Of a stretch of 64,000 nt of DNA, positions 1-64,000 are shown in pieces. The stretch is from the NCBI GenBank assembly GCA_963676915.2, contig CAXXVK010000068.1, positions 87,210 through 151,209 on the forward strand. Direction: 5' to 3'. Origin of the DNA: Myxococcota bacterium (GTDB lineage: Bacteria; Myxococcota_A; SURF-8; G963663525). The translations under genes and the position numbers were made by a program. The notes under the pieces were generated by a model. The model searched no databases, was not told the origin of the DNA, and saw only the letters and a list, made by a program, of their open reading frames with translations. How positions within the stretch are numbered: the stretch's first letter is position 1; every line of letters begins with the position of its first letter.

Positions 1-921
1 TTTCAGAGATGCGAAGGTCGCGCCCGAGAGATCCAACTCCGTCAGCTTGTTCAGGTCTTTCAATAGGTTGAGATCCCCGATGGGCAATCCCCACAGCTTG
101 AGCGTTTCGAGATTGCGGAAACGTTTCAACTCGCCGAAATCTCTCCATAAAACATTGCAGATGTCCAGATAGGTCAGACGCTCGGCGACCGGATAGAGCG
201 GCGAGAGATCCTCGACCTTGGTGGAACAGATGAGAATCTCTTTCATTTTCTCGATACGAGCCAGCGGTGAAATATCTTGGATGGGGGTGCCGAGCAGGTC
301 GATTTTTTCGAGGGACGCCATTTTTTCAAGAGGGCGGGCATCGATAATTTTCGTGGTGCGGGCGTTGATTTCCTTGAGTTTGTCCAACCCGACCAGGGGA
401 GACAGATCCGCAATGGAGGTTCCCCAGATACTGAGAAATTCTAGATTTTTCAGGTTTTTCAACGGAGTGGCGTCTTTGATTTCCAGCGAAAAACGAATGT
501 CCAGCCTTTTAAGCTGCGTCAGCTTCTCGAACGGTTTCAAGTCTTTCATCGGCAACCAGGCCACCAACATGTCGTCCAGGTGGGTGCATTGGGCAATAAT
601 GGACGGATCGACGGTCTTCATTTTTTTCGGGGTTTCGGTGAACCATGTTTCCCCTTTTTCCGGGTTGGCCATCCACCATTCGCGCCATTCCTGTTTTCCC
701 CAAGGCGGCTCGAAGATTTTGCAGGCGGTCACGGCATCGACGGCCGGTTGATCTTTTGCCGGTTGGGTTTCTTTTTTCACCTCTTTTGTTGCGACAATTT
801 CCTTCTTTGGCGCTTTTTTTACGGATTTTTCCGCTGTTTCGGTAGCGGTTTCACAGCCGCAAAAAGACAGAAGAAACAGAAGACCCACTAAGCTTGAAAT
901 CCATCCGATGCTCTGCCGCAT
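1..921 (-). CDS. Leucine-rich-repeat (internalin-like) lipoprotein, runs off the window edge
   Basis: Manual minus-strand translation from ATG 921: MRQSIGWISSLVGLLFLLSFCGC (lipobox), a Lys-rich linker, then LRR units such as DLKPFEKLTQLKRLDI, DATPLKNLKNLEFLSI and DLSPLVGLDKLKEINA. Missing from the ORF track because it has no stop in the window. Confidence 0.8.
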   Translation of the reverse strand, partial: MRQSIGWISSLVGLLFLLSFCGCETATETAEKSVKKAPKKEIVATKEVKKETQPAKDQPAVDAVTACKIFEPPWGKQEWREWWMANPEKGETWFTETPKKMKTVDPSIIAQCTHLDDMLVAWLPMKDLKPFEKLTQLKRLDIRFSLEIKDATPLKNLKNLEFLSIWGTSIADLSPLVGLDKLKEINARTTKIIDARPLEKMASLEKIDLLGTPIQDISPLARIEKMKEILICSTKVEDLSPLYPVAERLTYLDICNVLWRDFGELKRFRNLETLKLWGLPIGDLNLLKDLNKLTELDLSGATFASLK

Positions 922-976
922 GTTTTCCACCTTTCGTTTGATGACTCGAATTGGCTTCGTTTGGGGTTCTTTGGCG

Positions 977-1597
977 TTATCCTATCACTTCTTTCAGGTT
1001 CAGACGGAATAGATACTCCACGCCGTCGCTCGTCTGCTTGCTTTCGATGAAAAACCGTCCCTTGAGTTTGAGGACGATAACGCTTCGGTACAACTCTTCC
1101 CGATCGACCTTGAAGGGTTCACCTTCGGTTTGCACGTAGATCAAATCGGCCAGCGTGGGAGGATTGCAGAACACACAACCCGCCATCACCACTTTGGGAT
1201 TGGCCAGCCAGAAACGTTTCATTTCACCGTCCGGTCCGGGAGAATCGATGGGCATGATTGCGCCGGAAACCTCTACTGCCGCACCGTGGAATAGAGGAAG
1301 ACCGTCGCCGGAGAATGCCTTGTGCTTCCTGTAATACCGGTATTCTTTCGTCAGGACACGAAAGGTCAGCGTCTTGGGGGCGTCCCAGTTTGCCGGTTCG
1401 AGTTGCAGACCGGAAAGCTTGGTCATTTTGCTCGTTCCTTTGGCCCGGACGACATCCCCGACACCATGTTGTTTTTCGGTGGTTGGAGAAGGGAGGGCGG
1501 ACGAATCGGATTTTGTAGGATCGGAAACGGATTCACAGGAGACGAAACAGAAAACCGTAAACAGCGACAGCAGCAACCACGAGAAAATTCGGTTCAT
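977..1597 (-). CDS. Lipoprotein, DUF3299-like (GCxFCxPP motif)
   Basis: Likely start MNRIFSWLLLSLFTVFCFVSC (lipobox). Contains VEVSGAIMP, MAGCVFCNPPTLADLIYV and LKLKGRF...YLFRL, a layout resembling DUF3299 proteins. Confidence 0.6.
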   Translation of the reverse strand: MNRIFSWLLLSLFTVFCFVSCESVSDPTKSDSSALPSPTTEKQHGVGDVVRAKGTSKMTKLSGLQLEPANWDAPKTLTFRVLTKEYRYYRKHKAFSGDGLPLFHGAAVEVSGAIMPIDSPGPDGEMKRFWLANPKVVMAGCVFCNPPTLADLIYVQTEGEPFKVDREELYRSVIVLKLKGRFFIESKQTSDGVEYLFRLNLKEVIG

Positions 1598-1785
1598 TTC
1601 GGTCCTCAAACCCACATGGAAATTCCTAAAGGTGCACAACTCTAAGAACTTAGTTCTATTTCGATGGATTGACAAACATAATCCGGGAAAAAGATTACGA
1701 TGCATTCGCGAACGTGCAAAAAACCGCTTTTTCATCTTGACGATCCATTGTTTCATGATACCTCTACGGTTTCTCAGGTTTTTGA

Positions 1786-2804
1786 ATGGACTCGAGGCAG
1801 GAACCTATGATCGATTTACACGCGCCACTTACGATTCGCAACGTGACGATTCCCAACCGGCTGTTTCTCGCACCGGTGGACAGCGTGTTCGATCCTCCTT
1901 TTCGACGCACTTTGAAGCGAATCGGCAAGGTTGGCGTGACCTACAGCGAGGTTATCAACGCAACGGGTTTGTTTCATCGTGCGAAAAAGGCCCACCGGAA
2001 ATCCCTGCGATTTCCCGATGAAGCTCCTTATGCGATTCAGCTTTCCGATTACCAGCCCGACGTGCTCGCCGATATGGCTGCACGCTTGCAAGATGAGAAA
2101 TCCTGTGAATTCGTGGACTTGAATCTCGGTTGTCCCGCTCGTCGCACGGTCAACAGCCAATCGGGAGCATCGCTGCTGTTGCATCCCGACCGTATACAGG
2201 CCATCGTTGCGGCAATGCGAAACGTGTTGGATATTCCCCTGACCGCGAAAATCCGTATCGGCTGGGATGCGGAGCGTATCAACGGTGTTGAAGTGGTGAA
2301 AATTCTGGAAGGGGAGGGCGTCGATCTGGTGACGGTGCATGGCCGCACGCGTACGCAGGCATACGGTGGAACCTCGAATTGGGAGTACATTGGCAAGGTC
2401 AAGCAGGCTGTGAGTATTCCTGTGATTGCCAACGGGGATGCCGTGGACTGGGCCAGTGCGAAAAAAATGCTGGAAGTTACGGGGGCGGATGGCGTGATGG
2501 TGGCTCGTGCGGCTTTTGGAGATCCCTGGGCATTGAGGCGAATCTACGAGATGGACGACACGATTCGGCCCACCCCTGATGAAGTATTGGAAACGATGCT
2601 GGACCATCTGGATTTTCAATTGGATTTCTTTGCAGACGAGGAGAAGTCCCTGCCGCCGTTTCGGAAACATCTGCTTTGGTACGTCAAAGGCTATCCCGGA
2701 GCCGAAAATACCGCAAAGAGGTCGTGTGGATCGACAACCGCGACGAACTGGTGGATTATCTGAAAAATTATTTCGCGAACCTCCCGGAAGAAGCAAATTC
2801 TTGA
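1786..2804 (+). CDS. dusB: tRNA-dihydrouridine synthase (DusB type); apparent frameshift near 2705
   Basis: Motifs DLNLGCP, TAKIRIGWD, VHGRTR, VIANGD, GADGVMVAR and RKHLLWY. The alternative frame after the A-run near 2705 gives the more natural tail KYRKEVVWIDNRDELVDYL...* ending at 2804. Confidence 0.88.
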
Positions 2805-2871
2805 AAATCGGTCTTGCAAGAATCTCTTTCTATTTGAAATAACTTGAGATTAGCCCAAAGCGTTAAACTTT

Positions 2872-2899
2872 TTGACAACATAGGGCCATGTGATAAACT
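2872..2899 (+). promoter_or_regulatory. Putative sigma70 promoter
   Basis: TTGACA-16 bp-TAAACT, with a TGn extension before the -10. Confidence 0.5.
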
Positions 2900-3261
2900 A
2901 TGGGAGATTCTGTCGGAAACTAACGGTCGTGAAATGATAGTGAAATAAAAATCAGGTCTTTTTCACGATGTGCAATGCTTTTCCGTGATTTCGTATGAAA
3001 CGGAACCGGAGAGTGAGAAGAGGTTTGAAAAAATCAAAGTTTTCGTATGAATTTACCGGAAAGATGCCCTATTCATCTGGGTCGAACGAATGAAACCGTA
3101 AGGTCGTTGTATTCCGTAGCAACGGAAAACGATCGGAAAACAAGGATTCGCCTTGTCGTGAGAATCGGGGCGAGGGGGATCGTTTGCAAAAGACGGTTGA
3201 TGCTTTGCTGGATTCGGATCGACAGGCAAACAAGCGTTTTCTCATCGATGGAGTATTCTTC

Positions 3262-4140
3262 ATGAGGGTTCGGCGAATTGCTTCAATTTTAAGCATATTA
3301 CTGTTTTTGTTGCCCTTCTCTATCGGCAATGCCGCCATGGTGGAAGGATCTCTGGTGTACGAGGAAATGACATTGCAGGAGTCCGACATTGCCTGCCCGT
3401 TTTTATTTTCTCACATGCCCGTCAATCGAAACTGTGAAACGGTGGTGGCTTTGGATGCCGGGGATGTGGGCAAACTCAAACCTCGTGAAGTTTTCGTTCG
3501 CCTTTCCGATATGAGTTTCGAAAACACGGTGACGCCTTTACCGGCGAACAGTCTCGTGACATTTTCCAATCAAACACCCAACAATCTCACGTTGCTGATT
3601 TCCAGATATCAGGAAGACCGTCGCGCAGGGGATGTCGTAGAGCGATTGGAAGTCAAAGCCAACAAGACCGTTTCGTGGAAAGCGATCGAGGGAGAGTTTC
3701 TGGTGCGAACCAAGGAATTTTCTCATCTTCAGACCAGTCTTCTCGTTCTTACTCACGGTCCGTATTCTTTCGTCAAAGACAGCACCGAGTTCAAGTTTGC
3801 CGACATCGAAGCAGCCAGTTACATCGTGCGTTTTTGGACTCGTTGTAGCGGGTGGCAAGATGGTGACGCGATCTTTTTCTACGACAAGGACGAGTATTCG
3901 GTGAAGGCAATCTTCTCCCCGGAACATAAGTTGACTTCTTTCGAGAAAAAGCGGACCAAAGCGGATTACGGGGAAGGGGAGCAAAATCTCGACGAGATGT
4001 TCGTTCCCAATTTCGTTCCTCCACCTCCACGTCGGAATCGTGAGGTGCCGGAACCGAAACAGCCGGTTGTACCCGAACCACCCAAACGAAAAAAGCCGAA
4101 ACCCGGAATGTTTAAAATTACACCGGTGAAAAACGATTAA
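3262..4140 (+). CDS. Exported protein with a cupredoxin-like/beta-sandwich region and a Pro-rich C-terminal tail
   Basis: Signal peptide MRVRRIASILSILLFLLPFSIGNA, a beta-rich body, and a PPPPRR...PKPG tail. Only 15 bp from the next gene. Confidence 0.5.
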   Translation: MRVRRIASILSILLFLLPFSIGNAAMVEGSLVYEEMTLQESDIACPFLFSHMPVNRNCETVVALDAGDVGKLKPREVFVRLSDMSFENTVTPLPANSLVTFSNQTPNNLTLLISRYQEDRRAGDVVERLEVKANKTVSWKAIEGEFLVRTKEFSHLQTSLLVLTHGPYSFVKDSTEFKFADIEAASYIVRFWTRCSGWQDGDAIFFYDKDEYSVKAIFSPEHKLTSFEKKRTKADYGEGEQNLDEMFVPNFVPPPPRRNREVPEPKQPVVPEPPKRKKPKPGMFKITPVKND

Positions 4141-4155
4141 GCCAGCGGAGTTGAC

Positions 4156-5841
4156 ATGTTAAAAATCAGACTGATGCTCATCTTGGTGGTGGTGATTTTG
4201 ATTGCGGGACTCGGAAGTTATTTCCTGTTGAGCCGAAACAATACGGAAACCATCCACGAGCAGATGAAGGAAACTTCGAGAATTGCGGTGCAATTCCTGC
4301 AACTTGAAGTGTCTTCCAGAATGCAGAAAACCACCCATCAACTGCTGGGACTTTCCAACAAAACGGAAATCAAGCAGTTTTTCAGAGCGTCGCAGCCTGT
4401 ATCGCCTGGGGGGATTTCTCCTGCGCCGCCATCCATGAAAACGTTGGCGGATTTATGGAAAAACATGTCCCTGGATCTAATCTGGCTGATCGATAGCGAA
4501 GGGAAGATCCTTTATTCCTCGGGTGACGAGAAAGAAAAAGGCGAGTCCGTCTCTGGAATTCCAATCGTAGAAAAAGCTTTGAAAGGTGAATACGCCAACA
4601 GTACCAGTATTTTCAAGAACGTGCTGTTTACCCTTTCTGCCGTTCCGGTCTTTTCGGCGACCCAGGAACCGTTGGGTGTGTTGTTTGCCGGGAACAGCTT
4701 TACAGCGGCATGGCTACGAGACCGAAGCAAGCGCTTGGATACCCATTTGGCGCTGTTTTCGGAAAACTCCATTCGTTACCATACGTTGGACACGTTTTCT
4801 GCCAATCAGATCGGCATGTTGCTGAAGAAGGAAAAATTCGGTCAATTCAAGGATAATGTCAGTGCTTTCATGAAGGAATACGATGCGGGGAGCACGGTCA
4901 ATATCCTCGGAATCGTGCCGTTCGGCGGTGAATTGCAGGATTATAACGTCGGTTTGATCGTTCACGACAAGCATGAAATTCTCGAGTTCCTGCCGTTTAC
5001 CAACCCCAACGTTCAAGCCATCGCTTTGGGTGCGCTTGCATTGTTTGTTTTCGGTTTTCTCATCAGCCTCTGGATTCCTTTGAGTTTCAAATCCCAAAGT
5101 CGTAAACTGGCAGGTCAGATTGCAACCAATCTTTCCTATTCCGCTGAGGGAAGTCAGAAGGATTTCGATAAGTATATCAATGAGTTGAAACCCATTATTG
5201 AAACTATCATGCAGTATCTGGCACAGGACCGAAAGCGTTCGGAACTGACTCGAGAAACGTTGGGAATCGGGAACAACCTCACCGAACGTCTATTGGCCAC
5301 TGTACCGCGCAAATCCACAAAGGAAATCAAGGAAGCCGTTGCGGAAGGAACTGTAGACACCGCAGCAAGCGGTGGTGTCGGATCGTTAGACGAGTTGGAT
5401 TCCGTCGAGCTTCCCCCGGATAGTGAGAGCAACCCGGAAATTCCGGCGGATACCGTAAGTGAATCTCAAGAGTCCGCTCCGGAAAGCATTGAAGAAAAAG
5501 TCAAGAAAATCAAGAGTTTGTCTTCCAATGCAGCTCCTAGTACAGAAGAGGAGTTAGGGGAAGACGATACGTCCGTAGCCATGACGCAAACCATCGCAAT
5601 CGGTGGCGGGCAGACGATTCCCGACGACGAGGATGTGTATTTCGACCAAGTGTACAATAAATTCCTCGATAAACGGGAGGAATTGGGAGAAACCGCCTCG
5701 ATCAACAAAGAGAAATTCATCGGTTCACTCCGAGCGAATTCCAAGCGGATCAAAGACAAGTTCCTGTGTGAAAAGGTAAAATTCACGGTGTTCGAAAAAG
5801 CCGGTAAGGCTTCGGTAAAAGGCGCTCCCGTTCGAAAGTGA
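4156..5841 (+). CDS. Membrane protein with a Cache-like periplasmic domain and an MXAN_5187-type C-terminal domain
   Basis: TM helix, Cache-like segment (LIWLIDSEGKILYSS...PIVEKALKG), second TM, acidic linker, then YFDQVYNKFLDKREELGE...EKFIGSL...VKFTVFEKAGKASVKGAPV, which matches my recollection of the myxobacterial MXAN_5187 C-terminal domain. Confidence 0.7.
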   Translation: MLKIRLMLILVVVILIAGLGSYFLLSRNNTETIHEQMKETSRIAVQFLQLEVSSRMQKTTHQLLGLSNKTEIKQFFRASQPVSPGGISPAPPSMKTLADLWKNMSLDLIWLIDSEGKILYSSGDEKEKGESVSGIPIVEKALKGEYANSTSIFKNVLFTLSAVPVFSATQEPLGVLFAGNSFTAAWLRDRSKRLDTHLALFSENSIRYHTLDTFSANQIGMLLKKEKFGQFKDNVSAFMKEYDAGSTVNILGIVPFGGELQDYNVGLIVHDKHEILEFLPFTNPNVQAIALGALALFVFGFLISLWIPLSFKSQSRKLAGQIATNLSYSAEGSQKDFDKYINELKPIIETIMQYLAQDRKRSELTRETLGIGNNLTERLLATVPRKSTKEIKEAVAEGTVDTAASGGVGSLDELDSVELPPDSESNPEIPADTVSESQESAPESIEEKVKKIKSLSSNAAPSTEEELGEDDTSVAMTQTIAIGGGQTIPDDEDVYFDQVYNKFLDKREELGETASINKEKFIGSLRANSKRIKDKFLCEKVKFTVFEKAGKASVKGAPVRK

Positions 5842-5855
5842 CCGGCTTTTGGCGA

Positions 5856-6776
5856 TTAATGCCCCGAAAGTTTTTTAAGAAATTCCGTGATCCTTTTCGT
5901 TGCCTCGTATCCCTGGGCATCGAAAATGTCCGTATGTCCCGCTCCTCGTAAAAACAGGCGGTCCGTAAGCGGTTGAGGTAGTGCGCGAGCAAGTTGCTTG
6001 CCCATGTTCACCGGGACGGTGAGATCGTCCTTCCCGTGAATCACGAGAACCGGAACGTGTATTCGTTCAACCATCGTTCGAGGATCGAACTGGCTGACTT
6101 CACAACCCGTTTTCTGTTCCATTCGTTCCTGAAAACCATGTACGAACCATGAAGCCAGTGTTTTTCCGCACGATGGTGTTAAGAAGTATTCGGAGATATC
6201 ATCGAGGTTAACATAGGTCGAGACGAGAATTGCTCCACGGATTCGTTCGTCCAGACCGGTTAGTCGAAGGGCGGCGACTCCTCCCAGGCTGTGCCCTAAA
6301 ACAGCTACAGGCGCTTGAAGTTGCGCCAGATCTTGAAGCTGGTCGAGGGCATCGCTCATGTCACTGGTTTCCCGACAACCCATGGTTCCCGATCCGCCGC
6401 TTTTTCCGTGGCCTCGCTGATCGAACAGAAACACCGCCCAGCCTGCTTTCAACCAGGGAAGCACGCGTTTTCTCCAGGGGAGACGGGAGTCGGCCCAGCC
6501 GTGAGAGACAATCAACGTCCCGGTGGTTTTTTCAGAAAGACGTACGAGTTCCCCGGACAGTCGAAGTCCGTCGCGGCTCTGCCATTCCAGCACCAGAACA
6601 TTGGCTTCGTATTGGTTCCAAAAGCTTTCGGAGGATGGCGCTACCGTACGTGGCGGTTGAGTAAGCATCGTAACGGCGCGATCCAGAAACGAATCGTAGG
6701 CCAGATAGCCTCCCACAGCGAGTACAAGACTGGCGAAGCAAGAAAAAAGTGCTATGGTGCGGGTGCGGCGGCGCAT
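5856..6776 (-). CDS. Alpha/beta-fold hydrolase with an N-terminal membrane anchor
   Basis: HGW, DQRGHGKS, nucleophile elbow GHSLGG, IHGKDD and GAGH catalytic motifs. Confidence 0.9.
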   Translation of the reverse strand: MRRRTRTIALFSCFASLVLAVGGYLAYDSFLDRAVTMLTQPPRTVAPSSESFWNQYEANVLVLEWQSRDGLRLSGELVRLSEKTTGTLIVSHGWADSRLPWRKRVLPWLKAGWAVFLFDQRGHGKSGGSGTMGCRETSDMSDALDQLQDLAQLQAPVAVLGHSLGGVAALRLTGLDERIRGAILVSTYVNLDDISEYFLTPSCGKTLASWFVHGFQERMEQKTGCEVSQFDPRTMVERIHVPVLVIHGKDDLTVPVNMGKQLARALPQPLTDRLFLRGAGHTDIFDAQGYEATKRITEFLKKLSGH

Positions 6777-6821
6777 AATTTATCCTTCAATGGAATGAAA
6801 ACGAATAAAGGATGCCGGAAA

Positions 6822-7493
6822 ATGACCGAACAAAGCAAGGAAAACCGGTGGATTCGAATGTGGTTCAAATCCAACAAAGCATACATCCTCTGTGACGACC
6901 AAGGAGAGCCGGTGATTGAAAACGGGCGAGCGCAAATGGTCTATCACCCCGATGATTCTCGGGTTTACGCCATTTCATCCGCGAATGTCCGTCCTTTGGA
7001 CGATCCTCCTCCCAAGCGGGAAAAACCGGCAAAACCTTCGGTATCGAAAAAGACATCTCCGGCTGACGAAAAACAAACCGATAGCCGCGCCATCGTGGTG
7101 TACACCGATGGCGCTTGCTCGGGAAATCCGGGTCCGGCGGGGTCGGGTGTCGTATTGATCTGGGGAAAGCACCGTAAGGAAATTTCCCGTTATCTGGGAA
7201 CGGGAACGAACAATATCGCGGAGTTGGTCGCCATACAAATCGCGTTGGAAACCATCACCAACAAGAATCTTCCGGTGAAATTGCATACGGATTCGAGCTA
7301 TTCCATCGGAGTACTCAAACAAGGATGGAAAGCGAAAAAGAATCAGGAATTGATCGAAAACATTCGTCAGTTGGTCGCGCAATATCCACGATTGGAGTTG
7401 ATCAAAGTACGCGGTCACCACGGTGTTCCGGAGAACGAAAGGGCCGATGAACTGGCGAGAATGGCAGTAGAACGAAAGGCGGACGGACCATAA
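6822..7493 (+). CDS. rnhA: Ribonuclease HI with an uncharacterised N-terminal domain
   Basis: YTDGACSGNPGPAG, TNNIAEL, HTDSSY and KVRGHHGVPENERADELA. Likely start is MTEQSKENRW at 6822. Confidence 0.92.
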   Translation: MTEQSKENRWIRMWFKSNKAYILCDDQGEPVIENGRAQMVYHPDDSRVYAISSANVRPLDDPPPKREKPAKPSVSKKTSPADEKQTDSRAIVVYTDGACSGNPGPAGSGVVLIWGKHRKEISRYLGTGTNNIAELVAIQIALETITNKNLPVKLHTDSSYSIGVLKQGWKAKKNQELIENIRQLVAQYPRLELIKVRGHHGVPENERADELARMAVERKADGP

Positions 7494-7708
7494 GGGGGCA
7501 AAAGGTTCTTAATCTTGCAAGAAATCTGAAATACTGTGTTGAATTGGTGTGTTAGACGATTTCGCGAGAAATGGATGTGTCGGGGATTGAAAAAGAAATC
7601 GCTTGGAATTCACCAACAAAATCTTGCAGTTGCTTCTTTAGTTGACAACTTATGGTATAGGGATGATAACATAGTATAGGTTTTACCTCTAATACTCGGT
7701 CGAAAACA

Positions 7709-9241
7709 ATGGCGATGAACCAGTCAAGATCCTATGCACATGACTATGAAAATATAGCGCATTACCGCGTGCTGGAAAAAGTGGCCGAGGGGGCGATGGG
7801 TGCCGTGTTCAAAGCGGTGGACCCAAACCTGGAGATGCCCGTTGCCATTAAAGTGCTTTCTCCGAAAATCGCCAGCGATCCCGAAACGATGGTTCGTTTC
7901 GAACGCGAAGCCAAAGCGGCGGCCAAACTGCGCCATCCCAACATCGGTCATGTGTTTTTCATTGGCAAGACCTACGACAACCTGCCGTTTTACGCGATGG
8001 AGTTCATCGAGGGAGTTTCTCTGGATGACGTCATACATCGCCGGATGTGGGTGACCGGTGAACAGGTCATGCACATCATGACGCAGGTGGCCGAAGCGTT
8101 GCAACTTGCCGCCGAAAAAGGCATTTTGCATCGGGATGTCAAGCCGGGCAACATCATGATCACCAACGAGGGCAACGCCAAACTCGTGGATTTCGGCTTG
8201 GCCAAAACGATGGAGTCCACCGACGCCTCGTTGACTCGTTCCGGTGTGGCGATGGGAACGCCCAACTATCTCAGCCCCGAACAGGCCAAGGGTGAAGCCG
8301 CCGATTTCCGCGCCGACATGTATTCCCTGGGGATCACGTTTTTCGAGGTATTGACCGGCCATCTGCCGTACAAATCGGACACTCCCATGGGTGTGCTGAT
8401 GAAGCACGTTCAAGATCCGATTCCGCAAATAACCGATTTCAATCAGCAATTTCCGAAACGGGTCGCCAAACTGATTTTGCGGATGATGTCCAAAAGCCCG
8501 CGAGACCGTTTTCCCGACTATCACGCCATTTTATCGGAAATCAAAGACATCGAAGCCGTCGAGCGAAGCTTCATTGCCAGTACCTGGGGGTTCTGCGAGA
8601 ACGACCAGACGTACGTCATGGTCAGTAGCACCAAGGAATGTACGATTTGCGGCATGGAGCTTTCCGAGCAGGTCAGCAACGTGTATTATTCGATCCTGTT
8701 GACCGGTTTTCAGGATGACGAAGCCCGCGAAAAAGTGACCAAATACCTCGTACAATCCACCAAGAAAAACGCGGACGAAATCCGGCAGATTCTTTCCACG
8801 CTGCCGTTCGTAATGGCTCCGAAAGTAACGGCCAGCAAAGCCAAGGCGTTTCAGCAGAAATTCCTGAAAATGGGAGCGTTTCTGGAGTTGCGCAAGATAC
8901 AGGCCAAGCGCTCGTCGCTGGGTCATCATCAGCGCCGGAGGGCCGGTTTGGATGCGCAACAGGGCCGATTGAATCCTTCAGCGAATGGTCCTTCAACGAA
9001 TTCCGAATCGCAGTACACGAACGAAGAGGGCTTTTTCAAACGTAACAGTTTGAAATTGATCGTGATTTTGTCCGCACTGCTGATGATCGGACTCAACATT
9101 TTCATCTGGCTGAATTTTTCGTCTATCAACAACTGGCTCAAAGACGACATTCAGCCACCTCCAGCCAAAGTCGAAGGAGCGACACCGCCGACTCCGGTTC
9201 CCATTCCCGATAAACAAAAAGCGGAAGGGGCAAATCCCTAA
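7709..9241 (+). CDS. Hanks-type Ser/Thr protein kinase with Zn-ribbon-like, L7/L12-CTD-like and TM regions
   Basis: GAMGAVFKA, VAIK, HRDVKPGN, DFG and GTPNYLSPE; a TM helix LIVILSALLMIGLNIFIWL lies near the C-terminus. Confidence 0.92.
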   Translation: MAMNQSRSYAHDYENIAHYRVLEKVAEGAMGAVFKAVDPNLEMPVAIKVLSPKIASDPETMVRFEREAKAAAKLRHPNIGHVFFIGKTYDNLPFYAMEFIEGVSLDDVIHRRMWVTGEQVMHIMTQVAEALQLAAEKGILHRDVKPGNIMITNEGNAKLVDFGLAKTMESTDASLTRSGVAMGTPNYLSPEQAKGEAADFRADMYSLGITFFEVLTGHLPYKSDTPMGVLMKHVQDPIPQITDFNQQFPKRVAKLILRMMSKSPRDRFPDYHAILSEIKDIEAVERSFIASTWGFCENDQTYVMVSSTKECTICGMELSEQVSNVYYSILLTGFQDDEAREKVTKYLVQSTKKNADEIRQILSTLPFVMAPKVTASKAKAFQQKFLKMGAFLELRKIQAKRSSLGHHQRRRAGLDAQQGRLNPSANGPSTNSESQYTNEEGFFKRNSLKLIVILSALLMIGLNIFIWLNFSSINNWLKDDIQPPPAKVEGATPPTPVPIPDKQKAEGANP

Positions 9242-9261
9242 CGTTTCGAAAAAGCAGATTC

Positions 9262-9290
9262 GAAGGCCGGAAGTTTTTCCGGCCTTTTTT
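9262..9290 (+). terminator. Rho-independent terminator
   Basis: AAGGCCGGAA-loop-TTCCGGCCTT followed by a T-run, just after the kinase stop. Confidence 0.75.
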
Positions 9291-9300
9291 CGTCGTTGGC

Positions 9301-9452
9301 TTTAGTTCGTTGAGTGCGCTAGCGCGAAACATCCACCCGCTATGCGGGTGCAGAAACGAAAGTAATATGCAAAAATCACCTTTCGGTTGTTTTAGAGTTG
9401 TTCAGGCTACTAAAACAACCAAATGAAAGGTGATAGAATGGCGAACAAAGAA
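9301..9452 (+). mobile_element. Probable IS200/IS605-family end remnant with a truncated tnpA start
   Basis: Small hairpin CACCCGC-TAT-GCGGGTG (9334-9350). A long hairpin at 9375-9434 sequesters the SD-like GAAAGGTGAT, followed by ATG GCG AAC AAA (MANK) at 9438. Similarity to Firmicutes-type IS200 leaders is from memory. Confidence 0.5.
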
Positions 9453-9453
9453 G

Positions 9454-9518
9454 GTAGGTCGGGTAAATTTTTTACCCGACACCTTTGCAATGTCGGGTAA
9501 GAAATTTACCCGACCTAC
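9454..9518. repeat. GTAG-type REPIN (two inverted REP hairpins), copy 1
   Basis: GTAGGTCGGGTAAATTTTTTACCCGACA...TGTCGGGTAAGAAATTTACCCGACCTAC. Confidence 0.85.
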
Positions 9519-9533
9519 TACCTGCTACCGTTT

Positions 9534-10787
9534 TCAACGTCGGTTTTGCCGGTCGAAAATGTGAACCACCAGCCCCGAACGCAGTTTCGGTTCGAACCAG
9601 GTCGATTTCGGGGGCATTACAGCATCGGCGTCGGAGATGTCCATCAGTTGTTCCACCGTTGTGGGGTACATGCCGAAGGCTACCTGATGCGATCCATCCA
9701 GGCAGATGCGCTCCAGCTCCTTGTTGCCTCGAATGCCGCCCACGAAATCGATACGTTCGTTGGTTCGTGGATCGTCGATGCCGAAGAGGTTATCCAGTAC
9801 GTTGCGCTGAAGAATGGAAACGTCCAGGCATTCGATGGGGTCGTCCTCGTGGAGAATCCCGGCGTTTGCTTCGATTCGATACCACTGCTTGTCGAGGAAC
9901 ATATTGAACTGGTGCATGGCGAGTTCGGCCGGTTCGTCGATGGCTTCGACGGTAAAGTTTTCAGCCAGTTTTTCAAGCACTTGGGTGGGAGTCAAGCCGT
10001 TGAGATCTTTAACGGCGCGGTTGTAGGGGAGAATCTGTAGCTGGTCGTGGGGAAACAACACGGCCATGAAGAAATTGTACGCTTCCGTTCCATTATGATC
10101 GGGATTGGCGTTTTTACGCAGTTCCCGAACGCGAGAACCGCTTTTGGCTCGGTGGTGTCCGTCTGCGACGTAAGCGCAGGGAACGTTTTGCATGGAGCTT
10201 TGGACCTGGGCGATCCACTCGGTGTCGGCGACCTTCCAAAAAACGTGTCCGATACCGTCTTCACTGACGAAATCGATGTCCGCCGGTTTTTCGGTGATGG
10301 TGGCGATCAGTCGGTTCAGATCTTCCTGGGATCGGTAGGTCAAAAAGACCGGTCCCGCATTGCAGCCTGTTTCATGCACGTGGCGGGCGCGGTCGTCCTC
10401 TTTGACTTTGCGTGTTTTTTCGTGCTTTTTGATGCGGTTTTCGTCGTAGTCGTCCACGGCACAGACCGTCACGAGACCGGTTTGCTCGTGCTCGCCCATT
10501 TTTTGTCGGTACACATAAAGGCAAGGCGTAGAATCCTGGACGAGATAGCCTTTGTCGATCCAGAGATTGAGGTTCGAAACGGCCTTGGCATACACGTGAT
10601 CGTCGTAGAGGCTGATCGACGGGTCAAGATCGATTTCCGGCTTGGTGATATGCAGGAAACTATAGGAATTGCCCTCGGCCATGACGCGGGCTTCGTCGGA
10701 GTTCATCACGTCGTAAGGCAGGGCTGCCACTTTTTCGGCTAGATCTACAGGGGGTCGGAATCCGGCAAACGGTTTGATCGTCAACAT
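9534..10787 (-). CDS. DUF1015 family protein
   Basis: Start MLTIKPF with a GGAGG RBS; motifs ALPYDV, IKKHEKTR, YVADGHHR, IDFVGGIRG and MPPKSTWFEPKLRSGL. Confidence 0.9.
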   Translation of the reverse strand: MLTIKPFAGFRPPVDLAEKVAALPYDVMNSDEARVMAEGNSYSFLHITKPEIDLDPSISLYDDHVYAKAVSNLNLWIDKGYLVQDSTPCLYVYRQKMGEHEQTGLVTVCAVDDYDENRIKKHEKTRKVKEDDRARHVHETGCNAGPVFLTYRSQEDLNRLIATITEKPADIDFVSEDGIGHVFWKVADTEWIAQVQSSMQNVPCAYVADGHHRAKSGSRVRELRKNANPDHNGTEAYNFFMAVLFPHDQLQILPYNRAVKDLNGLTPTQVLEKLAENFTVEAIDEPAELAMHQFNMFLDKQWYRIEANAGILHEDDPIECLDVSILQRNVLDNLFGIDDPRTNERIDFVGGIRGNKELERICLDGSHQVAFGMYPTTVEQLMDISDADAVMPPKSTWFEPKLRSGLVVHIFDRQNRR

Positions 10788-11049
10788 CGATGGACCTCCA
10801 ATGTCAAACAGGTTTTCTTTCTGACCTAAACGGTCGAACGATGCAGTATTGCCACCGATTCCGGGATTCGTCAACCGTGGAACATTTTTTTCGTGAATGA
10901 TCCGGGATAACGTGAAAAGGTAGGATTTGGGGAGGGAATAAGGGATTTTGCATGGACGTTCGGAAGCGGGTTGCGTTCGCGTGAAAACAGTGTCACGATA
11001 CGTCTAACGAAAACAGGTGGGATTTGCGTAATTGGCAAAGGATGCGGAA

Positions 11050-14000
11050 ATGGTTCGAAGTTTGAGCATCGTGACGGCACTGGTTGTTGGTTTGTGGCTT
11101 ACAGGCTGCGTGAGGTCGTCTGCCTGCCCGGAAGGGTGGGTTGCCAACGCGACGGGCGATTGCATCCCGGTGGGGGACATGGATCTCGATGCAACCGACG
11201 GACTCGTGGATCGGGAGATCATCGGACCTTCCGCCGATACAGACCGCGATGTGGTCGAAACCGAATTACCGCCGGACGATGGGCAGTCCGATTGCCAGAG
11301 CCTGGAAGACTGCTATGTCGGCGAAACCTGCCACATGGTTTACAGCAACGGTGGCAAATGTGCGTTGAAATGTGAGAAAAAGAAAGATTGCCTGCAATTC
11401 GGAGACAATTATTACTGTGACCAGGAGCAAAGCTGTCGCATGGGAGATGAACCGACCTCCTGTCTTGAGACGGGGGATTGCTCCTACAGCATGATTTGTC
11501 ACACCAAACCGGGGCTTTGCGAGATTCCTTGCTTTGATGAAGAAAGCACTTGGTGCCGGGATCGTTTCGGAGCCGAATACTATTGTTCCGGTCAGGGAAC
11601 CTGCGAAAAAGGAACGCCGCAGACGACATGTGTAACGGATTCGGACTGCGAAAATCCGAAAGTCTGCCACGATCAATACGAAGGCGGCACATGCAAGGCT
11701 TTATGCCTGGATACCAGTGAATGCGGAGGCGAAGAGAGCGGGTATTACTGCAATTCTTCCCAACTCTGTGTCCCCGAACACAACAAGGAAAACTGCGAGG
11801 TCGACGACGATTGCCAGATTGGGAAGATCTGCCACCTTCAGGTGGATGGCGGCAAATGCATGAGTCCTTGCGACGAGTTGAGCGATTGCACGTCTTTGGG
11901 ACATTTTCCACCGCTTTTCTGTAATGCGGAAAATCAATGCATTCCCGAGCGACCCGAAGCGGGATGCACAGAAGATGCGCATTGCCTGGTCAATACGATA
12001 TGTCACGATCAACTGGAAAACGGCTTGGGTGCCTGCATCCCCGCATGTGAAAGCCATCTGGACTGCATGAATATGCTCAACCTGCGGGAAGTCAATTGCA
12101 ATGCAATGGGAGAATGTATTCCCGTTACCCAGGGCGGAGACGATGACGAAGACGTCGATGACGATGTAGAGCATCAAGAAACCACCGGCAGCGGCTGCAC
12201 GCCGATTTCCTCCGGGGGAACCTACCGGATCGAACTGGAAAATACGACCACGACCTTCCGCGTAACCTGGAAAGGTTCGCCGTGGGTGAATGAGGATCGT
12301 CCGGTGGAAATCCTGTTGACCGACACACGGACGGGGGTCCGATTCACTGCCGTTTCGTATATTACCGACGGCGGGAATATCGAACCGATCACGCTGCTCT
12401 CGGGAACCTACAGGATTTGGATTCAGAATTACTGGGGACAGAAAGCCCGCATCTACGATCAATACATCATAGAGGGAGAGCAGACCATCGAGTTGGAAGC
12501 GCCTTTTATTCGAATGACTATGGACGTCAAAAAGAACGGCGAAACTTTTCCCGTGCTCGATTCCGACTATCAAGGGCACCTTTACATGAAAGACAGCCTG
12601 ACCTACCAGACGCGCAGTCTGGGTAAAGTCGGCTATCCCGAAAATGCGGACAATCACTTTTCCGAAGAGGTTTTCGCCACCAATTACACCCTGATTTTCG
12701 ATGGTTATCTGGATAACAGTCCAGATAGTCGGCAGATTTACACCATTCGCAGCAACATGGCGGTGGAGTACGAGGAACCCTACGAAGTATCGTTGCTTCT
12801 TGACCTTTCCACGGTGGAAATCGAAGGTGAAGTGACAATCAATGGCGACGTTCCCGAAGAATCCGACGTGTCCAGAGGGGAAATCTGGGTGATCAATCCC
12901 CTGACATCGGACCGTTTTCGTTTCTTGCCGATGGGGGCTTCCGGCAGTGTAGAATTCAGCCGTGAAGTCGTCGCCGATCATTACCGGGTCGGATTTGCTC
13001 CGCCTGGGAACGATGGTGAGGATTACCTGTGGTTGGAGAGCGACTCAAGGGACTGGTTGACGGAACAAAGCGTGGAGATTGATCTTCCACGATACACCTG
13101 GACGGGAGAGGTGCTCAGTTGGGGGCAAAGCCTGCCCGATCATAGGTATCTCGACCGTGGCTCCATTTATGTCACCAATGAAGACACCAATGAGAAAACG
13201 CTGCTCACTCAATTGGGTTTTTCCGGAGATACGGATTTCGAGACCGAACTCGGTCCCGGAACCTACTCTCTTTATTTCGAAGGAAAACTGCTCGACGATC
13301 CTTTTTTCGTCGATCGCAGTTACCCTCGAACCGATCACCGATTGGTGTTTGAAGAAGGAATCGAAATCAGTGGAGATCTGAGCCGCGATATCGATCTTCC
13401 GATTGTTGAGTTGCCGACGACCCTCAAATTCAACGGCGACACACTGGCGTCCGACGATGTCAATGTCAACGAGTATGTCACCATGCGCCGGGGTGGGAGC
13501 TACGACGACATTCCCATCGTACATCTGGGGTCGTATGAGTCTTCTCCCTTCAATACCCGATTGTTTACGGGAACATACAAAGTGCTTTATGCCGGGGACG
13601 ACCTGATGTGTGGGGAGTACCAGACGGCGACTCTCGCGGAAGATGTGGAAGTCAATGCCGAAACGACCGAGTTGGATTTCAACGTGCGGCACAATACGGT
13701 CGAATTGTCGTTTTTCGATGAAAGCGGCGAGAAAACGTTGCAGGAGATGCTTTCCGAATCCCGGTTCGACAGTGCGGAACTGTACGTAATCGATAATGTG
13801 CTACGAAGCCGAGATTTTGCAACGAACGATTACACGGACAACCGGTTTTCGTTTTGCCGTCCTCCTGGAAACTACACGTTCATTCTCCGGTTGAATTTGG
13901 GCAATTACTATCAGGAACATCCGGTCCTGAAAAAGCACGAATTGGTCGAAGACCTCGATGCTTCGATCAACTTGCCCTTTTTATCGATGTCGTTCGAAAT

Positions 14001-14301
14001 GCTGTTGAACGGTGAAAGCATTCCCGATGATATCGCCGGGGCAGGCGAGTTCAGCCGTGGGGACATCCTGTTGCGGGGACGCGATCAGGAATTTTATCGG
14101 ATGCTGAATCTCGAAATCGGAGCCATCGGGCCGGTGGATGGTGAAAACCGGCTGACCGTCGAACTTTTACCTCCCGATACGAACAATGGAAATCCCGCCA
14201 ACTATTATCCCGTGTATGACGTGTATTTCTCTACCGGAAATACCGATGTTTTTCCCATCGTACAATGGGTGAGTATCGGGTGTATCGAAATCATCGAGTA
14301 G
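11050..14301 (+). CDS. Large surface lipoprotein with five 8-Cys repeats and about seven beta-sandwich repeats
   Basis: Lipobox WLTGC; five Cys-rich modules each containing CH; an acidic linker; then ~100-aa repeats with NG...RG.I...GTY signatures. Confidence 0.75.
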   Translation: MVRSLSIVTALVVGLWLTGCVRSSACPEGWVANATGDCIPVGDMDLDATDGLVDREIIGPSADTDRDVVETELPPDDGQSDCQSLEDCYVGETCHMVYSNGGKCALKCEKKKDCLQFGDNYYCDQEQSCRMGDEPTSCLETGDCSYSMICHTKPGLCEIPCFDEESTWCRDRFGAEYYCSGQGTCEKGTPQTTCVTDSDCENPKVCHDQYEGGTCKALCLDTSECGGEESGYYCNSSQLCVPEHNKENCEVDDDCQIGKICHLQVDGGKCMSPCDELSDCTSLGHFPPLFCNAENQCIPERPEAGCTEDAHCLVNTICHDQLENGLGACIPACESHLDCMNMLNLREVNCNAMGECIPVTQGGDDDEDVDDDVEHQETTGSGCTPISSGGTYRIELENTTTTFRVTWKGSPWVNEDRPVEILLTDTRTGVRFTAVSYITDGGNIEPITLLSGTYRIWIQNYWGQKARIYDQYIIEGEQTIELEAPFIRMTMDVKKNGETFPVLDSDYQGHLYMKDSLTYQTRSLGKVGYPENADNHFSEEVFATNYTLIFDGYLDNSPDSRQIYTIRSNMAVEYEEPYEVSLLLDLSTVEIEGEVTINGDVPEESDVSRGEIWVINPLTSDRFRFLPMGASGSVEFSREVVADHYRVGFAPPGNDGEDYLWLESDSRDWLTEQSVEIDLPRYTWTGEVLSWGQSLPDHRYLDRGSIYVTNEDTNEKTLLTQLGFSGDTDFETELGPGTYSLYFEGKLLDDPFFVDRSYPRTDHRLVFEEGIEISGDLSRDIDLPIVELPTTLKFNGDTLASDDVNVNEYVTMRRGGSYDDIPIVHLGSYESSPFNTRLFTGTYKVLYAGDDLMCGEYQTATLAEDVEVNAETTELDFNVRHNTVELSFFDESGEKTLQEMLSESRFDSAELYVIDNVLRSRDFATNDYTDNRFSFCRPPGNYTFILRLNLGNYYQEHPVLKKHELVEDLDASINLPFLSMSFEMLLNGESIPDDIAGAGEFSRGDILLRGRDQEFYRMLNLEIGAIGPVDGENRLTVELLPPDTNNGNPANYYPVYDVYFSTGNTDVFPIVQWVSIGCIEIIE

Positions 14302-14363
14302 GCAACGGGACGAAGGCGCGTTCGATCCATGAGTTCCCCTGTTTGGAACCATTTCTGCTTTGT

Positions 14364-14392
14364 TTGGACATCCTTAACGACTATGCTATACT
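14364..14392 (+). promoter_or_regulatory. Putative sigma70 promoter (extended -10)
   Basis: TTGGAC-17 bp-TATACT, preceded by TGn, upstream of the GspE-like gene. Confidence 0.4.
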
Positions 14393-14584
14393 CCGAAAAC
14401 GAATCGGGAAATAGCAAGGACGCCAGGAGTGTTTCATAAATTCTTGGACGTTGATGCTGGACTTTTGACGGGGAATTGGGCTATACCGTGTCAAAAGCAA
14501 CCTTTTCGCTTCTGAATCGAAAAATGAATTAACGGGTTCGGCCCTCTCCCGAGAGCGGTCTTAGTCGGCGGGAACATCGGGTAC

Positions 14585-17182
14585 ATGATCAATCAAGTCA
14601 ATTATCAGATCATCGATCAATTGATCAAGCGGGGAAATGTTCGGGAAGAAGCCGAGCCGATTTTGATCAAGTACCTTGAAGAGGAATCCGATCCTGGCCC
14701 CAATACTTTTCTCACGTCCCTCATTAAAAAATTCAGTGTCAAAGATGCAGATCTGAGAAATATTGTTTCGGCGCTTTATAAATTGCCCAAAGTCGAACTC
14801 AGTCGTGTGGAGCCTTCCCGAGAGGCACTGCGTTTGCTGACACATTCCGTCTGCAATAAATTCCTCATCGTGCCTTTCAATCTGGAGCACGACACGATTC
14901 ACGTCGCGACCTTCAATCCCGGAAATCTAGAAGCGGATGATACCGTTCAGGCTCTTACGGGACGTCGCCCCGTCAATTTCGTGTGTTCCTACACCGAAAT
15001 CAGGGATGCGATCAGCGAGCATTTTCGGATCGAGCAATCGTTTGCGAAATTTCTGGAAGAAGAAGCATTGGAGCAGTCCGCTATCGAGCCTGTCCTGAAA
15101 CAGGCCGAAAACAATGAGCTTTTCAAGCCCGATCCCGCTTCCGAAGTCTCCCGATTGATTCAAAAGCTTATCACCAAAGGACTTCGTTCCAAAGCCAGCG
15201 AAATTCATTTCGAAACCCGCGAATCGGAAATGCTGGTCCGGTTGATGATCGACGGCGACTCGTACGATATCGTTTCGTTGCCTCAAAGGTTCAAGAAAGT
15301 CGTTCCCGGTCATTTGCTGGCTCTGGCCGGTATTATCGTGACCGATGTCGAAAGTCTGAGGCACCGAAATGTGAAAATTCAGATCGGTGGAAAAGGAGAG
15401 TTCACCGATGCCCGAATTTCCCATTTTTCCATGGGATTACGGGAACGTTGGGTGGTGCGTCTGCCGGAACCGAATGTCTGGAACAGATCCTTGTTCGAAT
15501 TGGGATTCAGTAAATCGACTCTGACCAAATATTTAAGTGCCATCGTGAAGAAGCCGGGGTTGGTGCTTGTAACTTCTCCCAAGGGAACGGGAAAAACCAC
15601 GACCCTTTATGCGACCATCAAGCACATTCAGGAGAAAAAAAATCCCACGATCGTCAGTGTGGAACAATACTTCGAATACCTGCTGGAAGATATCAACCAG
15701 TTTATCGTCAATGAAGCCAAAGGAAATTCCTATCCCAAGCTCATTCGCTCTTTGATCGAAGACAAGCCCGATTTCATGATGGTGGACAGCATCCACGACA
15801 AAGAGACGGTCGAACAGATTTTCGACGCGATTTCACAGGGGATTTCCGTCATTGCCGGGTTCGAGTGCGAATCCACTTCTCATGCGATTCCGTTGCTGGT
15901 TCGCATGGGATTCCCCAAGCAGTTGATTTCCTCCAACGTGCGAGGAGTCTTGGGGCAACGGTTGGTTAAAAGGATCTGTACCCATTGCGTTCGTGATTTC
16001 GAACCTTCTCAGAAAGAATACAACCTTCTCGAATCTCTGGGACGTACGGATTTGAAACAGGTTCGTGCGGGAATCGGTTGTGACAATTGCCGCCAGACCG
16101 GATATTTCGGACGTACCGGTGTATTTGAATTCATGAGGGCGTCTCAAGGAGTGCGTAAAGTCATTTTCAATTCTCCTGACCCGCAAACCATAGAAAATCA
16201 GGCGATTCAGGAAGGTATGAAAACCTCGGTTCATTATGCCTACTTGAAAGCCTTGAAAGGCTTGACGACGCTTAGCGAAGCGTTCAACGCCGTAGGTCCG
16301 TTTATCGGTCATACATCCACCGCCACTGACAACACTGTCATGATCGATATGGACAACAATCCCAACAACGAGACGGCAGCTATCGAAACGATACAGCCGG
16401 ATAAACTCGAACCGGCACCCGATGGTATTGAGCTCGTTAGGGAAGATCCATTGGAGCAAAATCAATTGGTGCGTGGACCGGGCGGAGATGCCAAGCCCAT
16501 CGAACGGAACACCCCTCCCAGCAATCAGGACATGGCCATCGCTTTCGAGCAAATCGTTGAGGTTGGTGGAAGTGACCCGGAGATTCCTTTAGGCGCACCT
16601 AATCCCTCCTATCCCGAGTTCCCCGTACCGGAACCTTATGGAAGCATGGATGTGGATGAAGAACCGCTGATGGATCTTGAACCGCTGGAAGAAGATTACG
16701 GCAACCAAACTCCTTATGCTGGCCTGCCGATCGTTGGGGATGATGACAATTACCAAAGCGGACAGATCGATGTTCTGCCGGAGGCGAAAGCCGATCGTTT
16801 GTATCGTGTGCTGACCTGCGACGAAGATCCGACCGTTCGTACCGCCATGAAGCAGATCCTTGAATCGACGGGGATGTTTGAAGTCTACGAAGCCGAAGAC
16901 GGTTCGGAGGGATTGCACAAAGTTTTCAAGCTTGCACCCGATATTTTCATTCTAGAACTCGGCGTGCCCCACCTCTCGGGTTTCCAACTTCTCGAAATGA
17001 TTCGAAACAACCAGGAATTGGAAAACATGCTGGTGGTCATCGTCACCAGCGATCCGGAAGAAAGCGACGAAGTGGCTGCATTCAATATCGGAGCGGATGA
17101 ATACTTGCGAAAACCCGTTTCTCCCGATATCTTTCTAGCTAGAGTCAATCGACTGTTGAAACGGACCGGTAGCGGCTATTGA
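14585..17182 (+). CDS. GspE/PilB-family ATPase-like protein with degenerate catalytic motifs, fused to a C-terminal receiver domain
   Basis: ASEIHFE, Walker A SPKGTGKTTT, GQRLVKRIC, CTHC...CDNC, TGYFGRTGVFE; C-terminal REC fold ending GADEYLRKP. Confidence 0.85.
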   Translation: MINQVNYQIIDQLIKRGNVREEAEPILIKYLEEESDPGPNTFLTSLIKKFSVKDADLRNIVSALYKLPKVELSRVEPSREALRLLTHSVCNKFLIVPFNLEHDTIHVATFNPGNLEADDTVQALTGRRPVNFVCSYTEIRDAISEHFRIEQSFAKFLEEEALEQSAIEPVLKQAENNELFKPDPASEVSRLIQKLITKGLRSKASEIHFETRESEMLVRLMIDGDSYDIVSLPQRFKKVVPGHLLALAGIIVTDVESLRHRNVKIQIGGKGEFTDARISHFSMGLRERWVVRLPEPNVWNRSLFELGFSKSTLTKYLSAIVKKPGLVLVTSPKGTGKTTTLYATIKHIQEKKNPTIVSVEQYFEYLLEDINQFIVNEAKGNSYPKLIRSLIEDKPDFMMVDSIHDKETVEQIFDAISQGISVIAGFECESTSHAIPLLVRMGFPKQLISSNVRGVLGQRLVKRICTHCVRDFEPSQKEYNLLESLGRTDLKQVRAGIGCDNCRQTGYFGRTGVFEFMRASQGVRKVIFNSPDPQTIENQAIQEGMKTSVHYAYLKALKGLTTLSEAFNAVGPFIGHTSTATDNTVMIDMDNNPNNETAAIETIQPDKLEPAPDGIELVREDPLEQNQLVRGPGGDAKPIERNTPPSNQDMAIAFEQIVEVGGSDPEIPLGAPNPSYPEFPVPEPYGSMDVDEEPLMDLEPLEEDYGNQTPYAGLPIVGDDDNYQSGQIDVLPEAKADRLYRVLTCDEDPTVRTAMKQILESTGMFEVYEAEDGSEGLHKVFKLAPDIFILELGVPHLSGFQLLEMIRNNQELENMLVVIVTSDPEESDEVAAFNIGADEYLRKPVSPDIFLARVNRLLKRTGSGY

Positions 17183-17205
17183 ATTTTTCGGGAAAGGACA
17201 AAGCA

Positions 17206-17481
17206 ATGGATCTGCCCGAGGAACTGATCCAGGAATACAAATCCGAGTGGCTGGAAATCTTGAACGACCTTTTTCAGCGCTACGAAAGTCAACCCAAAGA
17301 TCCGCAGATTATCTCGGAGGTTCGGCATGCCGCGCACAAATTGGCGGGAACCGGGACGACGTACGGATTTGAGATGATCACCAAGCTTGCCAAACCTGTA
17401 GAGCTTGCTATCGATGGTGGGGAAGATCCAACCGAAGTGATTCGAAACTTGTATGAAATCAAAGACATCCTTTCGAAATAA
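17206..17481 (+). CDS. Stand-alone Hpt (histidine phosphotransfer) protein
   Basis: Small helical protein with AAHKLAGTGTTYG (H-x-L-x-G Hpt motif) and an AAAGGA RBS. Confidence 0.8.
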   Translation: MDLPEELIQEYKSEWLEILNDLFQRYESQPKDPQIISEVRHAAHKLAGTGTTYGFEMITKLAKPVELAIDGGEDPTEVIRNLYEIKDILSK

Positions 17482-17658
17482 TCGCTTGCCGCACCCGGTT
17501 GTTCCATCGAATTCGGCCAAAGTGTTCATCGAATCGGGAGAGTATACCCCGAAAAATGGCACCGATGCTTTTGGGTGGTGTCAATCCTGCGAAAAAGGAA
17601 AAGTCGTTTGAATCGTTATCGAAACAGCTCGAAGGCTTTTGTTGGATCACGCTGGAGA

Positions 17659-19197
17659 ATGCTTCTTGGGACGGGGCTTTTGGCTTGTCTGTTCTGTTTC
17701 CCAAGTGGCGTTGTTTTGGCGCAATCCGGCACGGATCTGCAACTCGCTCCTGTAGCCGAAGGCGGTTGGGACAACGAGGAATGGGACTCGGAAGACTGGG
17801 ACGATAGCCCCCCGGATGTTCCTGCCGAGCAGATCTACACTTACGAACGCTGTCTCGAATTGGCCTTGCGGCAGAATCGTGAAATTCATGCCGCCGATTG
17901 GGAACTGAAAGTTGCCAAAGCCCAGAAAAGCGAAGGCTGGTGGAGTTGGTGGCCGCAGATCAAAATTCAGTTCGCCGTTTCGCCATCACCCGATTACGAA
18001 ACGCCGTCCCTGGATGACGCCGACGCCTTTTTGCAATACGAAAAAAGCGAGTACAACCCCGGAATCCACGGGGCGACCATGGCGACGAAAGTGTCTATCG
18101 TTCAACCGCTGTACACGTTCGGAAAGTATAGCGCCGCCAAACGCATGGGCGAGCTGGCCTATGAGGCTCGCTATCGTCAGAAGCGGATGAAGAAGAACGA
18201 AATCGCCTATGAAGTGAAAAAGACCTACATTTCACTCGTTTTCGCCGAGCGGATGCTCGATATTCTCAAAGAGGGCAATGGGTACCTGAAAAAGATCGCC
18301 TCCAACCTGGAAGACATGCTTGCCGAGGAATCCGAGCAGGTTACGGAAATCGACGAATACGAGCTACACATCGCTCAAGCGGATTTCGAAGTACGCCAGC
18401 AGGAAGCATTGGCGATGAGGGATTTGTTGCGGAGTTCGTTGAAGCAGTTGGTTGGTCTGCCGGAAGATGCTCCTTTTTATCTGAACAGCCGAAGCATGAA
18501 GACCGATCCCGGATACGAGCGAGAGTTGGATGACCTGTTCCCCGTGATGATTGCGAACCGGCCTGATTTCAAGGCATTGAAAGCGTCCCTGAAACTGACC
18601 GAACAGCGTAAAAAGCTGGAATTCGCGCAGTTTTTCCCGGATTTCGTGTTCGGCTTCGACTGGAAGAACGTCTATTCTCCGACGATGGCCGACATCAAGC
18701 ATCCCTACCTTTCCGATCCCTACAATTCCAACGGCTATGTGGCTTATCTCGGTGTGCAGTACATTTTCGATCTTCCTTTGCAACTCGCCCGTTATGACCA
18801 GGCAGCGGCACGTTTGGAAAAAGAGCGTGAGACCAAAAAGTTGCTGGAAGAAAAGATGGGCTTGCAACTCAAGCAAGCATATCTAAACTGGAAAAAGAAC
18901 GAAGCCAGCATGGGTGCATTGACGACGGCCAAGCGTTCGGGAAAAAAATGGATCGTTTCGGAGATGTTATCCTACAGCGCGGGATTGTTGGAAACCGGCG
19001 ATGTCATCAAGGCGCTGAAAAACTATTTCTCCAGTCAATTCAGCTACTTCAACGGGGTGTACAACCATAACGTTTCGTTGGCCAAACTGGATATGCTGCT
19101 TGGGGAAAAACTGCAAAGTTTCGATGAAACCCCGAAAAAGACGAACGATTTGTCAAAGGATCGTTCCTCTGAAAACAACCTATCGAATAGAGAGTAA
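17659..19197 (+). CDS. TolC-family outer-membrane efflux protein
   Basis: Signal peptide, CLELALRQN, QPLYTFGK, two helical OEP repeats and the C-terminal YNHNVSLAKLD. Confidence 0.85.
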   Translation: MLLGTGLLACLFCFPSGVVLAQSGTDLQLAPVAEGGWDNEEWDSEDWDDSPPDVPAEQIYTYERCLELALRQNREIHAADWELKVAKAQKSEGWWSWWPQIKIQFAVSPSPDYETPSLDDADAFLQYEKSEYNPGIHGATMATKVSIVQPLYTFGKYSAAKRMGELAYEARYRQKRMKKNEIAYEVKKTYISLVFAERMLDILKEGNGYLKKIASNLEDMLAEESEQVTEIDEYELHIAQADFEVRQQEALAMRDLLRSSLKQLVGLPEDAPFYLNSRSMKTDPGYERELDDLFPVMIANRPDFKALKASLKLTEQRKKLEFAQFFPDFVFGFDWKNVYSPTMADIKHPYLSDPYNSNGYVAYLGVQYIFDLPLQLARYDQAAARLEKERETKKLLEEKMGLQLKQAYLNWKKNEASMGALTTAKRSGKKWIVSEMLSYSAGLLETGDVIKALKNYFSSQFSYFNGVYNHNVSLAKLDMLLGEKLQSFDETPKKTNDLSKDRSSENNLSNRE

Positions 19198-19224
19198 GTG
19201 CTATCGATTTGCACAGATGAGGTC

Positions 19225-19926
19225 ATGATGAAAACTGCCGTTCGTTTGTTGTCTGTAATGCTGCTTTTGGCTTTGGCCGGTTTCGGAGCTTTTGCAAACG
19301 CCGCCGAGGAAGCTGCTCCCGAAAAAGCCGCTGCAACGGAGTCCACCGCTTCGAAAATTCCCGAAGGAGCCGCCTTGCAGCTGCTCCGGGTCAAGGAACT
19401 GGAACTGCGGAAGATCCTCAGCGTTGCCACCAAGCCGAATACACCGGCTCATGAGGAAAAGAAGAAGAAAATCAAGAAGATGATCGACGAGCTTTTTGAT
19501 TTCAACGAGTTGGGACGGCGTTCGCTCGGACGGCATTGGAAACCCCGTACGCCGGAAGAGCGGCAGGACTTTCTCGTTACCTTGCGGGCGCTTGTCGAGA
19601 AAAACTACCTGATGCGCATTGCCGATCAGACCACGTACACCGCTCAGTTTTTCGGTGAATTCCAGGGACGTTCCGGCCCTGAAGTCCGCCTGCGTGTGAC
19701 CAGTGGCGTTCACAAATACAAAATGGAATATAAGCTTTTCGAACGGGACGGAAGATTGTATATTTATGATATGGTTATCGACGACGTATCCGTCGTGCGC
19801 AACTACCGTTCTCAGTTCAATCGGATCATCAAAAAGGAAGGTTTCCCGGTTCTGATGGAAAAGATGAAAAAGAAACTGACCGAGGAAGACGATCCAAAGA
19901 AAAAGGACGTGCACGACAAACTGTAA
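19225..19926 (+). CDS. mlaC: MlaC/Ttg2D-family periplasmic lipid-binding protein
   Basis: FDFNELGRRSLGRHW and IYDMVIDDVSVVRNYRSQFNRIIKKEGF. Confidence 0.82.
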   Translation: MMKTAVRLLSVMLLLALAGFGAFANAAEEAAPEKAAATESTASKIPEGAALQLLRVKELELRKILSVATKPNTPAHEEKKKKIKKMIDELFDFNELGRRSLGRHWKPRTPEERQDFLVTLRALVEKNYLMRIADQTTYTAQFFGEFQGRSGPEVRLRVTSGVHKYKMEYKLFERDGRLYIYDMVIDDVSVVRNYRSQFNRIIKKEGFPVLMEKMKKKLTEEDDPKKKDVHDKL

Positions 19927-19940
19927 TTCGTGGGAGGCCG

Positions 19941-20732
19941 ATGGAGGGGGTTAAGCAAATCGCGACGACGGCTCTTTCGGAACTGTTTCTCGAAAACCAT
20001 CCTCGTCATGGTCGGGTGATCTTCAAGCGAGCGCTCGAACATGCCTCTCATTCTTCCCTCGTCGCATTGTACTGGAAAAGAGAGTTCGACGCTCTGACCC
20101 GCTTTCGCCATCCGGGTATCCTTTCTTTGCTGGAGGCAGATCTCGACAGTTCACGACCGTGGTTGATGTTTCCGTATCTTGAAGCGGTGACGTTACGGGA
20201 TTTGTTGCGAACGGACCGGCCACGAACGTTGAGTGCTCTGGAGTTTTTTCAGATTCTGGATCAACTCCTGAATGCTTTGGCTACGATTCACGGGGATCAA
20301 GCGCCAAGCGAGCGGAAAACAGCCTTTCTTCATGGAGATATCAACCCTCGTAATTTGCTGATCGATGCGGAAAACCACGTCACGTTGATCGATTTCGCCC
20401 TGTGTCGTCCATCTCCCGCACCGGCAGAGGAAAAGGGATTCGTCGGACCGGGTACGCCGGAATACATGAGTCCCAGTCGCCGCAGGGGAGGGGGGTACGA
20501 TTGCAGGGACGATTTGTATGCTGTCGGTGTCATGGCCGCCAAGGCGTTGGGGATCGACTTTGAATCTTCGGATCGGTCTTTCACCCCTAAACCAAGCGCG
20601 ATCGATATGCCTCCCGCCGTGGAAGTACGAACGATTGCCTGGATTCACGGCATGCTGGAAAGCCCGGAGAATCCCGAAGCCACCGCATCGGGAATGAGTT
20701 GGAAGCTTGCGAAAATCATAGGGAATTTGTAG
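19941..20732 (+). CDS. Short atypical Ser/Thr kinase
   Basis: FK and RE (beta3 Lys, alphaC Glu), HGDINPRN, DFA, GTPEYMSP and DLYAVG; no Gly-rich loop. Confidence 0.75.
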   Translation: MEGVKQIATTALSELFLENHPRHGRVIFKRALEHASHSSLVALYWKREFDALTRFRHPGILSLLEADLDSSRPWLMFPYLEAVTLRDLLRTDRPRTLSALEFFQILDQLLNALATIHGDQAPSERKTAFLHGDINPRNLLIDAENHVTLIDFALCRPSPAPAEEKGFVGPGTPEYMSPSRRRGGGYDCRDDLYAVGVMAAKALGIDFESSDRSFTPKPSAIDMPPAVEVRTIAWIHGMLESPENPEATASGMSWKLAKIIGNL

Positions 20733-20827
20733 TTCTTGCCGATCATGGAACGGAGTGAATCAATCAAATTGATGTTTGTATTTGTTTCGTTGTAACGGCG
20801 AGGCGTAAGCCCGCCGAAAAGGATAGG

Positions 20828-20854
20828 GTAGGTCGGGTGATTCACCCGACCTGC
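20828..20854. repeat. Single GTAG-type REP hairpin, copy 2
   Basis: GTAGGTCGGGTGATTCACCCGACCTGC. Confidence 0.8.
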
Positions 20855-21035
20855 TATTTTTAAAATGGCTGATTGATTCATCTGCCATTGAAAAAATGGG
20901 AAATGTCTCCCGTATTTTGTCCTTGAATCCTTCTCAGGGGACGTTACAATAAATTCAACGTAAAAAGCTCGGTGGTTTCGAGGATGACTCGAATCGTTTG
21001 CCGAGAATCCATACTGTATCGGAAAGGATGCGATC

Positions 21036-21689
21036 ATGAAGAAAGTCGCTGTCGTTTTATCGGGATGTGGAGTCAAGGACGGTTCGGAAATTCACGAAGC
21101 GACCCTTGCGTTGCTGCATATCTCCCAGGCTGGGGCGGAATATCGCTGCTTTGCGCCCAATCGTCCGTTGCCTGAAACGATCAACCACATTTCGGGACAA
21201 TCCGGGGGCTACGAGCGCAACATGATGCTGGAATCGGCGCGAATTGCACGAGGAGAGATCGAACCGGTCGAAAACCTTAAGGTGGCCGATTTCGACGCTC
21301 TGATTTTTCCGGGTGGTCTTGGTGCGGCCAAAAATCTCAGTACGTGGTTTTCGAAGGGTGCCGAAGGCGAAGTCCTGCCGGAAGTCGCGCAGGTGATTCG
21401 AGATTTTAAAGATGCAGGCAAGCCGCAGGGATTTATCTGTATCGCTCCCAATCTTGCAGCGCTGGTTTTGGGGAAAGACCGGGTTCGCCTGACCATCGGC
21501 AACGACCCCGCGACAGCGCAGGCCATCGAGCAGACCGGAGCTGTACACGTGAATCAGGGTGTGAAGGATGTCGAAATCGATCGGAACCTCAAGGTTGTCA
21601 GCACTCCGGCCTACATGTTGGGGCCGACCATCGCCGACGTGAACGAAGGGATTGGCAAGCTGGTGCGAGCCGTATTGGAACTCGTGTAA
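21036..21689 (+). CDS. elbB: Glyoxalase ElbB (DJ-1/PfpI family)
   Basis: MKKVAVVLSGCGVKDGSEIHEA, ESARIARG, PGGLGAAKNL, ICIAP and VSTPAYM. Confidence 0.93.
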   Translation: MKKVAVVLSGCGVKDGSEIHEATLALLHISQAGAEYRCFAPNRPLPETINHISGQSGGYERNMMLESARIARGEIEPVENLKVADFDALIFPGGLGAAKNLSTWFSKGAEGEVLPEVAQVIRDFKDAGKPQGFICIAPNLAALVLGKDRVRLTIGNDPATAQAIEQTGAVHVNQGVKDVEIDRNLKVVSTPAYMLGPTIADVNEGIGKLVRAVLELV

Positions 21690-21711
21690 AAACAACAGGT
21701 TAGGAGTGGCA

Positions 21712-22174
21712 ATGGGTCGCTGGTACAGCCAGGTAGGGGAAGTGCTTGACGACTGGGGCGGAATGTTCCGGCGAAGTGGTCTTCCCACCGGTTTGTTGCC
21801 GGTGTGGGCCGAGGTTGTCGGCGAAGATGCCGCCGCCCATTGCCGTCCCGTTCGTTTGACGCGCAAAGGGGTTTTGACGATAGCGGTCAGCGATGGCGGC
21901 TGGAGCCAGGAATTGAGCTACCTACAGCCGGAAATCCTTACGAAATTGCAGGAGATTCAGGACAAACCCGTGGTTTCGTTACGATTTCATCTGGCGCCAA
22001 GAACGTTTCAATCGCATGAGCCGAAAAGAGAGCGAAACCGGACCAAAGCCGCCCTCCATCACGATGGAAGAATTCGAGAACGCTGCTCGTATCGCGACGA
22101 CATTCAAGAACGGACGAATTCGCGATACCCTGCTTTCGGCGCTGATGCGGAGATTGAAGCCGGGAGGCTGGTAG
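21712..22174 (+). CDS. dciA: DUF721/DciA-family protein; apparent frameshift near 22035
   Basis: WAEVVGEDAAAHCRP...GVLTIAVSDGGWSQELSYLQPEILTKL. The alternative frame gives a helical tail ...RIRDTLLSALMRRLKPGGW* ending at 22174; the ORF-track end is 22218. Confidence 0.72.
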
Positions 22175-22268
22175 ATTTTTACTCCCGAACGGTTGTGTCT
22201 CAAGAAGGGTTCGAGTAAGATCCCGGACGGAAACGCGAATGGAAAGAAGGAAATAAGCGAGGCAAACT

Positions 22269-22711
22269 ATGAAGCGATGGGTTAATGGAATCGGTGTTGT
22301 GGCGTTGGCGATGGTTTTTGCTTGGATGCCTCTTGCTATTGCCGGGAACGGAAAAGCCTGCAAACTCTACCGACACAAGTTACACCTTCGACATGACGGC
22401 CTCGAAGGCTGTGCAGAAAAAAGGTGAAATTCACCTGACGATCACAGCGTCGAAAGGCTATCAGATCAAGCCGCCCAGTCCGCTGAAAATCAAACTGCAA
22501 CCTTCCAAAGGCGTTCAACTGGCCAAAACCAAACTCGGTTGGGATGACGCCAAGGTCGAGAAAAAGAAAAAAGTCGAAGTGAAAACCGGGTACACCCTCG
22601 AAACATCCGGAACCACCCAATCCACCGGTGCAGGCGAACATCCGTTTCGCGCTCTGCGACGACAAAGGCTGCTACCTGAAAAACGTCAAACACCAGGTGG
22701 TGATTCCGTAG
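22269..22711 (+). CDS. Small exported protein with a C-terminal CxxxxC (DsbD-alpha-like); two apparent frameshifts
   Basis: Stitched reading: signal MKRWVNGIGVVALAMVFAWMPLAIA, body ...GEIHLTITASKGYQIKPPSPLKIKL..., tail IRFALCDDKGCYLKNVKHQVVIP*. Confidence 0.55.
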
Positions 22712-23426
22712 AAGATCGTCTACATGTGCAAGATGTTTTCTTTTTTGGGGCAAAAAAAGCGTTAAATTTCCCTCATTCGTTCACGGAAACGTCAAAATAT
22801 CCCCAGAGATTTCAGAGAAGTTCCCCAAATTAGGCACACCAAAGATGTGCAAAACAGGCTGCACCAATATAGGGGTTATAGGGGATGTTTGTTGGCGGTA
22901 GTATAATTTACTAGTGAGGCGAAAATATAACGCGCTGCGGCGATTTTCTGCCTGTGAGGCGAGAAATTTCGTTTGGAGAGTGCCAATTTTCCAGAAAAAG
23001 AGGCATATGTGGAACGACTTTTTATACTTTTATTGCGATTTTACGATCATTTTGTAAGTTCTTGAATATAGGAGTGAAAATATGCCTTATCTGCGTTGGA
23101 AGTGCTGATTATTCTCCGATATTTCGTCGGAATGATAAAAAAAATGTGAAAATTCCCAAAAAAAATGATAGGAACCCTAGATATGCGCAAGACGTTGTGT
23201 TAGTGTCTGACGCAACGCATCCTCATTTGGAAGTATGAAGTTATATGGATTGTTGAGGCACGAGGAGTAGACGGATTCGACGGCTGGGCACTCGCTTCAA
23301 AGCCGTTCCCATAAAGAAAATACTCAACCAATCGATACAACGGATGTTTTTGTCAAATGCACTGAATGAGGATTCATTCAGTCGGCCTGACACGAAGCGG
23401 ACCCCGGAAGCATGGAGTAGAAAAAG

Positions 23427-24754
23427 ATGATCGAACCAAACGTGACACTTGAAATCGGCCAGAGAAAGAGCGATTTGAAGTCGAAGGCCATGGCAATGCT
23501 GCCCGAGGGCGGCAACTTGGACCTCTGCTTCACCTGCGGAACCTGCACGAGCGGTTGTCCCGCCAGCGGTCTTTTCGGGATGGACCCCCGCAAATTCCTG
23601 CGGATGGTTCTGCTCGGCATGGACGAGGAAGTGATGCAGTCCCCCTGGATCTGGATCTGCACGATGTGCCAGCGCTGCATCAGCGCTTGTCCGATGAAAA
23701 TCGACATTCCGCGCCTCGTGTTTTTACGCCCGGACTCAGGTTCCTCGTGAAGAACGCCCGCAAGGTATTCTGCAATCCTGCAACAAGCACCTCGAGTCCA
23801 AAGGCGGCGCGATGGGCATTCCGAAGGAAGACTTCGTGTACGTCGTGGAAGACGTGCTGGAGGAGACCCAGGAAGAGCAGCCGGAATTCGCGGACATGCT
23901 GGCTCCGATCGACAAAGAAGGCTCGCTGATCATGCTCAACCAGAACAGCCGCGAGCCGGTGCTGGGAACCGGAAGAAATGGTGCCGCTGTGGAAGATCCT
24001 CCACACGGTCGGCGCGGACTGGACGTATTCGAGCCACTTCTGGGGCGGTGAAAACTATTGCATGTTCCTGGCCGACGACACCAACTGGGAAGCGATCATT
24101 CGCGAGCAGGTTCGTATGGCCGATGAAGTGCTGGGCGTGAAATACTACGTCAACACCGAGTGTGGTCATAGCTTCTACGCGATCTGGGAAGCTCTCAGGA
24201 AATTCAAGATTCCCCACAAGTTCGAATTCAAACACATCGTGGAACTCTACGCCGAGTGGATGAAAGCCGGAAAACTCAAAGTCAGTTCCGATTGGAACAA
24301 AGAGTTGGGCATCAAGTTCACCTGCCAAGACCCCTGCCAGGCGACGCGCAAAACCTTGGGAGATTACTTCGCCCAGTGTCAACGCTACGTGATCAAGCAG
24401 TGTGTCGGCGAAGAAAACTTCATCGATATGGTTCCCAACAGTGTAGACAACTACTGCTGCGGTGGTGGTGGCGGAACCCTGCAAACCAACTTCACCAAGG
24501 AACGTCTGACTTACGGCAAGACCAAGTTCGATCAGATCGACGCGACCGGTGCTCAGTACTGTGTTACGCCTTGCCACAACTGCCACTCGCAGATTCACGA
24601 ATTGCAGGAACATTTCGAAGGAAAATACAAAACCATCCATCTTTGGACTCTGGTCTGCCTGGCCATGGGCAAACTCGGCCCCAACGAGAGAACGTATCTT
24701 GGCCCGGACCTTGAGGAAGTCAATCTGCCGGCTTCGACGAACGAAGGAGAGTAA
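23427..24754 (+). CDS. HdrD/DsrK-like Fe-S oxidoreductase (2x[4Fe-4S] plus CCG domain); frameshifts near 23725 and 23965
   Basis: CFTCGTCTSGCP and CTMCQRCISACP, then NTECGH, QDPC, CCGGGGG and PCHNC. Three ORF pieces join on removing one T and one G from homopolymers. Confidence 0.85.
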
Positions 24755-24757
24755 CCC

Positions 24758-27700
24758 ATGCCAGACAACGTGATTGGTTCCGTCATGGTGGCCGGTGGCG
24801 GCATTGCGGGAATTCAGGCGTCCCTGGATCTCGCGAACAGCGGCTACCATGTGTATTTGGTCGAGAAGAAAAGCTCCATCGGTGGTGTTATGGCCCAGTT
24901 GGACAAAACCTTCCCGACCAATGACTGCTCGATGTGCATCATGTCGCCGAAACTCGTGGAAGTCGGACGGCACAAGAACATCGAAATCATCACCCTTGCG
25001 GACATCGAGTCGATCGAAGGCGAAAAAGGGCATTTTCAGGTCAAATTGCTCCAAAAGCCCCGCTACGTCGATCCCGACAAATGTATTGCTTGCGGTGCCT
25101 GCACCGAAAAATGCCCGATGCGCCGAATCCCCGACGAATACAACGCCGGGCTTTCCAACCGTCGCGCCATTCATATCATGTATCCCCAGGCTGTTCCGCT
25201 CAAGTACGTCATCGACCCGGAATACTGCCTGAAGATCCGTAAGGACAAATGCGGCAAATGTGCGACCGTTTGTCCCAAAGACGCGATCAACTACAACGAT
25301 ACGGAAAAACATCTGCAACTCGATGTCGGTTCGATCATTCTCGCTCCCGGCTTCGAAGCCTTCGACGCCGAAGTGCTGCGTCCCTACCACTACGGGCGGC
25401 ATAAAAACGTCGTTACCTCGGTCGAGTTCGAACGTATGCTCAGCGCTTCCGGTCCTACCGGTGGACACCTCAAGCGTGCGTCCGATGGCGCTGACCCGAA
25501 GAAAATCGCCTGGTTGCAGTGCGTCGGTTCGCGTGATATCAACCGCGCCAAGAACGCTCACTGCTCCTCGGTGTGCTGTATGTACGCCATCAAAGAAGCG
25601 ATCATCGCCAAAGAGCACGCCGGAGATTCGCTCGACTGCTCGGTCTTCTTTATGGATATGCGTACCCATGGCAAAGACTTCGAAGCCTGTTACAACGACG
25701 CGAAGCACAAGCACGACATCGATTTCATCCGTACGCGGGTGCACTCGGTAACGCCGATTGACGACGATACGCTGGAGTTGGCCTATATTAATGACAACGG
25801 CGAGATGGAAAAAGACGTGTTCGATATCGTCGTGCTGTCCGTTGGCCTGCAAAGCAGCAAAGAAATGATCGACCTGGCCGGGAAAGCCGAGATCGACCTT
25901 ACCCAAAGCAGCTTCTGCAAGACCGCTTCGTTCAGCCCCGTGAAATCTTCTCGCGACGGCATTTACGTCTGTGGCGCGTTCTCGGGTCCGAAAGACATTC
26001 CTCAATCGGTGATCGAAGCCTCTTCGGCGGCCCAATGTGCCGGTTCCGATCTGATCGAGGCACGCGGTTCCCAGGAAACCGAAGTCGAGCCGACGCCGCA
26101 ACTGAACGTCTTCAACGAAAGCCCGCGTGTCGGCGTGTTCGTCTGCCACTGCGGAACCAACATCGGCGGTATCGTGGATGTCGAGTCCGTGGCCGAGTAC
26201 GCCAAGACGCTGCCCAACGTGGAATACGCGACGACCAACATGTACACCTGCTCGCAGGATACCCAAGAGTTGATCGCCAACACCATCCGCGAACAGAAAC
26301 TCAATCGTGTGGTCGTGGCCGCTTGTACGCCGAAGACCCACGAAGCCCTGTTCCAGGAGACGATGGAAGCGGCGGGACTGAACAAATACCTGTTCGAGTT
26401 CGCCAACATCCGTAACCACGTCTCGTGGGTACATAAAGACAATCCCGCGCTCGCCACGCAGAAATCCAACGATCTCGTGAAAATGGCGGTCGCCAAAGTG
26501 GCCTGCCTCGAACCGCTCGACGAACCGCCGAGCTGGAAATCGATCCTTCCGCCCTCGTCATCGGCGGCGGCGTGTCCGGTATGGCGGCGGCCCGTGGGTT
26601 GTCGGCTCAGGGATATCCCGTGCATCTCGTGGAACGGGAATCCGAACTCGGTGGACAGTCTCTCGACCTCTACAAAACCTGGCAGGGCGAGGACATTCAG
26701 CAGAGCGTTTCCAACCTGATCGACGAAGTGATGCGCGACGACCGGATCGTGGTTCATCTCGACACGACGCTGGAACACGTCGATGGTTTCGTGGGGAACT
26801 TCACCTCCACACTCAAGACCGGCGACGCGGAAAAACAGATCAAGCACGGTGTGACGATCATCGCCACCGGTGCCAAAGCCTACAAGCCCAACGAATATCT
26901 CTACGGTGAGGATCGGCGCGTCCTGACGCATCAGGAACTCGACCGCCGCTTCATCGAAGACGATCCGGAACTGGCCAAGGTTCAAACGGCCGTGTTCATT
27001 CAATGTGTCGGTTCCCGCGAGCCGCAACGGCCATATTGCTCCCGCGTTTGCTGTACGCATACGATGGAAAACGCCATCCAGCTCAAAAAACGCAATCCCG
27101 ACATGAAGGTTTTCGTCCTGTATCGCGATATCCGCACTTACGGCGAACGCGAACGGCTGTACCAGAAAGCCCGCGAAATGGGTGTGATTTTCATCCGTTT
27201 CGGCCTGGAGAACAAGCCGGTGGTCGAGGCCAAAGAAGACGGCCTGGCCATCACCGTCGAAGATCACGTGCTCCACATGCCCGTCACCATCAAGGCCGAC
27301 ATGCTGGCCCTGGCAACGGCGATCCAGCCTCACAACAATACGAAGCTCGGACAGCAGTTCAAGGTGTCGGTCAATCAGGACGGTTTCTTCCTCGAATCCC
27401 ACGTCAAACTCGCGCCTTCCGATTTCGCCACCGATGGCGTTTTCCTCTGCGGTATGGCGCATTATCCCAAGCCCATCGATGAAGCCATTGCCCAGGCGCA
27501 GGCGGCGTCCTCTCGGGCCACGACCCTTTTGGCTCGGCAGAAAATCTCCATCAGCGGCAATGTCCTCCTACGTCAAGCCGGAAGACTGCGCCGGATGCGG
27601 AACCTGCATCGACCAATGCCCCTACAACGCGGCAAGCTTCATCACCGAAGGTCCGTGGGCCGGACGTTCCCAGATCAATCCGATGCTCTGCAAGGGCTGC

Positions 27701-27793
27701 GGACTGTGCATGGCGTCCTGTCGGTCGGGTGCGATTCAGCTGAAGGGATTCGACGAGAACCAGGTCATGATTCAAATCGCGGAGGCATTGTAA
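24758..27793 (+). CDS. hdrA: Heterodisulfide reductase subunit A, ~1010-aa two-module form; frameshifts near 26527 and 27563
   Basis: GGGIAG, DKTFPTNDCSMC, ferredoxin motifs, QCVGSRD/CSSVCCMYA, GPKDIP, VFVCHCG, AACTP, a second GGGVSG/QCVGSR module and a C-terminal 2x[4Fe-4S] domain. Confidence 0.92.
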
Positions 27794-27795
27794 TT

Positions 27796-28273
27796 ATGAA
27801 TACCAATACCCAAGTGCAGAAACCGGATGCCCCTGACGCCACTGAGGCGTGGGAGCCGAAAATCGTAGCGTTTTTCTGCAACTGGTGCACCTACGGGGCC
27901 GCCGACCTCGCGGGGCGTCAACCGCTTGCAGTATCCGCCGAACTTCAAAGTGATTCGCGTGCCCTGTTCCGGCCGGATCAGCCCGAAACTGATTCTCCAG
28001 GCATTCCGCAACGGCGCGGACGGCGTGTGGATTTCCGGCTGTCACCCTGGAGATTGCCATTACATCGAAGGCAACCTCTACGCTCGGCGACGGTTCACGA
28101 TGTTCCGTGAAATGCTGAAATACATCGGCATCGAAGAAAAACGCCTGAACTTCTCGTGGATCAGCGCGGCGGAAGGCACCAAGTTCGCCGAAGTGGCGAA
28201 GGAAGTCATCAACGATGTGAAAGCGCTGGGGCCGGCGCAGAAACTCATCAAGCGGAAGGCCGAGGTGGAATAA
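27796..28273 (+). CDS. flxD: MvhD/FlxD [2Fe-2S] subunit; frameshift near 27912
   Basis: FFCNWCTYGAAD, RVPCSGR, GADGV, GCHPGDCHY and WISAAEG. Confidence 0.88.
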
Positions 28274-29229
28274 TGCAACAATATACCGAAACCATTCGGG
28301 ATATCGCGAAGAAACTGTTCGACGCCGGAGATATCGAAGCCTTCATCGGCTATCGAAAAGGCTCCGTGCCGATGACCAACCGCCCGGTGGCGATTCGCAA
28401 GGCCGAAGATGTCGAAACCCTGATCTGGGACAGCCATTGCGCGCTGAACCTCGCCAATTACGTGCGGGAGCACAAAGGCAAAATCGCCGTGCTGGCTACG
28501 GGCTGCAACTCTCGTAACCTCGTCATGCACTTGCAAGAGCACCAGGTCGAGCGCGAAAACCTGCACATCATCGGGATTCCCTGCACCGGCATGGTGGATC
28601 ACCGAGCGATTAAAAAGGCGATTGGCGATAAAGATATTCTCGAAGTCAGCGAAGACGCGGACGGCGAGACGATCATCGTCAAGGGAAAAGATTTTGAAGA
28701 AAGCTTCAAAAAATCGGACGTTTTGCAACGAAACTGCAAAAGCTGCAAACATCCCAATCCCGTCATTTACGATGAACTGGTTGCCGAACTCGTGCCCGAA
28801 CCGGAAAACGCCCCGGCCTGCGAAGATGTCGAGGCTGTGGAAAAGATGGAGCCGGAAGAGCGCTGGGCGCACTTCGAAGGCATGTTCGACAACTGCATCC
28901 GCTGCTATGCTTGTCGCAACGCCTGCCCGCTGTGCTACTGCCCGACCTGTTTTGTAGACGAAAACCGTCCCCAGTGGGTTGGAAAGAGCACGGACCCGAC
29001 CGATACGATGACCTTCCACTTCCTCAGAGCTTTCCACATGGCCGGTCGCTGCACCGACTGCGGAGCTTGCGAGCGCGTTTGTCCGGTGGACATTCCACTG
29101 AAGTACTTGACGAACAAGCTCAACAAGGAAGCCTTGGCGATCTACGGTTATGAAGCGGGGATGGACCCTGAAGCCAAACCGCTGTTGGACAAGTACAAGA
29201 TGACGGATCTCAACGATTTCATACGCTAA
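28273..29229 (+). CDS. flxC: FlxC-type 4Fe-4S protein
   Basis: CIRCYACRNACPLCYC and HMAGRCTDCGACERVCP; start overlaps the flxD stop (TAATG). Confidence 0.8.
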   Translation: MQQYTETIRDIAKKLFDAGDIEAFIGYRKGSVPMTNRPVAIRKAEDVETLIWDSHCALNLANYVREHKGKIAVLATGCNSRNLVMHLQEHQVERENLHIIGIPCTGMVDHRAIKKAIGDKDILEVSEDADGETIIVKGKDFEESFKKSDVLQRNCKSCKHPNPVIYDELVAELVPEPENAPACEDVEAVEKMEPEERWAHFEGMFDNCIRCYACRNACPLCYCPTCFVDENRPQWVGKSTDPTDTMTFHFLRAFHMAGRCTDCGACERVCPVDIPLKYLTNKLNKEALAIYGYEAGMDPEAKPLLDKYKMTDLNDFIR

Positions 29230-29240
29230 GGAACATCGGC

Positions 29241-30293
29241 ATGACACGCAAAGTCTATACGAAAGAAGAATGGCAAAGCGCGGTGACCCGGCTCGCCGAG
29301 AACCGTCGCGTCTTCGCTCCGGCGAAAGAAAAGCAATATACGGCGTTCAAAAAGGTAAACGGCCAGAACGATTTCGACTTCGATACGCTCAAGACCCGGC
29401 TGTCGCCCAAAGGTGCCGTTTTCCCGCAATCGGAGCGCATGTTCGAATTTTCGCTGAATCCCCAGGATGCGGATTCCGGCATTATGCACGAAGCTCCCAA
29501 GGGTCACGAACCCCAGGTCGTTTTCGGTCTGCGTCCCTGTGACGCGATGTCGTTCAAGCTGGTTCAACCCAACTTCGACAACGCCGAGTACCGCGATCCC
29601 TGGTGGACGGACCGTTACGAAGCAACGACCTTCGTTGGATTGGGATGCAACCAACCTCGTCAGACCTGCTTCTGCACCAGCGTCGGTTCCGGTCCTTTCT
29701 CCGAAAAGGGTCTGGATGCCATCGCCTATGATCTGGGTGATGACATTCTCCTCAAGGCCGTTACGGAAAAAGGCGAAGAACTGCTGAAAACTCTGGAAGG
29801 TGGAAAAGAAGCCGCCGACGAAGCCGTCAAGGCTGCGGAACATTTGGCCCAGGAAGCGGAAAAGAACGTCCCCTCCGCCGTCGAAACGGACGGATTGAAG
29901 GATGTGGGCGAAAAGGCTCTGTTCGACGCCGATTTCTGGAAAGAAAACTTCGACGGTTGCATCAACTGTGGTGCTTGCACCTATGCCTGTCCCACCTGCT
30001 GGTGTTTCGACATTCAGGACGAAACCTACAAGGGTGACGGCCTTCGGATGCGCAACTGGGATTCCTGCATGTTCCCGCTGTTCACCAAACACGGCATGGG
30101 ACACAATCCGCGTGGCGATAAATATATGCGCGTACGCCAGCGCTTTATGCATAAATTCAAGTACTACCTCGAAAAATACAACGAGGGACCGCTGTGCGTC
30201 GGTTGTGGCCGCTGTGTCGATGTATGCCCGGCCAATATCGATATTCGAGAAGCCGTTCGTCTGATGAACCACTATTCGAAACAAGGACATTGA
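29241..30293 (+). CDS. flxB: FlxB (AsrA-like) 4Fe-4S protein
   Basis: GLRPCD, CFCTS, CINCGACTYACPTCWCF, RNWDSC and CVGCGRCVDVCP. Confidence 0.85.
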   Translation: MTRKVYTKEEWQSAVTRLAENRRVFAPAKEKQYTAFKKVNGQNDFDFDTLKTRLSPKGAVFPQSERMFEFSLNPQDADSGIMHEAPKGHEPQVVFGLRPCDAMSFKLVQPNFDNAEYRDPWWTDRYEATTFVGLGCNQPRQTCFCTSVGSGPFSEKGLDAIAYDLGDDILLKAVTEKGEELLKTLEGGKEAADEAVKAAEHLAQEAEKNVPSAVETDGLKDVGEKALFDADFWKENFDGCINCGACTYACPTCWCFDIQDETYKGDGLRMRNWDSCMFPLFTKHGMGHNPRGDKYMRVRQRFMHKFKYYLEKYNEGPLCVGCGRCVDVCPANIDIREAVRLMNHYSKQGH

Positions 30294-30294
30294 C

Positions 30295-31182
30295 ATGGTT
30301 ACGTTGACCCACAAGCATTGCCACTGCAAGTCGAATCCGTTTATGCCGTATCCGATGGAAATCGCGGAAGTGATCGACGAAACGGCGGATCGCAGCCTGA
30401 AGACCTTCAAGCTGACGTTCCGCAACGAAGAAGATCGCGAAAAGTTTTCCTTCATTCCCGGCCAGTTCGCGGAAATCTCCATTCCCGGACAGGGAGAAAT
30501 CCCCATCGGTATCGCTTCTTCGCCGACCGAAGAAGGCTTTTTGTACTTCACCGTACAGAAAGTCGGTTCGGTAACCACCCACCTGCATAACATGAAGCCC
30601 GGTAGCGTGGTCGGTATTCGCGGTCCGTTGGGCAACTGGTACCCCTGGAAAGAGATGGAAGGCAAAAACGTCGTCATCATCGGTGGTGGCTGTGCGTTCT
30701 CGACCCTGCGTTCCAGCATCGTTTACATGCTCGACAAGGCCAACCGCTCGAAGTTCAAAGACATCCATGCCGTGTACGGTGCGCGTAGCCTGGGACACCT
30801 GATCTACCGTGACGAGATCACCGCCTGGACCGAGCGCGACGACATCAACATGCACATCACCGTGGATGCCATGGGTGAAAAAGACGAAGAGCCGGGTTGG
30901 CGTTGCAGCGTCGGATTCGTACCGACCATCGTCAAAGAGAAAATCACCGACGCCACCGATTCGATCGCAATCGTGTGCGGACCTCCGGCGATGATCCGCT
31001 TCACGCAGCCCGTGTTGAAGGCCGTGGGATTCCCGGACGATCGCATCATCCTTTCCCTGGAAAACCGGATGAAATGCGGTGTCGGCATGTGCGGTCGTTG
31101 CAACGTGGGCGACAAGCTCGTTTGCAAAGACGGCCCGGTCTTTTCGCTGGCCGAACTGGGAGAATTGCCCTCCGATTACTGA
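30295..31182 (+). CDS. flxA: FlxA FAD/NAD(P)-binding subunit (AsrB/PyrK-like)
   Basis: PGQF, RGPLGN, IGGG, CGPP and ENRMKCGVGMCGRC...VCKDGPVF. Confidence 0.87.
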   Translation: MVTLTHKHCHCKSNPFMPYPMEIAEVIDETADRSLKTFKLTFRNEEDREKFSFIPGQFAEISIPGQGEIPIGIASSPTEEGFLYFTVQKVGSVTTHLHNMKPGSVVGIRGPLGNWYPWKEMEGKNVVIIGGGCAFSTLRSSIVYMLDKANRSKFKDIHAVYGARSLGHLIYRDEITAWTERDDINMHITVDAMGEKDEEPGWRCSVGFVPTIVKEKITDATDSIAIVCGPPAMIRFTQPVLKAVGFPDDRIILSLENRMKCGVGMCGRCNVGDKLVCKDGPVFSLAELGELPSDY

Positions 31183-31215
31183 GATCAGAACGAATCTCGT
31201 TCCGATTGATCTTTC

Positions 31216-31261
31216 AAGCCGTCGGTTTCAACGGTAAACGTTGCAAATCGGCGGCTTTTTG
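31216..31261 (+). terminator. Probable terminator after the hdr-flx operon
   Basis: AAGCCGTCGGTTT...AAATCGGCGGCTT followed by TTT. Confidence 0.6.
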
Positions 31262-31391
31262 CGTGTTTTCGAACCGGCTTGGTCTCCTGAGGGATGGACT
31301 TTCGAGAGCAAATCGGGTATACCTGCCGATGACGGGATGAAGGTTTGAGAAGGTCGATAGTAACATTTGCCAAGAAAGAGATTCCATCCGG

Positions 31392-33050
31392 ATGAAACGA
31401 CAGTTCGACGTAATCGTAATCGGAGGGGGCGTCAACGGCTGCGGCGTAGCTCGTGACCTGGCGTTGAGAGGCGTCAAGGTACTTTTGCTCGACAAAGGCG
31501 ACTTGTCGATGGGTACGTCCTGGGCCAGTTCGGGAATGATTCACGGCGGCATTCGGTATTTGCTGTCCGATGTTTCCACAACGAAAAAATCCTGTACCGA
31601 CGCCGGGTATATCATGCGGATCGCTCCGCATCTGATTTTCCGAATTCCCTTGGTTTATCCGGTACTTAAAGAAGAAGGTCTAGCAGGGCGCATCAAGCTT
31701 GAAGGTGCCACGGCGCTGTTTTCGGTGTACGACCATTTCCAGCCGCTCAAAGGCGGTCTGCCGCATCAACGGTTAAGCGTCGAGGAACTCAAGCGCATCG
31801 TGCCCGATGTCAACCCGGAAGTGATCGGCGGGGTGGTTACCGACGAATGGGGCATCGACGTTCCCCGGCTGTGTATCGCCAATGCTCTACATGCCGCCGA
31901 GTTGGGAGCGAAGATCCGAACATGGTCCGAAGTGACCAATCTGCTGATGGATGGCAAGAGCGTTACCGGCGTACGATGGAAAGACATCATTACCGGTCAT
32001 ATTCACGAAGCGGACTGTCGCTTGGTGATCAACTGCGCCGGACCGTGGGCGCCTAAGGTTGCCAAAATGGGCGGAGCCGAGGTGAAACTACGGCCTGCCA
32101 AGGGTGTCCATTTGGTGCTGGACCGTCGTATCAGCGATGTCGGAGTACTCGCCCAGGCCATCGATGGTCGTCAGGTGTTCGTGATCCCCCATGAAAACGT
32201 TTCGTTGATCGGTACCACCGACGACGATTACTATGGCGATCCCGATGAACTGATGGTTACCGAGGACGAAATCGCCTACCTGTTCCAGGCTTTGGAACGC
32301 TCCTTGCCGGGAATTCGGGCCGCTCGGGTGGTCAAGACCATAGCGGGGCTGCGTCCGACTTTGTTCGAAGCCGACAAATACGAAGACGACCTCACCCGCG
32401 ATCACCGTGTCTACGATCACCAGACGGGCGATGGCGTACGTAACTTCGTGACGCTGGCGGGTGGAAAGCTCGCGGCCTATCGGGTGATGGCCGAGGATAC
32501 CGTGGATCTGGCCTGCCGCAAGTTGCGGGTCAGCGCTCGTTGTGTCACACACACCGTTCCGCTTCCCGGCGGGGGAGAGCAGCCGGATGCATTGGAGCTT
32601 GCCGAAGAGTTCGGACTCGATCCCTACGCTGTACGTCGGTTGATATTCCGCCAGGGTTCCCGAGCGCGGGATGTGCTGGAACTCGTCCGCGAAGATCCAC
32701 GCAATGCGGCGTTGATCTGCGAATGCGAGCCGGTGATGGAGGCCGAAATCCGCTATTGTATCCGTCACGAAATGGTGCGCAGGCCGGTGGATCTCATCGG
32801 ACGCTGTCGCTTGGGTGAAGGTCCGTGTCAGGGCTTCGGCTGTCTGGTTCAGGCGGCGATGATCTTCGGCGACGAGCGAGGGTTGTCCCATGCGGAGGTG
32901 ATGAACGAGGCCGTATATATGTTGCAGGAAAAATGGAAATGGCGCAGGCCGGTGTTGACGGCGGCGCAACTTGCTGTGGAGGACCTGTATCGCATGGTAC
33001 ATCAGGCCGTGCTGAATCCCCAGAAGACGACCTCGAAGGAGGTGTTCTGA
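31392..33050 (+). CDS. glpA: Anaerobic glycerol-3-phosphate dehydrogenase subunit A
   Basis: VIGGGVNG, SGMIHGGIRY, KGVHL, GLRP, GGKL and a C-terminal BFD-like ICECE...GPCQGFGC. Confidence 0.88.
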   Translation: MKRQFDVIVIGGGVNGCGVARDLALRGVKVLLLDKGDLSMGTSWASSGMIHGGIRYLLSDVSTTKKSCTDAGYIMRIAPHLIFRIPLVYPVLKEEGLAGRIKLEGATALFSVYDHFQPLKGGLPHQRLSVEELKRIVPDVNPEVIGGVVTDEWGIDVPRLCIANALHAAELGAKIRTWSEVTNLLMDGKSVTGVRWKDIITGHIHEADCRLVINCAGPWAPKVAKMGGAEVKLRPAKGVHLVLDRRISDVGVLAQAIDGRQVFVIPHENVSLIGTTDDDYYGDPDELMVTEDEIAYLFQALERSLPGIRAARVVKTIAGLRPTLFEADKYEDDLTRDHRVYDHQTGDGVRNFVTLAGGKLAAYRVMAEDTVDLACRKLRVSARCVTHTVPLPGGGEQPDALELAEEFGLDPYAVRRLIFRQGSRARDVLELVREDPRNAALICECEPVMEAEIRYCIRHEMVRRPVDLIGRCRLGEGPCQGFGCLVQAAMIFGDERGLSHAEVMNEAVYMLQEKWKWRRPVLTAAQLAVEDLYRMVHQAVLNPQKTTSKEVF

Positions 33051-34342
33051 TGGCGGGTAAGGTTGCGGTAATCGGAGGTGGACTGGCGGGAATCATGGCG
33101 TCGTTGAGCGCTCGCCGTGAGGGAAGCGAAGTGACGTTGTTGTCCCGCTCGTTGGGACGCACGGCGTTGTCTTCGGGACTTCTTGCGCTGGCGGATATTC
33201 CCGGACTGCGCTATAGCGCCGGAGATTTCGTCATCGATGATCTGGTGGCTTCGTTGCTCGAACTTCGTCCTCATCATCCCTATGCAAAGATCGAACGGCC
33301 CCGTTCCGACCTGCTTCGGGCGTTGTCGTTGTTGATCCGCGTGACCGGGGATTTGTATGCCTCGCCGGATGAAAACTTGCGGGTTCTGGATTTTCCCAAC
33401 GAAATCGGGGCGTTGAGTCGCGCACAACTGGGACCGAAAGGTCGGTTGGCCGCGCGGGATCTTCAGGATGAGGGTTTGCATTTGAAAGTCGTGGGTTTCC
33501 ACGGTTTTCCGCGTTTTCGACTGGGCTACATCGGCCAGCTTCTCGAGACGGTTGCCGGAAAAGACTGTCGCGTGGAGGAAGTGGAACTCAATATCTCGAA
33601 CAATTTCGGGCTGTTTCCCACGCCGGTTTCGTTGGCGCGTTTTCTCGACGATGACGAAGGCTTGGGGCATCTGATCGACGAGTTGAAGCCGATTCAAGAA
33701 TCTAGGAAGGCGGATATTCTCGTATTTCCGCCGATTTTGGGCTGGAAGCGAACGGATCTCGCCGAGCGGATTTCCGAGGAGGTCGGCGCGGACGTGTACG
33801 AGTTGTCTCCGGCACAGTTTTCCGTTCCCGGAATGCGTCTGGTCGATCGACTGCACGAAGCGCTCGACGCCGAAGGCGTGAAGCGCGTTTCGGCCAATAT
33901 TACGGGATTTCAGGCGAATGACGAACGGTTGGCGGCGGTTGTCGGAGCAACGGACGAGGATGCCGAAAAGATTTTCGAAGCCGATGCTTTCGTGCTGGCT
34001 ACCGGAAAATACCTGGCTGGAGGCATTCGTCATGGCTATGGACGCTTCGAAGAGGCGATTTTTGACCTTCCGGTGTGGGAATCTGAAACAATTATCGAGC
34101 GTCAGTTCGTCGAACGCCTGACGGATCGCGATTTTCTCGCGGCGCAACGTCTTTCAAGGATCGGCCTGCGTGTCGATCGATCGTGGCGACCGCTGAACCG
34201 GGATTTGCGTCCCGAGTACGACAATCTTTTTGCCGCAGGACATGTTTTGGGGGGCTTCGATCCATATTTGGACGGTTCCTCCCAAGGGGTGGATCTGGTA
34301 ACCGGATTTCTGGCCGGACAAAAGGCCACGGAGGCGAAATGA
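33050..34342 (+). CDS. glpB: Anaerobic glycerol-3-phosphate dehydrogenase subunit B
   Basis: MAGKVAVIGGGLAG, SSG, HHPY, SVPGMRL, VLATGKYLAGG and NLFAAG; start overlaps the glpA stop. Confidence 0.85.
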   Translation: MAGKVAVIGGGLAGIMASLSARREGSEVTLLSRSLGRTALSSGLLALADIPGLRYSAGDFVIDDLVASLLELRPHHPYAKIERPRSDLLRALSLLIRVTGDLYASPDENLRVLDFPNEIGALSRAQLGPKGRLAARDLQDEGLHLKVVGFHGFPRFRLGYIGQLLETVAGKDCRVEEVELNISNNFGLFPTPVSLARFLDDDEGLGHLIDELKPIQESRKADILVFPPILGWKRTDLAERISEEVGADVYELSPAQFSVPGMRLVDRLHEALDAEGVKRVSANITGFQANDERLAAVVGATDEDAEKIFEADAFVLATGKYLAGGIRHGYGRFEEAIFDLPVWESETIIERQFVERLTDRDFLAAQRLSRIGLRVDRSWRPLNRDLRPEYDNLFAAGHVLGGFDPYLDGSSQGVDLVTGFLAGQKATEAK

Positions 34343-34773
34343 AGAAGCTTTATGCACAAACCCTGATCGGTCTCTCGCTTCAAGCGACGCTGATCAAAAA
34401 GGCTGTACATGGGGTGATGGCCAAAATTCAGAATGTCCCCCGTCCCTGGGAGGAAGGGGTCAATAAATTTTTCCAAAAGTACAAAAAAGACCACATTCTT
34501 CCGACTCGTGAAAAATCGGCCTGGCTGGCACACCAGAGCGGATGCATTCGTTGTGGTTTGTGCGACCGATACGCCGAATACGACACCCAACGGCCTTCGT
34601 TGCTCGCTTCGACACATTTGCGGGATCTGACGCAACGGGAATATTCGCGTGGGTACATTGCCATGATCGACGGCGAGTTGTCGGAAGATACGGCGGCTTG
34701 GGTTTGTCCTGCGGGTGTGCAGCTTCGTAAGCGAGTGGATCTTGCGAAAAGGACGGTTCAACAGGATCACTAA
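34339..34773 (+). CDS. Small Fe-S protein in the glpC position
   Basis: 144 aa, ATGA overlap with glpB, CIRCGLC...VCPAGV; no CCG domains. Confidence 0.65.
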   Translation: MKKLYAQTLIGLSLQATLIKKAVHGVMAKIQNVPRPWEEGVNKFFQKYKKDHILPTREKSAWLAHQSGCIRCGLCDRYAEYDTQRPSLLASTHLRDLTQREYSRGYIAMIDGELSEDTAAWVCPAGVQLRKRVDLAKRTVQQDH

Positions 34774-35002
34774 GTATGTTTCGTGAAAAAAACGCACGAT
34801 TTCTTATAGTTAAAAGTTACGTATTTCTTTGTTGCAACGTTAGATTTTCTTCTCGATAACTTCTCTTTGTATCGTGGTTGCAGGTTTCGACGATACTTTT
34901 ACACATCACATAGACATGCACGAAGGTCGGGTGGTTTTACCTGGCACCAGACTGGTGACAAAGTCTTGATGGCCGGAGCTTGTTATTTTTCATGAATATC
35001 GA

Positions 35003-35067
35003 GTAGGTCGGGCAAATTTCTTGCCCGACAATGCCAAGGTGTCGGACTAATAATTAGCCTGACCTAC
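35003..35067. repeat. GTAG-type REPIN, copy 3
   Basis: GTAGGTCGGGCAAATTTCTTGCCCGACA...TGTCGGACTAATAATTAGCCTGACCTAC; a further degenerate half-copy lies near 34924-34948. Confidence 0.82.
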
Positions 35068-35277
35068 GATTTTTCCTCCGTTTTTCGTTGGGAATAACGA
35101 GTTTTCTTCCCTATAAATTCATACTCGGAAAAATTCTCGAAAATGAAAAAACTTCGTCCGTTCGAAGTTTTTTTGACAGCTTCCATTGCAAAAAACACAA
35201 AAACTGTTAAAACTTGCTAAATCGTACCAATATATTTTTTGGACGGATATCATGGTATTATGTGGAAAGGGAACGAC

Positions 35278-36534
35278 ATGGAAAAATTCAAAGTAGCCAA
35301 CCTCGACCTCGCCGAACAGGGACGCCTGAAGATCGAATGGGCGCGCACTCGCATGCCCGTCATGGCGCTGTTGAGGAAAAAATTCGGTGAAACGAAACCG
35401 CTGGCCGGGAAACGTATCGCCGGTTGTCTGCACGTCACCAAGGAAACCGCCGTATTGATCGAAACCCTGGCCGCCGCCGGTGCGGAGATCAGCTGGTCGG
35501 GTTGTAACCCGCTTTCGACCCAGGACGACATCGCCGCTGCACTCGCCGCCGATGGATATTCGATGTACGCATGGCACGGAATGAACACCGAGGAATTCTA
35601 CTGGGCCATCGATCGTACGCTCGATTTCAAACCGACGATGACTCTCGACGACGGAGCTGACCTGATTTTCACGGTTCACAACAAATATCCCGAACTGGCC
35701 AAAACGCTGCTCGGTGGTACCGAAGAAACCACCACAGGCGTCCATCGTCTGCGGGCTATGGATCGCGCCGGGAAACTGCTGTACCCCGTGATCGCGGTTA
35801 ACGACGCCGAAACCAAATGGGATTTCGACAACGTATACGGCACCGGACAATCCTCCATCGATGGCATTTTGCGCTCGACATCGATTCTGCTTGCCGGGAA
35901 AAACTTCGTTGTGGCCGGGTTCGGTCACTGTGGCAAAGGTTGTGCGATGCGCGCCAAAGGCATGGGCGCCAACGTTATCGTGACCGAAGTGGACGCCGTG
36001 CAGGCGCTCAAAGCCACCCTCGAAGGCTTCCGCGTGATGAAGATGGACGAAGCCGCTTCCATCGGCGACATTTTCATTACCGCTACCGGAATGAAAGACG
36101 TGATCGTGGATCGCCATTTCAAGGCAATGAAAGACGGCGCGGTGTTCTGCAATACCGGACATTACGATTGCGAAATCAACATTCCGCAATTGGAAGAATT
36201 GTCTACAGGGAAACGGCTGATTCGTGCCAACACCGAAGAATACACCATGCCCAACGGCAACAAGCTGTTCCTGTTGGCTCAGGGTCGGTTGATCAACCTC
36301 GCCGGAGCCGAAGGTCATCCCTCCGAAGTCATGGATATGAGCTTCGCCAACCAGTTCCTCTCCATGGTGAAAATCGCCGAGGAAGGCAAGGATCTGGAAG
36401 TCTGTATGCACGATATCAGCGAGGAACAGGACGCGGAAATCGCCGGGTACAAGCTGGAATCCATGGGAATCGACATCGATGAGTTGACCGAAGATCAGAT
36501 CAACTACCGTGACGATTACGCCGCTGGAACCTGA
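35278..36534 (+). CDS. ahcY: Adenosylhomocysteinase (short form)
   Basis: GCLHVTKETA, SGCNPLSTQD, DDGAD, EETTTG, FDNVYGTGQS and GHPSEVMDMSF. Confidence 0.96.
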   Translation: MEKFKVANLDLAEQGRLKIEWARTRMPVMALLRKKFGETKPLAGKRIAGCLHVTKETAVLIETLAAAGAEISWSGCNPLSTQDDIAAALAADGYSMYAWHGMNTEEFYWAIDRTLDFKPTMTLDDGADLIFTVHNKYPELAKTLLGGTEETTTGVHRLRAMDRAGKLLYPVIAVNDAETKWDFDNVYGTGQSSIDGILRSTSILLAGKNFVVAGFGHCGKGCAMRAKGMGANVIVTEVDAVQALKATLEGFRVMKMDEAASIGDIFITATGMKDVIVDRHFKAMKDGAVFCNTGHYDCEINIPQLEELSTGKRLIRANTEEYTMPNGNKLFLLAQGRLINLAGAEGHPSEVMDMSFANQFLSMVKIAEEGKDLEVCMHDISEEQDAEIAGYKLESMGIDIDELTEDQINYRDDYAAGT

Positions 36535-36685
36535 AAAATGCAGGGTTGCGCGCAAATTTACGCGAAAACCGATACATTCGCTTTACAAGGCTGGTAGAGA
36601 GACTTACAGTTTCAGGGTTGATCCATCTGTATAGGGGACTATCGTTGTCACGTATCTGACGTGCGTAGCATGAAAGGGATTTGCG

Positions 36686-37852
36686 ATGACCAGTGATTTC
36701 ATTTTTACGTCCGAATCGGTGACCGAGGGTCATCCGGACAAAATCGCCGACCAGATTTCCGATGCCGTGCTTGACGGCCTGTTGGCGCAAGATTCCGAAA
36801 GCCGGGTAGCCTGCGAAACGCTGGTGAACACCGGAATGGCGGTGATCGCCGGGGAAATCACCACGGAAGCTTACGTGCACATGCCCGACGTGGTACGTTC
36901 GACCATCAAGAAAATCGGGTACGATGACGGCAAGTTGGGCCTCGACTGGGAGACCTGCTCGGTGATCGTTTCGATCGACCACCAATCCAAAGATATCGCG
37001 ATTGGTGTTGACGAGAAGAAAAACAAGGAACAAGGCGCCGGGGATCAGGGCATGATGTTCGGATATGCCTGCGACGATACCCGCGACCTGATGCCGATGC
37101 CGATCGACCTTTCCCACCGTTTGACCAAAAGATTGGCCGAGGTTCGTAAGAAGAACATTCTCGGATATCTGGGACCGGATGGAAAATCCCAGGTTACGGT
37201 TCGGTACGAAAACTTCCAGCCGGTGGCTATCGATGCCGTGGTGATTTCCAGCCAGCATCTTGCTTCCGTGAAAAACAAAGAGCTTCGTGAAGGCATCATG
37301 GAAGAGGTCATCAAGGCGACGCTGCCCGAGAAACTTCTGCACAAAGGCACGAAATACCACATCAATCCCACCAGTCGGTTCGTCAAAGGCGGACCGCTGG
37401 CCGACTCCGGGTTGACCGGACGCAAAATCATCGTCGATACCTACGGCGGTTGGGGACGCCACGGTGGCGGCGCGTTTTCGGGCAAAGATCCCTCCAAAGT
37501 GGATCGCTCCGCCTGCTACATGGCGCGCCATATCGCCAAGAACGTCGTGGCCGCCAAACTGGCCAAGCGTTGCGAAGTACAACTGGCCTACGCCATCGGA
37601 GTCGCCGAGCCGGTCAGCGTGATGATCGATACCTTCGATACGGGAATCGTGGAAGAGCAAATGCTGTCGAAGCTGATTCGCGAACTCTTCCCGTTGCGCC
37701 CCAAAGGCATCATTGATTACCTCGATCTCAAGCGCCCGATCTATTCCAAAACAGCGGCTTATGGGCACTTCGGTTTCAATACCCGCTCCCTGCCGTGGGA
37801 AAGCACCAAGCCTGCCGCCAAACTCAAAGATATGGCGAAGGGATTGGGCTGA
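36686..37852 (+). CDS. metK: S-adenosylmethionine synthetase
   Basis: [33 protein letters not shown] and [16 protein letters not shown]. Confidence 0.98.
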
Positions 37853-37883
37853 GTTCACTGAAAAGTGATCTTTTCGACCTCTC

Positions 37884-37919
37884 AAGGCTCTTGCGAATTC
37901 GTTTGCAAGAGCCTTTTTT
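37884..37919 (+). terminator. Rho-independent terminator after metK
   Basis: AAGGCTCTTGCGAA-TTCG-TTTGCAAGAGCCTT followed by a T-run. Confidence 0.8.
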
Positions 37920-38333
37920 AGTGGCGAATTTTCGGCGAGAATATTTCCATGTCGTTTCGCGCTATTTCGTTTTGAATCGTTTCGTTTCACGTCGATTCGG
38001 AGGAGATTGTGCAAAAACGTCCGGCAGATTCGGATCTGCTCGAACCCCCGAAAACGGCGGTTTTCTGTGATATGTTGCGGAATCTGTCATATATGACAGC
38101 ACAAGGTGTGGCACAAAGGGAGGTTTTCGAGCACGAAACGGCACGAAACGACGCGGTTTGGATCGCACAGAGGCGACTCACAACGAGAAGGGACGAATTT
38201 GCGTTATCTCCTCCGATTCGACGTGATATTGCATAGGGGAATTCCTACGAAAAAGATTGACTTTACAGGGGGAGCCTTCATACATTGAAATGCCTTTAAA
38301 TGTGTTGGAAATTTATAAAACGAGCGGAGTTCC

Positions 38334-40181
38334 GTGGGATCGTCGGAACAAATCATTCAGGAAATCAAGGATCGGGCGGGCATCGTAAACGTGGTGTCCC
38401 GGTACGTCGATCTGAAGCGAAAAAGCGGACGCTACTGGGGTCGTTGTCCGTTTCATGCGGAGAAAACCGCCTCGTTTTCGGTCAATGAAGAGAACCAGTT
38501 TTACTACTGTTTCGGTTGCCATGCCAAAGGAGATGTTTTCAGCTTTTTGCAGAACATCGAAGGCATTGGTTTCGGCGAAGCTCTTGAACGGCTCGCTGCC
38601 GAAACCGGAGTCGAGTTGCCGAAAAAGACCGACTTCAAGCAGGATCAGGAAAAGCAGTCGCTTCGGCAACGGATTCTCGAAATCAACGGTCTTGCACAAG
38701 ACTGGTTCAAAAGATCGCTCACCCCGGATTCACCCGCGAAAAAATATCTGAAAAAACGAGGGGTTTCTCCTGAAATGGTCGAGCGCTTCTTGCTTGGTTT
38801 TGCACCGCCGGGTTGGGAGAATCTACAAAAAGAACTGGCTCGGCACAGCGTTGCATCGGTGGAAGTGGAACGCGCCGGGCTGGCCAAAGTCGGCCAAAAA
38901 GGCAATAGAATCGACAGATTCCGAAACCGTCTGATGTTTCCGATCGCCATGGAGCAACAACGGATCGTGGGTTTCGGAGGGCGAGCCATCGACCCGGAGG
39001 ACAAAGGCCCGAAGTACCTCAACTCGCCGGAATCGGTGGCTTTTGACAAATCCAACTGCCTGTACGGATTCTTTCAGGCGCTTCAAGGAATTCGCAGGAA
39101 GAAACGCTGTCTGGTGGTCGAAGGTAACTTGGATGTCGTGATGATGCACCAAGGCGGTTTGGACGAGACCGTGGCGACCCTCGGAACGGCGATGACCGAA
39201 AAGCACGTTCGGCGACTAAAGCGGCTCGCCCCGGATCTGGTGCTGATTTACGACGGAGATGCGGCGGGTCGCAAAGCGGCTTTCAAATCGCTGTCTCTGT
39301 TTTTGGAGCAGGATGTTTCCGCTCGTGTGGTTCTTCTGCCTCCCGAGCACGACCCGGACAGCTTCATTCGGCAGTATGGCGCAGAAGAAATGGAAGCTTT
39401 GGTGGCGGCGGCTCCCTATCTGCTGGATGTTTGGTTGGACGACCTTTTGTCTCATCGTGCTCCGGGGCATCCCGGCGTGGCCGACTGTGTGGAAGCCGCT
39501 GTCCCGATGATCGGGAAGTTGCGCAACAGGGTGCTCAAAGAGCGCTACTTGGATGATCTTTCAACCCGGTTGCAATTGGATCGCAACCTTTTACGGGCCG
39601 AAATTCGACAGCATGCCGCGAAAAAAGGTAAGGATTCCAAACAGTTCAAGTTTTCAAACCTGTCTCTATCGGAAGTCTCCGGACCGGATCTCAAAGCCCA
39701 TGAAGACCTGCTGCTGATGCTCTACCGTATCCCGGAAACCGTGGCGGAATGGTTCGAAGAAGACGAAGTGGTGGAGCGTCTGCCGCTCGATCCTTTTCCC
39801 GAAGTCGTTCAAACGCTTTTGGATGCGCGAAAAGAGGAAAAGAATCTCTCGGTTGTGGAACTGATCGGCTGCTTCGATGGGTCCGATTTGCAGGAACGGA
39901 TGGTCGAACGATTGACGGGAACCAGTGAAAGGACCACGGTCTACACCGATATTTTCGTCCCAGAAACGGCTCGGACGATCTATTTGGATTGTCTCAACCA
40001 GTTGAATTTACAGGGGATTCGAAATGAACTGGCCGATTTGAACCTGGAAATCGACGAGGCGCGGAAATCGGGGGATCACGAACGTTTCGAGCAGTTGTTG
40101 TTGAAAAAGTGGGAACTTAACCGAGAATTATCACTGAACACCGAAAAAAACTTGCGTCTAATAGAAAATGGGGAGGACTAA
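38334..40181 (+). CDS. dnaG: DNA primase
   Basis: CHC2 Zn finger CPFHAEKTASF...CFGC, RFRNRLMFP, PKYLNSPE, TOPRIM VEG and YDGDAAG, HDPD. Confidence 0.97.
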   Translation: MGSSEQIIQEIKDRAGIVNVVSRYVDLKRKSGRYWGRCPFHAEKTASFSVNEENQFYYCFGCHAKGDVFSFLQNIEGIGFGEALERLAAETGVELPKKTDFKQDQEKQSLRQRILEINGLAQDWFKRSLTPDSPAKKYLKKRGVSPEMVERFLLGFAPPGWENLQKELARHSVASVEVERAGLAKVGQKGNRIDRFRNRLMFPIAMEQQRIVGFGGRAIDPEDKGPKYLNSPESVAFDKSNCLYGFFQALQGIRRKKRCLVVEGNLDVVMMHQGGLDETVATLGTAMTEKHVRRLKRLAPDLVLIYDGDAAGRKAAFKSLSLFLEQDVSARVVLLPPEHDPDSFIRQYGAEEMEALVAAAPYLLDVWLDDLLSHRAPGHPGVADCVEAAVPMIGKLRNRVLKERYLDDLSTRLQLDRNLLRAEIRQHAAKKGKDSKQFKFSNLSLSEVSGPDLKAHEDLLLMLYRIPETVAEWFEEDEVVERLPLDPFPEVVQTLLDARKEEKNLSVVELIGCFDGSDLQERMVERLTGTSERTTVYTDIFVPETARTIYLDCLNQLNLQGIRNELADLNLEIDEARKSGDHERFEQLLLKKWELNRELSLNTEKNLRLIENGED

Positions 40182-40299
40182 AAGGTACGGTGGGTTTGTT
40201 GCAACCTATAGGTTAGTCGGATGATTTCTCTACCGACGGACTATTTTTTTCGTTCTTTGAGTTGAAGCAGCGTTCTTCGTTGGAGGAAGTCGGGAGAGA

Positions 40300-40364
40300 G
40301 TAGGTCGGGCTAATTTTTAGCCCGATACTTTGACAATGTCGGGCAAGAAATTTGCCCGACCTAC
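40300..40364. repeat. GTAG-type REPIN, copy 4 (between dnaG and rpoD)
   Basis: GTAGGTCGGGCTAATTTTTAGCCCGATA...TGTCGGGCAAGAAATTTGCCCGACCTAC. Confidence 0.85.
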
Positions 40365-40642
40365 TTCCTCTGCCGTTGGATCGGAAACCCGACGTGAAAT
40401 GTGTGAAGACCGAAACCCATGGACGGAACAAAGTTTTTTCAACTTATATGGAAAAGATTCAGGTTTTCCCGACCGGAATCTTGCTTTTGGGACTCTAATC
40501 ACTAGATTATCTACTGGAAAGGAGCGACAGGTCTTTTGCCGAAGGTGTCATTCGGCGGAAACAAAGGTGAAACAGGGTTCCCGGTGCGGGGAATCGCTGG
40601 TTTGAAAAGGTTAGGGTATCTGTCAATTCTGAAGGAGACACC

Positions 40643-42379
40643 ATGAGTGAGGATCAGCCCCGGCAACATCCGGGGATGGAAAAACTGATCAAAAAGGGGA
40701 GAACGAAAGGTTTCGTCACTTACGACGAAATCAACAAGGCATTGACCACCGAAAAGGTTTCGACCGAAGATCTCGACGACTTGATGGTGATGATGGGAGA
40801 TCTGGAAATCGAAGTGGTCGATAAAGAGTCCGATCTCGATCTGAAATCCGGCTCCAAAAAATCCTCGAAAGGGGATTCGGAGGAGGAGACGGCGGGTAAG
40901 GCGAGCGACCCGGTGCGTATGTACCTGCGAAAAATGGGTTCTGTCTCCCTACTGACACGCCAAGGTGAAGTAGAGATCGCCAAACGCATCGAGGCCGGAG
41001 AGCAGGCGATGCTCAACGTGATCCTCGAAAGTCCGTTGGCCATCAACGAAGTGGTTTCGCTGGCGGATAAAATCAAATCGGGCAACTCGCGTGTGATGGA
41101 ACTGTTCCGTGATGCGGTGGACGAAGAGGAATTATCCGAGGATATTCAGGAAGATCGCATCATCGCCTTGATCGATAAAATCAAAAAACTCGATCGGGAT
41201 CGCCACAGCCTGATGGACAAATTGAACCAACTCGCCGATGACGACGCCCACCGGGAAAAACTGATGGTGCTGGTCGAACAGAACAGCGATAAACTCAAGT
41301 CGATGCTGAAGGACGTGGTCCTCAACAAAAAGCAGATCGACCAGATTATCAATCGCTTGCAGTACTGCATTTCCTGTATCGACAATGCGCGGCGCGAACG
41401 TGCCAACATCGAGAGACGGTATCATGTCAATTACCAGGAATTCTGCCAGGACATGAAACGGTTCTATCGACGTCGGGCCGACGAGGCGAAAATTTTAGCC
41501 AAACTGGAAATCGATCGGGATCTGCTGTTCGAACTCGAAGACCGCTTCATTCAGGCCGAACAGCCGGCTTGGGAAGTCGAGCAGGAAACGAAACTTTCCC
41601 GTGACGATCTCTGCCGGACCTTCGATTCCATCATGTCGGGCAAGCGCCAGGCGGAACGCGCCAAAAGCGAACTCGTCGAAGCCAACCTGCGGCTGGTCGT
41701 TTCGATCGCCAAAAAATACACCAATCGCGGTCTGCAATTCCTCGATTTGATTCAGGAAGGCAACATCGGTCTGATGAAGGCCGTAGACAAGTTCGAGTAC
41801 CAGCGCGGCTACAAATTCTCGACCTACGCCACGTGGTGGATTCGTCAGGCCATCACCCGAGCCATTGCCGATCAGGCACGGACCATCCGCATTCCCGTTC
41901 ACATGATCGAAACCATCAACAAGCTGATCCGAACTTCCAGGCACCTGGTGCAGGAAATTGGTCGCGAGCCGACCCCGGAAGAGATCGGCGAGAAGATGGA
42001 TCTTCCCGTGGACAAAGTGCGTAAGGTACTGAAAATCGCCAAGGAACCGATTTCTCTGGAAACGCCTATCGGTGAAGAGGAAGATTCCCATCTTGGCGAT
42101 TTTATCGAGGACAAGCAGATTCTTTCACCCTCGGACGCGGTGATCAACCTCAACCTGAGCGAACAGACCCGCAAGGTGCTGTCCACGCTGACACCCCGAG
42201 AGGAAAAAGTCCTGCGGATGCGTTTCGGTATCGGCGAGCGCTCGGACCACACGCTGGAGGAAGTCGGCCAGAACTTCGAAGTCACGCGGGAGAGAATCCG
42301 CCAGATCGAAGCCAAAGCCTTGAAAAAACTTCGACATTCCAGCCGTTCCCAGAAACTGAAAAGCTTTTTGGAGAACTGA
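40643..42379 (+). CDS. rpoD: RNA polymerase primary sigma factor
   Basis: Region 1.1, [37 protein letters not shown] and [14 protein letters not shown]. Confidence 0.98.
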
Positions 42380-42410
42380 CGCGGGGCATCTCGCAAGGAA
42401 GAGTATTTCT

Positions 42411-42441
42411 AACGGTCGGGCGTATGTCCGACCGTTTTTTT
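42411..42441 (+). terminator. Rho-independent terminator after rpoD
   Basis: AACGGTCGGGC-GTAT-GTCCGACCGTT followed by a T-run. Confidence 0.8.
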
Positions 42442-42546
42442 ATGGTGTGATTACGAACAGTCTGCAGGGCAATCGGGATGACCCATCACCTGCAATATCC
42501 GGTAGGGATCGTTTTCAGACGAAGTGATTGTAGGGTTCTTGAAAAC

Positions 42547-43395
42547 TCATTGAATTTGCAAAAACGTGGAAGTATCCGTCATTTCTCGTCTGAAAATCGA
42601 CGGAGGGAGAATTTCATGCTTGCGGAAGGTAGCGAGCACCCGCTCGGTAACGTCCGACTCGAAAGCTTTCTCGTACACAACATCGAGCACGTAGGCTTTG
42701 GCCCGCAATCGAACCGCGATGAGATTCTCCTGGAAGACTTGACTTACCAACACTTTCCAAGGCTTTTCCTGGTAGACGTACCGTGAGCTGGTCAGACAGT
42801 TCCCCACCAGTCGTTTGGCCATTTCCACATCCTGGTCCTGCCCGATATAAAAATCCATCTGAACCAGCATGTCCAGCGCTCCCCAGTTACCTGAACTGAC
42901 GACATCCGTAAGAAACTTGTTGTTGGGAATCGTAATGACGTTGTCATCGAGTGTCGTCATGCGAACCGAGCGCAATCCGATGGCTTTGATCTCTCCGTAA
43001 CTTCCTGCGAAGGTGACGCGGTCGCCGACCTGAAAAGGCCGGTCCACAATAATGATGATGCCTGCAAGCACCGATGCTGCAAGATCTTTGAGAGCAAAGC
43101 CGATAGTCACGGCAGCGGTACCGGTGAGGGCCAGTATGACTTCTTTGGACAGGGTCAACGAAGACGTGATCGCCAGGACAATGCCAATGATGTAGATGGC
43201 AAAGCGTACCAATGTGGCAACCTGATTGATGACCAGACGTTTGTCGGCGAAACGATCGGCCAACCCGGACAGCGCCGAGCCGACGAGACGTCCGGTCAAC
43301 CATGTCAGGAATAGGATGATGACGCCGGTAAGCAATCCACCAAAGCGTATCAACTCGATAATATTCAGGTTTCCTCCAGCTGTATCGGGCGGCAT
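42547..43395 (-). CDS. mscS: Small-conductance mechanosensitive channel (MscS family)
   Basis: Three TM segments, IGFALKD, RPFQVGDRV and IGLRSVRMTTLDDNVITIPN. Confidence 0.9.
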   Translation of the reverse strand: MPPDTAGGNLNIIELIRFGGLLTGVIILFLTWLTGRLVGSALSGLADRFADKRLVINQVATLVRFAIYIIGIVLAITSSLTLSKEVILALTGTAAVTIGFALKDLAASVLAGIIIIVDRPFQVGDRVTFAGSYGEIKAIGLRSVRMTTLDDNVITIPNNKFLTDVVSSGNWGALDMLVQMDFYIGQDQDVEMAKRLVGNCLTSSRYVYQEKPWKVLVSQVFQENLIAVRLRAKAYVLDVVYEKAFESDVTERVLATFRKHEILPPSIFRREMTDTSTFLQIQ

Positions 43396-43410
43396 ACGAT
43401 GGCTCCTTTC

Positions 43411-46400
43411 TCAGCTGCGGATCAGATTTTTTCGGCGCAAATACCGATAGACCAACGGTGACCATTCGACGGTGACACCGTAGTCATGATCGCGAAATTC
43501 CAGCACACCCGACTCACGAAGTTTTCCAAGAGAGTCGCGACAGGCATAAAGCGGAAAACGTAACGATTCGGCGGCCTCTTCGGCGCTGATATGTTGATGC
43601 CAGAACACGCAGGCTAGCACGAATTTGTCGGTTTCGTCGCGTTCTTCAAGGACGGACATGTCGGGTTGGGAAAATAGCTGGATATCCATCGTTCGATTGC
43701 CTGCCGGAACCAGTGATTTTTTCCAATAGTGGATCACGGCCTGCGGCGCTCCCAGTGTGAAATCCCAGATCAATCGATTGAAATCTGCAGAAATTTCCGC
43801 GACTTGTGATTCGGTATACACCATGTGTCTGCCGGGGATCAGGTTGTCGTATCGAGGACGCCAGCCTGCGGCATCCATGCGCTTCGCCAGTAGTTCGCTT
43901 ACGAGTTTTTCATCCCAGCCACGCAAAATCACACTGTCACGGAAAGCGTCATTGTCGTTACGTACCCAGGCGAGAAACTGATAGGCGTTTTGTGCGAAAG
44001 CCCCGAGCCAGAACAGGTGCCCGGACGTAGCCTCCATCAATCGGTTGAAAGCCCACCAGCCACGTATGGAATCCACGCCTCGCATAAACAGGTACTGCAT
44101 GTTGTCCAGGACGATCAGACGACGTTCCCCCGCACGGATTCTCCGAGCCAGTTCCTCAATATTTTCGGGAAGTTCCTCGCCGGGAAGCAGTTCTTGCGAA
44201 AAAGCTTCCAGCACGTTTTCCGGTGTAATCAGCCTCTTTTTCAATGTGATGAAAAGCGAGGGAAAATCACCGACTCGCTTCACGCCTTCACGGAGCCATG
44301 TGGATTTGCCGTGTCCGGCCTTGCCGAGAACGAGAAAAGATCCCGTACGATCGCCCTTCTTCCATTTCTCGAACTGTGAGAGGAACGCGTCCATCTTGGG
44401 AAAATGGTCCAATAGCAGCGATTCAGGGATGTCGATACCTTCTCCAAAGACGTCTTCGATCTCAGAAGGCAGGGTGACGGCAATGAGTTCGCGGGTCTTT
44501 TCTTTTTGTTGTTCGAGCTTTTTCCTGAAAATATACGCCAAAACCTTCTGCGACAGATCGAAGCCTTGCATCAGGCGACGCAGCGAACCAACAATCCCGA
44601 CACCGACAAGATAGAAAAATCCGACATATACGAGCAAAAGGGAATACCAGCGACCGGACGAGCGCTCCAGTTCGCGTGCAATACCGGAGTTGGGACGCAG
44701 GGCTACGATGTCGGAGGATATCTTCTTGCGCCACCAGAAAATCATTCCCGTCGTGATGGTGAACACACCGATAATGGTCACTCGAACCGCCAGATGATAC
44801 AGGTACCCCTTTCCTAGAACGTAGGCGGCGATCATCAACAGGGCCATCATCCAGAAAATGAAGCGCGTGGCGATAAGCACGGTGCGCATCAGTTTTTCAC
44901 GGCGCCGGGTGTCCAGAGGTCCGGTGTTGCTGCGGATCAGATCGAGAAGCAGGTTGAAGGTCGCCGCTTGGATCAGTCGGTAAAAACCGTAGATCAGCAT
45001 CAGTCGATAAATCAACGTGATGGCGGATTGCTCGGCCGAAACGTTGGCAAACAGCGGCAAGGAAAAGACGAAAGCAAGAAACAGGAGTTCTCGGTAAAGA
45101 GCGCGGGCAATTCCTGAAAGGGTTCGTTTGATTCCATCGACCAGACCGAGATAGCGTATGCCGATGCTTCGGCTTCGATCCCGTTCGAAATAACGTTTCA
45201 GGACTTTGCGTAGCGTGAAATAGATTAAAATAAACAGCAACAATCCAAAGATCGGCAGGGCAATGGATAGAAACTGATAGGGATCTTTCAGTTGTTGCAG
45301 TTTTTCGTACGCCAGGCGTTCTCCTGCGTATTCCATCCAACGCAACACCAGACTGAAATGCACAAGTTCGCGACCGAACTGGGCGACGCCTTCAGGACCG
45401 AAACCAAGCAATTCCCCACGTTTGAAGGGAGAAATACGTTCAAGAAGAATCAAGCGTTGCAGGTTGAGAGCCTGCTCGAAATCCACCGTAGAGCGAACAC
45501 GTTCCCAAGCGATTTCACGCATTTCCTGGTCCGAGTCGTTGGCTTCCGTTTCCAGTTTCATCGCATCGGCGATGAGATCCGCCTTTTCTTGCACCTGTTC
45601 CGGTGTGAAAACCTGCAATTCCGAGGGGTTGCCTTGAAAACGTGGCGCTTTCGGCAATTGTCCCGGAGCGCTGAGTTCGTCTTCGATACGGTTGCGGGCA
45701 AGCGTCAGGCGCTCCACGATGCTGTCGTACAAGTTGTCGGCTTCGGGGGAATGCAAACGAGCCGCACCCACAAGAGCGGTGGTTTCGGTCAACGATTGAG
45801 AGCGTTTTTCGTCCAGCGCGATCATTTCCTGGCGAGCGATGGCCAGACGCTTGCGATACTCGGCGAGTTCCCCTTTGGTTCCTTCCAATTTGGCGCGTTC
45901 AAGCGCCAGCGTACGTTCGGCGGCATTGGTGGCGGCTTCGGCACGTTCGAGCGCCAATTGCCGGGCTTCCTCGGCGATTCGTGCCTCTTCCTCGGCGCGC
46001 TTGCGGTCGGCTTCCTCTTTGGCCTTGAGTCGAGCCAGTCGCTCGGCTTCCTGTTCGGCCTCCAGAAGTACTTTGATTTCTTCGGGTTTGTGCGAAAGAA
46101 AAGCCTGTCTCAGATCAAGCAGGGTCAACTCGGCTTTTTCCAGGTCCAGCCGAGACGGAACGGGCGGTGGAGGAGGAGCCGACGGTTCTGTGGGTAGCGC
46201 TTCTTTCGTTTGAGTCGAGTCACTGGCAGGACCGGCAGGTAACTCCTTATTCTGATGGCTTTTTTCTTCGATTGCCTTCGCTTTGGCTTGTTCGATAAGG
46301 AAACGCACCACCCGCTTTTTCTCGGCGATGCGAGTACTAAGCTCCATGATTCGATGCGATACTGCTTCACCATCGTTCAAATCAATCGAAAAAAGCGCCG

Positions 46401-47220
46401 ATACTTTGAACATGGTGGAAGGCTGCAAACGAACGAAGTCTCGTAAGGCCGTTGTTTCAAGCTGTACCGTTTTCAGTCGTGCGGCTATCTGATCGGGCGT
46501 GAGAAGTTGAATCTCGGGGGGTGGCTCTGGTGGTGGTGCAGGCGGTGGGGGCGGTGTCACCGGTTTGGGTACCAGAACCTCTGGAGGAACTCCTTCACCG
46601 AGGCGCGAATGAAACCCGGGCATCCAACCTTGTCGTTTGTCGGAAGTTTCAACGCGATACCAGCCAAAGCGGTCTTTTTCATGCAGAATCAGAGGGATAT
46701 CCTTCGCGAGAGGCACCTTCGAAGCACTATAGGACGGCTTTTCGTACAAAGCGCTTTTTCGCAACGTGACGACCCAGTCGATGGGTTCCGGCTTCTTCGT
46801 CGGTGATTCGGAAACAACAGGTTTGTTTGCTGGAGTATTTGGGGTGGAAACACTTGGAGAAGTCGGTTTTTTTTCTTGAACCAAGGGCACGGCAGGTATG
46901 TTTGCCTGAGCTTCTTGCTTTGGCGACGCAGCGGGTTTCTGGGGTTCTTCCGGTTTGGGAGCCGGAGAGTCTGCCGATTCGTTCGGGGTGGCAGACTCCG
47001 TTGGTTTTGCTGCGGTTTCTTGTGATGTTGCAGGAGGTGACACCTGTGGTGGCGTGTCCGATTCGGGGGAGGAGGTTTGTATTGTCGGCTCATCTCCCGG
47101 TGTCGGCGCCATCGTGTCAGGCACCTGACTCCAGGAAAAAAGAGGCAACAAATACAGGAAAAGACCGACCCATACGGAAATCGGAAAGACAAGCAGGTTA
47201 CGCCTGAAATGTTCGATCAT
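43411..47220 (-). CDS. 1269-aa membrane protein: signal, Pro-rich linker, SH3b-like domain, coiled coil, ~6-7 TM, P-loop NTPase and a winged-helix-like tail
   Basis: GWYRVETSDKRQGWMP (SH3-like); EAERLARLKAKEEADRKRAEEEAR (coiled coil); hydrophobic block at ~44590-45270; Walker A GKAGHGKST; Walker B LIVLDN. Confidence 0.75.
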   Translation of the reverse strand: MIEHFRRNLLVFPISVWVGLFLYLLPLFSWSQVPDTMAPTPGDEPTIQTSSPESDTPPQVSPPATSQETAAKPTESATPNESADSPAPKPEEPQKPAASPKQEAQANIPAVPLVQEKKPTSPSVSTPNTPANKPVVSESPTKKPEPIDWVVTLRKSALYEKPSYSASKVPLAKDIPLILHEKDRFGWYRVETSDKRQGWMPGFHSRLGEGVPPEVLVPKPVTPPPPPAPPPEPPPEIQLLTPDQIAARLKTVQLETTALRDFVRLQPSTMFKVSALFSIDLNDGEAVSHRIMELSTRIAEKKRVVRFLIEQAKAKAIEEKSHQNKELPAGPASDSTQTKEALPTEPSAPPPPPVPSRLDLEKAELTLLDLRQAFLSHKPEEIKVLLEAEQEAERLARLKAKEEADRKRAEEEARIAEEARQLALERAEAATNAAERTLALERAKLEGTKGELAEYRKRLAIARQEMIALDEKRSQSLTETTALVGAARLHSPEADNLYDSIVERLTLARNRIEDELSAPGQLPKAPRFQGNPSELQVFTPEQVQEKADLIADAMKLETEANDSDQEMREIAWERVRSTVDFEQALNLQRLILLERISPFKRGELLGFGPEGVAQFGRELVHFSLVLRWMEYAGERLAYEKLQQLKDPYQFLSIALPIFGLLLFILIYFTLRKVLKRYFERDRSRSIGIRYLGLVDGIKRTLSGIARALYRELLFLAFVFSLPLFANVSAEQSAITLIYRLMLIYGFYRLIQAATFNLLLDLIRSNTGPLDTRRREKLMRTVLIATRFIFWMMALLMIAAYVLGKGYLYHLAVRVTIIGVFTITTGMIFWWRKKISSDIVALRPNSGIARELERSSGRWYSLLLVYVGFFYLVGVGIVGSLRRLMQGFDLSQKVLAYIFRKKLEQQKEKTRELIAVTLPSEIEDVFGEGIDIPESLLLDHFPKMDAFLSQFEKWKKGDRTGSFLVLGKAGHGKSTWLREGVKRVGDFPSLFITLKKRLITPENVLEAFSQELLPGEELPENIEELARRIRAGERRLIVLDNMQYLFMRGVDSIRGWWAFNRLMEATSGHLFWLGAFAQNAYQFLAWVRNDNDAFRDSVILRGWDEKLVSELLAKRMDAAGWRPRYDNLIPGRHMVYTESQVAEISADFNRLIWDFTLGAPQAVIHYWKKSLVPAGNRTMDIQLFSQPDMSVLEERDETDKFVLACVFWHQHISAEEAAESLRFPLYACRDSLGKLRESGVLEFRDHDYGVTVEWSPLVYRYLRRKNLIRS

Positions 47221-47272
47221 GGGCGAAGTACCCCCAATATGGATGCTGGATGCTTCCTATTCAATACTTGTC

Positions 47273-47301
47273 AGGCTACTCTATCCTGGATCTTGGGTCA
47301 A
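47273..47301 (-). promoter_or_regulatory. Putative sigma70 promoter of the NTPase-mscS operon
   Basis: Minus strand TTGACC-17 bp-TAGCCT. Confidence 0.5.
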
Positions 47302-47451
47302 TTGTTGAAATCCATTCTGTGTTGCTAAAAATTAAATATAAATATGATTTGTTTTGAGGTTTCAACAGGTTGCGGTTAAAGTATCTCTTTAAAATGATTT
47401 TTAAAAAGAAACTTTTAGGGAATTGGATGTCCAGCTTGAGTAGGAGGCCTT

Positions 47452-48513
47452 ATGGAATCTGTCAAAGCACTGATCCCCTATGCGGATAGCTTGCCCGTTC
47501 ATTGGGTGTGGTTTTACATCCTGTTGCAGATTACCTTTCTGTTGCACATTCTAACGATGAATTTCATGCTTGGCGGTAGCCTGATTACGTTTTTCGAACG
47601 ACTAAAGGGAGGTCATCCCCAAAAAGAGAGCAAGTTGACGCCCATTCTCATAGCCTTGGCGGTCAACCTGGGCGTTCCTCCGCTTCTGTTTGTCCAGGTT
47701 CTGTATGGACAGTTTTTTTACAGCAGCAGCGTGTTGATGGCGATCTACTGGATCAGCGTGATTCCCATTTTGATTCTGGCCTATTACAGTGCTTACATCG
47801 TGGCTTTCAAGGGAAAAGACAATCCGGGCCTGGCCAAGCTGTTCAACGGTATCAGCGCTCTTTTTCTACTGGTTATCGCCTTTTTCTTTGTCAATAACAT
47901 GACGCTCATGCTGAACCCGCAAAACTGGTCGGCGTATTTCGATCATCCGGACGGTAGCTTGCTCAATCTCTCGGACCCTGTCATTTATCCGCGATTTCTG
48001 CATTTCGTTATCGGATCGGTGGCTATCGCTTATCTCGGACGGGTGGTTTTTTACAAAGTTTTAGATGTGCGACCAAGTTCGGATCACTCCGAGATGATTT
48101 CGAAAAGCCTCAAGAGTTTCGCGCTGTTCACTATACTAAATATCGTGGTCGGAATCTGGTTCCTCATCGCACAGCCTAAAGAAATCATGATGCTCTTTAT
48201 GGGTGGCAATATCTTGTACACCCTTCTTCTCGTCGTGGGAATTCTTCTGACGCTGGCGCTTCTGCATTTTGCTTATAAAGGCAAATCGACGGCGGTACTC
48301 GGCGGAACCGTAGCGCTTTTGCTGTTGATGATTCTTCAACGCGATTTCGTGCGAAGCGCCACTCTGGGTCAATATTTTTCATTGGACGATCTGGAAGTCG
48401 TTAGCCAGTCCAGTCCGCTCATTGCATTTCTGATCGTGTTCATCCTCGGCCTGGGGCTTATCTTCATCATGCTCAAACAGGCTTTCGGTGTGAAAGGTGG
48501 TCAAGAATCATGA
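47452..48513 (+). CDS. Polytopic membrane protein, probable second subunit of the cytochrome bd-superfamily oxidase
   Basis: About 9 TM helices with His-containing segments HILTMNFMLGG and RFLHF; ATGA overlap with the next gene; AGGAGG RBS. Confidence 0.65.
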   Translation: MESVKALIPYADSLPVHWVWFYILLQITFLLHILTMNFMLGGSLITFFERLKGGHPQKESKLTPILIALAVNLGVPPLLFVQVLYGQFFYSSSVLMAIYWISVIPILILAYYSAYIVAFKGKDNPGLAKLFNGISALFLLVIAFFFVNNMTLMLNPQNWSAYFDHPDGSLLNLSDPVIYPRFLHFVIGSVAIAYLGRVVFYKVLDVRPSSDHSEMISKSLKSFALFTILNIVVGIWFLIAQPKEIMMLFMGGNILYTLLLVVGILLTLALLHFAYKGKSTAVLGGTVALLLLMILQRDFVRSATLGQYFSLDDLEVVSQSSPLIAFLIVFILGLGLIFIMLKQAFGVKGGQES

Positions 48514-51173
48514 ATTATCCATTCTGGACCATTCCATCTGTCGGCGGAGGTTTCCTGATTGCACTGATCGCCGTTCTTCATGTCTATATCGCGCATCTGG
48601 CTGTTGGCGGCGGACTGTTTTTAGTCTGGACCGAGCGCAAAGCCAGAAAAGAGAACGATAAGAATCTGCTGGCCTACGTGAAGAAGCACACACGCTTTTT
48701 TCTGCTGCTTACCATGGTTTTCGGTGGTATTTCCGGCGTAGGCATCTGGTTCATTATCGCGCTCGTTCAGCCCTCCGCAACGAGCGTATTGATTCATGCC
48801 TTTGTCTTCGGCTGGGCCATCGAATGGGTGTTCTTCATTCTCGAGATCACCGCGTTGCTTCTGTACTACTACCTGTTCGACAAAGCGGACGCCAAAACCC
48901 ATATGTTCTGGGGATGGATTTACTTTGCGGCGGCGTTTTTATCGCTGGTGATCATCAATGGTATTCTTGCCTTTATGTTGACTCCCGGCGGCTGGCTTGA
49001 AACGAAAGGGTTTTGGACGGGATTCTTCAACCCAAGCTATTTTCCCACGCTGTTCCTTCGTACGGCTATGGCGCTTGTCATTGCCGGTATCTTCGGGCTT
49101 GTCACCGCGATTTTCACTGGCGATTCCGACTTTCGCACCAGACTGTTTCGCTATCTTGGCCGCTGGTTGACACTACCGTTTCTGCTGTTTGTCCTTTGCG
49201 GGTATTGGACGCTTCAGGTCGTCCCGAAAGAAGCTTTGGACAACGTGCTGATTTACAATCCGCTGGCACGTCAGTTCGTTCATCCGCTGATCATCGCCTG
49301 CATCGTCATTTTCGGCTGTGGTATCTTTGTCTTGCTGAAACTTCCCAAGAGTCTGTATGTCGCGGCGGCGGCGGCGATGGTTGTCACCGGTCTGGTGTGG
49401 ATCGGCAGTTTCGAGTTCATTCGGGAAATAGCCCGAAAACCCTACGTGATTTACAATCATATGTATTCGACATCGATCCTCAAATCCGATGTCGCGAAAA
49501 TAGAAAAAGCCGGATTTCTCTCCTCTGCCAAGTGGGTGCAAAACAAGAACGTTTCCGACAAGAATGTCATGGAAGCGGGCCAGGAACTTTTCACCCACCA
49601 GTGCCTGATCTGTCATACGGTGGGTGGGTACAATGACATCATGCCCTTAACAAAGAAATACTCGGAATTCGCCATGCAGGCTCAGTTGACCGGGCAAGGG
49701 TTTGTCAGTACCTATATGCCGCCTTTTGTCGGAACCCCTGCCGAGCGTGAAGCACTGGCGCATTACGTGGTGGTCGGACTGCACGACAGAAAACCCGACA
49801 AGCCGGACAATTACAAGATTCCGAAGATCAAGATGGAGATCCCACCCTTCGACAAAGAGAAGGACGACTACATCCTGCTCGCGAAAAATGATCTAGGAAT
49901 GCATTGCATCACGGACGACGATTCGAACTTCGTCATCCTGCCGCCGGCCAACACCGTCCATGCTCAACTCATCAAGCGCGGTGAAATGCCCGAAATTGTT
50001 GGCGAAGGGTACCGCATCGAGTACGAAGCCGAGCCGGGACACAGGCACCCGGAGCAGGAGGTTGCCTTCTGGAAGTGGGCGCCCAAAATTTTCGGGGCGA
50101 ATCTGTCCGACGGAGTAGGACTTTTCGGATTCGGTGTCAAAGGAGAACTGAAACTTCATCAGGAACATGGAGTTTTTACCGCCGAAGCCATTCCGGTGAC
50201 GCCTTATCACAGCGACAAGAAAACCTACAATCCTTACCCGTATCTGAACCTGACGGCGAAAGACAAGGATGGCAATATTGTAGCCCAAACCAAAGTTGTT
50301 ACGCCTACTTCCACCGAAATGGGGTGTCGTCGTTGTCATGGTGGAGGTTGGGGTAAGGATCATATTCCCAGCGGAGTCGGCGCGGAAACGTCCCGAGACA
50401 TTCTGGCAGCTCACGATCGGTTGAGCGGTACCAATTTATTGGCGGAAGCCAAGGCGGGCAACCCTCGGCTCTGCCAGAGTTGCCATGAAGATCCGGCATT
50501 GGGAAGCAAGGGTGACGGCAAACGTCTGGCGATGTCGGCTTCGGTTCACGGCTGGCACGCCGCTTATATGCGCAATATGGGCGAGCAGGCTTGCAACACC
50601 TGCCATCCCAATCATGCGGACGGCATTACTCGCTGCCTGCGTGGTCGGCACAGGACGGATAGCGAATTGACCTGTGTGGATTGCCACGGCGTCATGCAGG
50701 ATCATGCGCTTGCGCTTTTGCAATTCGAAAAAGGCAAAGGGAAAACCCGTGCCGAATCGCTGATGAAAAACCTGAAGCCCCAGGCGGTGGAGAGTGTGGA
50801 TAAAATCAAGCCTCGCCAGAGTTGGTTGCAGGAACCGGACTGCCTGAGCTGTCATGTTGGATTTCAACCGCCGGAAGAGGCGAATTCCTTCAACAAGTGG
50901 GTGGCGTGCGGCAACGAATTGTTCCGCAATCGCACGGACCCCAGAGGTATTCGCTGCGCCATGTGCCACGGTGCGCCTCATGCCATCGTACCCGCTGCAA
51001 ACGCTTATAGTGAAAATCGGGACAATATTCAGTCCATGCAATACCAAGGGAACCCGAATACCATCGGAAACGGAAACGCTTGTTTCGTCTGTCACAAGAA
51101 GCTGATGCGTGTCAACGCTCACCACAAAGGGATGCTTAAAGCGGATCTGCTTCCCATGGAGGACGACAAATAA
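48510..51173 (+). CDS. Cytochrome bd subunit I-like protein fused to a monoheme and a multiheme cytochrome c (8 CxxCH)
   Basis: HVYIAHLAVGGG, WAIEWVFF and EFIREIARKPYVI (CydA-like); heme motifs CLICH, CRRCH, CQSCH, CNTCH, CVDCH, CLSCH, CAMCH and CFVCH. Confidence 0.82.
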   Translation: MNYPFWTIPSVGGGFLIALIAVLHVYIAHLAVGGGLFLVWTERKARKENDKNLLAYVKKHTRFFLLLTMVFGGISGVGIWFIIALVQPSATSVLIHAFVFGWAIEWVFFILEITALLLYYYLFDKADAKTHMFWGWIYFAAAFLSLVIINGILAFMLTPGGWLETKGFWTGFFNPSYFPTLFLRTAMALVIAGIFGLVTAIFTGDSDFRTRLFRYLGRWLTLPFLLFVLCGYWTLQVVPKEALDNVLIYNPLARQFVHPLIIACIVIFGCGIFVLLKLPKSLYVAAAAAMVVTGLVWIGSFEFIREIARKPYVIYNHMYSTSILKSDVAKIEKAGFLSSAKWVQNKNVSDKNVMEAGQELFTHQCLICHTVGGYNDIMPLTKKYSEFAMQAQLTGQGFVSTYMPPFVGTPAEREALAHYVVVGLHDRKPDKPDNYKIPKIKMEIPPFDKEKDDYILLAKNDLGMHCITDDDSNFVILPPANTVHAQLIKRGEMPEIVGEGYRIEYEAEPGHRHPEQEVAFWKWAPKIFGANLSDGVGLFGFGVKGELKLHQEHGVFTAEAIPVTPYHSDKKTYNPYPYLNLTAKDKDGNIVAQTKVVTPTSTEMGCRRCHGGGWGKDHIPSGVGAETSRDILAAHDRLSGTNLLAEAKAGNPRLCQSCHEDPALGSKGDGKRLAMSASVHGWHAAYMRNMGEQACNTCHPNHADGITRCLRGRHRTDSELTCVDCHGVMQDHALALLQFEKGKGKTRAESLMKNLKPQAVESVDKIKPRQSWLQEPDCLSCHVGFQPPEEANSFNKWVACGNELFRNRTDPRGIRCAMCHGAPHAIVPAANAYSENRDNIQSMQYQGNPNTIGNGNACFVCHKKLMRVNAHHKGMLKADLLPMEDDK

Positions 51174-51230
51174 CCCGGAAAATTCATGAAGCTTGAAAAC
51201 TCTTGATTCTTCACTCGTTCCGGCAATTTT
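51172..51230 (+). repeat. Degenerate direct repeat, left copy (partner at 52832-52900)
   Basis: AACCCGGAAAATTCATGAAG-CTTGAAAACTCTTGATTCTTCACTCGTT. Confidence 0.65.
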
Positions 51231-51267
51231 CATATTTTAATCAGTGATGTACCGATTAAATAACTGC

Positions 51268-52619
51268 CTAAATAAGTTTGACTAAAAGGGCGGCGAGAAA
51301 TCCTCCCAAGGTTGAAAGACCTACAACGGGTCCGCCTCCCTGTTCGAAAGCTTCGGGCAACATGGTTTCGGCGCGATCATGGTAAGCATTGCACCTCCGG
51401 CCAATCCCTCGATGCCGACTAAAAAATAATGCATCCACTGGTCCGGATGGGGCGGGAAAATCGCCGCTCCGATAAGTGCTCCAATTCCCGTCATAATGCA
51501 TAAAGATAGCCACATGAGCATGATTTTGGATGTTTTCATTCCACCGTTTTTCATGGCGACGGCGCTACTCATGGCTTCTGGGAGATTGGCGAGAAAAACG
51601 CCGACGATGAAGGCAATGGACATCCCCGAGCCTTCCGAGAAGGCCGTAACCACCAACATTCCAATGACCAGTGATTCGGGAATGCCGTCTAGGGCGATAC
51701 CCAACCAGATGGCCATTGCGGCGCCTCCACCATGGCTTGCTGCTTCCTGTTGAATGTCCTTATCCGTGGTGGGAATAGGCATTCGCTCGAACGATGCCAT
51801 CGCTTGTTTTTCCCACTGCTTGGCTTCGTCGGGGTCTGTGTTCAGTTTGTTGGCAAGTTCCTGAATGCGCTGTCCCGCAATCTTCGAAATCGCGACGTCT
51901 AGGTCTGGCGATGTGTTGAGCAAACGCTTGGCATCGGAACGAAACAGTTCTAGGGTACGTACTTCTCCTTGTGCAATAGCGGTTGCCGTGCGGTTTTGGT
52001 CGCTGACAAGGGCGATTTCCCCAAACAGATCTCCCTTACCTAAAAGGGCAACGTCTTGCTCGGTACCATCAACAGTACGTGTAAGACGCACTTTTCCGGA
52101 AACGATGAAGTAGAGTCGGTCGCCACTTTCGCCTTCTTTGAACAGAACATGGTTGTTGGCATAATCTCCTTGGGTAAGGTGGGTCATCAACCCAACCACC
52201 TCCTCCGGTGGAAGAGGCTGTAAGAATTTGATTTTGCTGAGAGTTTTAAGCATCGAGCGGGCTTGTGCGGTTTTTTGTTTTCGGATGTATTTGCGGAGCA
52301 ATGATCCGTGGCGCATAAAAGCGCCTTTGCTGTTTAACAGGTGATTGAGTCCCTGAAACAACAAACCTCCTACTGCGGCCGCACTTACGACAATAACTAT
52401 CAGCAAATGGTCTTCGATATGACCGTGAGAACTAGCCTTATGCAAAGCATGTCCGAAAAGCTCGATACTCAAGGCAAACAGCAAAGCGCCACCACCGAAG
52501 GCCATTAAAGCCGAGTTTAATTTGCTCCCGATATGGGTGGTAAGTCCGATAACGGCACCCATGGGTAAAGAGACAGCGCTGATCAAACCCCACATCAAGC
52601 CCAATAGCAGGAGCTCCAT
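51268..52619 (-). CDS. ZIP (ZupT/GufA)-family metal transporter with an inserted cyclic-nucleotide-binding domain; frameshift near 51370
   Basis: ZIP N-half MAFGGGALLFALSIELF; cNMP domain LFKEGESGDRLYFIVSGKV...FGEIAL...RTATA; ZIP C-half LDGIPES and ANLPEAMSS; the alternative frame gives the true end ETMLPEAFEQGG...LLVKLI*. Confidence 0.85.
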
Positions 52620-52672
52620 TGCTTTTTCTCCTTTTACATAAAATCCCGATGCTTTCTCCTTTAAGTGTTTCC

Positions 52673-52701
52673 AGGCTAACCCATCTGGATCAACTTGTCC
52701 A
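52673..52701 (-). promoter_or_regulatory. Putative sigma70 promoter of the ZIP-cNMP gene
   Basis: Minus strand TGGACA-17 bp-TAGCCT, the same layout as 47273-47301. Confidence 0.45.
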
Positions 52702-52831
52702 CGTCACGTATCAATGGGACCAACGCAAGTGCCCGTATTTCAAGACTTCCTGTTCTTTGAAACAGAAAATGAAAGTAGCTGTTTGAGGAAATCCGATTGC
52801 GTTGGACTACGATGAAAAATGCTATCTAGCA

Positions 52832-52900
52832 AACCCCGAACATTCATGAAGAATAACCTGCCACTTGAAAACTCTCGACTTTTTCATTTGTTTCCCGGTT
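52832..52900 (+). repeat. Degenerate direct repeat, right copy (partner at 51172-51230)
   Basis: AACCCCGAACATTCATGAAG-(12 bp extra)-CTTGAAAACTCTCGACTTTTTCATTTGTT. Confidence 0.65.
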
Positions 52901-52980
52901 TTGTTAAAAAACCAACTATTATGGTATTGTTAATATGTGATGTGTTTTCATCGAGGGGCAATACCATCTGAGGGGAAGCG

Positions 52981-55900
52981 TTGATGGTTTTAAATTCCTA
53001 CATGTTTAGGGTTTTGCGTAAATTTTTGGGGTCTGTTGTTGTCGTCTTGACGTTTTTTATCGCATTCATGATCGTTCCGGTATTGGCTCATTCAAAAAAC
53101 CAGAACATTCTTGTTCTCCACTCGTACCATAAAGGACTTTCCTGGACCGACAACCTTCATCAGGGAATTATTGACGGACTGGGGAATCATCCTGAGATTG
53201 AGATTTACACGGAATACCTCGATACGAAACGCCATTTTTCGACCGAGCAACTTGAAATATCGGCAGCGTATCTTCAGCAGAAATACAAAAGCATCCCACT
53301 TGATACTCTTGTCGTCAGCGATAACAACGCTCTAGCATTCGCACTCGAAAGACGTCAGGCTCTTTTCCCAAACGTTCCCCTTGTTTTTGCAGGCATCAAC
53401 AATTTCACAGATGAATTGATCCGAGGACAGAACAACATTACGGGTGTTGTCGAAGTGACGGATTCGTTTGAAACCGTGCAAATCGCCCTCCAACTGCACC
53501 CTGAGGCCAAAACCATCCATGTGGTGCATGATCAGACGGCGACCTCTATTGCTGAAAGCAATAAACTGAAAGCGCAACTTGCCGGAAAGTTTACGGAAAA
53601 AGAATTTCGCTATCATACGAACCTGTCAACGAAAGATCTACTGAAAACACTCCGTGGTGTTCCTGCTTCGGATATCGTTCTATTGATTCTCTGGAACAAA
53701 GACGCTGTTGGAAAGTATTTCAGCTACGAGGAAAGTGCGGACCGCATTACTCAAGCGAGTGCCGCTCCCGTATACGGATTATGGGATTTCTATCTCGATC
53801 ACGGTGTGGTTGGGGGAAAACTTGTTAGCGCACGAGCCCAGGGACTGTTTGCGGCTAAAATTATCCGAAGACTGGCTTCAGGGGAACCGGTATCCTCTAT
53901 TCCAATCGAGCGGAAAAGCCCCAACCGGTTGCTTTTTGATTTTCGCAAATTGGTGCATTTTCAAATCGATCGGGAATCGCTGCCGGAAGGTAGCGTTGTC
54001 CTTTTCGACTCCGTTCATCACGATCTGATAAACCATGATACCACGCGTTCCGTTTATAAAATCGGTGTGTTGGCCAAGCGCGGTGAGCAAAAATGTCTGG
54101 AGCAATGGCAAGCGACGGCGGATTACCTTTCACGCCAGATTCCCGGCTCCATTTTTCAGATTGAACCGCTCGACTTCAATGAACTTCGAAAAGAAGTGGC
54201 CAACGCCCATGTCGATTTTGTTCTAACGAACTCATCCTATTACATCGAACTGGAAATCGAATACAAGGCCAATCGAATCGCCACCATGATCAACAAACTG
54301 GGTGATTTTCACTCGGTTCAATTCGGTGGGGTTGTTTTTACAAAATCCGAAAACAATGAGATTCAAACTTTTCAAGATCTTTCAGGCAGATCCTTCATGG
54401 CCGTGGATGAATCGTCTTTCGGCGGATGGCTCGCCGCACGAAAAGTCATGAAAGATCTTGGGATAAATCCAACCCAGGATTTCAAATCCCTACAATTTGC
54501 AGGAACTCATGATGCGGTTGTACATGCCGTACTGGAGGGTCGTGTCGACGTCGGAACCGTTCGAACGGATACACTGGAACGGATGGTTCAGGAAGGCAAG
54601 ATTCGTATGGAGGAAGTCCGGATCATCCATGCCCTCAGGCAGGAAGGCTTTCCATATGTTCTTTCAACGGAACTCTATCCTGAGTGGCCGTTTGCGGCGA
54701 TGCCGCAGGTTCCCGTAAAAGTGGCTTCCCGTGTCTCCGCCGCTCTTCTCAATATGGAAGAAAACAGTGAAGCCGCCGCGAATGCAAAGATCGCAGGTTG
54801 GACGGCTCCGCTTCCCTACGAGTCCGTTCGGCTAACCATGCAACAGCTACGTCATGGACCTTTTCGAGATTATGGGAAGGTAACCTTGGCTCAGTCCATA
54901 CGTCAACACTGGACTTCCGTACTGCTCGGCGTTGCCTTGTTCATCATGCTGATCCTGTTCTCTGTTTGGTCCGCTTCTTCCAAAATAAAAATTCAGCAAG
55001 CAGCAAGAAGCCTGGAAAAGAGTCGCGAACAATTTTTGCTCGCCGCCAACGGCTCACAGGATGGAATGTGGGATTGGGATCTTCGCGACAACAGCCTGTT
55101 TCTCTCTGAAAACTGGAAGCGAATGTTGGGGTACCGAGATGATGAACTGCCCAATGTTTTTTCCTCTTTTGCTGACAATATTCACCCGGATGATTTTCAT
55201 AGAGTGCAGACCAACCTGGACAACTATTTGAACGGTGATTTCGATCACTATTCGATCGAATTTCGGATGAAGCATAAAGATGGCCACGATGTGGACATCC
55301 TGGCACGTGGAGAAGCGATAAGAGATGAAAACGGCAAACCCATTCATATGGCTGGATCGCATACGGATATCACCGAAAGGAAAAAAGCGGAAGAGATCAT
55401 TCTGAAAAACAACCATAATATGAGAATGGCTGCGGATGCCGCCGGATTCGGTATTTGGACTCTTGATCTAACCAAAAACAGATTGGAATGGGATGAGTGG
55501 ATGTTCCGGCTTTACGGAGTCAAAGAAGATGATTTCGGAGGCGCTTACGAAGCATGGCAGGCCGGCGTTCATCCTGAGGATGTGGTTCGAAGCAATGAAG
55601 AAGTTGAACAGGCATTGTCGGGGGAAAAGGAATTCGATACCGAATTCCGCATTGTCCGTCCAAACGGAGAGATTCGCTACATAAAAGCGTACGCCAAGGT
55701 TCTACGCGATGAGCAAGGAACCCCCATTCGAATGACAGGGATAAACTACGACGTAACAAAGCGGAAACAGGCCGAATTGGAGTTATCTGAAAAAGAAGCG
55801 CGGCTAAGCGCTATCACGACTTCCGCACAAGACGCCATCATCATGATTGACAATTCGGGGGCTGTCTCTTTCTGGAATCCCGCCGCCGAGATCATTTTAG

Positions 55901-58305
55901 GGTATTCATCCGAAGAAATCCTTGGAAAGAATTTCCACGATGTCGTTGCGCCGAAAAGGTATATGGAGGCTCATCATAAAGCTTTCAGCGGGTTCAGGGA
56001 GACTGGCCAAGGAAATGCCGTGGGCAAGACGCTTGAGCTGGAAGCGAAACACAGAGATGGTCATGAACTGCCTGTTTCTCTTTCGCTATCGGCGGTAAAG
56101 ATTGACGATAAATGGAACGCGATAGGTTTATTGCGGGATATTTCTGAAAAAAGACGGTCGGAAAAGCAACTTCTCGACACCAATCGACAACTGGAAAAAG
56201 CAACCGACCAAGCCCAAAAAATGGCCGTCCAGGCACAAGCCGCCAATGTCGCGAAAAGCCAGTTTTTAGCCAACATGAGCCACGAGATCCGCACGCCGAT
56301 GAATGCTGTTGTAGGCATGTCGGACATATTGCTGGATATGGAGCTTTCAGACCGCCAGAGGGAATTCGTTACCGTTATTTCCAAAAGTGCAGACTCCTTG
56401 CTGGCACTGATCAATGATATACTGGATTATTCCAAAATCGAGGCGGATAAACTGGACATAGAAGACATTGATTTCGATCTTCGGATGCTTCTTGAAGATA
56501 TCAGCGATGTGATAGCCCTTAAGGCGCATGAAAAAGGCCTGGAATTCGTTTGCTTCCTGCCTCCGGGTATCCCAACGCACTTGATCGGAGATCCGAGTCG
56601 CTTACGTCAGATCATCACCAATCTCGCCAACAATGCAGTGAAGTTCACGGATCGTGGAGAAGTGACCGTTCAGGTCGAACTCGTGGAATCCGGGGAAAAC
56701 GATGCTTTGATCCGGTTTGAGGTAAAAGATACCGGAATAGGGCTTTCTTCCAAAGCGATGGAAATGCTCTTTCAACCCTTTACGCAAGCGGATTCATCCA
56801 CGACGCGAAAATTTGGCGGGACCGGTTTGGGGCTTTCCATCTCCAAACGGTTGTCAGAGATGATGGGAGGAGAAATCGGCGTGGAAAGCCAGGAGGGAGA
56901 AGGCTCACGCTTCTGGTTTACCGTTCGTATGAAAATACAGTCTGCCCCTGAACTTTCGGAAATGGCGTCACTTCCCGGTGATATTCATGATGTTCGTATT
57001 CTTGCCGTGGATGACAACGAATCCAATCGCAAGGTGATATCCGCACTGCTGGAATCTTGGGATTGTCGTTTTACCGTGGCAAAAAACGGACAAGAAGCAC
57101 TCGATATGTTCTTTGAAGCAGACAAGCAAAACGATCCATACGGTTTGGTGATTCTGGACATGAACATGCCGGACATGGATGGGGCAACCGTTGGTGAAAA
57201 AATCAAAATATCCGAGAAGATAGGAAACCCCGCACTGGTGATGTTGACCTCGGTCGGAAAAAAGGGAGAGGCGGGGCGACTGAGGGAAATCGGATTCGAC
57301 GCCTATCTGACCAAGCCGATCAAGCAATCACAACTGTATGATTGTCTGGTGAAGGTTGTCGGTTCTTCTATCGGTTTCAAAATAACGAAAAAGAAAACCC
57401 GGCTCGATGCCAGCCGTCCTGTGTCTGCATTTCAAGCAAAAGGCAAGCGGGCTTTACTCGTGGAAGACAGTGTGTTCAATCAAATGGTGGCTCGGGAGAT
57501 GCTGAAACATCTGGGCTTTTTGGTTGAAATTGCCAACAATGGCAAAATCGCCGTTGAAAGGCTGAGCCGGGAACGTTTCGATTTGGTATTTATGGACATG
57601 CAGATGCCGGAAATGGATGGTGTTGAAGCGACCGGCATCATTCGTGATTCATCTTCGGACGTTTTACAGCACGATGTGCCAATCATCGCCATGACCGCCA
57701 ACGCCATGAAAGGTTATCGCAACGCTTGCCTGGATGCGGGAATGGATGATTATGTGGCCAAGCCGATAAAACAAGATGATCTGGAGCAGGTGATTTCCCG
57801 AGTTCCGAAAAAGAGCTCAAAGGTAAAAAACGTGGTGTTTGACAATGCCAACCAATCATTGTCGAAGGAAACGGCGGATGAAGTCGAGACCGGCGAATTC
57901 GCTTCCGATGGCAGGGATCGAGACTCCAAAGACATTTTAGGGACTGATGCCGAGAGTACGAAACACATCTTTTATCCCGATGCACTGCTTGAGAGACTAA
58001 GCGGCGATGAAAACCTATTGAAGACGATTCTCGTTGCATTCGTGGAGGATGTTGGTGGACAGATTGATATGCTAAAGAAAAGTCTCGACGCATCCGATCG
58101 TGAAACGGCGCAACGTCAAACGCACTACATCAAGGGTGCTGCAGGCAACGCTGGAGCATTTGCGTTGCAGGATGTTGCCTCGGAGATGGAAGAGCTTCTG
58201 AAAGCATCCGAATTCGACGAAGCCAACGGTTTGTATACCGGCCTGAGCAGACAATTCGACCTACTGGTTGAAACCCTGAAAGTGAAACAATTCATTGATG
58301 CCTGA
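52981..58305 (+). CDS. Hybrid sensor histidine kinase: two periplasmic SBP-like domains, TM, 3 PAS, HisKA/HATPase, 2 REC and Hpt
   Basis: [32 protein letters not shown]; REC motifs ILDMNMP and FMDMQMP; Hpt HYIKG. Confidence 0.93.
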
Positions 58306-58384
58306 TACCGGGGTATTCAGTATGGTGGCAAAATCGCTGTTTCTCAGAAAAACACGGATTTTAGCTGCTGGAAGTATAAATCGG

Positions 58385-58455
58385 GCAGGTCGGGTGATTT
58401 TCACCCGACAATTTTGAAAAAGACTCTTTGTGTCGGGTGAAATCATCCGACCTAC
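58385..58455. repeat. GTAG-type REPIN, copy 5
   Basis: GCAGGTCGGGTGATTTTCACCCGACA...TGTCGGGTGAAATCATCCGACCTAC. Confidence 0.82.
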
Positions 58456-58506
58456 GATTTTCTTACAAAAAATCACACCCTCTCCCGTATCGAATTCAGC
58501 TTTCAT

Positions 58507-58535
58507 TTGACTTTTATCTCCCCGACTTCTAAGAT
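58507..58535 (+). promoter_or_regulatory. Sigma70 promoter of the riboswitch-led operon
   Basis: TTGACT-17 bp-TAAGAT directly before the aptamer. Confidence 0.65.
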
Positions 58536-58544
58536 TATTTTGTC

Positions 58545-58692
58545 TTTGTGTGTTGCGGAGAAGGGAAGTTGGTGCGAATCCAACGCGGTCCCGCCGCCGT
58601 AAACGGGGACGAAACCGGCAAATAGCCCACTGGAAGTATTTCTGGGAAGGGGCCGGGAGTAGGACGAACCGTGAGCCGGAAAACCTGCCGTA
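58545..58692 (+). ncRNA. Cobalamin (AdoCbl) riboswitch
   Basis: Conserved blocks in the expected order: AAGGGAA, GGTGCGAATCC, CGGTCCCGCCGCCGT, CCACTGG, GGGAAGG and the B12 box AGCCGGAAAACCTGCC; it precedes a TonB-dependent receptor operon. Confidence 0.93.
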
Positions 58693-58880
58693 ACCATCTG
58701 AACGTATGATTCCCTCGCGGAAGGGGAATACGGCTGGTTTCTGTTTCCATCCCAAACTCCTTTCGCCCGTTGTTCCGTCTAATCTCCTATAGAGAGAGAT
58801 GGATAAACGATTGCCGTTAATAATCGACGGCAGGCTGCATGAGCAACGTAAGTCGCCATGCTGAAACGGAGTGATCTGCA

Positions 58881-60206
58881 ATGACGTCCAAGCTCTCCCG
58901 CTGCGTAGTAAATGTGAAAGCGATCTGTTTCCTTTTGATGGCTTTTTTGTGGAGTTTTAGCTTTTCCGCCTGTTTCGAAACGTCTTTGTCGGAACCTGGG
59001 GAGGGGGACAATGATACTACCGAAATCATGGGGGATTCCGGGGACGTAGAAGAATCCGAACCTTGCGCCGGTGTCGAATGCCCCGCGTTTGCTACCTGCC
59101 AGGCGGAAACCGGACAATGCCTCTGCGATGACGGATACGAAGCGCTCGGAGATCGATGTGTAGCGCAGAGTGCCGATGGAGATTGGGAGGAAGAGGACGA
59201 AATCCCGGAAGCCGAGGACGAAGAGGCCGAGTTGCAAGAAGAAATCGAATGGGAAGCCGAGGAGTTGGAGATCGAAGAGGAAAGCGACTCTTCCGAACAA
59301 GTCGAATCGGACGGTCTTTGTGCCGTTCCCCAGGCTCCGACCATGACCATTATACACCAAGGGGAGGTGCTGTATTTTTCCACTCCCTGGACGGGTGAAT
59401 TGCAATTGGGTGTTTCGGACGATCCAACGGCGCAAGCACCGGCTGAATGGCAGAATCGAAGTTCCCTGACGTTGGATACGTTGGGACAGACGACGGTGTT
59501 TGCTCGCATCGTGGGTCTTTCCTGTCATCCTCAGTCTTTTGTATTTACCTACGATGTTCGAGAGCACTATTCGCCAGCCGCCGGTCAGGAAGGCTCGACG
59601 GCGGTTGCCATGGGTGATCCCTCGATTGTCGGTTGGGCTACGGCGGTAGAAAGCATCGTTTATGGCGAAGAAGTAGGCGATAGCTGGAAAAATCCCGACA
59701 AAGCGCTTGGGGCGGCAAACGGAACCTCTTTCGATATCGTAAGCCTGGGAAGGGGAGGGGAGATCGTCCTTTCGTTCGATCCGCCGATTGTCAACGGTGA
59801 AGGCTATGATTTCGCCGTATTCGAAAACGGTTTTTCGGATACGTTCCTCGAATTGGGCTTCGTCGAGGTCAGTTCGGACGGCGAGACGTTTTTACGTTTC
59901 GATGGCGCGTATTTAGGTGAATCCGAAATAGGAGGGTTCGGTAGTCTCGATACCACGCAAGTAGGATCTTTGGCGGGTAAATACAAACAGGGCTACGGAG
60001 ATCCTTTTGATTTGGAGGTTTTCAAAAACCGTTCGGAAATGCTTTCCGGTTCGGTGGATCTTCAAAACATCCAGTATGTCAAAATCGTCGATATCATTGG
60101 CGATGGTAGTGAGACGGATTCCTTTGGACGAACCATTTACGATCCTTATCCCACCGTGGACAGTGCCGGATTCGATCTCGACGCCGTAGGCGTGTTGAAT
60201 CATTAG
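58881..60206 (+). CDS. Surface lipoprotein with an EGF-like module, acidic linker and BtuH-like C-terminal domain
   Basis: Lipobox FSAC; [13 protein letters not shown]...CLCDDGY...C; [36 protein letters not shown] and GFDLDAV. The start codon is uncertain. Confidence 0.7.
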
Positions 60207-60218
60207 GCATTTCACACC

Positions 60219-62332
60219 ATGAAACGTTTTCCCTTCATTTTGATCCTATGCCTTGTGTGGAACGTTGCGTTTTTTGCACGGGCCGAGGAGGAGAAAACGT
60301 CCGAAACGGTGGAAAACGGCAAGGCTTCGGAAGAAGAGGATTCCGTACAAATCGATATGGAACTGGAAGCTTCGGAAGAACCCGCAGACACTACGGTGCT
60401 CACGCCGGTAACGGTACGGGGGGGCACGGGAATCCAGAGATCTGATGCAGGATCGGGCCGCTTCGGGGTCCGTTCTGCTCCCCGAGGATTTCGACGATGC
60501 CGGAGATACGTTGCCCGAAGTGCTGGACCAGGAGGCGGGGGTTCGTGTGACTCGGCTGGGAGGTCCGGCCTCGTTCTCGACGCTCTCCATTCGCGGTTCG
60601 ACCTCCGATCAGGTTTTGGTGGTGCTCGATGGCGTTTCCCTCGATTCGGCGGCGGGAGGACCGGTGGATCTCTCCCGTATTCCTCTGGAAAACGTGGAGC
60701 GAATCGAAATCTACCGGGGCGTATCGCCGCTGGCCTTCGGTGCCAGTCCGATTGGTGGTGTGGTGTCCGTCTCGACGCGCACGCCGAGACAACGGCAGCT
60801 CACGCTTTCAGGTGGGGGCGGATCGTTTGCGTCTCGGGAAGCTCGCTTGTTTTACGCCGAACCACACGATACTTGGGAGGTTGGAGTCGGCCTGGATTAC
60901 TCCGGTTGGGAGGGGGCGTTTCCCTACGTCAACGATAACGGAACCCCGCTTCGATTCCTCCGACGACAGCCGTGTCGTGCGCAGCAACAACGCCTATGAC
61001 CAGATCAATCTTCTGGGGAAAGCTCGCCTGCATCTGGGAAACGACTGGACCTTGACCTTGATGGAGTGGTTTTTCTGGCGAGATCAGGGTGTTCCAGGGC
61101 TTGGACAATTCCAAACCGAAAAAAGCCGGTACGAGGTCTTCGATAGTCTGACTTCCTTGATGGTTCAGGGCCGAAACCTTGGAGACTTGGCCGATTGGAC
61201 CTTGCAGGCGGCATTTCGGGCCACACAGTCGGCCTTCGATGATCCGTTGAATGAAATCGGTCTTGCGGCAAACGATGCCGAAGACCGTTCGTATGCGCCC
61301 TCGGCGTCGAGTTCCGTGGTGCTGCATCCGCTTTCCTGGTGGGGATATCACCGGCCGTGCAGGGTACCGTTACGAACGCTTCGTTCCCTCGAAAAGCAGC
61401 ACTTCGGCGGCACGTTCGGACCGTCATTCCCTTTCGGCGGGGCTTGAAACGGGGGTAATGGTTGAAGCTCTCGACTTGCTGCTTCTGCCTTCCGGTCATG
61501 TGGAATGGACCGACAGCCGCCTGTCTCGCAAGGAAGCGGGTAGCGGAGACGATCCTTTGACATCGAATTCCAACCGGACGGAAGTTTCTTGGCGTGCGGC
61601 GTTGGTCAACCAGTCCATTCCCGATACGAAACTTACGGTTTCGGGCGGGCGGTCCGTGCGGCTGCCTTCGCTGTTCGAAGCTGTTCGGAAATTCGGGACG
61701 GGTGTTGGGGAATCCAGAGTTGAAAATCGGAATCGGCCATGAATCTCGATGGCGGAATCATTTACGATTCCAGCATGTTACCGCCTTCTTATCGTTTGCG
61801 ACTGGAGTTTTACGGTTTTTACTCCGAAGTGAAAAACCTGATTCAATTCGTCCAGACGGCCCAGAACGTCGCCCGTGCCGAAAACGTGGACCGCGCCAGA
61901 ATGTGGGGGCTCGAAGGCGGATTGCGAAGCGACCTGTTTCGTCATCTGCGACTGTATGGCAATTACACGTTTCTCGATGCGAAAAACACAGGTGACATTT
62001 CGGCGCGAAACGGAAATTCCCTACCGTTTCGACCGAAAAGCAAATGGTATGCGCGTGCCGAAGGTTATGCCCGGAACGTGCCGAATCTCGAAGAAATCTC
62101 CGTATTTACCGATATGGAATGGATTGCCGGGAACTTTCTCGACAACGCCAACCTCGTGGCTGTGTCGGACCGTTTTTATCTCAATGCCGGATTGGGTATC
62201 GAGCTAAAGCGTTCCGTTGCGGCATTGAGCTTTACGGCCAGCAACCTGACCTCGGAACGAACCTCCGACCTGACGGGTTATCCGCTGCCGGGGCGAAGTT
62301 TTCATTTTCTGTTGACGGTGAAGGTATTGTGA
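60219..62332 (+). CDS. btuB: TonB-dependent receptor, probably for cobalamin; about five apparent frameshifts
   Basis: Signal peptide; plug SIRGSTSDQVLVVLDG...VERIEIYRG...IGGVV; RLPSLFELFG...GNPEL; C-terminal YPLPGRSF; riboswitch context. Confidence 0.85.
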
Positions 62333-63677
62333 TGAAACGCTACGGAATGACCTTCCTGCATGTATGGTCCGCTTTGTGGCTTATCTCCTTCTTGCTGTGT
62401 GCCTGTGTCGATGACACGAACGGCTTTTCCTCGTTGTTTGAAGGAGATACCGAGACGCCGGGACGATTGGATGGCGATGGGGATAACCCGCCGAACAATG
62501 AAGTGGTGAAAACGCACACCGCTTCGACTCACGAAGTCTCTCCGTGGGCCATTGCCGTTGTGGGAACCGATTACTATTCCACGTCGATTTCCATCATTGC
62601 ACGAGAAAGCCAGTCGCTGTTTCGTGAAAACGTCGTACACTCCGGTTCGGTGTCGTCCGGCTTGTCGGTGGCGTTGTCCGGGGATGTGGTATTTCCTCGC
62701 ACGCACAATCACAAAAAACTGGATTGTCCTGTTGGACCGCTATCCCAACAGTGTGCTGACGTTTGTCGATCCCAACGATTTCAATGTTATCGGGCAATTG
62801 TCGGTTGCTACCGGATTCGCTTCGAATCCTCACGATTTCCTTTGGTTGGAAGAAAACAAAGCCTACGTGACGCGCTACGAGAAAAATCCCACGTCCGGGA
62901 CGCAACCCTACGACGGAGGGGACGATATTCTGATCGTCGATCCCATCGCCCGCGAAATCACGGGACGAATCGATCTTTCCTCCTACGCTGATACGGACTC
63001 GAACCCGGATCTTCAGTCCAGACCGGCGCGAATGGCGTATGCTGACGGTGTCGTCTGGACGACGCTGGACCACCTCAATTCCACTTTCGAAGAGGCCGGG
63101 GAAGGGCGTATCGTCGGGATCGATACCGCAACCGATAGCGTAATGGAGATGATTCGACTGGAAAACGTGACCAACTGTACGGGAATCGAATATGTGGCGA
63201 AAAAGAATTCCTTGTACGTTTCGTGTTGTGGATTGTTCGTTTCGGGAATCGAGAGCCAGCGGGAACATTCAGCCATCATTCGTATCGATCTGAATGGCGA
63301 CGAGCCGGAGCTTTCCGTGCTGCACTCTGCCGACGACGATCGGGGAAGACCTTTCGGCTTCGATACCGATACGGTGGATGACCGCTGGCTATTGGCGACA
63401 CGTTTCGGCGATCTGGAACAGGATATTCCCGACGTGCTGGTTGCCATCGATCTGGGAAACGGGTGAGGAAACGGTGGTTCACACCGCGAGTTCGGCCTAT
63501 GGTTTGGGCGGATTTCTTGCAGACGACGCTACCGGCACGATCTATGTAGGGGAAGCCGATCCTTCGAATCCCGGCATTCACTTGTATCATGCAGGGGAGG
63601 ATGGATTCGACTCGGCTGGCGTGATCGATTCTCACCCAAAAGTGGGATTGCCGCCTCGGCACATTCGTTTTTATTGA
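62332..63677 (+). CDS. Beta-propeller (YncE/BtuG-like) lipoprotein; frameshifts near 62715 and 63460
   Basis: Lipobox LCAC; blade-like segments NPHDFLWLEENKAYVTRY, ILIVDP...GRIDLS and IVGIDTATDSV; tail VGLPPRHIRFY; start overlaps the btuB stop. Confidence 0.72.
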
Positions 63678-63716
63678 TTGAAAGGTGAAACCGGACGTGA
63701 TTTTGGATGAAAAAGC

Positions 63717-63772
63717 GTAGGTCGGGCAAATTTCTTGCCCGACAGGACAAGGTGTCGGGTGCCATAGCCTAC
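63717..63772. repeat. GTAG-type REPIN, copy 6 (second half degenerate)
   Basis: GTAGGTCGGGCAAATTTCTTGCCCGACA...GGTGTCGGGT...GCCTAC; the first 28 bp are identical to copy 3. Confidence 0.8.
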
Positions 63773-63837
63773 CTCGCGGAGCGAGGAAGGCTGTGTTTTC
63801 CATGGTTTGCACAGCCTCCCGAACTCCGTTCCAGGAG

Positions 63838-63984
63838 ATGCAGCAGGATTGCATCCTGCTCCTCACTGTTTGAATTTTTCCTTTTGCGACATAGGGTTCT
63901 ATGTCTACTCAGACAATATCGAGCCGAATTCTTGTCGAAACCTTGGATTGTGAATATTTGGAACAGGATACAATCCTGCTCCAT
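63838..63984. repeat. Inverted pair of a second palindrome family (AGCAGGAT-nnn-ATCCTG[C/T]T)
   Basis: Plus strand ATGCAGCAGGATTGCATCCTGCTCC at 63838; minus strand ATGGAGCAGGATTGTATCCTGTTCC from 63984. Confidence 0.65.
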
Positions 63985-64000
63985 CGTTAGGATGAAAAAG

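Follow-up and report, generated by a model that had tools for sequence, protein, structure and literature searches.

A large ATPase gene directly upstream of an MscS gene

The locus raises the question of what a very large protein with an exported N-terminal part, a membrane domain and a nucleotide-binding C-terminal module does beside an MscS-family channel, and whether the two act together. In the window, the 64-kb stretch of DNA analysed here, gene 1 ('BIG') is a minus-strand ORF with a translation of 1269 aa (43411..47220), followed on the same strand by gene 2, a 282 aa ORF for an MscS-family channel (42547..43395). The 15-nt intergenic gap holds an AAAGGAG ribosome-binding site (GAAAGGAG; 43403..43409, minus strand) 7 nt 5' of the gene 2 ATG. 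Two same-strand ORFs with this spacing and binding site bear out the two-gene minus-strand unit proposed in the sequence-only reading. The promoter that the same reading placed at 47273-47301 on the minus strand was not recovered: a consensus scan gave no promoter-like hit on that strand at these positions, and over the whole region it returned 2 sites against 2.8 expected, both on the plus strand. Between gene 2 and the convergent rpoD lies a terminator-like hairpin with an 11-bp stem (42411..42436, assigned to neither strand). Inspection of its sequence revealed a T-run on the plus strand only, and the hairpin is possibly a terminator common to rpoD and gene 2. Within the window, the gene pair adjoins dnaG-rpoD and has housekeeping neighbours.

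A word-based homolog search with gene 1 returned 10 relatives, each unnamed or annotated 'hypothetical protein', whilst an exhaustive search defined a family of 1777 representatives at E<=1e-3, with 276 at E<=1e-30. The MscS-side locus survey ran from the gene 2 subfamily alignment and covered the best 80 of 466 MscS relatives; in all 80 loci the gene immediately upstream, on the same strand, was the large one. Approached from the large protein, MscS was directly downstream in 42/42 loci, comprising 30/30 top matches and 12/12 weaker full-length ones, and an earlier sample of the large protein had likewise shown MscS linkage in 12/12 loci. Homologs of the large protein were thus linked to mscS throughout the survey, contrary to the unlinked homologs that had been named as counter-evidence, and the pair was obligate in every sample examined. 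Carriers belonged, by record title, to Myxococcota, Acidobacteriota, Gemmatimonadota and Proteobacteria, with Chondromyces apiculatus DSM 436 and two Solimonas strains as cultured examples. No third conserved gene was found, the next most frequent cluster being present in 19 of the 80 loci. A search for fusions of BIG to MscS yielded three longer proteins, two of which were longer MscS-family proteins lacking the ATPase. P0075 was rejected as a fusion since the out-of-frame stretch between its parts marked it as a frameshift artefact. The fusion search accordingly contained no genuine fused BIG-MscS, a blank that is weak evidence, and the genes were separate in all loci examined.

Gene 2 belongs to a partner-specific MscS subfamily

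Gene 2 had been read as a minimal MscS, and this description stood. The Pfam MS_channel beta-domain model PF00924 scored 64.3 bits (E 1.1e-17; cut-off 20.2), residues 22-241 aligned to residues 32-250 of E. coli MscS (E 7.5e-15), essentially a full-length alignment, and hydropathy placed hydrophobic segments at 12-30, 59-77 and 84-123. Gene 2 thus has the layout of solved MscS, three N-terminal membrane helices, the third lining the pore, and then beta and alpha-beta domains. Five NCBIfam MscS/MscK/MscM models also matched, at E values from 1.9e-13 to 1.7e-20, each under its cut-off. Solved MscS relatives of gene 2 have seven chains per deposited entry. Compared by eye with E. coli MscS, gene 2 carries V and F at the L105/L109 pore positions and D at the hinge residue G113, and this D was invariant in the 12-member subfamily alignment.

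Partner-linked MscS sequences formed one clade with an SH-aLRT of 100 (31 of 92 linked rows sampled). Identity among pairs ranged from 42 to 96 % for MscS as against 23 to 86 % for the large protein. In contrast to canonical MscS (YggB), gene 2 falls in a distinct slow-evolving clade that, in the loci examined, was seen only beside the large gene. By these sequence comparisons, gene 2 is a member of a slow-evolving, partner-specific MscS subfamily. The source genome carries two further MscS genes, which marks gene 2 as a specialised paralog.

The exported N-terminal part of gene 1

All features of gene 1 described below lie on the minus strand. By hydropathy, residues 1-31 (47128..47220) are a signal peptide or signal anchor, with an RR pair, a hydrophobic stretch at 9-27 and then SWS-Q. 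This agrees with the signal peptide called earlier, and an N-terminal hydrophobic segment was present in 80 of 98 full-length family representatives. The expected Pro-rich linker is visible in the translation as a Pro/Ser/Thr/Glu-rich stretch at residues 32-150 (46771..47127), and the family alignment indicated that most members are missing it.

Residues 155-203 (46612..46758) form an SH3-fold domain as identified by phmmer against the PDB. The best match was 2drm_A (E 4.5e-4, query 15-63 against chain 6-53), and over 50 SH3 chains were listed among the matches to this segment. Pfam SH3_1 reached only E 0.083, under its cut-off, no bacterial SH3 Pfam family matched gene 1 at E<=1, and the domain occurred in only 4 of 18 aligned family members. 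Of the SH3b-like domain proposed earlier, the SH3 fold is therefore retained, whilst SH3b in the peptidoglycan-binding sense is not confirmed, given that the best matches were canonical SH3 domains and that so few members have one. Tethering to the wall is likewise not supported, since this domain was added in particular lineages only.

The long coiled coil of the earlier reading corresponds to a helical, coiled-coil-like periplasmic region at residues 240-646 (45283..46503), delineated from alignments and an AF2 model that placed helices at 540-595 and 609-643. In family alignments this region terminates in a conserved R601/LGFGPEG/E618 motif.

The membrane domain and its likeness to MscK

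Hydropathy of the protein and its family defined a membrane domain at residues 647-886 (44563..45282; AF2 pLDDT 92.1). It comprises six hydrophobic helices at about 647-683, 693-720, 733-766, 771-802, 806-829 and 860-886, in line with the six to seven transmembrane helices anticipated. The K/R-rich loops, four in number and among them those on either side of helix 860-884, all look cytoplasmic, whereas a simple count of six spans from an exported N-terminus would leave the ATPase outside the cell. The cytoplasmic character of these loops implies that at least one of the six hydrophobic helices is not a simple span. A juxtamembrane helix follows at residues 887-909 (44494..44562), with A895, F898, R899 and E903 conserved.

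The proposal that the pair is a split MscK-like protein was favoured by some comparisons and opposed by others. Four signals, each weak, were in its favour. VIA aligned the gene 1 membrane domain with MscK 474-760 (Z 7.0, rmsd 8.3 over 202 residues), and profile-profile comparison with hhalign matched residues 765-854 to MscK 614-684 (probability 71 %, E 3.6e-5, 79 columns). Gene 1 had MscS_TM/MscS_porin/MscM clusters as language-model neighbours (0.79-0.81), and hydropathy showed the same order of segments in gene 1 and MscK. When E. coli MscK was entered as one sequence, hhalign with the family alignment reached a probability of only 0.9 % and E 0.063. On the opposing side, a Foldseek search with the membrane domain produced no match at E<=0.001 (best E 2.3), and neither Pfam MscS_TM (PF12794) nor MscS_porin (PF12795) was found on gene 1 at E<=1 or in 18 family members at E<=0.01. 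PF12794 had no match in the source genome or for the pair in its other carriers, and identified genuine MscK-like genes only, in 5 of the 81 genomes searched. The missing MscS_TM match keeps the likeness between gene 1 and MscK short of homology. Taken as weak but convergent, the sequence and model comparisons suggest that the N-terminal two-thirds of gene 1 resembles MscK/MscM.

Like the pair, MscK and MscM join an MscS pore to a signal peptide, a long helical periplasmic domain (about 450-600 residues), a first span and then helical hairpins with K/R-rich loops between them. Unlike MscK, the pair is split over two genes, and the AAA+/STAND-like ATPase that closes gene 1 has no counterpart in MscK. 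Hydropathy further indicated eight helices ahead of the pore core in MscK as opposed to six in gene 1.

A putative nucleotide switch shared with transporter fusions

The C-terminal module starts with a P-loop nucleotide-binding domain at residues 943-1100 (43921..44394), defined from Pfam, Foldseek and column counts. It contains a Walker A motif, GKAGHGKST (residues 966-974; 44299-44325), and a Walker B motif, LIVLDN (residues 1035-1040; 44101-44118). AF2 placed a helical lid with R1114 and a G1157-x-P1159-(R1160) motif at residues 1104-1170 (43711..43911), then a winged helix with conserved H1208 and the tail LRRKNLIRS at residues 1171-1269 (43414..43710). Conservation was assessed over 84 aligned rows. 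The Walker A pattern G966-x2-G969-x-G971-K972-S/T had K972 in 78/84, and Walker B had D1039 in 81/84, with a second acidic residue in only 41/84. In the lid, R1114 (83/84), G1157 (84/84), P1159 (83/84) and R1160 (69/84) were conserved, as were H1208 of the winged helix (78/84) and the tail motif LRRK[HN]L[IL], present in nearly all 84 rows. The source protein deviates from this pattern, having N at the position after the Walker B aspartate and Q at 1160, a residue seen there in no other of the 84 rows. These two substitutions suggest that the ATPase of the source protein may bind nucleotide yet barely hydrolyse it.

The best Pfam match to the module was AAA_22, found in 17 of 18 family members (best E 3.1e-12), with NACHT in 6 of 18. 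On gene 1 itself all Pfam STAND and AAA models were under cut-off, AAA_22 giving 24.7 bits against 27 (E 3.1e-5) and AAA_16 17.4 against 32.6. Weak NACHT/nSTAND/NB-ARC matches occurred in some members, as did weak MarR_2/HTH_24/TrmB/HTH_20 matches on the C-terminal tail. A profile search against PDB sequences returned generic P-loop matches only. Foldseek, queried with the AF2 model of the ATPase module (pLDDT 91.3), matched Cdc6/Orc1 (2qby_B, E 2.9e-7; 1fnn_A, E 5.6e-7), Apaf-1 (3shf, E 1.2e-5), several plant and animal NLRs (E about 1e-5) and archaeal ATPases, all with probability 1.00. Among the hallmarks of STAND proteins are a lid GxP and a conserved winged-helix histidine. The Walker motifs, the order of P-loop, lid and winged helix, the Cdc6/Orc1 matches and the GxP and His residues substantiate the AAA+/STAND-like NTPase of the sequence-only reading, and the AF2 secondary structure with the same Cdc6/Orc1 matches confirms its winged-helix-like tail. 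STAND NTPases (Apaf-1, NLRs and bacterial Avs/MalT-type proteins) and ORC/Cdc6 share the P-loop, lid and winged helix with gene 1, but differ in that the gene 1 module is membrane-anchored behind a transporter-like or MscK-like domain. Gene 1 also ends about 60 residues past H1208 and, unlike STAND proteins, lacks a C-terminal repeat or sensor domain, the short conserved tail LRRK[HN]L[IL] standing in its place.

The ATPase/winged-helix module is also present in paralogs, joined there to a Na+/H+-exchanger or an amino-acid-permease domain. By phmmer, Na_H_Exchanger was identified in 21 of 28 paralog loci, with Pfam in agreement in all 6 checked, and AA_permease in 3 of 28. Homology between these paralogs and gene 1 starts at the juxtamembrane helix, residues 887-909 (profile position about 660-677). 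An MscS-like ORF was directly downstream in 27 of the 28 transporter-fused loci, and this arrangement of the ATPase module on CPA/APC transporters with an MscS gene next is newly found here. Such fusions with MscS behind them point to a role for the pair in ion and osmolyte homeostasis rather than defence.

Predicted complex and proposed mechanism

Structure prediction of the gene 1-gene 2 complex gave an ipSAE of 0.53 (0.55/0.52/0.53), with the best of three controls at 0.00; the runs had at least 81 % of contacts in common and a partner pLDDT of at least 75. Of 157 solved pairs, 116 attained the ipSAE mark, as did 2 of 215 mismatched pairs, and values of 0.60 or lower accounted for only 18 of the 116 passing solved pairs and for both passing mismatches. 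The prediction lends weak support to a complex between the two products, and its output named no interface.

Our preferred reading, held tentatively and at slightly less than an even chance, is that the pair is an MscK-like channel split in two genes and governed by a nucleotide switch. Each product would be half of a single membrane complex, gene 2 giving an MscS-type pore and gene 1 an exported helical sensor region, a membrane-helix bundle arranged as in the first half of MscK/MscM and a cytoplasmic ORC/Cdc6/STAND-like switch with P-loop, GxP lid and a winged helix bearing the conserved His. Periplasmic and membrane signals would set the nucleotide state of the switch, which would in turn determine the timing of opening, closing or inactivation of its dedicated MscS paralog; the reverse flow of signal, from channel to switch, may also occur. 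The release of solutes would thereby depend on the ionic conditions and the energy status of the cell, and the role of the pair would lie in osmotic and ionic homeostasis. Gene linkage implies a functional tie but neither the direction nor the kind of control, and gating of the MscS channel by the ATPase is, like the physical binding, stoichiometry, control direction and physiological role of the pair, something that we infer.

A broader form of this scheme, which we consider unlikely, envisages a whole class of bacterial solute-flux devices run on one and the same, so far undescribed, principle of control. In these, a membrane-anchored STAND-like switch on an MscK-like sensor or a CPA/APC transporter would dock as a ring on a heptameric MscS of its own, at the cytoplasmic cage, making uptake or antiport and emergency release one ATP-dependent volume and ion regulator. 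The very hydrophobic helix 860-884, for which a plain membrane span is excluded, might enter the MscS lipid pockets from the cytoplasmic side and set the tension threshold.

Alternative explanations

The large protein could instead be an AAA+ assembly or placement scaffold that inserts, localises or anchors MscS, in the manner of ExeA/GspA, without gating it. ExeA/GspA is an AAA_22 ATPase of type II secretion with an envelope-binding periplasmic domain, and it resembles gene 1 in joining an AAA_22-type ATPase across the inner membrane to such a domain. AAA_22 as the top Pfam family, found in 17/18 members, a large periplasmic region that here includes an SH3 domain, and strict gene linkage (80/80, 42/42) all suit a scaffold. 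ExeA differs, however, in its N-terminal ATPase, single span and partners, which are ExeB and the secretin and include no channel. The SH3 domain is moreover confined to 4/18 members, complete CPA/APC transporters that carry the same ATPase module need no such helper, and the STAND-like GxP and His motifs suggest a switch; we regard a scaffold as improbable. Independence of the two genes, co-transcribed and adjacent by chance or shared regulation alone, would accord with the frequent failure of products of adjacent genes to bind each other and with a complex score that is only weakly supportive. It is scarcely credible in light of an adjacency that holds in several phyla and for three N-terminal architectures (80/80, 42/42 and 27/28 loci), and of an MscS subfamily that is partner-specific.

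Two further alternatives give the ATPase another output. Defence systems commonly pair a STAND NTPase with a pore effector, and the weak NACHT/nSTAND/NB-ARC matches of some members would fit an anti-phage abortive infection system in which a STAND-like ATPase senses infection and the MscS pore collapses the membrane potential. The sequence-only reading had offered this as its alternative, and the evidence does not support it. PADLOC returned 0 families at E<=1 for either protein, the pair adjoins dnaG and rpoD, and across 17 loci only 9 of 117 neighbour ORFs had PADLOC matches. Most of these were to domains of a general kind (kinase-like, helicase-like, ATPase, transporter and one TIR-like), and no system recurred. 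A slow-evolving MscS, the lack of a C-terminal sensor repeat domain in gene 1 and the ion or solute transporter domains of the paralogs also argue against defence, to which we give a slim chance. A very slim one attaches to membrane-tethered signalling, whereby the MscS-like protein or the periplasmic region would sense envelope stress and the ORC/Cdc6-like ATPase and winged helix would bind DNA or another target to alter gene expression, ion flux being secondary. Cdc6/Orc1 proteins, the nearest in fold, do bind DNA and carry a winged helix at the C-terminus, and the tail of some members gave weak MarR_2/HTH_24/TrmB/HTH_20 matches. Yet the winged-helix His is conserved, which is typical of STAND nucleotide sensing, the transporter fusions and the ever-present MscS partner speak for transport, and no conserved target gene lies nearby.

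Implications for MscS channels

Cyclic-nucleotide-binding bCNG channels are members of the MscS family with a built-in ligand-binding domain. They share with the present pair the combination of an MscS pore and a cytoplasmic regulatory module, but are single polypeptides with a small ligand-binding domain, as opposed to the separate 1269-aa NTPase regulator proposed here. A full-text search of literature open without subscription found no paper on an MscS-NTPase pair; PMC13192273 concerns an unrelated MscS and a KAP NTPase. The presence of an MscS gene directly behind the large ATPase gene in every locus examined, in several phyla, suggests a so far undescribed nucleotide-controlled regulation of MscS channels.

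MscS-type channels are known as valves that membrane tension alone opens, tuned at most by domains within the channel. If our preferred reading of a split, switch-governed channel is true, a separate ATP-binding partner would bring bacterial mechanosensation under the additional control of nucleotides or energy, and a STAND-type switch would serve channels and transporters rather than cell death or transcription. That the module turns up again on Na+/H+-exchanger and permease domains, with a separate MscS for each, opens the idea to testing and hints at integrated regulation of cell volume and ions.

Genomic context and identity of the gene pair

The large gene (gene 1; 43411-47220, minus strand, 1269 aa) and the mscS gene (gene 2; 42547-43395, minus strand, 282 aa) were seen as two same-strand ORFs across 42547-47220, with a 15-nt gap containing GAAAGGAG 7 nt ahead of the ATG, in agreement with the sequence-only reading; the promoter it proposed at 47273-47301 was not recovered by a consensus scan. 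On one side, tandem dnaG (615 aa) and rpoD (578 aa) genes (38334-42379, plus strand) converge on gene 2, with a strong 11-bp hairpin at 42411-42436 between gene 2 and rpoD, 3' of the latter. The other side holds a 353-aa ORF of no known identity (47452-48513) and a multihaem cytochrome gene, an 887-aa ORF (48510-51173, plus strand) whose start overlaps the stop of the 353-aa ORF. It has an N-terminus resembling cytochrome bd subunit I (PF01654, E 1.8e-8) as well as several multihaem cytochrome c domains. Further away, a 432-aa ORF (51321-52619, minus strand) carried a cyclic-nucleotide-binding domain (E 2.6e-23) and a domain resembling ZIP zinc transporters (E 6.8e-8, under its cut-off); it may transport metal under cNMP control. 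A 504-aa ORF at 36500-38014 (minus strand) had no Pfam match at E<=0.001.

Gene 2 was identified as an MscS-family channel by its Pfam MS_channel_2nd score (64.3 bits, cut-off 20.2) and by alignment of residues 22-241 with residues 32-250 of E. coli MscS (E 7.5e-15). Five NCBIfam MscS/MscK/MscM models also matched (E 1.9e-13 to 1.7e-20), all under their equivalog cut-offs, and solved relatives contain seven chains per deposited entry. Two further MscS genes are located elsewhere in the same genome.

Conservation of the pairing

Linkage was tested both from the large protein and from MscS alone, using two genome samples that partly overlap. A large-protein homolog was present in 16 of 41 related genomes, and an MscS homolog lay directly downstream in all 12 loci fetched, where identities were 42-96 % for MscS and 23-86 % for the large protein. 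A wider profile search of the phylum produced matches in 52 of 151 genomes, with MscS directly downstream in 30/30 top loci and 12/12 weaker full-length loci; these 42 loci are those fetched, with about five more full-length matches outside the count. For the reverse test, we scanned one genome per species with a 12-member MscS alignment and confirmed 466 relatives; in every one of the best 80 (80/80), a large gene matching over the whole profile immediately preceded the MscS gene in the same orientation. The pairing with mscS is therefore real, holding in 80/80 loci from the MscS side and 42/42 fetched loci from the large-protein side. Many families of Myxococcota were named in the record titles, as were Acidobacteriota, Gemmatimonadota, Burkholderiales, two cultured Solimonas strains and other taxa; a few of the MAG labels may be unreliable. 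No third conserved gene was found in the 80 loci, the next-largest cluster of neighbouring ORFs occurring in 19 of them.

The large-protein family comprised 1777 cluster representatives at E<=1e-3 (276 at E<=1e-30), recorded only under labels such as 'hypothetical protein', 'AAA family ATPase' and 'ATP-binding protein'.

Domain architecture of the large protein

The anatomy put forward from sequence alone was borne out, comprising an N-terminal hydrophobic segment and Pro-rich stretches, an SH3-fold domain at residues 155-203 (best PDB match 2drm_A, E 4.5e-4, with more than 50 SH3 chains among the matches listed), a long helical region, six hydrophobic helices within residues 647-886, and a C-terminal winged helix evident in the AF2 model and in Foldseek matches to Cdc6/Orc1. 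The N-terminal segment was present in 80 of 98 full-length family representatives, many with typical signal-peptide ends, so the N-terminus looks exported. The six subsequent hydrophobic peaks are family-wide, and an even number of helices after an exported N-terminus would place the ATPase outside the cell. K/R-rich sequence marks each of the loops at 669-700, 751-780, 830-859 and 885-915. Helix 860-884, the most hydrophobic of the six, has 'inside' loops on both flanks, so that the topology comes out with the wrong parity, and passes straight into a conserved charged helix at 887-909 (residues 860-909 correspond to 44494-44643). Because loop charges and parity conflict, at least one of the six helices is probably not a simple span.

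The Walker A (GKAGHGKST) and Walker B (LIVLDN) motifs were read in both the translation and the family alignment, as claimed. An AF2 model of residues 500-1269 (pLDDT 91.3) best matched Cdc6/Orc1 by Foldseek (2qby_B, E 2.9e-7; 1fnn_A, E 5.6e-7), followed by the archaeal ATPases 2qen and 2fna, and Apaf-1 and plant and animal NLRs at E ~1e-5, all with probability 1.00. Pfam AAA_22, AAA_16 and nSTAND5 were all below cut-off in the protein itself; across 18 family members, AAA_22 was found in 17, AAA_16 in seven and NACHT in six. Column counts in the 84-row family alignment showed strong conservation of G969 (83/84), G971 (84/84), K972 (78/84), D1039 (81/84), R1114 (83/84), G1157 (84/84), P1159 (83/84), R1160 (69/84) and H1208 (78/84), and nearly every member carries the C-terminal tail LRRK[HN]L[IL]xx. 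STAND proteins are characterized by a GxP motif in the lid and a winged-helix His. The conservation of both here, together with a second Walker B acidic residue in only 41/84 rows, suggests that the module works more as a nucleotide switch than as a motor. The protein studied here is atypical, with N1040 after the Walker B Asp (44101-44103) and Q1160 in place of the lid Arg (43741-43743). Q at this position was unique among the 84 rows and a same-genus homolog has E; judged from these substitutions, hydrolysis may have been lost in this lineage.

Association of the ATPase module with other membrane domains

The profile search also matched proteins of 1300-1820 aa that were homologous only from the juxtamembrane helix (around F898/R899/E903) to the C-terminus. 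We fetched 28 such loci from other Myxococcota genomes (L135-L162). The N-terminus was a Na+/H+-exchanger domain in 21 (phmmer with one such domain; confirmed by PF00999 in 6/6 checked, E 1e-17 to 1e-28) and an amino-acid-permease domain in three (PF00324, E 1e-39 to 1e-47), whilst three contained nothing recognized and one was cut by a contig end. A helical region of ~700-800 aa sits between the transporter domain and the ATPase/winged-helix module, and the C-terminus of one such protein reads LRQRNLI, repeating the tail motif of the large-protein family. These genes were immediately followed by an MscS-like ORF of the same orientation in 27/28 loci, e.g. L137:3049-3933(-) after L137:3937-8841(-), the exception being L145. 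The recurrence of this module with MscS in varied architectures indicates that the ATPase/winged-helix module and MscS are the invariant couple, and that the membrane part ahead of them is exchangeable.

A tree of 71 MscS sequences (31 sampled from 92 rows linked to the large gene, all 27 transporter-type partners, 12 unlinked paralogs and one tandem copy) placed the large-gene partners in one clade with short branches (SH-aLRT 100) and the transporter-type partners in a second group (support 81); the branch parting all linked from all unlinked MscS was weak (73). The tandem copy, a second partner-type MscS following the first at L072:6863-8744(+) (profile E 4.4e-121), fell inside the partner-linked clade.

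Relationship to MscK, binding and possible function

Several results speak against a detectable relationship: Pfam MscS_TM and MscS_porin did not match the large protein or the 18 family members checked, a PF12794 search of 81 genomes returned only genuine MscK-like genes (5/81), and Foldseek found no match for a model of residues 590-910 (pLDDT 92.1). In a structural search against 48,161 chains, the longest alignments involved MscS-family channels that have additional membrane helices at the N-terminus, namely E. coli MscK 474-760 (Z 7.0, rmsd 8.3, 202 aligned residues) and Flycatcher1 (Z 6.9, 174 aligned), although Z below ~13 can arise by chance for helical bundles. By hhalign, the family profile paired residues 765-854 with MscK 614-684 in a six-MscK-like profile (probability 71 %, E 3.6e-5, 79 columns), segments that hydropathy places at the fourth/fifth-helix hairpin in both, but the probability was only 0.9 % against the single E. 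coli MscK sequence. Language-model neighbours of residues 240-900, AAA clusters excluded, were MscS_TM, MscS_porin, DUF3772 and MscM (0.79-0.81), which we treat as a lead only. The order of parts is also shared with MscK: signal peptide, periplasmic helices, first span, K/R loop, hairpin, K/R loop, hairpin. These four signals (structure, profile, language model and part order) are weak yet agree, and we consider true homology evenly balanced. If true, MscK would be the fused counterpart of the pair, itself arguing for physical association.

A 1:1 complex prediction of residues 600-1269 with MscS, each with its own alignment, returned the verdict 'weak support' (ipSAE 0.53; runs 0.55, 0.52 and 0.53; best of three controls 0.00), with contacts agreeing across runs to 81 % or more and a partner pLDDT no lower than 75. 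Among solved pairs 116/157 attained the pass mark, against 2/215 mismatched pairs; just 18 of those solved pairs, but both mismatches, scored 0.60 or less. Given the strong linkage prior, we count the prediction as mildly favourable. No true fusion of the large protein with MscS was found; the metagenome protein P0075 (1252 aa) contains a ~215-residue out-of-frame-looking stretch between the two parts and most likely arose from a frameshift in the gene call.

An alternative role in defence, raised in the sequence-only reading, fared poorly. PADLOC returned no match at E<=1 for either protein, and the nine of 117 neighbouring ORFs (17 loci) that matched at E<=1e-5 mostly represented broad domain classes (kinase-like, helicase-like, ATPase, transporter and one TIR-like) and no recurring system. 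Instead, the MscS evolves slowly, the neighbourhood is one of housekeeping genes and the module is fused to transporters, all of which argues for a physiological role in ion and osmolyte handling.

The model that follows is inferred as regards binding, stoichiometry, the direction in which control runs and the role of the pair in physiology. The two genes may constitute an MscK-like channel split in two, in which the membrane domain of gene 1 would surround or dock onto the MscS pore. Gene 1 would sense periplasmic conditions via its helical region, in this lineage also carrying an SH3 domain, and its STAND-like nucleotide switch would set the gating or inactivation of the dedicated MscS. Information may equally flow in reverse, with the channel sensing tension on behalf of the switch and the transporter fused to it, which is just as compatible with the data. 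Full-text literature searches found nothing on an MscS-NTPase pair and no description of a transporter, helical region and ATPase/winged-helix protein followed by MscS. In sum, regulated MscS-family channels are of a known kind, of which the separate NTPase partner, with its recurrence in transporter fusions, is a new form.
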